Origin: Phyllobates terribilis
Taxonomy: Eukaryota
NCBI RefSeq assembly: GCF_046119375.1
Contig: NW_027362762.1
Location: 130,758,001-130,822,000 of the forward strand
DNA: 64,000 nucleotides
Direction of reading: 5' to 3'
Shown: positions 1 through 64,000 of the stretch, piece by piece
Position numbering within the stretch: position 1 is the first letter of the stretch
Layout: each line of letters starts with the position of its first letter
Translations under genes and position numbers: made by a program
The notes under the pieces: model-generated
Database searches by the model: none
What the model was told of the DNA's origin: nothing
What the model saw: the letters and a program-made list of their open reading frames with translations, nothing else

Positions 1-1434
1 GATACAGGCTAATTGAAAAAACAAAAAAAAACAAAAACAACTTTATAATAAATCAAATCAGAGAATTCTTTTTCCACCTACGAGCCACTTTTTTTTCCCC
101 ATCCTCCCTGACCATCCACTCTGAAAAAAAACAGCTCAATTAAGTCAAGATAAGATAGACTGAGTGTACAGCGAGATGTCAGATTACACCTCCTGTTATA
201 CTCTATGGGGAAGTAAGGGGGAAAAAAGAGGAATTAGGAGCAAAGTTAAAAAAAAGGGCAGGAAGAAAAAGGGAAAGTGTTGCTGAGCTTTCTGACAAGT
301 CTTTTACCTTACTCCAGAGCTGAATTCACATCTACCCTGCTCAGTATTGCTTATGGTTTCCTCTATGCTGCTGCGGTGTTCTAAATTAAGGATGAAGAGC
401 AGGAATCCTTCTCTGTGTGCTGCAATATGAATAGGAGACATCATACCACGTAGTCACCAGCTCAGAGTCAATTGAAAATTAAGAGAGAGCTTGCATAGGA
501 AAAAAAAAAAAATTGCAGGATACAAGTCATACTGGCCAGAAATAATATTTTTCTGCATGCACTCACACCGGACAGTTTAGTCTCAAAAGTTAATTATAAA
601 TAGTTTTAAGAGGTTAACTAATTTTAATACTGAAAATGAAAGTTATCAACTTCTGGAATTGTATTGCCCAATAAAGGAACAGAGTCACGAGAAGTGACAG
701 CTACAACGTAATGAAGTTTTAAGGCAAGAAACTTTTACTTCTGCTCTCTTTAGTTATGCTGCCAACATTCCTCACCGTGTTGCTGGATCTGTTATTGTAA
801 CCATCTGTAATCTAGTAAGTATTGAAATATTATTTAGTCATAGAATCATTGAGTTTTTCTAGGGATACATAGCCAGTGATCACTTCTCCCCCAGTCATCC
901 GCAGTTTTTCTATAGAGCTACCCATTTTAGTTTGACACCAAATTAAAATGAATCTGAATCAACAGATCCATGAAAGCCTGGGGTTACGAAAGGTCGAACA
1001 AGAAATGTTATGAAATGGAGGAACTGGTAAGAAAAAGAAACTTATCAGATTACATTTCATAATTGAACTGATGATGAACTTTAAAAAGACATCCCCATAT
1101 AGGATATATACGGCATTTACTGCATGTTCGTGGAAAGAGCCAAGCAGTGCTTAACGCCATCTATGTCTGGGGGGCAAAACCTGCATCTATCCTGCGGACA
1201 TGATGTAAATGTTACCATCTAATAATAATAATTTTTATTTATATAGCGCCAACATATTCCACAGCACTTTCCAGTTAAGTAGGGACATGTACAGACAATA
1301 TAAACAATACAATGTATCATATTTCAACAGTTACAGGAGGATTGAGCACCCTGCTCACAAGCTTACAATCTATATGGAAATGGGGGGACACAATAGGAAG
1401 AGACCATAACCCTTGAAGAGTAATTGTGACTTAC

Positions 1435-1502
1435 CCGGCATAGAATGATAAATACTGGGCCAGAACTGACCGCTGTCTCTCTTCATCCACACACGAACGG
1501 TC
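1435..1502 (-). CDS. WDFY2: WDFY2 coding exon 2 (68 nt; R-TVRVWMKRDSGQFWPSIYHSMP)
   Basis: Minus strand reads tgttttag|G ACC GTT CGT GTG TGG ATG AAG AGA GAC AGC GGT CAG TTC TGG CCC AGT ATT TAT CAT TCT ATG CCG G|gtaag. AG and GT splice sites are canonical, the phase matches exon 1 (AG+G = Arg), and the peptide matches the WDFY1/2 N-terminus. Too short for the ORF track. Confidence 0.96.
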
Positions 1503-2359
1503 CTAAAACAGTTGAATAAAAAGGTTTATACATATTTATTACTACAGCATCATTACATAGCCAAACACCTAACTAGATTCTCGATTATCGGGATAATGGC
1601 CAATCACTCCCATTTATTGCACAGAACTAACTTGCCCGATTTGTGGGACTCTGGCAGATCCTACAGATACTAGACTGGACTTATATCCTTTAAAAGTGGA
1701 TGTGATCTGGAAGGAGAACAGTTTGGTCTCTGGCCAGTTTCCTTTTCTAAGGCTATAAAGAAACCGAGTCACCACTGCCAATATGGGTTTAGTAACTACT
1801 TGCTCTTGTCATGTAATAAATCTTTTCTTATAAGTCCGCATTGTGCGGTTCCTGTAATCCATCTGAAAAATATGAATAAATTGACAAATGGGTGTTACTA
1901 TTCTTTGTGAACAGGGTGTGTCCCTACACAGTCAGCACCCATGAGGATTTATAAGAAGAGGCCACAGAATTCTTAGATCATCAGTACGGATAGGTCAGGA
2001 GAGGTCACGGGTTTTCTTTATACCATACTCTAAATTACTTCAGAGGAGAAAAACTAACTCTGAGCATTACTAACCCTTCCCGGGTTTAGCATCAGCGCTT
2101 TACTGCTGCTCCGGTCTATGTTTGGCTGCAGCAGTGACGACACAATCAGAACTGCTGCCAATGACTGAGGTCAGAAGATCCGCCCAAGTAGTCGACATAA
2201 GCAGCTGAGCTCAGTGATTGACTGCAGTGCTTTCGAAGTGACGTCACTGCTACGTCCAAAACACTATGACCGGAGCAGCGGTAGAGAGCAGATGCTGGAC
2301 ATAAGGTAACATTCAGTTTATATGGCATAAAGCTTTTTGAAAGAGAATCACCCCTTTAA

Positions 2360-2528
2360 AAGCACCACTCCAGAGCTTGTTTTATTTTATTACAGTGCTG
2401 GAGTGGTGCTACTAATCCAAGTGCCCCGACTCTAGTATTATATTTACCACCTGCCGTCTTCAGCTCTTCCCGGTTCTGCGCTGCCACCTTGTGACCCCAA
2501 CATCCAACTGACCGGAAGTCAGAGGTAA
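2360..2528. mobile_element. TTAA-starting (T2/Kolobok-type) MITE fragment, cut by the next MITE
   Basis: TTAA then AAGCACCACTCCAG with an internal inverted copy CTGGAGTGGTGCT. A related fragment lies near 14330-14480. Confidence 0.4.
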
Positions 2529-3240
2529 GGCTAAGTGCCCATGTTGCGGAACTGAAGCATATTTTTTACGCTTCTCCCTGGCGGGAAAAATCGCATGCGG
2601 ATTTTACATGCGGTTTTCCCGCCAGGTAGAAGCGTTTGTGAGGAGTCTTTGCATGCATTTCCGCATGCGGGTTATCAAGCACTTCTCCAAGCATCACTTG
2701 GAAAAGTGCTTGACAACTTGTTCACACTATATAAATCCATGCAACCAGCATGGATTTATATAGTGTGACCAAGTAATAGTTTTAAAAAAAGAATCAGAAT
2801 GGTAAAAAATAAAAAAATAAAGTTTATACTCACTTTCCGATGCATTCTCTGCCCCGTCCGGAGTCTTGAGCGGCTCACGCTGTTGAGTGCAGGACCTGCG
2901 GTGACGTCATTGAGTCATGTGATGGGTCACATGACTCAATGACGTGGCAGGTCCTTCACACAACAGCGCGACGGCAGGAAAACACCGGGAAGACATCAGA
3001 AGTATAAACTTTATTTTTCCTTTTTTTTTTTTTTAACAGGTTCTTTGGTACCCAGGTCTGGATGAGAGTCTCCTCTCATCCAGACTTGGGTACCATCCGC
3101 ACATTGATTCCGCTGCGCTTCCGCAAAATTAATGAACATGCTGCGGATTTTTGACCGCAGCATATACGCTGCGGAAAAATCCGCAGCATGGGCATTGACA
3201 TTGCGGAATGCCATTGGGGACCATGGGGTGCAGATATACA
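2529..3240 (-). mobile_element. PIF/Harbinger-like palindromic MITE family H1, copy 1 (inverted relative to copies 2 and 3)
   Basis: Starts taa|GGCTAAGTGCCCA. Carries the same internal palindromes as 4825-5773 in reverse order. Right end is degraded. Confidence 0.7.
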
Positions 3241-3689
3241 TGCGTTTTGCATAATATAATATAATATAATATAATTTAATTTTTCTGTATTTTCTTGACT
3301 ATATATATACACACACACACACTTCTGATGACAGTTAGCCGCCCCTTACGACAGCCCCTCTGCTCTCGTATGTAAATAGCAACTGTACTCTGCTAATAGT
3401 ACAAGGTACAATTAGATTTCCCTTGGCTGCACTTTCATATTATGCTCATCACTCCCACTGGTAAAGGAGGCAATCGGACTCAGAAGTATCATGGGGTTAA
3501 TTCCCTAATATACAAGATCTCACCTCTATCACCTTCTTGATAAGCGCCTTGGATACGCAGCTTACACAGAGTTCTGAAATGGCCTCCCGCTTTCCACATT
3601 TTATTATGACTGCCACTAGACATCCAGGGAAGCCCCCCTCTCCTGCTAGGTTTCCCAGAAACGATCAGTGAATTTACATTTATATTGTG

Positions 3690-3990
3690 GTTTAAATAAA
3701 AACCATCATTTTATCAGCAAGAGATCAGTAGAAGACTTGTAAACCTTCTGCCATGTAGTCCTCCATATTCATGACTTCTGTATAACCCTGCGCCCACCAC
3801 CGATGGGCAACTTTCTGTCTACACACAGTGTACACAAAGCTGATAGTGGTATGTGTGTTCAGATTTATACAGTGATTTTTATCAAAACTGCGGCAAGCAG
3901 CCGGTAAGTGATACATCGCTGTAATCAGGGTCTCTGCCCATATAGTCTACTGCTCTCAAACAGCTAAAAAGATGAATAGATTTCTTTTTC
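3690..3990. mobile_element. Degraded copy of the MITE family at 9679-10076
   Basis: Shares the ctgtataacc...cacagtgtacac...aaag core with 9790-9900. Confidence 0.4.
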
Positions 3991-4496
3991 TGTTGTGGTA
4001 TTTGTTGCCGTTTTTCGCGCCAAATTATTCAAAACTGTGCACGTGTTGATGAGTTGTCGGCAAAAAATTGTGACAACTTATTTTTGTCTTTTTTGAACCT
4101 TTTAACAACTAAAAGGTGCACGATCCTTTAAAATGTTGGGCGATAAGTCTTAACCTGTTCAGGAAAATAAAACAGATTGTGCAAAAGTTGCGTAACATTT
4201 TGAGAACTTATAAAATGATGAATTAGGCTTCGGCTAGGGTCACACCAGAGTATGCTCTCTAATTCAAGAGAAATCGGGCCAATTACGGTGATCAGATTTT
4301 CTCAGATGAGAAGATGGAGGAAGAAAAAATAAAAAATTCTCCAGCTTCTCCATTCTGTCAGTCCGTGGAAACTGCACTGCACTCAGATGACATCTGAGTG
4401 CAGTCCGATGTTTTCCACAGACACAATGACTTGCATGTCTAAGTGTAATCCGATAATCGGATTCAACTCAGACTAAGCTTGGTCTGAGCAGAAGGG

Positions 4497-4540
<44 letters not shown>

Positions 4541-4824
4541 CAACATGCACAGATCTATATAATAATATTGATCTGAGTGCGATTTGATGTTTTGAGTGGC
4601 TAAAAAATGCAGAAGTGGTGACATGTTTCTATTATACTTTTCTTCTGACTGTTCCACTCCTGGTTTTGGCTTACAAATACTGACTGTGTGAACGTGGCCT
4701 AACACATCCAGATTAACAAAACCACGCCCAAGATGCAGAACAAAGAAAAAAAAATAAACTGAAAAAAAAAAAAAAAGTCACAAACTAAATAAAGAATAAA
4801 GCACAAACATGCAAGCCACTATTA

Positions 4825-5773
4825 GGCTGTGTGCCCACTATGCGTTTAAGCGTTTCTGCAGCGGCAATTCCGCCGCAGAAACGCTTAAAAAACTCTTGGT
4901 AGAAGGCCTGCCATGTCCCCAATGATAATCCGCATGTGCTGTGCACATGCTGCGGAAATTTCCGCTGCGGATTAGCATTGCGGAAAAATCCGTAGAATTA
5001 CCAATTATTTTGCAGAAGTGCTGCGTTTTCGCCACCACTGGCTTGCACTGAATCGCTTAATATCCGCATGACTACATGTACATCTACACGGATATTAAGT
5101 GATTCAATGTGCGGATGGTACCCGAGTCTGGAGAAGAGGGGACTCTCCTCCAGAGCCGGGTATCATAGTACCTGTAAAAAGAAAAAAAAAAAAAAAAAAA
5201 AAAGAATTTAAAATAAAAAAAATACATTATACTCACCTTCTGATGGCCCCCGGTCTCCATAGCGATGCGTCCTGGCTCCCCGGCAGCTCACGATGGTCTA
5301 AAAGGACCTTCCATGACGTCATTTAGTCATGTGACCGGTCACGAGACCGCTGACGTCGGCGGTCGCGTGACCTGTCACATGACTAAATGACGTCATGGAG
5401 GGTCCTTTTAGACCACCGCGAGCCACCCAACAAACCGGACGCACCGGAGGAGACCGGGGGCCATCGGAAGGGGAGTATAATATTTATTTTTTACCATTCT
5501 TTTACTATAACTTGGTCACACTATATAAAGCCATGCTGTTTGCATGGATTTATATAGTGTGACCAAGTTGTCAAGCACTTTCCAAGTGATGCTAAAATCG
5601 CTTAAGAACCCGCATGCGGAAATGCATGTGAAGAACGCTTCACTTCCGCATGTCCCTGGCAGGAAAACGCATGTACAATCCGCATGTACAATCCGCATGT
5701 GTTTTTTCTGCCAGGGAGATGCAGAAACGCTCAGGAAAAATCCGGAGCATTTCTGCATCGTGGGCACATAGCC
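4825..5773 (+). mobile_element. Harbinger-like MITE family H1, copy 2 (full length, 949 bp)
   Basis: TIRs GGCTGTGTGCCCAC and GTGGGCACATAGCC, flanked by TTA and TAA (TWA target). Several internal palindromes. Confidence 0.8.
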
Positions 5774-6063
5774 TAAGAACCAGTTTTACTCCAGAAAACA
5801 AGTGAAAAGACAATGATGAAAGTGTTGTAATGTTGTCCCATGAGATTCCAGGCATGCAGGCACAGCAGAATCTCTGCAGCACATTGTGGTCTGCTCTCTT
5901 TATTACGGAAGTAAAGATTACAACGAGTGGAGCCCCCTCTATCATCTATAACCACAAGAGGAACAGCACAATCTGTCACAGATGAAAAGCAAAGCACTGC
6001 CATATCAGAAAGAGAGAAAGGAAATATATATGCTGTATAATTGGAAATGATCTTGCGGGGGGA

Positions 6064-6099
<36 letters not shown>

Positions 6100-6160
6100 T
6101 ATTATACACCGCGTGCAGAATTATTAGGCAAATGCGTATTTTGATCACTGATACTTTAAA

Positions 6161-6985
6161 GGCCGAGTTCACACGATGCGTTTTTAATGCGTTTCCGCGG
6201 CGTTTTTGCAGTTGCGGAAACACATTAAAAACGCATGGTAGAAGGGCAGCAATGTTCCCCAATTGAAATCCGCATGCGCTGTGCCCACGATGCGGATTTT
6301 TCTGCAGCGTAAACGCTGCGCTCAAAAATCCGCAGCATGTCAGTTAATTTTGCGTAAACGCGGCATTTTCGCCGCCATTGACTTGCATTAGAACGCGCCA
6401 ATTCCGCAAGACTGCATCTGTACTTGCGCTATTGGCGCGTTCTAATGTGCGGATGGTACCCGGGTGTGGAGGAGAGGAGAGTCTCATCCACACCCAGGTA
6501 CCATAAAAAAAAAAAAAAGAATAAAATAAAAAATAAATGTATATTTACCTTCTGTCGGCCCACGCAGCGTTCCTGCTTGGTTACCGCCACTTTGCAGTGA
6601 GTTGAAGGACCTGCGCTGACGTCAGAGTCATGTGACGGGTCACGTGACGCTGACGTCAGCAGGTCTTTCAATTCGAAGTTGCCGGCGAGGGAGAACGGAT
6701 TGAGCAGGACAGTGCGGGCCATCAGAGGGTAAAGTATACATTTATTTTTTACCATTCTCTCGGGTCACACTATATAAATCCATGCCGGTTGCATGGATTT
6801 ATATAGTGTGACCTAGTTGTCAAGCACTTTCCAAGTGATGCTATTGCCTGGAAAGCGCTTGTCAATCTGCATGCGGAAACGCATGTGAATCCGCATGTAT
6901 TCTGCAGGAAAAACGCATGCACAATCTGCATGCGTTTTTTCTGCCAGGGAGATGCAGAAATTTTCTGCATCGTGTGCACATACCC
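6161..6985 (+). mobile_element. Harbinger-like MITE family H1, copy 3, nested in the left end of the DD37E element
   Basis: Imperfect TIRs GGCCGAGTTCACACGATG and CATCGTGTGCACATACCC. Same internal palindromes as copy 2. Confidence 0.75.
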
Positions 6986-7151
6986 TTATACATGTTATCC
7001 TACTCCAAGCTGCATAGACTTGAGAGCCAACTACCAATTCAGTAAATCTGGTGATATGCATCTCTGTAATGAGGAGGGGTGTTGTCTAATGACATTAACA
7101 CCCTATATAAGGTGTGCTTAATTATTAGGCAACTTCCTTTCCTTTGGCAAA

Positions 7152-8149
7152 ATGGGTCAGAAGAGAGATTTGACGGGCTCTGAAAAGTCCAAAATTGTGA
7201 GATGTCTTGCAGAGGGATGCAGCAGTCTTGAAATTTCCAAACTTTTGAAGCGTGATCACCGAACAATCAAGCGTTTCATGGCAAATAGCGAACAGGGTCG
7301 CAAGAAGCGTGTTAGCCAAAAAAGGCGCAAAATAACTGCCCATGAATTGAGGAAAATCAAGCGTGAAGCTGCCAAGATGTCATTCGCCACCAGTTTTGCC
7401 ATATTTCAGAGCTGCAACGTTACTGGAGTATCAAAAAGCACAAGGTGTGCAATACTCAGGGACATGGCCAAGGTAAGGAAGGCTGAAAAACGACCACCTT
7501 TGAACAAGAAACATAAGATAAAACATCAAGAATGGGCCAAGAAATATCTTAAGACTGATTTTTCAAAGGTTTTATGGACTGATGAAATGAGAGTGACTCT
7601 TGATGGGCCAGAGCCTGGATCAGTAAAGGGCAGAGAGCTCCACTCCGACGCCAGCAAGGTGGAGGTGGGGTACTGGTATGGGCTGGTATCATCAAAGATG
7701 AACTTGTGGGACCTTTTCGGGTTAAGGATAGAGTGAAGCTCAACTCCCAGACCTACTGCCAGTTTCTGGAAGACAACTTCTTCAAGCAGTGGTACAGGAA
7801 GAAGTCGGTATCGTGCAAGAAAAACATGATTTTCATGCAGGACAATGCTCCATCACATGCATCCAACTACTCCACAGCGTGGCTGGCCAGTAAAGGTCTA
7901 AAAGAAGAAAAAATAATGACATGGCCCCCTTGTTCACCTGATCTGAACCCCATAGAGAACCTGTGGTCCATCATAAAATGTGAGATCTACAGGGAGAGAA
8001 AACAGTACACCTCTCGGAACAGTGTCTGTGAGGCTGTGGTGGCTGCTGCACGCAATGTTGATCGAAAACAGATCAAGCAACTGACAGAATCTATGGCTGG
8101 AAGGCTGTTGAGTGTCATCATAAAGAAAGGTGGCTATATTGATCACTAA
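7152..8149 (+). pseudogene. Frameshifted DD37E transposase
   Basis: ORFs 7152-7736 and 7706-8149 give an HTH region, VLWTDE, FMQDNA and [11 protein letters not shown], with 37 residues between the second D and E. Frameshift near 7610. Confidence 0.9.
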
Positions 8150-8460
8150 TTTTTTTTGTTTTTGCATGTCAGAAATGTTTATTTCTAAGTTTTGTGCACT
8201 GATATTGGTTTACCTGGTGAAAATATACAAGTGAGATGGGATTATATTTGGTTTTTATTAAGTTGCCTAATAATTCTGCACAGTAATAGTTACCTGCACA
8301 AACAGATATCCTCCTAAGATAGCCAAATCGAAAAAAAAAAAACACTCCAACTTCCAAAAATATTAAGCTTTGATATTTGAGTCTTTTCGGTTGATTGAGA
8401 ACATAGTTGTTGATCAATAATAAAAATAATCCTCTAAAATACAACTTGCCTAATAATTTT

Positions 8461-8652
8461 NNNNNNNNNNNNNNNNNNNNNNNNNNNNNNNNNNNNNNNN
8501 NNNNNNNNNNNNNNNNNNNNNNNNNNNNNNNNNNNNNNNNNNNNNNNNNNNNNNNNNNNNNNNNNNNNNNNNNNNNNNNNNNNNNNNNNNNNNNNNNNNN
8601 NNNNNNNNNNNNNNNNNNNNNNNNNNNNNNNNNNNNNNNNNNNNNNNNNNNN
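8461..8652. other. Assembly gap (N run)
   Basis: Run of N. Confidence 1.
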
Positions 8653-9678
8653 TGGACCCACACATTCATTTTACATGGCCTGCTTCAGAGGTAAGCAAAG
8701 TAGTTATGAAGTTTCGCCAAATGCAACATTTTAGGGATTTAATTCGCAGCTGGCAGCCACACCGTCTTCTTTTTAAAGGGCAGGGAAAGGGTTAACAAAT
8801 ACATTATATTTACCCGTCCTCATGGCTCCTCTGCAGCTGCTCCCTGGTCCTCTGGGTCAGTCCTCTGTTTTTTTTCAGCACTGAGGCCAGTAATTGGCCT
8901 TACACAGTCATGTGGAAGGTGTTGCACTCACTGATGTGTGTCGCCCTCTTACGTGACCACGTGCAGCCAATCTTTTGCCCCAGTGTTGGAAGAACAGAAG
9001 ACCAGTGCAGGACGACTCTGGAGTTGTGGCAGCGGTGGCATAAGAACAGGTAAGTATAGTCTATTTTATCACTTTTTAACTCCTCTCCTATTTTTATGCT
9101 TTGGGTGACTGGAGAGCATAAGTCTTCTTTTCCCGGCAATCAAAGCACTTGTGGACCAATTTTATTTGGACCAAACCAAAATTGCCCGATGAACTGCGTG
9201 AATCTGGCTTAGACAGATGTGTTGTAACTAGATGTGTAGAATAATCAATAGTATATGTACCATCGCCTTAACATTCACAGGAATGTGTAGGACCTTTACT
9301 AATTTCTTTGACATTAATGTCAAATCTCAATTATGAAAGTCATGTTCTTATCAAGATTATTAATCCCTAAAGTATGGTGCCCAAATTTACCACCAACAAG
9401 GGGCAGATGGGAAAAATCTACTTATCAGGTTGATGTAATATGAAACAAAAGAATACAAAAAAGTAAAATGATAAGCCCCGGGCAACCAGGGAGCTGGGAG
9501 GCATAGAAGCAATGTGCTCCTAGAGATTAGTCCTGAGCAAAACCTTTTCATTTTCTGTTTATGCAATTTCAGAAGATTTTAGATTAGGTAGAAAAAACAC
9601 CAACAGGCGCTATAGAGTGATGTCCCATATATGAAGCACCCTGGCACACTGCCATCTAAATTTAAGACTGATTCTTAA

Positions 9679-10076
9679 AAGGCATCAGTCGCCAGTTTTT
9701 TGCTACACAGCAATTAGTCACTTACTGGGACTCTTGCTGTAGTTTTGATAATATCAGTTCTTATCGGCTGCAGATCTAGAACTTCTCTGAATGCCGAGCT
9801 CTGTATAACCCCACCCACACATCTGATTGGTGGCTTTCTGCCTATGCACAGTGTACACCTAAAGTTGCCAATCAGTGGTGAGGGTGGGGTTATACAGAGC
9901 TCATGAATACAGAGGACTGTAAAGACAGCAGGTTTACTAGTGATAAACGCTGTTATCAGCAGGAGATTATCAAAACAAGAAAACAGCCCAGGAAGTGACA
10001 TCACTGGACTCAGGGTCTCCATCTCTACATTGTGCAGCTCTCAAATTAGCTGGCAAAATCCTGATGACATATGTTT
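9679..10076. mobile_element. T2/Kolobok-type MITE
   Basis: TTAA on both sides, degenerate TIRs (AAGGCATCAGTCGCCAG / CTGATGACATATGTTT), and an internal inverted repeat gagctctgtataacccc...ggggttatacagagctc. Confidence 0.6.
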
Positions 10077-11170
10077 TTAACATTTAGTACCTGTGCAAAC
10101 CTCCCAACTGAGAGCTGCAAAACGGTATTGTGGCCATATTTTCTTGCTCATCTTATGGACACAATCTGGGCCTGACTACAGGTCTCATGGCCGCAGTGAC
10201 AGTATTATACATGTCTATGATGTGGTTAGTTTATGTAATTGGTAAAACAAATCATTTTTCTCCAATGTATTTATTATGGGTAAGCAATGGCGCATCTGAG
10301 CCTGAAATCAGAGGCTTCCTGAAATAGCAATTTTCATCTTCTACCCGGCATTGCAGGATGACAAGGAAAGTTGTGACCTTGCAGCTGTAACTTGCAGTCT
10401 CTGCTAAGCGGAGACTAACGTGTTTCTATGCAATAAAGAAAAGCAAGGAACGCTTCTATTCTTCATCCACTTTCATGTAGTAATTACCATTTCTAGAACA
10501 TCTGAGAAGGTAAGAACTGTAAAAGCGAAGATGTGTGGGAAGAACACTTGTCACAGCGAGAAACATTATCCTCACCACAAAGAAGCCTATAATGTTATAT
10601 CTGCTAAGGCACTAGAAGTCCCATCATGCCATGCCAGCCCAATGTATTATTCATTCAGAACTTTTTAATCTCAGGGCCACAGTGCCAACTGGCATTAGGT
10701 CTCATTCAGATGGTAATTTTTGTTGTACGGGTGCTAGTCACACCTATGATAGTCTACACTGGGATCTGAAAGACGAGGAAACAAGAATTTGCACATTCAG
10801 CAGGTGCATGGCTAACAGCCTGTAAGCCCATTCTAGTCTCAGCCATCCTCCATCACCAACATCACTGGAGATGGGGTGAGAAACTCTCTGGATATGGTGC
10901 AATATCAACCTTTTGTGCTGTAGGTATTAATGGGAGTCTGTCACCCAAAACCATAGTGCCATGTAGGGGGCACAGCCTAGATATATTTAAAAAAATAAAT
11001 AAATAAAAAAAAAAAAAAAAAAAAAACACAACACACACTTTTCTTTTTAAAATTGCCCCTTTGTCCTGACAGTAAAATCACCTTTGACCAGATATGCCAA
11101 GTAGGGGGCTCGGTCCTACCTCTGTAATTTGCATAAGGCCGCAATCTCAGTTTGTCCTGATATATATACA

Positions 11171-12600
<1,430 letters not shown>

Positions 12601-14538
12601 TAAAAAAAAAAAAATAAATAATAATTTACTGCAGTGCATTTCCCACTTCCAGGCTGATCTACAGTACAAATGTCACAATGCCAAGTTAATTCCGCAGGGG
12701 GTTAGCAAGCGCTGTCAATCAAGAGAGATGGCGGTGGCTCAGCATCCAGAAGAAGTTGGAGGAAAGATGCACCGAACAGTTCAGCCATGCCACAGCGCAC
12801 CAAACACACCGATTAGCATATCTACTATAAGCAGAAGTGATTTCTGGCAGAAAGAAGGAGGAGACTTAAAAAGAACATTGTAATTTTATAGGGGCTATAT
12901 TGCCTAAATGGCAATATGCATAGTTTATGTTGTCGATTTGGGGTGACAAACTACCATAAAATATATTTTCCCAAATTCAAAACATATGGTTTGTTCACAG
13001 GACAGGTTGTGTTTCTGACCTGTGGGGTTCGTACCGCTAGGACACATGCCAATAACAATTCCACTGAGTAAAAGAATATGTATGTGACAGCATGACTCCA
13101 TTCACTTCTATGAGCTCAGCTAAGAGAGCACTGTACCCTGTTATCTTCGGCAGTTCCTTGGACTATGATTAGAGCGTGTGTGCTACTTAGCTATTCACTT
13201 AGGGGACCTGGGTGCATCTAATCTCAAGATTGGTGGAAGTCTCAGAGGTTACACCCCCACCAGACATTTATTATCTATTTTGTTAAAACGTAATATGCTT
13301 TGATTATGGGGAAATCCCCTTCAATCCCTTCTTTGCACTGACCCTTGACACCCCACCATTCAGCGGTATGCAGCTCTGGCGGCAGCCAAGAGTAAACAGT
13401 GAAACAAGCTGGAACACCACAGCGCCATTCATTGGGTAGTGGCCATTCTCTGGTACTGCATATCAGTTAATATTCATTTCAACAAGACAGGGATTGTACT
13501 AATTAGTAAGATTGACCCCTTTAAATACTAAACCCCACGATGGTAATGTTCTTCTTTTCTTTTTAAGCCTCATTCTCAGCAGGAATGATGAGCTGCGGCA
13601 GCTTTCAACAGGGTTTTACCTTGCAGGCGAGTGTGACCCAGATTGTAATTCAGTTTGTGCAGTTAACCATTTCACATATGTAAGTAATGGATGATAATAA
13701 GAAATAAAACTTCTAGTAAAAAAGGCACATGTACATTCTAAGAGCTGACAGTTCTAGTAGAAAAACAAGCCCATTACACACATCAGTGATAATGTTCATG
13801 TGCAGGATTTATATGGGGGATATGGACGTCACGGATAGACCCTCCTGTACAGGACACTGAAGAGGGATGCTAACTGTAGCTGTTCTCGCTCTGTTGGACA
13901 TTCGCTGCCTCTGCATTAATGGCCATCATAATACACTATATCTTCCTTAGACCAAGTTCACACAACTGTATTTTCGATCTGAAAGTTGGCCATGAAAAAA
14001 CTGACAGCACACAGACTAGAGTTATTCAATGGGTCAGTGCAAATGAGCATTTTTTCTCTCTTTTTTTAAAGAAAAAAAAATAATTCCATGTAGAGCCAAC
14101 ATACATCAACCGATTTTTGCAGATACAGTTTCATATGTTAAAGAATTACAATGTATTTGGTCTTGTAAAATTTTAATAACTGCTGATGCTAAAAACAGAT
14201 TGTATACAGGTGATAAATGAGAAGAAAAGAAAAAAAAAAAAAAATCTATCTCTAGCTCCGATTAAGTTCAAAGTTTACGATCAAAACAAGTCGCATTCTC
14301 TTTTGGTATTTTTTGGCTTTGAATTTTTAAAGCATGGCTGGAGTGGTGCTTTAATTGTAATTCCCCTGCCCCCTGTCTGATACTCACCGGCCGCCACCTT
14401 CATCCGTTTCCAGCGTCGCTTCCGTCAGTCTTCGGCAAAAAGTGACCTGCCGGCAGCTCCAGTGTTTCATGGAGCACGCCGGAGGTGACATTTCAATCCA
14501 TTTTTATTTATTTATTTTTTTTAATACACCCGGTCTTA

Positions 14539-15120
14539 GGCTGGTTTCACACGTCCGCATATCTCCGGTACCGGAAAAAAAAGTACTGGAGATATCCGTG
14601 TCCTGTGTGTCCGAGTGGGTCACCCGTGTGGCAACCATGTGACGCATCAGGATCACACGGACGGAGCCTGGGAATCAGCACTACAGTTTGCGCTGTTCCC
14701 AGGTTTGCGTGGGTGCAGAACGCTGATCTCATACCAGCAGGGACAATGATGAGGGTAGTGGTAGTCTTCTCCTGCAGTGTCCCCACCCGTAAAAATAATA
14801 AAATAAAATCCATGTACTCACCTCTCCTAGGTGTCCCCGCTGTAATCCTCTGACCGCTGCTGCAGAGGAGTCAGGGAGAATGAGCCGCAGCTCAGGAGCA
14901 GTGTGCTGTCACTCACTGAGCGGCTCATTCTCCCAGGTCCCTGCTGGTGCTGATGGCAGCGCCGGCAGGGAACCATGATGAGGGCAGCATTCAGCAACCG
15001 GTGCTTGGGAACAGCGCTACCTGTAGCGCAGATTCCCAGGCGCTGGTACGTGTCACACGGATGGAGGGCTATGTGGGGCCCGTGGGTTTGTCCAAGATTT
15101 TCATTTTGGCCCTCTAAGTG
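14539..15120. mobile_element. Harbinger-like MITE family H2; related copy at 61440-62010
   Basis: tta|GGCTGGTTTCACAC start. Shares blocks gggacaatgatgag, ctgggaatcagc and tcactcactgagcg with 61440-62010. Confidence 0.55.
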
Positions 15121-15164
15121 TTTGAGTTTGACATCCCGGCCTTATACAAATCCCCATAGACTAA

Positions 15165-15490
15165 GGCTACGTTCCCACAATGAGATTTTGATGTAAAATT
15201 TTCTGCACTTATTTCAATTTGGTTACTTGTAGTTTTTTATTGGGTTTGTGTGCATTTTTTTTTTTTTTTTTAACATGTGTTTTTGATGCTGCAGTTTGTC
15301 TCTTTGGTATGTCATGCTTTAAATAAAGCGGCTTTGTTTTTGATACTTTCTGGTATTTGGCTTTGACAAAGCTTTATTAAACACAGTTATGTGCGGATTA
15401 AATGTGTTTTTTACCTGCGGATTTTCCACATCTAATGCAAGTCTATGGGGAAAATCTGCACATAAACCTCAGAATACCCACAAGAGAGAT
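15165..15490. mobile_element. Harbinger-like MITE family H3; related copy at 60618-60890
   Basis: taa|GGCTACGTTCCCA start and a matching body at 60618. Confidence 0.55.
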
Positions 15491-15858
15491 TGACCTACTA
15501 TTTTTCTTCCTCCCCTGCCCAGGAGCTGTAGTATGATCAGACCATGTTCCTGCATGGAGCCATTACACAGTACACAGCAGGGGCACATGTATAAGATTAT
15601 CTCAGAACAGGAACATTTCTTTTCTTTTTTAAACATCCAATTGTGGAAGATATAATTTTTCCAAGATCTATTGATTAATGTCTACTTTGCTCAAGGGAAA
15701 ACCCTTAAGTCTGAAAGTCATCTCGCCATATGCAGCGACTGCAAATCTAGGAATGTGGAACTTAAGTTATGTTCAGACTGAGTTTGTAGCAAATTTTCAG
15801 TGATTTTATGCAGTGATTTTATGCACTGAAAAGCTGCAATAAAATAAAGTACGATTAA

Positions 15859-16227
15859 GGGTATGTGCCCACGATCAGGAAATGCTGCAGGTTTGACTCT
15901 CCGTGTATACACAGCGTCAAACCCGCAGCGGCCAGATGTTACAGCATAGTGGATGTTATTTCTAGAAATCCCAAGTCCACTATGCACCTCTGTACACCCG
16001 CGGAAACTGACATGTGGCGCGTCTTTCAGACTCGCAGCCTGTCAATTTCTCTTGCGGGTCCGCATGTGGACTTTACCTATAGATTAACATCAATGAGGAA
16101 AGTCCGCATGTGAAAAAAAAAAAATTTAAAAAAAATCGTGGCCGCTTATCTGCATAATGAGGGCGGAAGCCGCGCGGCTGTTCTACAGCGTCGGTACCGC
16201 AGCGGCCCGGATCGTGGGCACATACCC
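15859..16227. mobile_element. Complete PIF/Harbinger MITE (369 bp)
   Basis: Perfect 18-bp TIRs GGGTATGTGCCCACGATC / GATCGTGGGCACATACCC with TAA duplicated on both sides. Confidence 0.9.
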
Positions 16228-16509
16228 TAAGTGCTAGAGGTTTCAGAAAAGAAAAAAAAAAAAAAAAAGCATTCACACACCGCAAGAAATATTTGCACAA
16301 GTGTAAAATGCTGGATCATGATGTATGTGCTCCTCGTTGCGGAGCACCCATGGATCTGTAATGCGATGGATCAAATCTGCATCAAGGCCACACAACAGTC
16401 GGCCCGGCCGAGTAAACTCCAAAAGGGACTTTCAACTATTAAAATACTTGTATGGAGCTACTTACTCTCTGCACAAAGACAACCAATACACACTATCATT
16501 ATACATATA

Positions 16510-17960
16510 ACCCTGTGAGACAAGTAAAAAAAAAAATTATTTTTCAGTCGACCCAGTGGAATGAGAGCTAGTTTTTTGCCAAAGTGTAAACACCATTCAT
16601 TATACCATGAAATGTGCTGAAGACCACAAAAATGAAAGGGTAAAAAAAAAAAAAAAAAATTTCCATCTTCATTTTTTAGGTTTAGTTTTGAGTGATAAGT
16701 TGACTTTCTAACATGATTCTTCAGGTCATTACAATTATGACGAGACCAAACGTGTACTATTTTTTTATTAATTCAGTAGATAAAAAAAAAAAAAATTTCA
16801 GAAATTGTTAAAAAATAGTTTGTCACCATTTTTTTTTTTAAAGATCCACAACTTACTTTCCCCTTTGATGGAACACATGCAGGGTTATTTTTTCTTTTTT
16901 GCATGGAAAGCTGATGTTTTATGGATACCATTTTGGGGTGCAAGCAGTGTTTTTACAGCTTGTTTTTTTGGGGCGACTGCTGTTTTGATTTTTCTTAACA
17001 ATTTTTACTGTAGATTAAATATTTTTTTTATGTTTTAATAGATCTGACTTTGTTTACAGATACCTATACGAATGATTATTTTTTAAAAAATGTCTAATTT
17101 GAGGGTAGCAGATTTTAGTTTTTATGTATTATGGATTTTTTTTTTAATATTTCTATATTTTCTAAAGCTTTTTTTTTTTAAGTTTCCTTAGGCGACTTGA
17201 ACCTGTGAAACTCTGATCGCTTGTACTACATACGATCATAATACTACAGTATTGCATATCCAGTTAAAATAAAGGTCTTCTATGAAGCCTAGCTTGTCGC
17301 TGGGCTTCTCAGGGGTGCCAAGATGGCAGCCATTGGTAGGTCCCTTCAGCAGACGCCTAGCTGCTATGGCAACCCATTAGCATCCAGCTGTCACATTGAC
17401 GGCAGAGATGGGGATGCGATGGGGACCTGGAACAGGCACACCACTGGGACGGCAAACCTTAAAGAGGTTGTCCACTTATTTTTCATTGATGACCTTTCCT
17501 TAGGATAGGTCATTAATGTCTGATTGGTGGGGGTCCGACACCAGACACCCCGTCGATCAGCTGTTCTTGGTGTCAGCTGCTGGAACTGCTCGATTGTGGA
17601 GCTGCTCCGTCTTCTGATAGTGGCCACAGCTGGGTACTACACATTCGCTTCCTATTGATTTGAATAGGAGGTGGATGTGCAGTACCCTGCCGCAACCACT
17701 ATCAGAAGATGGAGCTTGCAGACCTCCTCCAGTCGGCGGCTGCTGACTCCATGAACAACTGATCGGCAGGAGTGCCAGGTGTCTGACCCCGGCTGATCAG
17801 ACATTAATGACCTATCCTAAGGAAAGGTCATCAATGAAAAAGTAGTGGACAACCTCTTTAAAATTAAGCGTTAACAGCAGCAAACCGAGCTTAGCTACAA
17901 TCGCTGCTATTACAGGCAGATGCCGGCTGTATAACACAGTGGGCATCTGCCATCATTGGT
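16510..17960. mobile_element. Old non-autonomous piggyBac-like element, degraded
   Basis: Patchy similarity by eye to the element at 53908-55177. Termini not resolved. Confidence 0.4.
17463..17857. mobile_element. T2/Kolobok-type foldback MITE (395 bp)
   Basis: TTAA on both sides, TIRs AGAGGTTGTCCAC / GTGGACAACCTCT, and long subterminal arms that are near-perfect inverted repeats. Confidence 0.9.
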
Positions 17961-19321
17961 GCAGACTTATTTATGGTGGATGTGGGGTCTATTTTAGCAA
18001 ATCGTATTTCTCATAATATACCAATTCTGTAGACTCTTTTCTTGCTACTCTTTGCGGTTCCTCTGTCATCCCTGCTAGAATTTATGACTAAATTAACAGT
18101 CAAGTGCTGACAGTATAAACTGAAGGGATATGCATTTTTGACGACTGCTAAGGCCCAACTAATCCCAAGAAAGGGGTCCTGTGGTTCTATGAATGGAGCA
18201 ATAGTGCGTCATCACCGCTCCATTCACTTCTTTGGGTCTGTGGAAGTGGTAGAGCGCAGAACTGAGCGCCACTTCCATACACAGTGAATTTTCACACATG
18301 TGCACTAATGCCCCATTCACACAAGAGACCCCCATTCTCAGCATCAGTGGGGGTCCCAGCAGTCACCTGACACTTAAGGAAAATAAATTTAGTCAGACAA
18401 CTCTGTTAATCAGTCACAAATGATAAAATGTCTGGATCGGAATATTCATATCTGAATTTAGGAATAGTGTAATTACGCCAAGACGATCCTAGTAATGAAC
18501 GTCTGTGATGCTCCCCATGGACCCAACTGGTACCCAATTCTCAATGTCAGCATCAGGTAAAGAAAGCCGGTGAGCAGACATGTGCAAAAATATTAAAGGT
18601 ACGGAACACTGTAGGAATATGTCATTGCTTTATGACTGGTGGTGGTGGGTCCTATAAGTGGAAATATCACCGATCCACAAAATAAAGGGCCTATAAATCT
18701 GATTTTGCACCGTCCTGCACAGAAGGCAATTCTGCCCATTTGGCTTTGCAGCGGGCAACAGCCGCTCCCATTCACTTCATTCTCACTGGGGTCTCAAAGG
18801 TCAGGAAGTGATTACTAATCCTGGAACTGCGCCAGGAGCTGGATGATCGCCGGCAGCTTCTTCCTGAGAAGGAGCTGTCACAATGAGATCACAGCTCTAT
18901 GTCAGGGCTACGCACAGCATGAAAGCAGAAGTGTCAGAATAGGACATCACATCAACCTCTGTCACTGCGGGCAGGCTGCAAAGAGTACAAAACTGCTGGA
19001 TATTTATTTGCTAGTCGCACACGACTTTCCCAGCATAAAACTTTACGACAAGTAACACGTGACAGCATCCTGCGTGCGACCCCTCATTTTTATTTATTTT
19101 TATTTATTTTTTTTTTACAGAAAAAGGTGTTAGAATAGATGCTGTGAGAAAATGCAACATTTTACACCTGTAATGGCGGATAATGTAAGAGGAGGGAGGT
19201 CTCCAGACCAGAGCGCACATCGGTCAGGGCAAAAGTCTCCTGCCCAAGACAACGGCTCTAATGATTGGTAATAACCCATACATGCTGCGATCCGGAAATG
19301 TCAACAGAAACTCCCCGTGCC

Positions 19322-21459
19322 CATAAATGCCAATATTCCCCCCCCCCCACACACTCATAAATGCCAATACTCCCCCCCACACACACTCATAAATGCCAAT
19401 ACCCCCCCCCACACACACACACACACACACACACACTCATAAATGCCAATACCCCCCCCCACACACACACTCATAAATGCCAATACCCCCCCCCACACAC
19501 ACACNNNNNNNNNNNNNNNNNNNNNNNNNNNNNNNNNNNNNNNNNNNNNNNNNNNNNNNNNNNNNNNNNNNNNNNNNNNNNNNNNNNNNNNNNNNNNNNN
19601 NNNNNNNNNNNNNNNNNNNNNNNNNNNNNNNNACCCCCCCCCACACACACTCATAAATGCCAATACCCCCCCCCCCACACACTCATAAATGCCAATACCC
19701 CCCCCCACACACACAAATGCCAATACCCCACCCCCACACACACANNNNNNNNNNNNNNNNNNNNNNNNNNNNNNNNNNNNNNNNNNNNNNNNNNNNNNNN
19801 NNNNNNNNNNNNNNNNNNNNNNNNNNNNNNNNNNNNNNNNNNNNNNNNNNNNNNNNNNNNNNNNNNNNNNNNNNNNNNNNNNNNNNNNNNNNNNNNNCCC
19901 CACACACACTCATAAATGCCAATACCCCCCCCCCCACACACTCATAAATGCCAATACCCCCCCCCCCACACACACTCATAAATGCCAATACCCCCCCCAC
20001 ACACACTCATAAATGCCAATACCCCCCCCCACACACTCATAAATGCCAATACCCCCCCCCCACACACACNNNNNNNNNNNNNNNNNNNNNNNNNNNNNNN
20101 NNNNNNNNNNNNNNNNNNNNNNNNNNNNNNNNNNNNNNNNNNNNNNNNNNNNNNNNNNNNNNNNNNNNNNNNNNNNNNNNNNNNNNNNNNNNNNNNNNNN
20201 CCCCCCCCCCACACACTCATAAATGCCAATACCCCCCCCCCCCCCACACACTCATAAATGCCAATACCCCCCCCCCACACACTCATAAATGCCAATACCC
20301 CCCCCCCCACACACACACTCATAAATGCCAATACCCCCCCCCACACACACACACACTCATAAATGCCAATACCCCCCCACACACACACACACTCATAAAT
20401 GCCAATACCCCCCCCCACACACTCATAAATGCCAATACCCCCCCCCACACACTCATAAATGCCAATACCCCCCCCCACACACACACACACTCATAAATGC
20501 CAATACCCCCCCCCACACACTCATAAATGCCAATACCCCCCCCCCACACACTCATAAATGCCAATACCCCCCCCCACACACTCATAAATGCCAATACCCC
20601 CCCCACACACTCATAAATGCCAATACCCCCCCCCACACACTCATAAATGCCAATACCCCCCCCCACACACTCATAAATGCCAATACCCCCCCCCACACAC
20701 TCATAAATGCCAATACCCCCCCCCCCACACACTCATAAATGCCAATACCCCCCCCCCACACACTCATAAATGCCAATACCCCCCCACACACACTCATAAA
20801 TGCCAATACCCCCCCCACACACACACACACATAAATGCCAATACCCCCCCCACACACACACACACTCAAATGCCAATACCCCCCCCACACACACACTCAT
20901 AAATGCCAATACCCCCCCCACACACACTCATAAATGCCAATACCCCCACACACACACACACACACACACTCATAAATGCCAATACCCCCCCCCCACACAC
21001 TCATAAATGCCAATACCCCCCCCCCACACACTCATAAATGCCAATACCCCCCCCCCACACACTCATAAATGCCAATACCCCCCACACACACTCATAAATG
21101 CCAATACCCCCCCCACACACTCATAAATGCCAATACCCCCCCCACACACTCATAAATGCCAATACCCCCCCCCACACACTCATAAATGCCAATACCCCCC
21201 CCCCCCACACACTCATAAATGCCAATACCCCCCCCCCACACACTCATAAATGCCAATACCCCCCCACACACACTCATAAATGCCAATACCCCCCCCACAC
21301 ACACTCATAAATGCCAATACCCCCCCCACACACTCATAAATGCCAATACCCCCCCCACACACACACACACACACACATAAATCTGTACCAATACCCCCCC
21401 CACACACACACTCATAAATGCCAATACCCCCCCCACACACACTCATAAATGCCAATACC

Positions 21460-21494
<35 letters not shown>

Positions 21495-21862
21495 ATAAAT
21501 GCCAATACCCCCCCCCCACACACTCATAAATGCCAATACCCCCCCCCACACACTCATAAATGCCAATACCCCCCCCCACACACTCATAAATGCCAATACC
21601 CCCCCCCCACACACTCATAAATGCCAATACCCCCCCCCCACACACTCATAAATGCCAATACCCCCCCCCACACACTCATAAATGCCAATACCCCCCCACA
21701 CACACTCATAAATGCCAATACCCCCCCCACACACACACACACACACACACACATAAATGCCAATACCCCCCCCACACACACACACTCAAATGCCAATACC
21801 CCCCACACACACACACACTCATAAATGCCAATACCCCCCCCACACACACTCATAAATGCCAA

Positions 21863-21893
<31 letters not shown>

Positions 21894-22575
21894 TCATAAA
21901 TGCCAATACCCCCCCCCCACACACTCATAAATGCCAATACCCCCCCCCACACACTCATAAATGCCAATACCCCCCCCACACACTCATAAATGCCAATACC
22001 CCCCCCCACACACTCATAAATGCCAATACCCCCCCCCACACACTCATAAATGCCAATACCCCCCCCCCACACACTCATAAATGCCAATACCCCCCCCCAC
22101 ACACTCATAAATGCCAATACCCCCCCCCCACACACTCATAAATGCCAATACCCCCCCCCACACACTCATAAATGCCAATACCCCCCCACACACACTCATA
22201 AATGCCAATACCCCCCCCACACACACTCATAAATGCCAATACCCCCCCACACACACACACACACACATAAATGCCAATACCCCCCACACACACACACTCA
22301 TAAATGCCAATACCCCCCCACACACACTCATAAATGCCAATACCCCCCCCCACACACTCATAAATGCCAATACCCCCCCACACACACACACACACACATA
22401 AATGCCAATACCCCCCCACACACACACACACTCAAATGCCAATACCCCCCCCACACACACACACTCATAAATGCCAATACCCCCCCCACACACACTCATA
22501 AATGCCAATACCCCCCCCACACACACTCATAAATGCCAATACCCCCCCACACACACTCATAAATGCCAATACCCC

Positions 22576-22616
<41 letters not shown>

Positions 22617-23826
22617 ATAAATGCCAATACCCCCCCCCACACACTCATAAATGCCAATACCCCCCCCCCACACACTCATAAATGCCAATACCCCCCCCCC
22701 ACACACTCATAAATGCCAATACCCCCCCCCACACACTCATAAATGCCAATACCCCCCCCCACACACTCATAAATGCCAATACCCCCCCCCCCACACACTC
22801 ATAAATGCCAATACCCCCCCCCCCACACACTCATAAATGCCAATACCCCCCCACACACACATAAATGCCAATACCCCCCCACACACACTCATAAATGCCA
22901 ATACCCCCCCCACACACACACACTCATAAATGCCAATACCCCCCCCACACACACACACATAAATGCCAATACCCCCCCCACACACACACACTCAAATGCC
23001 AATACCCCCCCCACACACACACTCAAATGCCAATACCCCCCCACACACACTCATAAATGCCAATACCCCCCCCCACACACACACACACACACACTCATAA
23101 ATGCCAATACCCCCCCCCCACACACTCATAAATGCCAATACCCCCCCCACACACTCATAAATGCCAATACCCCCCCCCACACACTCATAAATGCCAATAC
23201 CCCCCCCACACACTCATAAATGCCAATACCCCCCCCCACACACTCATAAATGCCAATACCCCCCCCCACACACTCATAAATGCCAATACCCCCCCCCACA
23301 CACTCATAAATGCCAATACCCCCCCCCACACACTCATAAATGCCAATACCCCCCCCCACACACTCATAAATGCCAATACCCCCCACACACTCATAAATGC
23401 CAATACCCCCCACACACACACACACACACACATAAATGCCAATACCCCCACACACACACACACTCAAATGCCAATACCCCCCCCACACACACACTCATAA
23501 ATGCCAATACCCCCCCACACACACTCATAAATGCCAATACCCCCCCACACACACTCATAAATGCCAATACCCCCACACACACACACACTCATAAATGCCA
23601 ATACCCCCCCCCCACACACTCATAAATGCCAATACCCCCACACACACACACACTCATAAATGCCAATACCCCCCCCCCACACTCATAAATGCCAATACCC
23701 CCCCCCACACACTCATAAATGCCAATACCCCCCCCCCACACACTCATAAATGCCAATACCCCCCCCCACACACTCATAAATGCCAATACCCCCCCACACA
23801 CACTCATAAATGCCAATACCCCCCCC

Positions 23827-23864
<38 letters not shown>

Positions 23865-24008
23865 AATGCCAATACCCCCCCCACACACACACACACTCAA
23901 ATGCCAATACCCCCCCCACACACACACTCATAAATGCCAATACCCCCCCCACACACACACTCATAAATGCCAATACCCCCCCCACACACACTCATAAATG
24001 CCAATACC

Positions 24009-24051
<43 letters not shown>

Positions 24052-24125
24052 ATAAATGCCAATACCCCCCCCACACACTCATAAATGCCAATACCCCCCC
24101 CACACACTCATAAATGCCAATACCC

Positions 24126-24158
<33 letters not shown>

Positions 24159-24481
24159 ATAAATGCCAATACCCCCCCCACACACTCATAAATGCCAATA
24201 CCCCCCCCCACACACTCATAAATGCCAATACCCCCCCCACACACTCATAAATGCCAATACCCCCCCCCACACACTCATAAATGCCAATACCCCCCCCCCA
24301 CACACTCATAAATGCCAATACCCCCCCCCCACACACTCATAAATGCCAATACCCCCCCCCCCACACACTCATAAATGCCAATACCCCCCCCCCCACACAC
24401 TCATAAATGCCAATACCCCCCCCCCCACACACTCATAAATGCCAATACCCCCCCCCCCACACACTCATAAATGCCAATACC

Positions 24482-24522
<41 letters not shown>

Positions 24523-24627
24523 ATAAATGCCAATACCCCCCCCACACACTCATAAATGCCAATACCCCCCCCCACACACTCATAAATGCCAATACCCCCC
24601 CCACACACACTCATAAATGCCAATACC

Positions 24628-24662
<35 letters not shown>

Positions 24663-25280
24663 ATAAATGCCAATACCCCCCCCACACACTCATAAATGCC
24701 AATACCCCCCCCCACACACTCATAAATGCCAATACCCCCCCCACACACTCATAAATGCCAATACCCCCCCCCCACACACTCATAAATGCCAATACCCCCC
24801 CCCCACACACTCATAAATGCCAATACCCCCCCCCCCACACACTCATAAATGCCAATACCCCCCCCCCACACACTCATAAATGCCAATACCCCCCCCCCCA
24901 CACACTCATAAATGCCAATACCCCCCCCCCCACACACTCATAAATGCCAATACCCCCCCCCCCACACACTCATAAATGCCAATACCCCCCCCCCCACACA
25001 CTCATAAATGCCAATACCCCCCCACACACACTCATAAATGCCAATACCCCCCCCACACACACACACACACACACATAAATGCCAATACCCCCCCACACAC
25101 ACACACACTCAAATGCCAATACCCCCCCCACACACACACACTCATAAATGCCAATACCCCCCCCACACACACTCATAAATGCCAATACCCCCCCCCCCCA
25201 CACACACACACACACACACACTCATAAATGCCAATCCCCCCCCCACACACACACACACACACACTCATAAATGCCAATCC
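19322..25280. repeat. Compound minisatellite (TCATAAATGCCAATA Cn (CA)m), ~6 kb, roughly 200 units; contains N gaps at 19505-19632, 19745-19897 and 20070-20200
   Basis: Directly visible: a constant core with variable C-run and CA-run lengths. Unit count is an estimate. Confidence 0.98.
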
Positions 25281-25418
25281 CCGCTTCCCCGTGCCCCTCA
25301 CTTCTGCACAGCACTGGGCAGGCTTGTTGTGTGTAACCCGAGCTCCGCGCTCATTAGCTGATGGAGATGCAGGGATAAATAATGAAGCAGCAGCAGCACA
25401 TGGGGGTCCTGCGGGTAC

Positions 25419-25555
25419 CTGTCCTCCGACACGCTGATCACCCCGTCCTCCTTGGGCACAATCACTGCCATGTTCACCACGTCTTGAGACCCCTCCACCT
25501 TGCTCAGTAATAGAGGCTTGCGGGTGAGGGCTGTGGGGTTGATCTCCGCCGCCAT
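25419..25555 (-). CDS. WDFY2: WDFY2 coding exon 1 (137 nt; [46 protein letters not shown])
   Basis: ATG at 25555 and donor AG|GTACCC. The residues [18 protein letters not shown] and GVISVSEDR fit WDFY2 rather than WDFY1. Confidence 0.96.
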
Positions 25556-25943
25556 CCTCTTCTACCTGGTGCCGAGGTGAGCGGTGCCCGGAGCTCTCAG
25601 CTGCGGCAGCCGGGCACAGACTGGCAGCGCTCCACTCACTCAAGCATCCAGCCTCAGCGCCGAGCTTCTGTCAGCTGACTGACACGTCACCGCTCAGTAC
25701 ACGCCCCTCACTTATTTATTTATTTTTTTATTTCACTCATCTTTATTGATGTGTTTTGTTCGTGGCTTTGTGCTCGCCACGTGACCCGTGTTGCTGTCCC
25801 AGGTGTGAGGGCTGCAGGTCACGTGACTTATAGTCCTGGTATAGAATGCTGGAGAAAGGACAGGACCTCAGTAATTCCTCCTGTCACAAGACTGCAGAGC
25901 TGCTGCACCATTATTACAGAGGTGTGTGCATGCTTTAGTGTAA
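25556..25943 (-). promoter_or_regulatory. WDFY2: Probable WDFY2 5'UTR and proximal promoter (CpG-rich, E-boxes)
   Basis: GC/CpG-rich unique sequence directly upstream of the ATG. GTCACGTGAC at 25818-25827, CACGTGAC at 25778-25785, TGACACGTCA near 25679. TSS not determinable. Confidence 0.65.
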
Positions 25944-26190
25944 GGCTATGTGCCCACGATGCAGAAATGCTCAGGATTTTTTCCTGAGCGTTTCTGCATC
26001 TCCCTGGCAGAAAAAAACGCATGCGGATTGTACATGTGTTTTTCCTGCCAGGGACATGCGGATGTGAAGCGTTCTTCACATACATTTCTGCATGCGGGTT
26101 GACAAGCGCTTTCCAAGCGATTTTAGCATTACTTGGAAAGTGCTTGAAAACTCGGTCACACTATATAAATCCATGCAACCGGTATGGATT
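25944..26190 (-). mobile_element. Harbinger-like MITE family H1, copy 4, truncated by a DD37E insertion
   Basis: taa|GGCTATGTGCCCACGATG; reverse complement of the end of copy 2. Interrupted at the TA in ggattTA. Confidence 0.8.
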
Positions 26191-26192
26191 TA

Positions 26193-27090
26193 CACTGTGT
26201 TCCAAATTATTATGCAAATAATATTTTCTCAGATTTTCCCAAATTACCTATATGAATTGCAGTCATTGTAATTTTCCAGTCAAATAACTATTAGAGTACA
26301 ATTGAAAGGTTTTTGTACAAACTGCCTATGATAACAGGATATTTTTTAAAAAATAAAAAACTCAAAATGCATGTTCCAAATTATTATGCACAGCAGAGTT
26401 TTCAACCTTTTCATTTTAATAAAGAACAAAAAAATAGTCATTTTTGAAATTCTAAGCATTAGCAGGTTATTACACACTGAAATCAAACAGTTTTCAACTC
26501 AAACCTTTATTCTAGGTGATGTAACATTTTCACATAGGACCCCTTGTTCGAAAGGAGCTTCTGAACTCTCTCGTCCATTGAATTTGTCAGGTTTTGGATG
26601 GTTTCTGCTTCAATTGTTTTGCATGAGGACAGAATACCCTCCCAGAGCTGTTGCTTAGATGTGAACTGCTTCCTGCCATCATAGACGCTCCTTTTGATGA
26701 TGCTCCAGAGGTTCTCAATGGGGTTGAAGTCAGGGGAGCATGGGTGCCACACCATAAGTTTGTCCCCTTTTATGCCCATAGCAGCCATAGATGCCGATGT
26801 GTTATGTGCAACATGAGACGGGGCATTATCATGCATGAAAATGATCGTGCTGCGGAATGCACGGTTCTTCTTCTTGAACCATGGAAGGAAGTGCTGTTTG
26901 AGAAACTCAACATACATTATGGAGTTCATCTTTACCCCTTCAGGGATCCTAAAAGGGCCGACAATCTCTCTCCCCATGATTCCAGCCCAAAACATTACTC
27001 CACCTCCATCTTGTTAGCGCCGTAGCTGTGTTTGCATGGGGTGTCCATCAACCAGCCATCCTCCACTCCATCCATCTGGACCATCGAGAT
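26193..27090 (-). mobile_element. Second DD37E (TRT-type) element, 3' half only
   Basis: TA|CACTGTGTTCCAAATTATTATGCAA terminus with an inner copy at ~26372. ORF 26507-26995 has FMHDNA...SPDFNPIENLW (37 residues D to E). Upstream LDGPDGW is cut off at ~27090. Confidence 0.85.
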
Positions 27091-27100
27091 CATTTTCATG

Positions 27101-27997
27101 CTGTGACCGGTTTCTGACCTGGAGTAGCACCTGGTCCCCCTGCTCGGTTCCTCCCTGGTTCACGGAGTCGACTGAGCCCCGTGCGACCTTTGTCGGATCG
27201 GGTTGATACTTAGTTATGCCCCTCTAGGCATTCCTCGGTTCATGGTACAGTGGGATCACTAATCACGCTCACGCCAGTTTGCCCGGGCATGTGCGTAACA
27301 GAGGTTGGGGCGAAATTGCTCCCCTCTCAGGAAAGAGACCGGAGGTTCGCCGAGGGATTGTGTCTTTAGTGTGGTAAAGCTGACCATTTGATTAAGTATT
27401 GTGAGCTTCGTTTAAGTAAAGAAAAAAAAAAGGTCAGTTACGCCCGTATAGCTTGTTTACGCTCTGCAGGAGTATTTCTTTCTGGGAGTACTACTTTGCA
27501 GGAAAATTTGATTGAATTTCAGGTATTTGTGGATTGTGATTCAACACTTAATGTGATTGATAAAGGGTTTTTGGAAAATCTTAAATTGAAATCCAAACCT
27601 TTGTCATCACCTATTTCTGTGATTGCAATTGATAACACTCCCATGAAATGTATTACTCACAAGGTTGCTGCATTTTCCCTCACTGTCAATGGAGTTCACC
27701 AAGAAATTTTGGACTTGGTTGCATTAGATAATTTACCCTCTCCGGTCGTTCTAGGATTGCCTTGGTTAAAACTGCACAATCCTTTGCTGGACTGGTCTAC
27801 TAATGTGATTAAGTCTTGGAGTCCGAAGTGCTATGATAAATGTTGTAATGGTCGCATTGCGGCTGTGGAAAAAGGGGAATTACCTGTACCTATTCAAGAT
27901 TTTTGGAGGGTTTTTTCAGAGGAGGAGTCGCAAGTTTTACCTCCTCATAAGGACTATGATTGCGTCATTGAGTTTCTTCCTGGAGCTACTCTTCCCA
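27101..27997 (+). mobile_element. Duplicated block: 3' end of LTR-A (27101-27300) plus Gypsy-B gag end, protease and RT start (27301-27997)
   Basis: Near-identical to 36436-37332 (offset 9335). Knuckle remnant CL*CGKADHLIKYC, protease-like FVDCDS, and LPPHKDYDC. Confidence 0.85.
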
Positions 27998-29135
27998 TCT
28001 CCCACCATGCAAGGCCGCAATCTTACCTATCAGGCCAGGCTGCACACTTTGCTCCAGTACCTGCTGTTTGTATGTCTCTTGTCTGCTGGCTTAGGGCGTC
28101 GGCGCTGTTGCTTCCTGATTCTTAAAGCTACAGTGTGCGCAGTCCTAATGCGTCCCCAGCCTATTGCTGTGAGTCACTGGATACTTAAACCCCCTCCACC
28201 CAGTAGGAGGTGCCTGAGCAACACTTTCTTACAGTGTGTTCTGTGCAACTGTGAGTTGCCAGGTCCTGTCCTGACTCTAGTCTGTTTCCGCCACCCTGGG
28301 GGCTGAGTACCCAGGGCCGCTACCTGTACCTGTGACTTCTAGTCAGTTTCTGCCACCCTGGAGGTTGTGTTCCCAGGCTCGTTCCTGTATCTTGTTCCTG
28401 GTTCTGATCCTGTCTGAACAGTGTCCTAGTCCGTTACTTGTTTGTCTCGATGTCTGTATCTTCCCTTTTTCCTGCAGTATCTGAACCTGCACATAACTCC
28501 AACTCGTTGTCTCTGTATTTCTGTTTGTGAGTTTTGTGTCCACTCGCTACTTCATTGTAAGTACCTTGTGTGTATCTGGTTCTGCTCTTTCTGTTTCCCT
28601 GCCTCTGTATCTTACTTCTGTGTTCCAGCTATCTTCTTGTGTTTTCCAGTCTGTTCCATGTGAACAGAGCCCTGTCCTGTCCCTGGTCCCTATCCTGCCT
28701 ACGTTCCTACCTGCCAGTACCAGCCTGTCTGCATGTCAGCCGTGCCTGCCTGTGCCCACCTGTCTGCATGCCAGCCGTGCCTGCCAGTGCCCACCTGTCT
28801 GCATACCAGCTGTGCCTGTCAATATCCACCTGTCTGCATACCAGCCGTGCCTGCTAGTACCCACCTGTCAATATGCCAGCCTAACCTGCCTGTTCCTGCA
28901 TTCCCCGGTGTGGGTCAACAGCTGTAACCGGGGTCTGACCTGAAGTAGCACCTGGTCCCTCTGCTCGGTTCCTCCTTTGTTCACGGAGTCGACTGAGCCG
29001 CCGTGCGACCTTGGTCGGATCGGGTTGATACTTAGTTACGCTCCTCCAGGCACTCCTCGGTTCATGGTACAGTGGGATCACTAATCATGCTCACGCCAGT
29101 CAGTCTGGGCACGAGCGTAACAGTTTGCTCAGGCC

Positions 29136-31245
29136 ATGTTTCCCGTTGAGCCCCACGGCCCTTCGCTCTCAGAGACATTTGAATCCTTGTCTGGCGAATA
29201 CGTGCACCAAGGAAAAAATTTTTTCGCAAGCTGAGGTCCAGGCGATTTACGCACCAGTCCAAATGGATCTATCAGCACTCGTTCCTGCGGATCCACCACA
29301 GTACTATGGGGATCCAAAACAAAGCCGTGCATTTGTGGAGCAATGCATGCTGCATTTCAAATTCTATGCTCATTATTTTCCTACCGATCGGGTTAAAGTA
29401 GCATTTCTGATGTCCTACCTAGCAGGTGATGCCTTGAAATGGATCACCCCCCTATGGGAAGCATGGGATCCTATCGTCTCTGACCTGCAGGCCTTCCTGG
29501 TAGCCTTTCTAATGGTCTTCAATGACCCTAATCCTGAAGCTTCTGCTAAAGCTTCCTTTCCCATATCCTGGAGCAGCCCCGATGGGTGATGTGTGTAGGT
29601 AGCCTATCAGTTCTCCAGCCTGAAGAGACTGCTGCCCACACAGAATCTACACAGGATGACAATGCTCCACAGAATACTTCCCTTCCCAACCTCAAGAGGC
29701 AGTCCAGACGTGCAAGGTGTAGAGGTAAACCGTCACGCCAGGTTCTGTCCTCCCAAAGACCTCCTGTTCCCCCGCCTGTAGAGGCAGCTATCCGCACAGA
29801 ATCCATGAAGGATGACTATGTTCGTCAGGCAAAGCAGAGGCCAGAACTCAGTCACAAAATCGGATTGCGGTCCCGCTGCGGTTGTTTGGGACCCCCTGAC
29901 GGTCTTTGTCCAGCGAAGGTTAGAGAATCCCAAGACATTAGGCCTGTAGGAGAGGCTGCCCTTGGCGTTAGTGTTTCCTCTCCACAGATGACCATGACTG
30001 TCTCCGTGGCAAGTGAAGGCCTCGGATTAACCGGAAGTTTCGGGCTTAAAGCCTTGAAGAGTCGGTGTCTGATTCCCGTCCGACAACCCCAGAAGCCGGT
30101 TTGGGCGTTGTCAGCGGAAGGACGAGCCCTACTCAGAAACAGTCAAAATATGTCTGTACAAATTAAGCTCCAGATTGGAGCATTACACATGAAGAAGTTC
30201 ACATTCCAGGTGCTGTCTGGTTTACCCACAGGTCGTCCAGAGCCGAGAAATCTACTGCCCGCTCAGGTCTGAAGATCCTGCATGGTGTTTCCTGGGGGAC
30301 TGCTGAGGTGTAAGGGGTGTCCAGTCCCCATATCTTCAGGACAGTCAGCAGTTTCTTCTTCTTCTTCACCAGATCTGCTAGTCGCTGACTCGCTGTGCGC
30401 TGAAGTCTCCGAAGGAAGGGAAGCGGAGGCATTGTCCCCACACAGTCTCGACGATTGTACCAATGATCTGGCTTTAGGCACCGCCCCGCTTCGCAGACGT
30501 GTCATCTCAGAAACCAGACTGAAGTTGGTCCCTAAGCAAGGATCCTCCATCTCTAACAAATCTGGCAATAAGTCCATCAAGGCGGTGGCTATCTCCAAGT
30601 CTCTGCACCCCTCCAACCAGGCGGGGGACCTCCAATAGCCTCCTGAATCCTCCAGGGTGCTATCTGATAACAAATGGAGAGACTTTTCTGCACCCTGTAA
30701 CTGGTACACCGCCCACTTCATCCAGTAAGCTTGGCAAAGTGTACGTCAAGGCGGTGGTTACCCCCGAGTCTCTACACCCCTCCAACCAGGCGGAGGACTT
30801 CCAGTTGTCTCCTGAATTCCCCGGGGTGCTTCCTGATAACAAATGGAGAGAGACTTTTCTGCACCCTGTACCTGGTACTTCGCCCACTTCATCCAGTAAG
30901 CTTGGCAAAGTGAACGTCAAAGCGGTGGTTAACCCCGAGTCTCTGTACCTCTCCAACCTGGTGGAGGACCTCCAGTTGTCCCGTGAATCCTTTAGGGTAC
31001 TACCCGATATTAACAAGTGGAGAGAGACTTTCCTGTGTCCTGTTCTTGGTACTTCACCCACTTCCTCTGTTGCTGAGGATGGATCGATGGGAGGAAGCAT
31101 CCTAGTCACCAAGATGGTGAGACCAGTTTTGTTCCCTCTAGTGGACAGAAGAGGTAATCTTCTTGAAGAGAAGGATCGGCCTCCAAATTCTCTGCAGGAA
31201 ATACTTACTGGCTTGAAGAAGAGGGGACGTAAAGGGGGGTGGTAC
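29136..31245 (+). pseudogene. Element A internal ORF remnants, copy 1: Gag N-terminal half, degenerate knuckle/protease-like region, 3x171-bp repeat, chromodomain remnant; no RT, RH or IN
   Basis: PPQYYGDPKQSRAFVEQCMLHF...DRVKVAFLMSYLAGDALKWITPLWE resembles the gag at 45305-46255. ILVTKMVR..LVDRRG..EE...GLKKRGRKGG aligns with the chromodomain end of the pol at 46767-49628. Confidence 0.7.
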
Positions 31246-32422
31246 TGTAACATCCCTGGCGGCGTGCTTGCATGGCTTATCATCTCCCATCATGCAAGAC
31301 CGCAATCTTACCTATCAGGCCAGGCTGCACACTTTGCTCCAGTACCTGCTGTTTGTATGTCTCTGGTCTGCTGGCTTAGGGCGTCGGCGCTGTTGCTTCC
31401 TGATTCTTAAAACTACAGTGTGCGCAGTCCTAATGCGTCCCCAGCCTATTGCTGTGAGTCACTGGATACTTAAACCCCCTCCACCCAGTAGGAGGTGCCT
31501 AAACAACACTTTCTTACAGTGTGTTCTGTGCAACTATGAGTTGCCAGGTCCTGTCCTGACTCTAGTCTGTTTCCGCCAACCTGGGGGCTGAGTACCCAGG
31601 GCCGCTACCTGTACCTGTGACTTCTAGTCAGTTTCTGCCACCCTGGAGGTTGTGTTCCCAGGCTCGTTCCTGTATCTTGTTCCTGGTTCTGATCCTGTCT
31701 GAACAGTGTCCTAGTCCGTTACTTGTTTGTCTCGATGTCTGTATCTTCCCTTTTTCCTGCAGTATCTGAACCTGCACATAACTCCAACTCGTTGTCTCTG
31801 TACTTCTATTTGTGAGTTTTGTGTCCACTCTCTACTTCATTGTAAGTACCTTGTGTGTATCTGGTTCTGCTCTTTCTGTTTCCCTGCCTCTGTATCTTAC
31901 TCCTGTTTTCCAGCTATCTTCTTGTGTTTTCCAGTCTGTTCCATGTGAACAGAGCCCTGTCCTGTCCCTGGTCCCTATCCTGCCTACGTTCCTACCTGCC
32001 AATACCCGCCTGTCTGCATGTCAGCCGTGCCTGCCTGTGCCCACCTGTCTGCATGCCAACCATGCCTGCCAGTGCCCACCTGTCTGCATACCAGCTGTGC
32101 CTGTCAATATCCACCTGTCTGCATACCAGCCGTGCCTGCTAGTACCCACCTGTCAATATGCCAGTCTAACCTGCCTGTTCCTGCATTCCCCGGTGTGGGT
32201 CAACAGCTGTAACCGGGGTCTGACCTGAAGTAGCACCTGGTCCCTCTGCTCTCGTTCCGCCCCTTGTTCACGGAGTCGACTGAGCCGCCGTGCGACCTTG
32301 GTCGGATCGGGTTGATACTTAGTTACGCTCCTCCAGGCACTCCTCGGTTCATGGTACAGTGGGATCACTAATCATGCTCACACCAGTCAGTCTGGGCACG
32401 AGCGTAACAGTTTGCTCAGGCC

Positions 32423-34532
32423 ATGTTTCCCGTTGAGCCCCACGGCCCTTCGCTCTCAGAGACATTTGAATCCTTGTCTGGCGAATACGTGCACCAAGGA
32501 AAAAATTTTTTCGCAAGCTGAGGTCCAGGCGATTTACGCACCAGTCCAAATGGATCTATCAGCACTCGTTCCTGCGGATCCACCACGGTACTATGGGGAT
32601 CCAAAACAAAGCCGTGCATTTGTGGAGCAATGCATGCTGCATTTCAAATTCTATGCTCATTATTTTCCTACCGATCGGGTTAAAGTAGCATTTCTGATGT
32701 CCTACCAAGCAGGTGATGCCTTGAAATGGATCACCCCCCTATGGGAAGCATGGGATCCTATTGTCTCTGACCTGCAGGCCTTCCTGGTGGCCTTTCTAAT
32801 GGTCTTCAATGACCCTAATCCTGAAGCTTCTGCTAAAGCTTCCTTTCCCATATCCTGGAGCAGCCCCGATGGGTGATGTGTGTAGGTAGCCTATCAGTTC
32901 TCCAGCCTGAAGAGACTGCTGCCCACACAGAATCCACACAGGATGACAATGCTCCACAGAATACTTCCCTTCCCAACCTCAAGAGGCAGTCCAGACGTGC
33001 AATGCGTAGAGGTAAACCGTCACGCCAGGTTCTGTCCTCCCAAAGACCTCCTGTTCCCCGGCCTGTAGAGGCAGCTATCCGCACAGAATCCATGAAGGAT
33101 GACTATGTTCGTCAGGCAAAGCAGAGGCCAGAACTCAGTCACAAAATCGGATTGCGGTCCCGCTGCGGTTGTTTGGGACCCCCTGACGGTCTTTGTCCAG
33201 CGAAGGTTAGAGAATCCCAAGACATTAGGCCTGTAGGAGAGGCTGCCCTTGGCGTTAGTGTTTCCTCTCCACAGATGACCATGACTGTCTCCGTGGCAAG
33301 TGAAGGCCTCGGATTAACCGGAAGTTTCGGGCTTAAAGCCTTGAAGAGTCGGTGTCTGATTCCCGTCCGACAACCCCAGAAGCCGGTTTGGGCGTTGTCA
33401 GCGGAAGGACGAGCCCTACTCAGAAACAGTCAAAATATGTCTGTACAAATTAAGCTCCAGATTGGAGCATTACACATGAAGAAGTTCACATTCCAGGTGC
33501 TGTCTGGTTTACCCACAGGTCGTCCAGAGCCGAGAAATCTACTGCCCGCTCAGGTCTGAAGATCCTGCATGGTGTTTCCTGGGGGACTGCTGAGGTGTAA
33601 GGGGTGTCCAGTCCCCATATCTTCAGGACAGTCAGCAGTTTCTTCTTCTTCTTCACCAGATCTGCTAGTCGCTGACTCGCTGTGCGCTGAAGTCTCCGAA
33701 GGAAGGGAAGCAGAGGCATTGTCCCCACACAGTCTCGACGATTGTACCAATGATCTGGCTTTAGGCACCGCCCCGCTTCGCAGACGTGTCATCTCAGAAA
33801 CCAGACTGAAGTTGGTCCCTAAGCAAGGATCCTCCATCTCTAACAAATCTGGCAATAAGTCCATCAAGGCGGTGGCTATCTCCAAGTCTCTGCACCCCTC
33901 CAACCAGGCGGGGGACCTCCAATAGCCTCCTGAATCCTCCAGGGTGCTATCTGATAACAAATGGAGAGACTTTTCTGCACCCTGTAACTGGTACACCGCC
34001 CACTTCATCCAGTAAGCTTGGCAAAGTGTACGTCAAGGCGGTGGTTACCCCCGAGTCTCTACACCCCTCCAACCAGGCGGAGGACTTCCAGTTGTCTCCT
34101 GAATTCCCCGGGGTGCTTCCTGATAACAAATGGAGAGAGACTTTTCTGCACCCTGTACCTGGTACTTCGCCCACTTCATCCAGTAAGCTTGGCAAAGTGA
34201 ACGTCAAAGCGGTGGTTAACCCCGAGTCTCTGTACCTCTCCAACCTGGTGGAGGACCTCCAGTTGTCCCGTGAATCCTTTGGGGTACTACCCGATATTAA
34301 CAAGTGGAGAGAGACTTTCCTGTGTCCTGTTCTTGGTACTTCACCCACTTCCTCTGTTGCTGAGGATGTATCGATGGGAGGAAGCATCCTAGTCACCAAG
34401 ATGGTGAGACCAGTTTTGTTCCCTCTAGTGGACAGAAGAGGTAATCTTCTTGAAGAGAAGGATCGGCCTCCAAATTCTCTGCAGGAAATACTTACTGGCT
34501 TGAAGAAGAGGGGACGTAAAGGGGGGTGGTAC
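32423..34532 (+). pseudogene. Element A internal ORF remnants, copy 2
   Basis: Near-identical to copy 1, with the same stops and frameshifts. Confidence 0.7.
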
Positions 34533-35499
34533 TGTAACATCCCTGGCGGCGTGCTTGCATGGCTTACCATCTCCCACCATGCAAGACCGCAATCTTACCT
34601 ATCAGGCCAGGCTGCACACTTTGCTCCAGTACCTGCTGTTTGTATGTCTCTGGTCTGCTGGCTTAGGGCGTCGGCGCTGTTGCTTCCTGATTCTTAAAAC
34701 TACAGTGTGCGCAGTCCTAATGCGTCCCCAGCCTATTGCTGTGAGTCACTGGATACTTAAACCCCCTCCACCCAGTAGGAGGTGCCTAAACAACACTTTC
34801 TTACAGTGTGTTCTGTGCAACTATGAGTTGCCAGGTCCTGTCCTGACTCTAGTCTGTTTCCGCCACCCTGGGGGCTGAGTACCCAGGGCCGCTACCTGTA
34901 TCTCTGACTTCTAGTCTGTTTCCGCCACCCTGGGGGCTGAGTACCCAGGGCCGCTAACTGTACCTGTGACTTCTAGTCAGTTTCTGCCACCCTGGGGGCT
35001 GTGTTCCCAGGCTCGTTCCTGTATCTTGTTCCTGGTTCTGATCCTGTCTGAACAGTGTCCTAGTCCTTTACTTGTTTGTTCCGATGTCTGTATCTTCCCT
35101 TTTTCCTGCAGTATCTGAACCTGTACCTAACTCCAACTCGTTGTCTCTGTACTTCTGTTTGTGAGTTTTGTGTCCACTCGCTACTTCATTGTAAGTACCT
35201 TGTGTGTATCTGGTTCTGCTCTTTCTGTTTCCCTGCCTCTGTATCTTACTCCTGTGTTCCAGCTATCTTCTTGTGTTTTCCAGTCTGTTCCATGTGAACA
35301 GAGTCCTGTCCTGTCCCTGGTCCCTATCCTGCCTACGTTCCTACCTGCCACTACCTGCCTGTCTGCATGTCATCCGTGCCTGCCTATGCCCACCTGTCTG
35401 CATGCCAGCCGTGCCTGCCAGTGCCCACCTGTCTGCATACCAGCTGTGCCTGTCAATATCCACCTGTCTGCATACCAGCCGTGCCTGCTAGTACCCACA

Positions 35500-36175
35500 A
35501 GCTTTGCTCTGCTTGTTCACCGCACCTGCGGTTTTGCTCTGCTTAGCTTGTTCACCGCATCTGCGGGTTTTGCTCTGCTTCGCGTGTTTACCTCATCTGC
35601 GGTTTTCCTCTGCTTTGCTTGTTCACCGCATCTGCGGTTTTTCTCTGCTTTGCTTGTTCACCGCATCTGCGGGTTTTGCTCTGATTGGCTTGTTTACCGC
35701 ATCTGCGGTTTTTCTCTGCTTTGCTTGTTCACCGCATCTGCGGGTTTTGCTCTGATTGGCTTGTTTACCGCATCTGCGGTTTTGCTCTGCTTTGCTTGTT
35801 CACCGCATCTGCGGGTTTTGCTCTGCTTTGCTTGTTCACCGCATCTGCGGTTTTGCTCTGCTTTGCTTGTTCACCACATCTGTGGGTTTTGCTCTGATTT
35901 GCTTGTTCACCGCATCTGCGGTTTTGCTCTGCTTTGCTTGTTCACCGCATCTGCGGGTTTTGCTCTGCTTTGCTTGTTCACCACATCTGCAGTTTTGCTC
36001 TGCTTTGCTTGTTCACCGCATCTGCAGGCTTTGCTCTGCTCTGCTTATTTACCGCACCTGCGGTTTTGCTGTGCTCCGCTTGTTCACCGCATCTGCGGGT
36101 TTTGCTTTGCTCTGATTATCTACCGCACCTGTGGGTTTTGCTCCGCTCTGCTTGTTTACCGCACCTGCGGCTCTG
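35500..36175. repeat. 35/36-bp tandem array (gctctgctttgcttgttcaccgcatctgcg(g)gtttt, ~19 units) inside LTR3
   Basis: Directly visible. Flanked by a ~190-bp direct duplication of LTR sequence (~35310-35498 and ~36200-36375). Absent from LTR1 and LTR2. Confidence 0.95.
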
Positions 36176-36635
36176 TTCCTGTATCCCAGTCTGTACTGGT
36201 CCCTAACCTGCCTACGTTCCTACCTGCCAGTACCCGCCTATCTGCATGTCAGCCGTGCCTGCCTGTGCCCACCTGTCTACATGCCAGCCGTGCCTGCCAG
36301 TGCCCACCTGTCTGCATACCAGTTGTGCCTGTCAATATCCACCTGTCTGCATACCAGCCGTGCCTGCTAGTACCCACCTGTCAATATGCCAGTCTAACCT
36401 GCCTGTTCCTGCATTCCCCGGTGTGGGTCAACAGCTGTGACCGGGGTCTGACCTGGAGTAGCACCTGGTCCCTCTGCTCGGTTCTTCCCTGGTTCACGGA
36501 GTCGACTGAGCCGCCGTGCGACCTTGGTCGGATCGGGTGGATACTGAGTTATGCACCACCAGGCATTCCTCGGTTCATGGTACAGTGGGATCACTAATCA
36601 CGCTCACGCCAGTCTGCCCGGGCGTGTACGTAACA

Positions 36636-39600
36636 GAGGTTGGGGTGAAATTGCTCCCCTCTCAGGAAAGAGACCGGAGGTTCGCCGAGGGATTGTGTCT
36701 TTAGTGTGGTAAAGCTGACCATTTGATTAAGTATTGTGAGCTTCGTTTAAGTAAAGAAAAAAAAAAGGTCAGCTACGCCCGTATAGCTTGTTTACGCTCT
36801 GCAGGAGTATTTCTTTCTGGGAGTACTACTTTGCAGGAAAATTTGATTGAATTTCAAGTATTTGTGGATTGTGATTCAACACTTAATGTGATTGATAAAG
36901 GGTTTTTGAAAAATCTTAAATTGAAATCCAAACCTTTGTCATCACCTATTTCTGTGATTGCAATTGATAACACTCCCATGAAATGTATTACTCACAAGGT
37001 TGCTGCATTTCCCCTCACTGTCAATGGAGTTCACCAAGAAATTTTGGACTTGGTTGCATTAGATAATTTACCATCTCCGGTCGTTCTAGGATTGCCTTGG
37101 TTAAAACTGCACAATCCTTTGCTGGACTGGTCTACTAATGTGATTAAGTCTTGGAGTCCGAAGTGCTATGATAAATGTTGTAATGGTCGCATTGCGGCTG
37201 TGGAAAAAGGGGAATTACCTGTACCTATTCAAGATTTTTGGATGTTTTTTTCAGAGGAGGAGTCGCAAGTTTTACCTCCTCATGAGGACTATGATTGCGC
37301 CATTGAGTTTATTCCTGGAGCTACTCTTCCCAAGCGTCGCTTGTTTAACCCCTTTACCCCCGAGGGTGGTTTGCACGTTAATGACCAGGCCAATTTTTAC
37401 AATTCTGACCACTGTCACTTTATGAGGTAATTACTCTGGAACGCTTCAACGGATCCGCCTGATTCTGAGTTTGTTTTTTCTTGACATATTGTACTTCATG
37501 ATTGTGGTAAAATTTCTGCGATATCACTTGCGTTTATTTGTGAAAAAAGCAGAAATTTGGCGAAAATTTTGAAAATTTTGCAATTTTCAAAATTTGAATT
37601 TTTATGCTCTTAAATCAGAGAGATATGTCACACAAAATAGTTAATACATAACATTTCCCACATGTCTACTTTACATCAGCACAATTTTGGAACCAAAATT
37701 TTTTTTGTTAGGGAGCTATAAGGGTTAAAAGTTGACCAGCGATTTCTCATTTTTCCAACAAAATTTACAAAACCACTTTTTTAGGGACCACATCACATTT
37801 GAAGTCACTTTGAGAGGTCTTTATGACAGAAAATACCCAAAAGTGACACCATTCTAAAAACTGCACCCCTCAAGGTGCTCAAAACCACATTCATGAACTT
37901 TATTAACCCTTCAGGTGCTTCACAGGAATTTTTGGAATGTGGAAGAAAAAAATTAACATTTAACTTTTTTCACAAAAATGTTACTTTAGACCCAATTTTT
38001 TTTATTTTCGCAGGGGTAACAAGAAAAAATGGACCCCAAAATTTGAAAAAGTGGAAAAAAAAACACTTTTTCATTTTTACGAATCAATTTGTGAAGCACT
38101 TGGGGGTTCCAAGTGCTCACTATGCATCTAGATAGGTGCCTTGGGTGGTTTAGTTTCCAAAATGGGGTCACTTGTGGGGGAGCTCCAATGTTTAGGCACA
38201 CAGGGGCTCTCCAAACGTGACATGGTTCCAATTTGTTAGCGGACACCATGTCGCGTTTGGAGAGCCCCTGTGTGCCTAAACATTGGAGCTCTCCCACAAG
38301 TGACCCCATTTTGGAAACTAGACCACCCAAGGCACCTATCTAGATGCATAGTGAGCACTTGGAACCCCCAGGTGCTTCACAAATTGATTTGTAAAAATGA
38401 AAAAGTTTTTTTTTTGCACTTTTTCATTTTTACGAATCAATTTGTGAAGCACCTGGGGGTTCCAAGTGCTCACTATGCATCTAGATAGGTGTCTTGGGGG
38501 ATCTAGTTTCCAAAATGGGGTCACTTGTGGGGGAACTCGAATGTTTAGGCACACAGGTGCTCTCCAAACACACCATGGTGTCCGCTAACCATTTGAGCCG
38601 ATTTTCCATTCAATTTGTTATCGGACACCATGTTGCTTTTGGAGAGCACCTGGTGGTCTAGTTTCCAAAATGGGGTCACTTGTGGGAGAGCTCCAATGTT
38701 TAGGCACACAGGGGCTCTCCAAACGCGACATGGTGTCCGCTAACAAATTGGAACCATGTCGCGTTTGGAGAGCCCCTGTGTGCCTAAACATTGGAGCTCC
38801 CCCACAAGTGACCCCATTTTGGAAACTAGACCACCCAAGGCACCTATCTAGATGCATAGTGAGCACTTGGAACCCTCAGGTGCTTCACAAATTGATTCGT
38901 AAAAATGAAAAAGTGGAAAAAAAATATTTTTTCATTTTTCCGAATCAATTTGTGAAGCACCTAGGGGTTCCAAGTGCTCACTATGCATCTAGATAGGTGC
39001 CTTTGGGGGTCTAGTTTCCAAAATGGGGTCACTTGTGGGGGGTTTCCACTGTTTAGGCACATCAGGGGCTCTCCAAACACAACATGGCGTCAGCTAATTA
39101 TTCAAGCAAATTTTACAATCAAAAAGTCAAATGGCGCTCCTTCCCTTCCGAGCCCTGCCATGCGCCCAAACAGTGTTTTTTCCCCACATATGGGATATCT
39201 GCGTTTCCAGGGGAAATTGCACAACAAATTTTGGGGTCCATTTTTTCTTGTTACCCCTGCGAAAATAAAAAAAAATTGGGTCTAAAGTAACATTTTTGTG
39301 AAAAAAGTTAAATGTTTATTTTTTTCTTCCACATTCCAAAAATTCCTGTGAAGCACCTGAAGGGTCAATAAAGTTCTTGAATGTGGTTTTGAGCACTTGA
39401 GGGGTGCAGTTTTTAGAATGGTGTCACTTTTGCGTATTTTCTGTCATAAAGACCTCTCAAAGTGACTTCAAATGTGATGTGGTCCCTAAAAAAATGGTTT
39501 TGTAAATTTTGTTGGAAAAATGAGAAATCGCTGGTCAACTTTTAACCCTTATAGCTCCCTAACAAAAAAAAATTTTGGTTCCAAAATTGTGCTGATGTAA

Positions 39601-40713
39601 AGTAAACATGTGGAAAATGTTATGTATTAAGTATTTTGTGTGACATATCTCTCTGATTTAAGGGCATAAAAATTCAAATTTTGAAAATTGCTAAATTTTC
39701 AAAATTTTCGCCAAATTTCCATTTTTTTCACAAATAAACGCAAATGATATCGCAGAAATTTTACCACAATCATGAAGTACAATATGTCACGAAAAAACAG
39801 TCTCAGAATCAGGGGGATCCGTTGAAGCGTTCCAGAGTAATTACCTCATAAAGTGACAGTGGTCAGAATTGTAAAAATTGGCCTGGTCATTAACGTGCAA
39901 ACCACCATCGGGGGTAAAGGGGCTAAAGTGCTTCAGGTTGTTAACCCGTTTGCTGTTAGGTTGTATGTCCCTACTTCCTGGAAGATTAATCCTGTGTTTC
40001 ATGTTTCTTTGTTGAAAAAGGCTGATGTATCAGATAAGGATGCCACTGTCTCAGTTTCTCCTGTGGTGGAAGACGGCGAATATGAAATTTCTCATATCTT
40101 GAATTCTAGATGGCATAGAGGGAGATTACAGTATCTAGTCTCCTGGAAAGGTTTCGGTCACGAAGACAACTCCTGGGTAAGGACGGATGATGTCTCTGTT
40201 CCTAGTCTTGTTAAAGCTTTCCACAAGAGGTTTCCGGATAGGCCTGGGCCTGGAGGATCCTCATAAAAGAGGAGGTACTGTTAGAACCCTCCTGTTTGTT
40301 TTTTCCATCTTGTATTTTGCGGTCACGTGACCATCTGCCTTTATATTCCAGCTCCGCCCTTTTGGCTGTGCTGGACTTCAGTGTTTGACTGTTTCTCTAG
40401 CCAGGTGCTTCTGTGCCTTACTATGTCAGTTCGTTTTGTCCTTCTGGGACCTCTAGTACTTGTTTGTCTGTTTGTCTTTTTGTGTTCTGCAACAACTTCT
40501 CTGTTTAGGAGGTGTCCCATTTTTGTCCCAGCCTTTAGTCCTTTTAGGGACCCCTCCCCTTATGCTATAGGTCTTCGTTCAGACTAGCCGAGGACTAAGG
40601 TGGGTCTGTTCGCTAGGAACAGGCAGCCCGCTACATTGTAGGGATTCAGCTTAGTTTTACTTTAGGGACAGTTTCCCCTTATCATTCCTTAGTACATGTT
40701 GCAGATCATAACA
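36636..40713 (+). mobile_element. Gypsy/chromovirus element B remnant: gag end, protease and RT start (36636-37348); piggyBac-type insert; post-integrase and chromodomain (39923-40266); PPT; 3' LTR (40279-40713)
   Basis: [26 protein letters not shown] before the insert. KVLQVVNPFAVRL...EYEISHILNSRWHRGRLQYLVSWKGFGHEDNSW after it. LTR TGTTAG...ATAACA (435 bp) follows AAAAGAGGAGGTAC. Confidence 0.85.
37349..39922. mobile_element. Non-autonomous piggyBac-type foldback element (2574 bp)
   Basis: TTAA|CCCCTTTACCCCC...GGGGGTAAAGGGG|CTAA. Terminal inverted arms of ~700 bp. Core of alternating direct and inverted blocks with the motif AAAATGGGGTCACTTGTGGG. No transposase. Confidence 0.85.
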
Positions 40714-41044
40714 AAAACATCACCAGAACCATCAAAAGTGCATGAATACAGCACCGGAACAACGATCACTACATGAGTATGTCCCCAGAATCGGAATATG
40801 TCACCAGAACCACCATCAGTACATGTATACATTATCAGAACCACCATCAGTTTTGTGCAAGCTGTATATGTTGCATGTCGGATGCAAAAACTATCAAATG
40901 TATCCCTTTATCTATAAATGGGTCTGTTTATTTTCCATTAGATTATCTGCCAAATGCTGGACACCTTAATTGAAACGAAACAGCCCCATTATAGTTAAGC
41001 TATATTAGTTTCCATTACTATTATTGGGTTTTACATTAAAAAAT

Positions 41045-42054
41045 TGTAACAGGTCTGGGAGGCGGAACCTCTGAGCAACTATACAAGGGGGCGGTCCTTG
41101 TAAGGAAGCGGGTGGCTCCCAGGGAAGACGGGCAGGTAGTCACGGCAAGTGACAGGGACAGTCTCTGGGTAGAAGGGCAGGTAGTCACGGCAAGTGACAG
41201 GGACAGTCTCTGGGTAGAAGGGCAGGTAGTCACGGCAAGTGACAGGGACAGTCTCTGAGTAGAAGGACGGGTACTCACGGCAAGTGACAGGGACAGTCTC
41301 TGGGTAGAAGGACAGCAGGCAGGTGGCTGGTGAGCGCTCCCAGGTGAGCGGGCGAGAGTCTTTGGACAGGCAGGTGGTCACGGCAAGTGACGGCAGAGCC
41401 TCCAGGTAGGCTAGCAGACAGGTAGTAGGTGAGCGCTCCCAGGTGAGCAGGCAAGAGTCTCTGGACAGGCAGGTGGTCACGGCAAGTGACGGCAGAGCCT
41501 CCAGGTAGGCTAGCAGACAGGTAGCAGGTGAGCGCTCCCAGGTGAGCAGGCATGAGTCTCTGGACAGGCAGGTGGTCACGGCAAGTGACGGCGGAGCCTC
41601 CAGGTAGGCTAGCAGGCAGGTAGCAGATGAGCGCTCCCAGGTGAGCGGGCAGGCTGGTCCATAGACAGACTGACAGGTGTCGGAAGGCAGACCGTCGGAC
41701 CGCAGGCTTGCAAGCAGGTAAACGGATATCAGGCAGGTATCAAGCAGGAATCTGGCAGGTGACTGGCAGGTAACAAGCAGGAATCTGTGAAGGCTTTGCA
41801 ACAACATTGCTCGGGCACCTCCATTTTGGAGGAGGTGCCTTATATATGGTGAAGTCCTCAGGCCATTGGCCGGGGACTCCTTAGGACGGCGCACGCGGCC
41901 CCTTTAAGAGAAGGGGAGCGCGCGCGCCCTAAGCACCGTGGCCGGGAAGCAGCGCGCGCTGCCAGCAGGGCGGGAGGAAGACGCCGGGCACGGAGCGGAG
42001 AGGTGAGGGGAACAGCGTCCCTGCCTAGCAGGAGGCAGGGACGCTGACGCTACA
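41045..42054 (-). repeat. Element C 3' LTR (1010 bp) with 4x45-bp and 3x99-bp internal repeats
   Basis: Sense strand TGTAGCGTC...GTTACA. TATATAA near 41840-41846. Confidence 0.9.
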
Positions 42055-45000
42055 GTACCTCCCCCTTTAGGCCCCCCCTTTTTTAGGCCAGAGAGAAATT
42101 TATCAAGGATGAGTGGGGCATGGATGTTCTCCCGAGGCTCCCACGTTCTCTCCTCAGGACCAAACCCCTTCCAATCTACCAGAAAAAAGGTTTTTCCTCT
42201 TACCCTTTTGGTGGCCAGAATGTTCTCTACCTCAAACTCGTTCTCAGCGGAAACCGGAGCAGGAGGCGTACCTGTAGACTTGGAAAAAGAGTTAAGTACC
42301 ACGGGTTTGAGGAGAGATACATGGAAGGAGTTAGGGATCCGTAGGTTGGCCGGGAGTTTCAATTTATAGGCCACCGGATTGATCTGTTTGATAACTTCCA
42401 GTGGGCCGATGAACCGAGGCCCTAACTTGTAGGAAGGAACCTTGAGCCGGACATACTTGGACGAGAGCCAGACTTTATCTCCAGGACGGAATTGTGGAGG
42501 ATCCAGGCGTTTTTTGTCAGCGTGTTTTTTCATCCGCTCGGACGACTGAAGGAGTGCGGATCGGGTACTCTCCCAAATGGAGGAGAATTCGCTAACGAGA
42601 GATTCCGCAGCCGGATTGTCCACCGAGGTGGAGACGGGAAACGGGATCCGAGGATGCTGACCGAAGACTACAAAAAACGGGGATTTGGAGGAAGATTCGC
42701 TCTCGTGATTATTGTAAGAGAACTCGGCCCATGGTAGGAGATCCACCCAGTCCGAATGGTGGGCGTTAACGAAGTGCCGGAGGTAACTGGTCAGGTTCTG
42801 ATTGATCCGCTCCACTTGACCATTGGACTGTGGATGGTAAGCGGAGGAGAAGTCCAGAGTGACGTCAAGCAACTTACATGTGGCTCTCCAGAAGCGTGAG
42901 GTGAACTGAACACCCACAATCTGACACAATGTGGAGGGGCAGGCCATGGAGACGGAAGATGTGGCGGATAAAGTCTTTAGCGAGTTCGGGTGCAGACAGG
43001 AGGCCCGGCAGGGGAATGAAGTGCGCCATCTTGGAAAAGCGATCAGCGACCACCCAAATGACCGTACAACCGGCAGAGACAGGGAGATCCGTTATAAAGT
43101 CCATAGCTATATGCTGCCACGGGACAGCAGGTACTGGAAGAGGAAGGAAGCGACCGGCTGGCAGGTGTCTCGGAACTTTGTTGCGGGCGCAAGACACACA
43201 GGCAGAAACAAAGTCTATTACATCCTTGTGCAGGGTAGGCCACCAGTAATGCCGGGTAATGAGCTGGAGGGTCTTTTTCTGACCGGCGTGACCAGCTAGC
43301 TTAGACGAGTGACCCCAGTGTAGGACCCTCCTCCGATCAGGTACAGTTACGAACGTCTTACCGGGAGGGAGACGATTTAGATTCACGGGGGCCACTTGCA
43401 TTACTCTGGCGGGATCAATGATGTGCTTAATGTCCTCCTCTAGATCAGATACCAGGAAGGATCGGGACAAGGCGTCAGCTTTGATGTTTTTGTCTGCCGG
43501 GCGAAAATGAAGAACAAAATCAAAGCGAGCAAAAAACAAGGACCACCGGGCTTGGTGCGGGTTAAGTCTCTGGGCGCTCTGAAGGTAAGCCAAGTTCTTG
43601 TGGTCCGTGTAAATTATTACCGGGTGAAGAGCCCCCTCGAGCAGGTAACGCCACTCCTCCAGTGCCAGCTTAATGGCTAACAATTCTCGGTCTCCAATAG
43701 AATAATTGCGCTCAGAAGAGGAGAAGAGTTTGGAGAAAAAAACGCAGGTTACCATTCTTCCGGAAGATGACTTTTGGGTAAGTACCGCCCCGGCTCCTGA
43801 GGAGGAAGCGTCAACTTCTAGGAAGAATTGTTTGTTGCCGTCCGGACGATGCAGCACCGGGGCGGAGGAGAAAGCCTGTTTTAAGGAAAGAAAGGCCTCC
43901 GCAGCTTTGGGCGGCCATCTTCTGGGATTAGTGCCCTTACGGGTGAGCGCAGAGATAGGGGCAGTCCGGGAAGAGAAGTGCGGTATGAAGAGGCGGTAAT
44001 AGTTGGCGAAGCCCAGGAACCGCTGAATAGCCTTCAACCCCTCTGGTCGGGGCAACTTCTGGATGGCAGACAGTTTCTCAGGATCCTTTTGTAGGCCGGT
44101 CTGAGAGATTATGTAGCCCAGAAATGGAAGAGAGGTCTGTTCAAAGATGCACTTCTCATATTTAGCGTAGAGGTGATTCTGCCTGAGCCTGAGCAGGACC
44201 TGACGAACATCCCTCCGGTGAGTAGGAAGGTCCGGAGAGAAGACCAAGATGTCGTCCAGGTACACCACCACGCAGGAGTAGAGAAGGTCACGGAAGATGT
44301 CATTGACCAACTCTTGAAAGACGGCAGGAGCGTTACAGAGACCGAAGGGCATTACAAGGTACTCATAGTGGCCGTCCCAGGTGTTGAATGCCGTCTTCCA
44401 CTCATCCCCCTGACAGATACGGACCAGGTTATACGCCCCACGGAGATCTAGTTTGGTGATGATTCTAGCCCCCCTCAGACGGTCAAATAATTCAGGAATG
44501 AGCGGGAGGGGGTATTTATTCTTCACTGTAATCTGGTTAAGGCCTCTATAATCTATACATAGACGGAGTGAGCCGTCCTTCTTTTTGACGAAGAAGAAGC
44601 CTGCTCCCGCCGGGGAGGTAGACTTCCGGATAAATCCCCGGGCCAGATTCTCCTCAATATATTCTGACATGGACCGGGTCTCTGCAGCGGACAAAGGGTA
44701 GATACGCCCACGGGGAGGAGTAGAGCCGGGTATCAGGTCGATTGGGCAGTCGTATGGTCTATGAGGGGGTAATGTCTCTGCTTCTTTTTTATTGAAGACA
44801 TCCGCATAAGACCAATAGGGAACGGTAGACCGGGTAGATTGACTGGGGTAGGAGAAGGACGAGCAGGATGAACGGGAACTAGACAAGTCTTATGGCAGTC
44901 CTGTCCCCAGCGAAGGACTTCTCCGGTCTGCCAGTCAAGCACGGGTGCATGTTTCTGGAGCCAAGGTAGGCCTAGCAAGAGTGCGTGAGAGAGTCCAGGC

Positions 45001-45254
45001 AGAACATGAAAGGAGATGCTCTCAGAATGCAGCATTCCCACCTGTAGAGTTAGAGATTCGGTGATGAGTTGGATGGGATGTGGTAAGAGGCCCCCATCCA
45101 CGGCGGCGACAGATAAAGGTACGGCCAGAGGTTTGGTGGGAATACGGTATTTCTCTACCAGGGATTGAGAGATGAGATTTCCAGCAGCTCCAGAGTCAAG
45201 TTGAGCCAGTTCAAAATAGCGGTTCTCTCCGCAGATGATAGAGACTGACAGCAT
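42055..45254 (-). pseudogene. Element C pol, left copy (PR-RT-RH-IN-chromodomain) with frameshifts at PR/RT (~44820) and in IN (~42915)
   Basis: LDSGA protease, YLDD RT, DAS RNase H, HX4H...C2 and DDE integrase, and chromodomain, spread over ORFs 44733-45254, 42874-44886 and 41904-42947. Confidence 0.95.
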
Positions 45255-45304
45255 CAGGGATGGAGAGGGTTTACTTTTGTCTAGGGCGACCTCTCTGAGC
45301 GATC

Positions 45305-46255
45305 CTAGACACAGGCGTTTCCCGACCTCTCTGGGCAGGAACGGATCTGGTGCTCCTTACTGCCACAGTAGAAGCAGCTCCCCTCGGCACGGCGTAAGTC
45401 TTGACGGGTTTTGACCATCTTGGTCTGGTCGACCTGCATAGGCTCAGGTGAGTGTGCCTGGGGAGTAACGGAGGGAGTGACGGGTTTCTGGAAGGTAGGA
45501 GCTAGACGTGGAAACCTCCTCTCACGGGTGACCTCTTTGGCGCGCTCCTGGAACCGGATGTCAATCCGGGTGGCAAGTGTTATTAAGTCGTCGAGAGTGG
45601 TAGGAATGTCCCGACCGGCGAGTTCATCTTTAATACGGCCGGACAGACCCTCCCGGAAGACAGACACCAGGGCGTCGTTATCCCAGGCCTGCTCCGAAGC
45701 AAGTGTACGGAACCGTATGGCATATTGGCCTACGGTGAGATTTCCTTGATGGAGGCGTAGCAGAGACGATGCGGATGAGGTCTTCCGTCCGGGTTCGTCG
45801 AAGACTTTCCGGAAAGCCGTGAGAAAGGCTGGCAGGTCGGACACCAGGGGGTCTCCTCTCTCCCATAGAGGATTTAGCCAAGCCAGAGCCTCCCCCGTGA
45901 GGTGGGACATGATAAAGGCTACTTTGGACCGGTCAGAGATAAACTGGTGGGACAAAAGTTCAAAGTGCAGGGTGCACTGGTTTATGAAGCCCCGAGCTTG
46001 AGCGGAGTCACCTCCGAAGCGAGGAGGTGCAGAAAGCCGGGGTCCGGGGCAGGATACCATGGTATTGGTGGGCAGCGGCGCTGCCGGGTTGCGAGTCATG
46101 ACACTAGCGGTGGTAGCTGGTGGAGCAGTCAGAGTGTCCAGGCGAGAGTTGACATTCCGCAGGTGACTCAGGATGGACTCCTGTTGGGACCTCTGACGGG
46201 ACAGTTCATGACATAAATCCGAGAGCGAGGGAGCTTGGGTGCCACCGGGTTCCAT
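45305..46255 (-). CDS. Element C Gag (316 aa, open) with CCHC zinc knuckle
   Basis: PEG10/Sushi-type capsid motifs (FGGDSAQARGFINQC, AWLNPLWE, LHQGNLTVGQYAIRF) and CFYCGSKEHQIRSC. Confidence 0.92.
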   Translation of the reverse strand: MEPGGTQAPSLSDLCHELSRQRSQQESILSHLRNVNSRLDTLTAPPATTASVMTRNPAAPLPTNTMVSCPGPRLSAPPRFGGDSAQARGFINQCTLHFELLSHQFISDRSKVAFIMSHLTGEALAWLNPLWERGDPLVSDLPAFLTAFRKVFDEPGRKTSSASSLLRLHQGNLTVGQYAIRFRTLASEQAWDNDALVSVFREGLSGRIKDELAGRDIPTTLDDLITLATRIDIRFQERAKEVTRERRFPRLAPTFQKPVTPSVTPQAHSPEPMQVDQTKMVKTRQDLRRAEGSCFYCGSKEHQIRSCPERSGNACV

Positions 46256-46268
46256 TGCCCGAGCAAAC

Positions 46269-46796
46269 TGTAACGGGTCTGGGAGGCGGAACCTCTGAGC
46301 AACTATACAAGGGGGCGGTCCTTGTAAGGAAGCGGGTGGCTCCCAGGGAAGACGGGCAGGTAGTCACGGCAAGTGACAGGGACAGTCTCTGGGCAGAAGG
46401 GCAGGTAGTCACGGCAAGTGACAGGGACAGTCTCTGGGTAGAAGGGCAGGTAGTCACGGCAAGTGACAGGGACAGTCTCTGAGTAGAAGGACGGGTACTC
46501 ACGACAAGTGACAGGGACAGTCTCTGGGTAGAAGGACAGCAGGCAACATTGCTCGGGCACCTCCATTTTGGAGGAGGTGCCTTATATATGGTGAAGTCCT
46601 CCGGCCATTGGCCGGGGACTCCTTAGGACGGCGCACGCGGCCCCTTTAAGAGAAGGGGAGCGCGCGCGCCCTAAGCACCGTGGCCGGGAAGCAGCGCGCG
46701 CTGCCAGCAGGGCGGGAGGAAGACGACGGACACGGAGCGGAGAGGTGAGGGGAACAGCGTCCCTGCCTAGCAGGAGGCAGGGACGCTGACGCTACA
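46269..46796 (-). repeat. Element C central LTR (528 bp; ~480-bp internal deletion)
   Basis: Junction agcaggca|acattgctc removes the 99-bp repeat block. Confidence 0.9.
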
Positions 46797-49628
46797 GTAC
46801 CCCCCCCCTTTAGGCCCCCCCTTTTTTAGGCCAGAGAGAAATTTATCAAGGATGAGAGGGGCATGGATGTTCTCCCGAGGCTCCCACGTTCTCTCCTCAG
46901 GACCAAACCCCTTCCAATCTACCAGAAAAAAGATTTTTCCTCTTACCCTTTTGGTGGCCAGAATGTTCTCTACCTCAAACTCGTTCTCAGCGGAAACCGG
47001 AGCAGGAGGCGTACCTGTAGACTTGGAAAAAGAGTTAAGTACTACGGGTTTGAGGAGAGATACATGGAAGGAGTTAGGGATCCGTAGGTTGGCCGGGAGT
47101 TTCAATTTATAGGCCACCGGATTGATCTGTTTGATAACTCCCAGTGGGCCGATGAACCGAGGCCCTAACTTGTAGGAAGGAACCTTGAGCCGGACATACT
47201 TGGACGAGAGCCAGACTTTATCTTCAGGACGGAATTGTGGAGGATCCAGGCGTTTTTTGTCAGCGTGTTTTTTCATCCGCTCGGACGACTGAAGGAGTGC
47301 GGATCGAGTACTCTCCCAAATGGAGGAGAATTCGCTAACGAGAGATTCCGCATCCGGATTGTCCACCGAGGTGGAGACGGGAAACGGGATCCGAGGATGC
47401 TGACCGAAGACTACAAAAAACGGGGATTTGGAGGAAGATTCGCTCTCGTGATTATTGTAAGAGAACTCGGCCCATGGTAGGAGATCCACCCAGTCCGAAT
47501 GGTGGGCGTTAACGAAGTGCCGGAGGTAACTGGTCAGGTTCTGATTGATCCGCTCCACTTGACCATTGGACTGTGGATGGTAAGCGGAGGAGAAGTCCAG
47601 AGTGACGTCAAGCAACTTACATGTGCCTCTCCAGAAGCGTGAGGTGAACTGAACTCCACGATCTGACACAATGTGGAGGGGCAGGCCATGGAGACGGAAG
47701 ATGTGGCGGATAAAGTCTTTAGCCAGTTCGGGTGCAGACAGGAGGCCCGGCAGGGGAATGAAGTGCGCCATCTTGGAAAAGCGATCAGCGACCACCCAAA
47801 TGACCGTACAACCGGCAGAGACAGGGAGATCCGTTATAAAGTCCATAGCTATATGCTGCCACGGGGCAGCAGGTACTGGAAGAGGAAGGAGGCGACCGGC
47901 TGGCAGGTGTCTCGGAACTTTGTTGCGGGCGCAAGACACACAGGCAGAAACAAAGTCTATTACATCCTTGTGCAGGGTAGGCCACCAGTAATGCCGGGTA
48001 ATGAGCTGGAGGGTCTTTTTCTGACCGGCGTGGCCAGCTAGCTTAGACGAGTGACCCCAGTGTAGGACCCTCCTCCGATCAGGTACAGTTACGAACGTCT
48101 TACCGGGAGGGAGACGATTTAGATTCACGGGGGCCACTTGCATTACTCTGGCGGGATCAATGATGTGCTTAATGTCCTCCTCTAGATCAGATACCAGGAA
48201 GGATCGGGACAAGGCGTCAGCTTTGATGTTTTTGTCTGCCGGGCGAAAATGAAGAACAAAATCAAAGCGAGCAAAAAACAAGGACCACCGGGCTTGGTGC
48301 GGGTTAAGTCTCTGGGCGTTCTGAAGGTAAGCCAAGTTCTTGTGGTCCGTGTAAATTATTACCGGGTGAAGAGCCCCCTCGAGCAGGTAACGCCACTCCT
48401 CCAGTGCCAGCTTAATGGCTAACAATTCTCGGTCTCCAATAGAATAATTGCGCTCAGAAGAGGAGAAGAGTTTGGAGAAAAAAACGCAGGTTACCATTCT
48501 TCCGGAAGATGACTTTTGGGTAAGTACCGCCCCGGCTCCGGAGGAGGAAGCGTCAACTTCTAGGAAGAATTGTTTGTTGCCGTCCGGACGATGCAGCACC
48601 GGGGCGGAGGAGAAAGCCTGTTTTAAGGAAAGAAAGGCCTCCTCAGCTTCGGGCGGCCATCTTCTGGGATTAGTGCCCTTACGGGTGAGCGCAGAGATAG
48701 GGGCAGTCCGGGAAGAGAAGTGCGGTATGAAGAGGCGGTAATAGTTGGCGAAGCCCAGGAACCGCTGAATAGCCTTCAACCCCTCTGGTCGGGGCAACTT
48801 CTGGATGGCAGACAGTTTCTCAGGATCCTTTTGTAGGCCGGTCTGAGAGATTATGTAGCCCAGAAATGGAAGAGAGGTCTGTTCAAAGATGCACTTCTCA
48901 TATTTAGCGTAGAGGTGATTCTGCCTGAGCCTGAGCAGGACCTGACGAACATCCCTCCGGTGAGTAGGAAGGTCCGGAGAGAAGACCAAGATGTCGTCCA
49001 GGTACACCACCACGCAGGAGTAGAGAAGGTCACGGAAGATGTCATTGACCAACTCTTGAAAGATGGCAGGAGCGTTACAGAGACCGAAGGGCATTACAAG
49101 GTACTCATAGTGGCCGTCCCGGGTGTTGAATGCCGTCTTCCACTCATCCCCCTGACGGATACGGACCAGGTTATACGCCCCACGGAGATCTAGTTTGGTG
49201 ATGATTCTAGCCCCCCTCAGACGGTCAAATAATTCAGGAATGAGCGGGAGGGGGTATTTATTCTTCACTGTAATCTGGTTAAGGCCTCTATAATCTATAC
49301 ATAGACGGAGTGAGCCGTCCTTCTTTTTGACGAAGAAGAAGCCTGCTCCCGCCGGGGAGGTAGACTTCCGGATAAATCCCCGGGCCAGATTCTCCTCAAT
49401 ATATTCTGACATGGACCGGGTCTCTGCAGCGGACAAAGGGTAGATACGCCCACAGGGAGGAGTAGAGCCGGGTATCAGGTCGATTGGGCAGTCGTATGGT
49501 CTATGAGGGGGTAATGTCTCTGCTTCTTTTTTATTGAAGACATCCGCATAAGACCAATAGGGAACGGTAGACCGGGTAGATTGACTGGGGTAGGAGAAGG
49601 ACGAGCAGGATGAACGGGAACTAGACAA
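46767..49628 (-). CDS. Element C RT-RH-IN-chromodomain, right copy (953-aa open frame, out of frame with its protease at 49475-49996)
   Basis: All pol motifs uninterrupted from YADVFNKKEA to the chromodomain. The 1-nt PR/RT frameshift is shared with the left copy. Confidence 0.9.
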   Translation of the reverse strand: MSSSRSSCSSFSYPSQSTRSTVPYWSYADVFNKKEAETLPPHRPYDCPIDLIPGSTPPCGRIYPLSAAETRSMSEYIEENLARGFIRKSTSPAGAGFFFVKKKDGSLRLCIDYRGLNQITVKNKYPLPLIPELFDRLRGARIITKLDLRGAYNLVRIRQGDEWKTAFNTRDGHYEYLVMPFGLCNAPAIFQELVNDIFRDLLYSCVVVYLDDILVFSPDLPTHRRDVRQVLLRLRQNHLYAKYEKCIFEQTSLPFLGYIISQTGLQKDPEKLSAIQKLPRPEGLKAIQRFLGFANYYRLFIPHFSSRTAPISALTRKGTNPRRWPPEAEEAFLSLKQAFSSAPVLHRPDGNKQFFLEVDASSSGAGAVLTQKSSSGRMVTCVFFSKLFSSSERNYSIGDRELLAIKLALEEWRYLLEGALHPVIIYTDHKNLAYLQNAQRLNPHQARWSLFFARFDFVLHFRPADKNIKADALSRSFLVSDLEEDIKHIIDPARVMQVAPVNLNRLPPGKTFVTVPDRRRVLHWGHSSKLAGHAGQKKTLQLITRHYWWPTLHKDVIDFVSACVSCARNKVPRHLPAGRLLPLPVPAAPWQHIAMDFITDLPVSAGCTVIWVVADRFSKMAHFIPLPGLLSAPELAKDFIRHIFRLHGLPLHIVSDRGVQFTSRFWRGTCKLLDVTLDFSSAYHPQSNGQVERINQNLTSYLRHFVNAHHSDWVDLLPWAEFSYNNHESESSSKSPFFVVFGQHPRIPFPVSTSVDNPDAESLVSEFSSIWESTRSALLQSSERMKKHADKKRLDPPQFRPEDKVWLSSKYVRLKVPSYKLGPRFIGPLGVIKQINPVAYKLKLPANLRIPNSFHVSLLKPVVLNSFSKSTGTPPAPVSAENEFEVENILATKRVRGKIFFLVDWKGFGPEERTWEPRENIHAPLILDKFLSGLKKGGPKGGGYCSVSVPASC

Positions 49629-50391
49629 GTCTTATGGCAGTCCTGTCCCCAGCGAAGGACTTCTCCGGTCTGCCAGTCAAGCACGGGTGCATGTTTCTGG
49701 AGCCAAGGTAGGCCTAGCAAGAGTGCGTGAGAGAGTCCAGGCAGAACATGAAAGGAGATGCTCTCAGAATGCAGCATTCCCACCTGTAGAGTTAGAGATT
49801 CGGTGATGAGTTGGATGGGATGTGGTAAGAGGCCCCCATCCACGGCGGCGACAGATAAAGGTACGGCCAGAGGTTTGGTGGGAATACGGTATTTCTCTAC
49901 CAGGGATTGAGAGATGAGATTTCCAGCAGCTCCAGAGTCAAGTTGAGCCAGTTCAAAATAGCGGTTCTCTCCGCAGATGATAGAGACTGACAGCATCAGG
50001 GATGGAGAGGGTTTACTTTTGTCTAGGGCGACCTCTCTGAGCGATCCTAGACACAGGCGTTTCCCGACCTCTCTGGGCAGGAACGGATCTGGTGCTCCTT
50101 ACTGCCACAGTAGAAGCAGCTCCCCTCGGCACGGCGTAAGTCTTGACGGGTTTTGACCATCTTGGTCTGGTCGACCTGCATAGGCTCAGGTGAGTGTGCC
50201 TGGGGAGTAACGGAGGGAGTGACGGGTTTCTGGAAGGTAGGAGCTAGACATGGAAACCTCCTCTCACGGGTGACCTCTTTGGCGCGCTCCTGGAACCGGA
50301 TGTCAATCCGGGTGGCAAGTGTTATTAAGTCGTCGAGAGTGGTAGGAATGTCCCGACCGGCGAGTTCATCTTTAATACGGCCGGACAGACC

Positions 50392-51386
50392 CTATACAAG
50401 GGGGCGGTCCTTGTAAGGAAGCGGGTGGCTCTCAGGGAAGACGGGCAGGTAGTCACGGCAAGTGACAGGGACAGTCTCTGGGCAGAAGGGCAGGTAGTCA
50501 CGGCAAGTGACAGGGACAGTCTCTGGGTAGAAGGGCAGGTAGTCACGGCAAGTGACAGGGACAGTCTCTGAGTAGAAGGACGGGTACTCACGACAAGTGA
50601 CAGGGACAGTCTCTGGGTAGAAGGACAGCAGGCAGGTGGCTGGTGAGCGCTCCCAGATGAGCGGGCGAGAGTCTTTGGACAGGCAGGTGGTCACGGCAAG
50701 TGACGGCAGAGCCTCCAGGTAGGCTAGCAGGCATGTAGCAGGTGAGCGCTCCCAGGTGAGCAGGCAAGAGTCTCTGGACAGGCAGGTGGTCACGGCAAGT
50801 GACGGCAGAGCCTCCAGGTAGGCTAGCAGACAGGTAGCAGGTGAGCACTCCCAGGTGAGCAGGCAAGAGTCTCTGGACAGGCAGGTGGTCACGGCAAGTG
50901 ACGGCGGAGCCTCCAGGTAGGCTAGCAGGCAGGTAGCAGATGAGCGCTCCCAGGTGAGCGGGCAGACTGGTCCATAGACAGACTGACAGGTGTCGGAAGG
51001 CAGACCGTCGGACCGCAGGCTTGCAAGCAGGTAAACGGATATCAGGCAGGTATCAAGCAGGAATCTGGCAGGTGACTGGCAGGTAACAGGCAACGGGACC
51101 TGAGGGCTGAAGCAGAGTGAAGGCTTTGCAACAACATTGCTCGGGCACCTCCATTTTGGAGGAGGTGCCTTATATATGGTGAAGTCCTCCGGCCATTGGC
51201 CGGGGACTCCTTAGGACGGCGCGCGTGGCCCCTTTAAGAGAGGGGGAGCGCGCGCGCGCCCTAAGCACCGTGGCCGGGAAGCAGCGCGCGCTGCCAGCCG
51301 GGCGGGAGGAAGACGCCGGGCATGGAGCGGAGAGGTGAGGGGAACAGCGTCCCTGCCTAGCAGGAGGCAGGGACGCCGACGCTACA
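50392..51386 (-). repeat. Element C 5' LTR; U5 end, PBS and ~600 bp of gag deleted
   Basis: Junction gacagaccct|atacaagggg (CT microhomology) fuses mid-gag to the LTR. Confidence 0.9.
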
Positions 51387-51676
51387 AAAATATAGGACAT
51401 TGGGGATGAACATCGCTATTTTTCCCCCGTATTGTGTAAATCGTCTGCAAAAAATATTGATTTTGTATCTAACTTTGAAATTGCACTCCCTGTTAAGACA
51501 CATCCCTAAAGTACACCACTTTTTTACTTTTGCTGGCATTTTTTAGTGAAAAAGGTAACAATTCTAGTAGAAATGGTCATCAGATCTTGTTACCTAACTC
51601 ATCGGTGGGGGACTGGGGGGGGGGTGCATGAGGGGTCCTGTTACCTTAGTCTCTGACCCATTCCTTTGGTTTGGGT

Positions 51677-51734
51677 GGGGGGGCGCCTTTGGCTTCATCT
51701 GCCTAGGGCACCAAAATACATTGTCCCGGCCCTG
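51677..51734. mobile_element. Isolated hAT (Tip100-like) right terminus
   Basis: ggggcgcc...gcctagggcacc...ccggccctg resembles the right end of the hAT at 59730-59784. Partner end not found. Confidence 0.45.
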
Positions 51735-51819
51735 CAATGACTTTTGCATAGGCCTATTAGATGTGTTAATACAAAAAATAAGGTCTGAGTCAGTCTATTG
51801 CTGCTAATGTTCATGTAAA

Positions 51820-53150
51820 TGTAGCACCCCGAGGACTCGGCTGCTACAGGGGTATTGCACCTCGAACCAGAGGTGTGATATTCCACTCCCGGGTAAGGAT
51901 GGAGTGTGGACCGGGGCTCAGTAGGCTGCATGCACCACACACACCCCATTTCCGAGGAACAGACCAACGGTGCTCCCACTAGACAGAGTGCAGGCACGAC
52001 AGCTTCTGTTCCTGGCTGGAATGGGGAGGGGGAGGAAAACCCAGTGGTGTAGGAGCAGATAGGGGTGGGTTTCTGGGCATAGGTAGGAGCCCATTGGTTG
52101 CTAGTCACCTGGGCTCGGGTGTCAGAAGGAGGTATAAAAGGTGGGCACCATCTTAGGACAGGGTTCAGTTCAGGCAGGAGGAGAAGAGGAGAGGAGCTCA
52201 GCCAGAGAGGGCTGACAGGGAGCTGTGGCTCAGTCTGGGCCCAGCTCCAGAGCCAGGCCTGGAGTAGAGGCCTGAGACAGCAGAGAGGGAGAGAAGAGAA
52301 GGAACAGCAAGGAGAGTAAGAAAGGAACTGAAACAGAGGAGAAAGGAGGCGAGGAACACAGAGAAAGGCCCAGAGACACGAAGGCAGAAGGAACCCCATA
52401 TTCCCAGAGGAGATACTGGGTGAAGGGTTGGCAGAATAGGGTACCGGAACCCAAATTGGTGGAGGCGACTAATCCTCAGCCAAAACCGGAGGTTATGACC
52501 ACATCTTGGTGCGACCCCTCACTACATCCACCAGAAAGGCATACCGCATAGGGTCAGGGAAACCGGGAGAGGTTTCGCCAACAGAAGGCCCGAGGAAGCT
52601 GGACAAAGGTGGGTCACTGGTGGGGACGGCCAGTAGAAAGGAAGAGAGGGGAGCTCTGAACCACGCTCTGGAATTGCCTGGGAGTTGACCGAGTCCCTCA
52701 CCTGGTGGACGCAGCACGGCTCGGGCGGTCACTGCTGGCCGAAGTGATCTGAACAACAACAGTGAGTAAAGCTTTGGAAACTGCACCACACGTCTCTGTG
52801 ATTCCTTGCCGCTCCAGCACCACTAGCACTGGGACCCTCACACCATCACTACCACCATCATCCACATTAGCTGCCCTGAGGCAATACTTCTCCCGTGGGG
52901 AGTCATCCCATACTCAGCTGCGCAAACAACATCAGCCTCAGCGGTCTGCAGCGCAGCGGCGGTCCCCACTGACCGCAATCCACGGGTGGCGTAGTCGGAC
53001 ACTTATTACCATACAAATAGACTGCCACTGGTTTGACCACCCTGGGCACGGACCGGGTCACCGCCACGGAGAACTACAACTCCCAGCGATCCGGCTCCGG
53101 GTATTCCCCCTGCACAGCAGCAGCAGCGCACAGGCCCAGGGGGCGCGTCA
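51820..53150 (+). mobile_element. Solo LTR (1331 bp), probably Gypsy
   Basis: TGTAGCACCCC...GGGGGCGCGTCA with 4-bp TSD TAAA. TATAAAA at ~52133 and AGTAAA at ~52765. Confidence 0.8.
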
Positions 53151-53907
53151 TAAACATCCTGTAAGAGCAGGAAGTCTAGAATAACCCCAGCCGTCAGTGA
53201 GAAAATCGCAAGATTTTTTTTTTTAATACAGCTGTCATATCAAAAAGTATATATATTGCAAAAAATGTAAAAAGAAATACAGTTAACTTAAACTGATCTC
53301 GTCATTTCATTTTCTGATGACACATTCCCTTTAAAGGGTAAAATGAGGTAATGAAAAAAAGAGTAATGCAAACTGTAAACATGGGAATAAAATAAGGATC
53401 CATAACCACAAATTACTCAGACGTAAAAAATATATATACAGTACAGACCAAAAGTTTGGACACACCTTCTCATTTAAAGATTTTTCTGTATTTTCATGAC
53501 TTTGAAAATTGTACATTCACACTGAAGGCATCAAAACTATGAATTAACACATGTGGAATTATATACTTAACAAAAAAGTGTGAAACAACTGAAAAGATGT
53601 CTTATATTCTAGGTTCTTCAAAGTAGCCACCTTTTGCTTTGATGACTGCTTTGCACACTCTTGGCATTCTCTTGATGAGCTTCAAGAGGTAGTCACCGGA
53701 AATGGTTTTCACTTCACAGGTGTGCCCTGTCAGGTTTAATAAGTGGGATTTATTGCCTTATAAATGGGTTTGGGACCATCAGTTGTGTTGTGCAGAATTC
53801 AGGTGGATACTCAGCTGATAGTCCTACTGAATAGACTGTTAGAATTTGTATTATGGCAAGAAAAAAGCAGCTAAGTAAAGAAAAACGAGTGGCCATCATT
53901 ACTTTAA

Positions 53908-55177
53908 CCCTTTCGCAACCTTGAGTTTTGTCGTTTTTGCTTTTTCGTTTTTTGCTCCCCTTGTTCCCAGAGCCATAGCGTTTTTATTGTTTGGTCAATA
54001 TGGCCATGTGAGGGCTTATTTTTTGCGGGACGAGTTGTACTTTTCAACGCCATTACTAGTTTTACCATATGATGTACGGGAAAACGGGAAAAAAATTCCA
54101 AGTGCGGTAAAATTGCAAAAAAGTGCAATACCATAGTTGTTTTTTATTTATTTTTTTTACCACGTTCACTGAATGCTAAAACTGACCTGCCATTCTTATT
54201 CTACAGGTCATTACGAGTTCATAGACACCAAACATGTATAGGTTCTTTTATATTTAAGTGGTGAAAAAAAATTCCAAAATTTGGTAAAAAAGATAGCGCC
54301 ATTTTCCGAGACCTGTAGTGTCTCCATTTTTCGTGATCTGGGGCTGGGTGAGGGCTTATTTTTTGCGCGCCGGGCTGACGTTTTTATTGATAACATTTTG
54401 GTGTAGATCCGATGTTTTGATCGCCCTTTATTGCTTTTTATTGAAATTTTGTGGCGACCAAAAAACGTAATTCTGGCGTTTAGAATTTTTTTCTCGTTAC
54501 GCCGTTTACCGATTGGATTAATTCTTTTTTTATATTGATAGATCGGGCGATTCTGAACGCGGCGATACAAAATATGTGTATGTGGGGTTTATTTTTTATT
54601 ATTTTATTTTGAATGGGGCGAAAGGGGGGTGATTTAAACTTTTATATTTTTTTAATTTTTTTTATTTTTTTTAAAAAAATTTTTTTTCACTTACTGCATG
54701 CTTCAATAGTCTCCATAGGAGACTAGAAGCAGCAGTTGTCTGTTCGGCTCTGCTACATACAGGGGACCAGCAGATCCCCTGCATATAGCAGAATTGGTCC
54801 TGTGCTATGAGCGCCGACCACTAGGTGGCGCTCATAGCGACCAGATCATGACAACCACAGGCGTCTGCTGCAGACCCTGGGTTGTCATGCACGCCCATCG
54901 GCGACCCGCGATCACGTGACGGGGTCGCCGGAGGGCGGGGTGTAGGACGCGCTTCCAGGAAGCGCGCGTTAAATGCCGCTGTCGGAGATTGACAGCGGCA
55001 TTTAACAGGTTAACAGCCGCGGGTGGATCACGATTCCACCCGCGGCTGTTGCGGGCACATGTCAGCTGTAAGAATCAGCTGACATGTGCTCCGTTCAGTG
55101 AGGGCTCAGCGCAGCAGCCCTCACTGAACGGGCAGTACGCAAATGTGCGTACTAATACGGCATGGGCTCTAAAGAGG
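53908..55177. mobile_element. Non-autonomous piggyBac-type element (1270 bp)
   Basis: TTAA duplicated (53904-53907 and 55178-55181), CCCTTT...AAAGAGG ends, several short palindromes in the 3' part, no transposase. Confidence 0.85.
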
Positions 55178-56093
55178 TTAAGAAATGAAGGTCAGTCAGT
55201 CCGAAAAAGTGGGCAAACTTTGAATGTATCCCCAAGTGCAGTTGCAAAAACCATCAAGCGCTACAAAGAAACTGGCTCACATGAGGACCGCCCCAGGAAA
55301 GGAAGACCAAGAGTCACCTCTGCTTCTGAGGATAAGTTTATCCAAGTCACCAGCCTCATATATCGCAGGTTAACAGCAGCTCAGATTAGAGACCAGGTCA
55401 ATGCCACACAGATTTCTAGCAGCAGACACATCTCTACAACAACTGTTAAGAGGAGACTTTGTGCAGCAGGCCTTCATGGTAAAATAGCTGCTAGGAAACC
55501 ACTGCTAAGGACAGGCAACAAGCAGAAGAGACTTGTTTGGGCTAAAGAACGCAAGGAATGGACATTAGACCAGTGGAAATCTGTGCTTTGGTCGGATGAG
55601 TCCAAATTTGAGATGTTTGGTTGCAACCACCGTGTCTTTGTGCGATGCAGAAAAGGTGAATGGATGGACTCTACATGCCTGGTTCCCACCGTGAAGCATG
55701 GAGGAGGAGGTGTGATAGTGTGGGGGTCCTTTGCTGGTGACACTGTTGGGGATTTATTCAAAATTGAAAGCATACTGAACCAGCATAGCTACCACAGCAT
55801 CTTGCAGCGGCATGCTATTCCATCCAGTTTGCCTTTAGTTGGACCATCATTTATTTTTCAACAGGACAATGATCCCAAACACACCTCCAGGCTGTGTAAG
55901 GGCTATTTGACCAAGAAGGAGAGTGATGGGGTGCTACGCCAGATGACCTGGCCTCCACAGTCACCAGACCTGAACCCAATCGAGATGGTTTGGGGTGAGC
56001 TGGACCGCAGAGTGAAGGCAAAAGGGCCATCAAGTGCTAAGCATCTCTGGGGACTCCTTCAAGATTGTTGGAAGACCATTTCCGGTGACTACC

Positions 56094-59000
56094 CAGGGCC
56101 GGCCCGAACGTATAGGCGAACTAGGCGGCCGCCTAGGGTGCCGACCCTAAGGGGGCGCCAGAGAAAAAATAGAAAAAATTATAAAAAATCTTTTCAAAAG
56201 GCAAAAAGTTTTAGGGATGGAAAGAAAAGTGTACATAAATTTTTTTACCATAAATTTAAAAGAAAAACCGTTGAGCTTCAATTTACGCACGGAAAGGAGG
56301 CGCTAAACTACGGACGTGAGTCGTTTGCATCGTCTGCTGACAGGTGTTTGATCCCGCGCATTTATTTTGCTCCTAAGTTTTCAAATGTTGGCAAAGCAAA
56401 CAACCAAAAATGCACACACTACACTAAGGGGGCGCCCGAGAGAAAAAAATACGTATACTTAAAAGGTAGGTGTACCATATGGCCTATTTATACGTAGTTT
56501 GGACTTTAGGTACTAGGTACTAGGTACTAGTTGGCGATTATATTGATAGATGTCATCAGCAGTCGATGCGGCTAGTGGGAGGAGTCTGTTTTGACGCATT
56601 GGCGTAGACTGCCTGGACTGCCAGTCAGGCCAGCTAAGGCAAGGGAGATAGTATCTACGTTTTTTGCATATCGGCGAGCGCGATTATAATATTTTCGAGG
56701 TATGTCTCTACTGTTTGCATGCTTTATCATGTGAGCCATTGCTGTTATTTTGTATATTCATTAGATTCATTGTTCCATGAGGTTTCATGAATGCAAATAG
56801 AAAATAGGAGGTTTTTAGTAAATTTTAGGCCTAGGTTCTAAAGTGTTAGGCGCTGCGAGGTAGGTATATTGTTTTGATTTTCAAAAATATTGGAAACATT
56901 GGAAATTGTTAAAGAAATTTGTGGTTTTTGTCTTAAAAGTAAAATCATATTATATAATGTTCAGATAACAATTTTAATCGGCGCGTTAACTTTTAGGTAA
57001 ATGCTGTGTGTTGTAACGAGTCATGGCTGATAAGAAGAAAAAACTTTCGGGGTTTCAGAACCGTAAAAGAAAAGCTGAGGAGGAAAAATCACTTTAAAAA
57101 ATCAAAGGGTCATTTTTAAAATATCTAAGCAATAGAAATGAAGACGCGGAATTCCAAACGTTGGAACAACAGGCTTCTGTTGCCTCGGAAATATCGAATG
57201 TGGAAATAGAATTTGTTTCTCATGCTGAAAATAGTGAACTACAACCATCAATATCTGGTGGTAGATCTGATCAAAGTACCAGTACTGACATGGAGGCTGG
57301 TACATCTATAGAAATACTACGCAAAGACTATTCGGACGATCCCGTTACGTGGACCGTAATCAATGATGACTTACGCCTAGATGTAGTAAAACTCGGCCCC
57401 ACACAAGTTAAAGATTTCGATTTTCCTTTGGACACTAATCGTAGAAAATTTTCTTGTGTTCACTATAAACGTCGTCTTGTCAATGGTGAAAGTCTTGAAC
57501 GCAATTGGCTAACGTATTCTATTCAGAAAAATTCAGTTTTTTGTTTTTGCTGCACGTTGTTTCCAGACTCATCACTTCAACTAGGAATCATCAAACGCTC
57601 AGCCTTAGGTACTGATGGTGTAAATGACTGGAAAAACATATCTGCTATTTTAGCCAGCCACGAAAAAAGCAAAGATCACATGATTAGCTTTCAAAAATGG
57701 AAGGAACTCGAAAATAGACTTAAGATGAACAAGACCATTGACGAAGAACACTTACGCAAAATTGAAGAGCAAGAAAAATACTGGCATCAAATTTTAGAAA
57801 GGTTGATAGCTCTAGTGAGGGTACTAGGTACGCAAAACTTAGCATTCCGTGGATCAAATGATGCATTGTTTGCATCTAATAATGGGAACTTTTTGAAATT
57901 TGTGGAGTATTTGGCTATGTTCGATCCCGTCATGTGTGAGCACATTCGGAAAATCCGGGACAAAGAGATTCATGCACATTATTTGGGAAAAACAATACAG
58001 AATGAGATGATTCAACTGCTAAGTAATGGTATTCAGGAAAAGATTCTTGACGATGTCAAAACTGCAAAATACTTTTCTGTAGTGCTGGATTGTACTTCTG
58101 ACGTGTCTCATGTTGAACAAATGACTATCATTGTTCAGTTTGTTTCCACATCAGAAGACAAAAAGTTTGAAATTAAAGAGCACTTCTTGGGATTCATTCC
58201 TGTTTCTGATACAACTGGAGGTGGTTTGACAGCCGCTGTCTTGAACAAATTTGAAGAACTGTCGCTCTCTGTGGACAACTTACGAGGGCAATGCTACGAC
58301 AATGGGAGCAACATGAAGGGAAAAAACATTGGACTACAAAGACGAATTTTGGACATAAACCCACGTGCATTCTTTGTGCCTTGCAGCTCCCATTCTCTAA
58401 ACTTAGTCGTCAACGATGCCGCTAAATGTTGTTTTGGAGCGACAACTTTTTTCCTGTTAGTTCAAAATCTCTACGTATTTTTCTCTTCGTCAACTCAGCG
58501 TTGGGAAGTACTCGTGCGTCATTTGCCATCTCTGACACTAAAACCTCTAAGCGAAACAAGGTGGGAAAGTAGAATTGATGCTCTGGCCCCCCTCCGTTAC
58601 CAATTGAGCGAAGTCCATGATGCCCTAATGGACATAGCAGAAAATATTAGTCTCACAGGAAGCTCTGGAAATGTCTCCCGGCTAGAAGCTCAAGGTCTTT
58701 CTAAACAAGTTGGAACCTTTTGTTTTGTTACATCTGTTCTAGTATGGTTCAACATTTTGTACGAAATCAATTTGACAAGTAAGTTACTTCAGTCACAAGA
58801 ATTCGATTTAGCTGCTGCTTCTCAACACCTTGACAAAACAAAGAAATGTCTGCAATCATTAAGAAGCGATGAAGAGTTTGAGAAGCTGTTAGTTGATGCG
58901 AGGAAATCGCAGAAGAGCTTGGCATACCAGCTAATTTTGAGTCAAGTTCTGCGCCAAAACGTTTAAAGAAAAAAAACAGAGTTCTCTTATGAAGGGAAAG

Positions 59001-59784
59001 ATGAACCCATAAGAGATGAGAAACAGAGTTTCAAAATTAACTTTTACTTTGCGATCTTAGATACTGCTATAAATTCAGTTGAAAAAATGGAATTGAAATT
59101 TTGATTTTTGTACCACATCTGTTCACTTGAGGGAAAACCAAGCAAATTTGTTCTAGATAAGTGTAAAGCTCTGGAAAAGTGTCTTACACACAACAAAGTA
59201 AAAGACATCGATGCCATAGAGCTATGTGGTGAACTGCAGGCAAAGTCAAGACGTGTTCCAGAAGATTCATCACCAAAAGACGTTCTTGAACTTTTGCTTA
59301 AATCTGACTTGAAAGAAAGTGTCCCCAACCTGGTGGTGACTCTAAGAATTCTTTTAACTCTGCCTGTGTCCGTGGCCTCAGGAGAGAGAAGCTTCTCAAA
59401 ACTAAAGCTAATTAAAACATATTTAAGGGCAAATATGACGCAAGAGAGGTTGGTTGGGTTGGCAACAATTTCGATAGAATCTGAAGTTGCTAAACAAATT
59501 AATCTCGGTGACTTAGTGTTATCCTTTTCAAAAAAAAGGCAAGGAAACAAAAATTTTAATTACCTATGGTCGTTTTTGTTTTGTGTTATTGATTACTTTG
59601 TATATATTTGTCCTATACAACTTCTCAGAAGATTAAAGAGTTAGGAGAGAGTTAAGTAATCATTGTTGTTGTGGTTTATTTTGCTCCTAAATTTATATCC
59701 CAAGTTTTCATCTACTGCCAAGAATAGTAGGGGCGCAACAAAATAGTTTCGCCTAGGGCGCCGTAATCTCTCAGGCCGGCCCTG
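56094..59784 (+). mobile_element. Full-length hAT transposon, Tip100-like clade (3691 bp)
   Basis: TIRs CAGGGCCGGCC and a perfect 8-bp TSD TGACTACC (56086-56093 and 59785-59792). Confidence 0.95.
57023..59559 (+). pseudogene. hAT transposase (ZMYM1/DUF4371-like with C-terminal dimerization domain), disrupted
   Basis: ATG at 57023, in-frame TAA at 57095, CFCC motif, YFSVVLDCTSDVSHVEQ, CSSHSLNLVV, LSETRWESR, SVASGERSFSKL. Frameshifts and a stop at ~58900-59100. Confidence 0.9.
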
Positions 59785-60038
59785 TGACTACCTCTTGAAG
59801 CTCATCAAGAGAATGCCAAGAGTGTGCAAAGCAGTCATCAAAGCAAAAGGTGGCTACTTTGAAGAACCTAGAATATAAGACATATTTTCAGTTGTTTCAC
59901 ACTTTTTTGTTAAGTATATAATTCCACATGTGTTAATTCATAGTTTTGATGCCTTCAGTGTGAATGTACAATTTTCAAAGTCATGAAAATACAGAAAAAT
60001 CTTTAAATGAGAAGGTGTGTCCAAACTTTTGGTCTGTA

Positions 60039-60041
<3 letters not shown>

Positions 60042-60093
<52 letters not shown>
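60042..60093. repeat. (TA)n microsatellite at the Tc1 target site
   Basis: Directly visible. Similar TA runs flank the Tc1-like elements at 6068-6096 and 11160. Confidence 0.95.
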
Positions 60094-60102
<9 letters not shown>

Positions 60103-60617
60103 TAGTTTTAGCAATATGTAGGAAAAGATCAAAAAAAGTGATACCGCGCACTTTAAAATTGAATGGACGGTTTTTTTTCTCGTTGATGTAAAGCCTTGAA
60201 CACTGTGCTCATATACAAGAGTTAAATGCATCTGCCTATTAGATGCCAAACTCCCTGCTGCTGTCTGGATATAAATCAACAATAAAAATCAGTACAACTA
60301 AGTCCTGGGAAGCTTTTAAGTGACAGTCTCGGAATAATCATGGGTTGAATTTAATCTGCTGACATTTACAGTTGATAAACGGAAAAAATAAAATAAAACA
60401 GGATATGGCTGCCTATGTGCTGATGGAAAGATTTGTACGTGTTTATAATAAAAATGTATGGTAGATAAGGTCACTGGATGAAGGCAGGGCTGGCACTGTA
60501 TTCCAGGCTTACCAGTCAAACTTGAAAGTTTAGAGATGAAACGGGTGAGGCTGTAGACAAAGTGAGCATTGTGGTATAAAATAATTTCTATGGTGCCTAG
60601 TAAGACCACACCTTTAA

Positions 60618-61107
60618 GGCTACGTTCCCATGGTAAGTATTTGGTGAGTTTTTGATGTTGCAGATTTTCTGCATCTATTACTTAAATTATGTTAATTGTG
60701 GTTTTTTTCACATGTATCTTTATCAGTTTTTTGTAGTTTTTTTCTCTTTTTGGTATGTCATTCATAAATAAAGGTGCATTTCTTATATTGCCTGGTATTT
60801 GCTTTGACAAAACTTTGATACGGTCATTTGCAGATTACATGCGTTTTCACCTGCAGATTTTCCACATGTAATGCAATTCTAGGAGGAAAATCTGCGCAGC
60901 CACGTTCACACATTCAGTATTTGGTCAGTATTTTTTATCAGTATTTGTAAGCCAAAACCAGGAATGGGTGAAAAATGCAGAAGTGGTGACGTGTTTATAT
61001 TATACTTTTCCTCTGATTTTTCCACTCCTGGTTTTGGCTTACAAAATTATTGAAAAACAAATACTGACGTAAAATACTGACCAAATACTGAACGTGTGAA
61101 TGTGGCC
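60618..61107. mobile_element. Harbinger-like MITEs: H3 copy (60618-~60890) followed by a 209-bp H4 MITE (60899-61107)
   Basis: H4 TIRs GCCACGTTCACAC / GTGTGAATGTGGC. H4 half-copies at ~4600-4702 and ~62165-62280. Confidence 0.65.
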
Positions 61108-61439
61108 AACTCAGCATACACACAAGAGAAATTAATATGCTGCATAAAATAAAAGCACAGTGAACATGAGATTTCTATAAATCTCATACCTTATGCTGGA
61201 ACTGTAAGTGTGTGTGCACACGTTGCGGTTTTGTTGGGGGGGTTTTGCGCAGATTTGTCACAAAATCTGTAGCATTTCCTAGCACAAGCAAAGTGAATGA
61301 GATTCCTGAAGTGTTATACACACGTTGATAATTTTTTTTCCTTGCATATTTGCAGGAAATTTAAATCTGTAGCATGTCAATTATTTCAGCTTTTTTGCTG
61401 CAGATTTCACGCATACCAATAAATGGGAATAACTCATTA

Positions 61440-62010
61440 GGGCATCTTTCACACATAAGTGTTTCAAGTACGTGTGGTGTCCGTTTCCACACGTACTTGA
61501 GACACTGACACACGTAGACCCATGCAAATGAATGGGTCTGTGCACATCTCAGTGTGTTTCAACGGACCGTGTGTCTGTGTGCTCCACATGGAGACAAGTC
61601 CATTTTTTTGCTGATAAACGGTCCGCAAAACATCCCACACTAATGAGATCCGCGTGACACGTACCGGCGCCTGGGAATCAGCGGTACAGTTAGCGCTGTT
61701 CCCAAGCCCCGGGTGCTGAACACTACCCTCATCATTGTTCCCAGCTTGCGCTGCGATCAGCACGAGCCAGGGACAATGATGAGAGTAGTATTCTGCTCGC
61801 GCTGTGTCCTGGTGTAAAAATAAAATTAAAAAATCCTTATACTTAGCTGTCCTAAGTGTCTCCCGCTGTAATCCATGCGACCGCTCACGCCAAAGAGCCG
61901 GATAGAATGCAGCGAGCAGGGCCTTGTCACTCACTGAGCGCAGCTCCGGGGCCTGCTTGCTGCAGTGCATCATTCTCCCCGGCTCCTTGGTGTGAGCGGT
62001 TGCATGAATT
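61440..62010. mobile_element. Harbinger-like MITE family H2 copy
   Basis: tta|GGGCATCTTTCACAC start; blocks shared with 14539-15120. Confidence 0.55.
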
Positions 62011-62678
62011 ACAGCTTTGATGAGCTTTTGGTGAGTTATTGATGTTGCAGATTTTCTGCACCATTTCTGCACCCATTAAGTAAAATAGCTTATTTGCATT
62101 TTTTTTTTCCGAAAATACGCAGCTTAAAAAAGATCACCAAAAACTCACTGTGGAAATTTAGCCTAAGGACACGTGCACACATTGAGTATTTGGTGAGTTT
62201 TTTACCTCAATATTTGTAAGCCAAAATCAGAACTGAAATAAATCAGAGGAAAAATATAATAGAAATACGATACCACTTCTGAACTCTCCGGACGACTAGA
62301 CGAAGGGGACACATGACTGAAGAAATGGGGGACCCTCAAACCCTGGAGTTTTTATTATCTATATTTATATTGATTGTATTAGGCTGGGTGTTTCCCCTTT
62401 TAGAAACAGGAGTCCATTTGTGTGCCATTGCTATTAAGGGGTTCTCTAAGAAATATATTTGTACAAAAATGCAGGTAATCTGGTTGGAAGAGACACAGAA
62501 AGGTATGGTATAGGTCTGAGGCCCCCTTGCCCTATTCTTTGCTTTTAGTACAATAGCAAATCTGCATTGATTAATAATCTGACTAGTTGATATGGACATG
62601 TTGATTGAAGACACAGGTTGCTAGGCAGTGTTTCTCTAACAACCTAAGACTATATTCACACATCCGTGTGAGTGTTAC

Positions 62679-63278
62679 TAGGGATGAGCGAGTAGTGAAA
62701 TAATCGGACTCGCTATACTCGTAACGAGCAGGTCCCAATACTCGGGTACTCGTTACAAGTAGCGAGTCCAATGTAAGTCAATGGGAAAAGCAAGTAAGCC
62801 GAATAATTGTCTGCTGGAGCCTATAAAGCCGTCTGGGGGCTGAGGAAAAGGCTGAAATGGGTGCACGATTGTTTAAAAGCTGGCGGTAAAAAGCCGCCGG
62901 CTGTTAAACAATCACTCAGCCCCATACTCACTTCCCCGCAGCCTCCCATCCTGATCCTCCGCTCCCCCGTCGCTTCCCATCCCGATCCTAAGTTAGGACC
63001 GGGCGGGGAGCGCAGCACCAGGGAGCAGGGAACGAAGGACCCGGGCGGGGAAGCCGGCAGTGAAAAGACTTCACCGCCAGCTTTCCCGTTCGGTGTTGCG
63101 CTCCGACTGCATGAACCCCAGACCGCTTTATAGGCTTCAGCAGACACTTACTCGGCTTACTTGCATTGTACTCGTTACTCCTAGCGAGTAATCACAAGGA
63201 AACTCGGGGAGTAACGAGTAGCCCAAGTACCGTACTATTCGGCGAGTACCAAATAATGAGTATACTCGCTCATCCCTA
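62679..63278. mobile_element. hAT (Ac-like terminus) MITE, 600 bp
   Basis: 16-bp TIRs TAGGGATGAGCGAGTA / TACTCGCTCATCCCTA and a perfect 8-bp TSD AGTGTTAC. Confidence 0.92.
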
Positions 63279-63394
63279 AGTGTTACCATCAGAGAGAAAC
63301 AAACCACTTTTTTTTTTCTCAGGTGTCCTCATGGTTGCCTCCATTTTTTTCTCATCCATTGAAGTAGGTAGACCTTGTAGACTGGAATTCTGAA

Positions 63395-63546
63395 AGAGGT
63401 TGTCCACTACGTTATCATTGATGTCCTTTCCTTAGGATAGGTCATCAGATCAATGTCTGATCAGTTGGGGTCCGACCCCGAGCGATCAGACATTGATGAC
63501 CTATCTTAAGGAAAGACCAACTATGATAAAGTAGTGGACAGCCTCT
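63395..63546. mobile_element. Internally deleted T2/Kolobok-type MITE (152 bp), same family as 17463-17857
   Basis: AGAGGTTGTCCACTAC...GTAGTGGACAGCCTCT termini and shared subterminal arms. Confidence 0.85.
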
Positions 63547-64000
63547 TTCAGAATTAAATTAAAAGTCTGTCTTTTTAGTATTATACGCATCTCACGTGTC
63601 CCCACAGGCTTTAATGGCCAAGTCTGAGCCACAGAACGGATGACAATAGAACATGCTCTGAGTCTCAAGGACCGGAGACATGGACCCAGGCCCGGCGTCA
63701 GCACCAGGTCAAGTCCTGGACCCTGAGCAGGCGGGCGGGCCCATTCGCCATCGGGCATCCCGGCGCGCTATGGAGCCCGTGAGCAGAGGAGTACGATGCC
63801 AGCGCCCGCGAGTGGGCCTCCCCGCTTGCTCAGGGCCCCAGCCTGCACAATACTTACTGTAAAGATCTGAGGTTGTGGGTTGTAAGTAATCACCGAGGCA
63901 GGTTAACGATGCAACAATATTTTATTGATCACAGCCATGGTAATAAAGCAATTCCAGGTAAATGGCCAAAATACAGTTCTCTCAGTCCTCAAGTTCCCAA

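Follow-up and report, generated by a model that had tools for sequence, protein, structure and literature searches.

The locus analysed here raises the question of how two families of LTR retrotransposons lying within it, elements C and A, start reverse transcription, and whether they could do so without a tRNA. Both lie in a stretch of 64,000 nucleotides of Phyllobates terribilis DNA (the window), together with the 3' end of a third element, B, and all element copies in the window are decayed. Self-priming was reportedly proposed by Butler et al. in 2001 (J Mol Evol 52:260, cited in PMC10085805 and PMC6317226) for the vertebrate Tf1/sushi group, that is, sushi-ichi of pufferfish and its relatives. 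The mechanism has been demonstrated in chromoviruses of fission yeasts, namely Tf1 and Tf2 of Schizosaccharomyces pombe and Tj1, Tosmo and Tcry1 of other species. In Tf1 the primer-binding site is paired with the first 11 bases, and RNase H cleavage falls between bases 11 and 12 (PMC7175516), and in the 'pretzel' RNA the primer-site duplex is flanked by two further duplexes, which sequence adjacent to the site forms with the LTR downstream of the primer (PMC10085805). The original prediction for this locus knew of self-priming in vertebrate chromoviruses but treated it as proposed, whereas published work counts it among the common features of Tf1/sushi elements (PMC10085805) and implicates it in hosts that range from fungi to vertebrates (PMC4600332, PMC6317226).

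Organisation of the elements

Element C (41045..51386, minus strand), delimited by self-BLAST, by its LTR ends and flanks and by Pfam domains, is a tandem LTR-internal-LTR-internal-LTR chromovirus bordered by a 5-bp target duplication, ATTTT, at 51391-51387 and 41044-41040. The right-hand LTR (50392..51386), 5'-most on the minus strand, lacks its 3' end, and the left-hand LTR (41045..42054) is the 3'-most of the three. The middle LTR (46269..46796; TGTAGC...GTTACA) is shorter than the other two because a block of 99-nt tandem repeats is absent from it, and it is the only one followed by a primer-binding site. In the left unit, gag (45305..46255) is an open frame of 316 codons with Retrotrans_gag, Ty3_capsid and DUF4939 (RTL/LDOC type) domains and a CCHC knuckle, the nearest solved relative being the PEG10 capsid. 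The pol of the same unit (41904..45254), assigned by Pfam and by comparison with relatives, runs PR-RT-RNase H-IN-SH3_Tf2-1-chromodomain and has Ty3 Gag-Pol as its best solved match (E = 8e-135); set against relatives in which pol is uninterrupted, it is broken by two frame changes, and its matches contain no in-frame stops. The coding region of the right unit (46767..50391, minus strand) holds a gag remnant, the N-terminal part of which is gone through one deletion, and a pol with one frame change. A polypurine tract with a TAC spacer lies directly upstream of the left LTR (42055..42084, minus strand), with a second copy just upstream of the middle LTR. In Pfam terms, C has the Ty3/gypsy gene order (gag, PR, RT, RNase H, IN), PF00385 Chromo and PF24626 SH3_Tf2-1 stand at the integrase C-terminus of both C and B, and PF16297 (RTL1-8/LDOC) is present in the gag of C and in the gag fragment of A.

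Element A (27996..36635, plus strand) has the same tandem arrangement of three LTRs and two internal regions. LTR1 (27996..29122) is without the first ~35 nt of the LTR, LTR2 (31246..32409; TGTAAC...GTAACA) is full length, and LTR3 (34533..36635) is enlarged by a 35-36-nt tandem array, its last ~200 nt being closer to an LTR fragment at 27100-27301 than to LTR1 or LTR2. The internal regions (29123-31245 and 32410-34532) retain only an N-terminal piece of gag, tandem repeats, a chromodomain remnant and a polypurine tract; protease, RT and integrase were not detectable in this 2.1-kb sequence. The gag-derived frame (29136..29589) comprises ~150 codons with DUF4939 only. With LTRs, a primer-binding site and a polypurine tract present and the three enzymes absent, A has the make-up of an internally deleted, non-autonomous relative of C.

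Of element B, only the 3' end (39907..40713, plus strand) is present, with the integrase C-terminus (SH3_Tf2-1) and chromodomain, a polypurine tract and an LTR that spans 40279 to about 40713. This LTR carries a TATA-like TTTATATT at 40340, and its primer had been predicted at about 40369-40378; the portion of B in the window contains no primer-binding site.

A predicted self-primer in elements C and A

In the middle LTR of C, the first T of a TATA box, TATATAA (46582..46588, minus strand), lies 29 nt upstream of the first base of TGCCCGAGCAA (46549..46559, minus strand), the predicted self-primer and first 11 nt of R. The LTR ends with CA at 46270-46269, followed by a GT spacer, and 2 nt past this CA begins the primer-binding site, TTGCTCGGGCA (46256..46266, minus strand), which is the exact reverse complement of the TGCCCGAGCAA 11-mer and adjoins the gag ATG at 46255. 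The same primer segment recurs in the right-hand LTR (51147-51137, minus strand) and in the left-hand LTR (41817-41807, minus strand). Between the TATA box and the predicted start, an inverted repeat, CCTCC-N8-GGAGG (46560..46577, minus strand), could form a hairpin with its CCTCC arm at 46577-46573, an 8-nt loop and its GGAGG arm at 46564-46560.

The same layout is found in LTR1 of A, on the plus strand. A TATA-like TACTTAA (28182..28188), poor as such a box, lies 29 nt upstream of the first base of the predicted self-primer TGCCTGAGCAA (28211..28221), which is intact here, and the hairpin sequence (28193..28210) again stands between them, with CCTCC at 28193-28197, an 8-nt loop and GGAGG at 28206-28210. 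LTR1 ends with CA at 29121-29122 and a GT spacer, and the primer-binding site of the first unit, TTGCTCAGGC (29125..29134), starts 2 nt after the LTR end and stops 1 nt ahead of the ATG of the gag-derived frame. It is complementary to primer bases 2-11, base 1 standing opposite a C; an identical copy follows LTR2 at 32412-32421. All motifs that the original prediction had quoted for A and C were thus found in place. For both elements, we place the predicted transcript start from the TATA spacing alone.

To assess the complementarity, the 20 nt following an LTR were searched for their longest exact complement to that LTR, and its length was compared with 2000 dinucleotide-preserving shuffles of the LTR. 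The 11 nt of C was reached by 0/2000 shuffles and the 10 nt of A by 8/2000; in a run with a 24-nt window, the corresponding counts were 4/3000 and 15/3000. The primer segments of LTR2 (31496-31506) and LTR3 (34783-34793) of A carry the same two substitutions, in agreement with the prediction that they are altered, and with these no more than 6 nt in a row still complement the site that follows the LTR, a length reached by 2880 of 3000 shuffles and therefore at chance level.

Comparison with further families

The same automated test was applied to seven more families, related through gag and drawn from frogs, fishes and sequencing-run assemblies, giving nine families including A and C; the closest gag relatives of the families described here are frog and fish sequences. 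Six of the seven have a complement of their own of 9-11 nt, namely L004 and L006 (11 nt each), L005 from Oryzias latipes (10 nt) and L003, L010 and L011 (9 nt each), so that eight of the nine families are positive, whereas L009 (Kryptolebias) showed no complement of at least 7 nt. In all eight, the site starts 1-2 nt past the terminal CA of the LTR and the complement starts 28-32 nt past a TATA-like box, its first base in L005 and L010 being the A of a CA dinucleotide. The letters of primer and site vary from family to family, and the geometry stays constant. The related families L010 and L011 differ at two primer positions, and for both of these the site has changed as well, so that pairing is kept.

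For any one family, the repeats in these LTRs could lead one to suspect a match by chance, given that 1.5-2% of shuffles reach a single match of 9 nt. Against this, Fisher combination over seven independent lineages, the negative one included, gives p = 5.6e-9, a value computed without the positional constraints, and the match stands at the same position in every positive family, which together leave chance with a negligible probability.

The first letters of the eight sites are TTG, ACG, AAC or AGA. None of them starts with TGG, and therefore none pairs with the CCA at the 3' end of a tRNA; tRNA genes were found neither in the window nor in any fetched locus. A host tRNA might instead bind the sites through an internal segment or as a tRNA half, as in some copia-type elements, with the match to the LTR being incidental, and half-tRNA priming is indeed known in other groups of LTR retrotransposons (PMC6317226). 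We consider this very unlikely, in view of eight families with different sites that each match their own LTR at the same position relative to the TATA-like box, of the compensatory changes in two related pairs (A/C and L010/L011), and of the missing TGG.

RNA folding

When the whole predicted 5' UTR of C is folded, the minimum-energy structure pairs primer and site, with pair probabilities of 0.8-0.99. The corresponding folds of A, L003 and L004 likewise pair the two segments, the probability in these families and in C exceeding 0.9 over most of the duplex. For L005, the full fold gives the primer-site pairing a probability of no more than about 0.3. The folds also contain short stacked helices, 3-5 bp long, which involve the ACAGT at the end of the LTR. 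Unlike in Tf1, the two flanking 'pretzel' duplexes had energies no better than those of shuffles, except in L010.

Another conceivable function for the duplex is that of a long-range stem which closes the 5' UTR beside the gag start codon and acts in translation, packaging or dimerisation, reverse transcription being started from some other primer. U5-AUG pairings with such roles exist in retroviruses, the site adjoins the gag ATG in C, A and L003, and the duplex does close the whole predicted 5' UTR. On the other hand, the ATG lies 2 to >25 nt further on in L005, L006, L010 and L011, so that the linkage of the site to the ATG is not constant, whereas in all eight families the paired segment sits exactly at the position of a minus-strand primer, with no alternative primer site beginning with TGG. 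We therefore regard a stem of this kind as improbable, and somewhat less so than a tRNA-derived primer.

The hairpin behaves differently from the primer-site pairing. Its fold has an energy of -8.2 kcal/mol in C, reached by 0/500 shuffles, and of -7.4 kcal/mol in LTR1 of A, where 1.2% of shuffles are equally stable; in L003, where 0.086 of shuffles match its stability, it is weak, and in L004, L005, L006 and L010 it does not stand out from shuffles. The predicted CCTCC-N8-GGAGG structure is thus present in both A and C, but it is confined to the A/C lineage and stands outside the group-wide design.

Relationship between A and C

The LTRs of A and C had been described as otherwise dissimilar, a view that the alignments contradict. 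Identity is 70% over the 125 nt of U3 that precede the primer (shuffle maximum 63%), 72% in the polypurine-tract region and 53% over 89 residues of the gag fragments. A and C are therefore related families, so that the shared primer and site were inherited and not acquired independently, and the module common to both counts as one observation with a single compensatory change. That change, already noted in the original prediction, affects primer position 5 and its partner, both sides of which differ between A and C with pairing kept.

Similarity between A and C is continuous through U3 to primer base 11 and ends exactly there. Past the primer, identity is at shuffle level (53% over +12 to +111), and similarity returns at the spacer and primer-binding site (11/13). 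The stop directly after base 11 would fit an RNase H cut at this point, although we take it as suggestive only.

Discussion

Cumulatively, our findings suggest that C and A belong among the Ty3/gypsy chromoviruses of the Tf1/sushi group and start reverse transcription without a tRNA, a reading to which we give a probability of about 0.85. In the proposed mechanism, the LTR promoter, with its TATA box about 29 nt upstream, would place the RNA start on or beside the T of TGCC(C/T)GAGCAA; the first ~11 nt would fold back onto the complementary primer-binding site, 2 nt past the 5' LTR and beside the gag start codon; the element's own RNase H would cut after the paired segment; and the freed 3' end would prime minus-strand DNA. 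The central claim of the original prediction, a Tf1-type self-primer and site common to a decayed autonomous element and a pol-less relative, is upheld by the 11-nt and 10-nt complements and strengthened by the seven-family comparison.

Retroviruses copy their tRNA primer during reverse transcription. By analogy, every cycle should transfer the sequence of the self-primer to the plus-strand copy of the site, and this copying could explain the joint drift of primer and site.

C and A resemble the Tf1/Tf2 group in the chromodomain-bearing Ty3/gypsy pol of C and, in both elements, in a site just past the CA of the 5' LTR which is complementary to ~11 nt at the predicted RNA start (PMC7175516, PMC10085805, PMC4600332) and lacks complementarity to a tRNA 3' end. 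They differ from that group in their vertebrate host and in a gag of RTL/LDOC (sushi) type, and the priming proposed here is read from the sequence of decayed copies. The domain content of gag and pol places them in the same clade as sushi-ichi and other vertebrate Tf1/sushi elements, although their gag differs by at least 45% from that of all relatives fetched. The mammalian genes PEG10 and RTL/SIRH, domesticated from sushi-type gag, are likewise related, as the PEG10 capsid match of C and PF16297 in C and A indicate; those are host genes, whereas the elements described here have the LTRs, target duplication and pol of transposon copies.

All cis signals of A, namely the U3 promoter, primer, primer-binding site, 5' part of gag and polypurine tract, are C-like. 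Being without pol, A is therefore best read as a non-autonomous element that would depend on the enzymes of a C-like element supplied in trans. Its LTRs, primer-binding site, polypurine tract and gag fragment recall LARD/TRIM-type derivatives, from which it differs in having a self-primer in place of a tRNA site and in cis signals recognisably homologous to those of the neighbouring autonomous-type family C.

Since the similarity of A and C ends exactly at base 11 and a lineage-specific hairpin adjoins the predicted start, the block of promoter, hairpin and primer, with its matching site, might also be seen as a portable specificity code of the A/C lineage. The hairpin could fix the transcript start to the base, as self-priming would require, and primer and site letters in common with C could let the pol-less A be copied by C-type enzymes. 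We offer this as a speculation of low probability; if it is true, two retrotransposon families would be paired as host and parasite, and 11 nucleotides would suffice to recognise the pairing.

Understanding of the mechanism itself is unchanged, self-priming in Tf1/sushi elements, those of vertebrates included, having already been described. In practice, LTR-element finders limited to tRNA-type primer sites will miss or mis-score families of this kind, which can be caught by testing the LTR for complementarity to the bases just after it. With the reading proposed here, two anuran-type families, one of them non-autonomous, would join the vertebrate elements with a Tf1-type self-primer, and the constant geometry, differing letters and compensatory changes seen across the positive families provide comparative support for self-priming in this group.

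Results

Structure of the elements

Self-comparison and inspection of the LTR ends showed that element C, on the minus strand, is a tandem LTR-internal-LTR-internal-LTR block (51386-41045), with LTRs of the form TGTAGC...GTTACA and a single 5-bp target duplication, ATTTT, flanking the block as a whole. Its internal region codes for gag, protease, RT, RNase H, integrase, a Tf2-type SH3 domain and a chromodomain, and Retrotrans_gag, Ty3_capsid, an RTL/LDOC-type DUF4939 and a CCHC knuckle were recognised in gag. Because of this domain content and the nearest solved structures, namely Ty3 Gag-Pol for pol (E = 8e-135) and the PEG10 capsid for gag, C is a Ty3/gypsy chromovirus with a sushi-type gag. 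The element is decayed: measured against the uninterrupted pol of two relatives, the pol frame changes twice in the left unit and once in the right, with zero in-frame stops within the matches to those relatives, and the right unit has lost the end of its LTR, the primer-binding site and the start of gag in one deletion.

Element A, on the plus strand, is likewise a three-LTR tandem (27996-36635); in each of the two tandems (41045-51386 for C) the middle LTR is shared by the units on either side. Its 2.1-kb internal region keeps an N-terminal gag fragment (53% identity to C gag over 89 residues), tandem repeats, a chromodomain remnant and a C-like polypurine tract, and no protease, RT or integrase could be detected in it; A is a non-autonomous relative of a C-like family. 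The single ATTTT duplication around the whole of C suggests that one insertion was followed by unequal exchange between LTRs. Of element B, the window contains the integrase end, chromodomain, polypurine tract and one LTR only; neither a second LTR nor a complement of its predicted primer was found anywhere in the window.

Primer and binding site in C and A

In the middle LTR of C, TATATAA (46588-46582, minus strand) is followed by a CCTCC-8 nt-GGAGG hairpin (46577-46560) and then by the segment TGCCCGAGCAA (46559-46549), the predicted first bases of R and putative primer. Beyond the terminal CA of this LTR (46270-46269) and a GT spacer lies the site TTGCTCGGGCA (46266-46256). It is the 11-mer's exact reverse complement and directly precedes the gag ATG at 46255. 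The same arrangement is present on the plus strand in LTR1 of A, where TACTTAA (28182) and the same hairpin arms (28193-28210) precede the segment TGCCTGAGCAA (28211-28221), and the site TTGCTCAGGC (29125-29134), placed after the terminal CA (29121-29122) and a GT spacer, complements primer bases 2-11. Re-reading of the sequence thus recovered every motif of the original prediction in both elements, including the hairpin and the one base pair that is changed on both sides between A and C with pairing kept.

To compare these matches with shuffled sequence, an automated test searched each LTR for its longest exact complement to the 20 nt that follow it, and repeated this on 2000 dinucleotide-preserving shuffles of the LTR. 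The 11-nt complement of C was reached by 0/2000 shuffled LTRs and the 10-nt complement of A by 8/2000. The primer segment occurs in 3/3 LTRs of C, and the binding site only after the middle one. LTR1 of A, which is without about the first 35 nt of U3, has an intact segment, while LTR2 and LTR3 each carry two substitutions within it that leave a match of 6 nt, the chance level; this is consistent with the earlier proposal that only LTR1 of A could still prime.

Related families

A search with C gag returned relatives from the frogs Ranitomeya, Pyxicephalus, Mixophyes and Dendrobates and from fish, at 30-56% identity; these hits suggest that the window comes from an anuran. The test set comprised fetched loci whose DNA included the LTR; the closest frog relatives (Ranitomeya, Mixophyes) and one ENA contig lie outside it. 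The two closest gag relatives, L001 and L002 (54% identity), have sequences that end inside the LTR, placing them outside the primer test; their site, ATCAAGGAGCC, lies 2 nt after ...GTAACA. Complements of 11 nt were found in L004 (1/2000 shuffles reach that length) and L006 (16/2000), of 10 nt in L005 from Oryzias latipes (6/2000), and of 9 nt in L003 (41/2000), L010 (29/2000) and L011 (31/2000); in L009, from Kryptolebias, there was no complement of at least 7 nt between the LTR and the 20 nt after it. The LTRs of L005 are identical and its target duplication is GGATC. For L004 the LTR was joined over the 30 nt by which the ends of its contig overlap; the join does not affect the result, since primer and site both fall in the first ~420 nt, which are contiguous.

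In every positive family the site begins 1-2 nt past the CA of the LTR, and the complement begins 28-32 nt downstream of a TATA-like box, counted from its first base; the letters of primer and site vary among families. In L005 and L010 the complement begins at the A of a CA dinucleotide. Covariation was also seen in L010 (9681-10060) and L011 (9593-9990), related fish-type families in one assembly, GCA_977066305.1, in which two primer positions differ and both are paired by a complementary change in the site; this double change parallels the single compensatory pair of A and C. When one value per independent lineage was combined, with the negative L009 included and positional agreement unused, p was 5.6e-9. 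We regard it as exceedingly improbable that the complementarity arose by chance.

RNA folding and tRNA searches

Whole predicted 5' UTRs were folded, each starting where the segment starts and running to 30 nt past the site. The segment-site duplex was part of the minimum-energy structure in C, A, L003 and L004, with a pair probability >0.9 over most of its length, and the pair probability was ~0.3 in L005. In several families short helices using ACAGT at the LTR end stack on this duplex. The two further duplexes that flank the primer-site duplex in the three-duplex "pretzel" of Tf1 RNA were no better than shuffles in the families tested, with the exception of L010. A stable duplex of this kind could also be a regulatory stem of the 5' UTR and not a primer, a reading that shares the folding data and has to be set beside the constant placement of both strands relative to the LTR end and the TATA-like box; we consider it unlikely. 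Priming by an internal piece of a tRNA we judge more unlikely still. A site with a TGG start was found in 0 of the positive families. Scanning the window and eight loci for tRNAs yielded no tRNA gene with which the sites could be compared. No Rfam family matched window positions 26000-52000.

The hairpin and the base-11 boundary

None of 500 shuffles was as stable as the CCTCC-N8-GGAGG hairpin of C, and 1.2% were as stable as that of A. In L003 the hairpin is weak, with 0.086 of shuffles equalling its stability, and in L004, L005, L006 and L010 it is no more stable than shuffles; it is common to the A/C lineage by descent and not part of a group-wide design.

According to the original prediction, the LTRs of A and C are otherwise dissimilar. 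Beyond primer base 11 this held, with 53% identity over the next 100 nt (+12 to +111; shuffle mean 56%); it did not hold for U3, with 70% identity over the 125 nt before the primer (shuffle maximum 63%), and the polypurine region, the last 60 nt before the 3' LTR, was also alike (72%; shuffle maximum 67%). The primer itself agrees at 10/11 positions (shuffle mean 51%, maximum 82%) and the spacer plus site at 11/13 (mean 50%, maximum 85%). The likeness therefore spans the promoter, ends exactly after primer base 11 and resumes at the site and polypurine tract, and R past base 11 and U5 are filled in both elements by family-specific tandem repeats. Such a sharp boundary fits a functional unit of that length.

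Other repeats in the window

The whole window is dense in repeats. Tandem repeats make up most of R/U5 (tracts at 41079-41750, 46303-46545, 50392-51063 and 35424-36209), in units of 45 and 99 nt in C and of 35-36 nt in LTR3 of A. Repeat copy number varies among LTRs of one element, which is why those of C measure 528 or ~1010 nt; the internal region of A has repeats of ~170 nt (30508-31009). An 898-nt block, at 97% identity, lies on both sides of the A array (27100-27997 and 36434-37332). In it the final ~200 nt of an A-like LTR run straight into a fragment of another chromovirus that covers protease and the start of RT, and it has neither a primer-binding site nor gag; the first copy adjoins the truncated LTR1. 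These copies suggest that elements recombined, or that a larger stretch was duplicated with a ~9335-nt period. A sequence one base off the binding site of C, including the preceding GT, occurs in the LTR fragment 27100-27301 and in LTR3 of A; such near-copies stand ~15 nt before the LTR end (27270-27301 and 36605-36636), and LTR1 and LTR2 differ there.

A 2.6-kb insert (37344-39927) separates the RT-start fragment from the integrase end of B. Its terminal inverted repeats are 704 nt long and 96.7% identical, and more inverted repeats lie inside it; it ends in CCC...GGG, is flanked by TTAA on the left and CTAA on the right, and resembles a piggyBac-type non-autonomous element. A long pyrimidine-rich satellite at 20200-25500 (period ~30-32 nt) has extreme strand asymmetry (GC skew ~-0.88) and is preceded by four runs of N, the first at 8461-8652 and the other three within 19505-20200. 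Other transposon remains (11376-12125, minus strand; 54989-56497 and 57161-58966, plus strand) comprise two Tc1/mariner-type transposase frames (DDE_3, HTH_Tnp_Tc3_2) and one DUF4371 frame. Of the frames scanned in the window, none was recognised as a host gene.

Discussion

Self-priming is the best-supported reading of the geometry and conservation seen in A and C. The LTR promoter would start the RNA at or beside the first base of the segment, the first ~11 nt would fold back onto the site 2 nt past the 5' LTR, the element's RNase H would cut after the duplex, and the freed 3' end would prime minus-strand synthesis. PMC7175516 describes these same steps as shown for Tf1. PMC10085805 treats self-priming as common among Tf1/sushi elements, and PMC4600332 and PMC6317226, citing Butler et al. 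2001, implicate it in elements from fungi to vertebrates.

During plus-strand synthesis in retroviruses, the primer is copied into the site. A primer change that still permits priming would therefore spread to the site with no need of a second mutation, and this copying could explain the co-variation.

At the sequence level, C and A share with Tf1/sushi elements the gene order, the chromodomain, the sushi-type gag and a self-complementary site whose start is not tRNA-type. They probably belong to this already known self-priming group, with the transcript start and RNase H cleavage as predicted features. One literature search on Tf1/sushi elements that are non-autonomous or come from amphibians returned nothing relevant. 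To what is known of the group, the present elements would make two modest additions: a non-autonomous partner, A, and the boundary at base 11.
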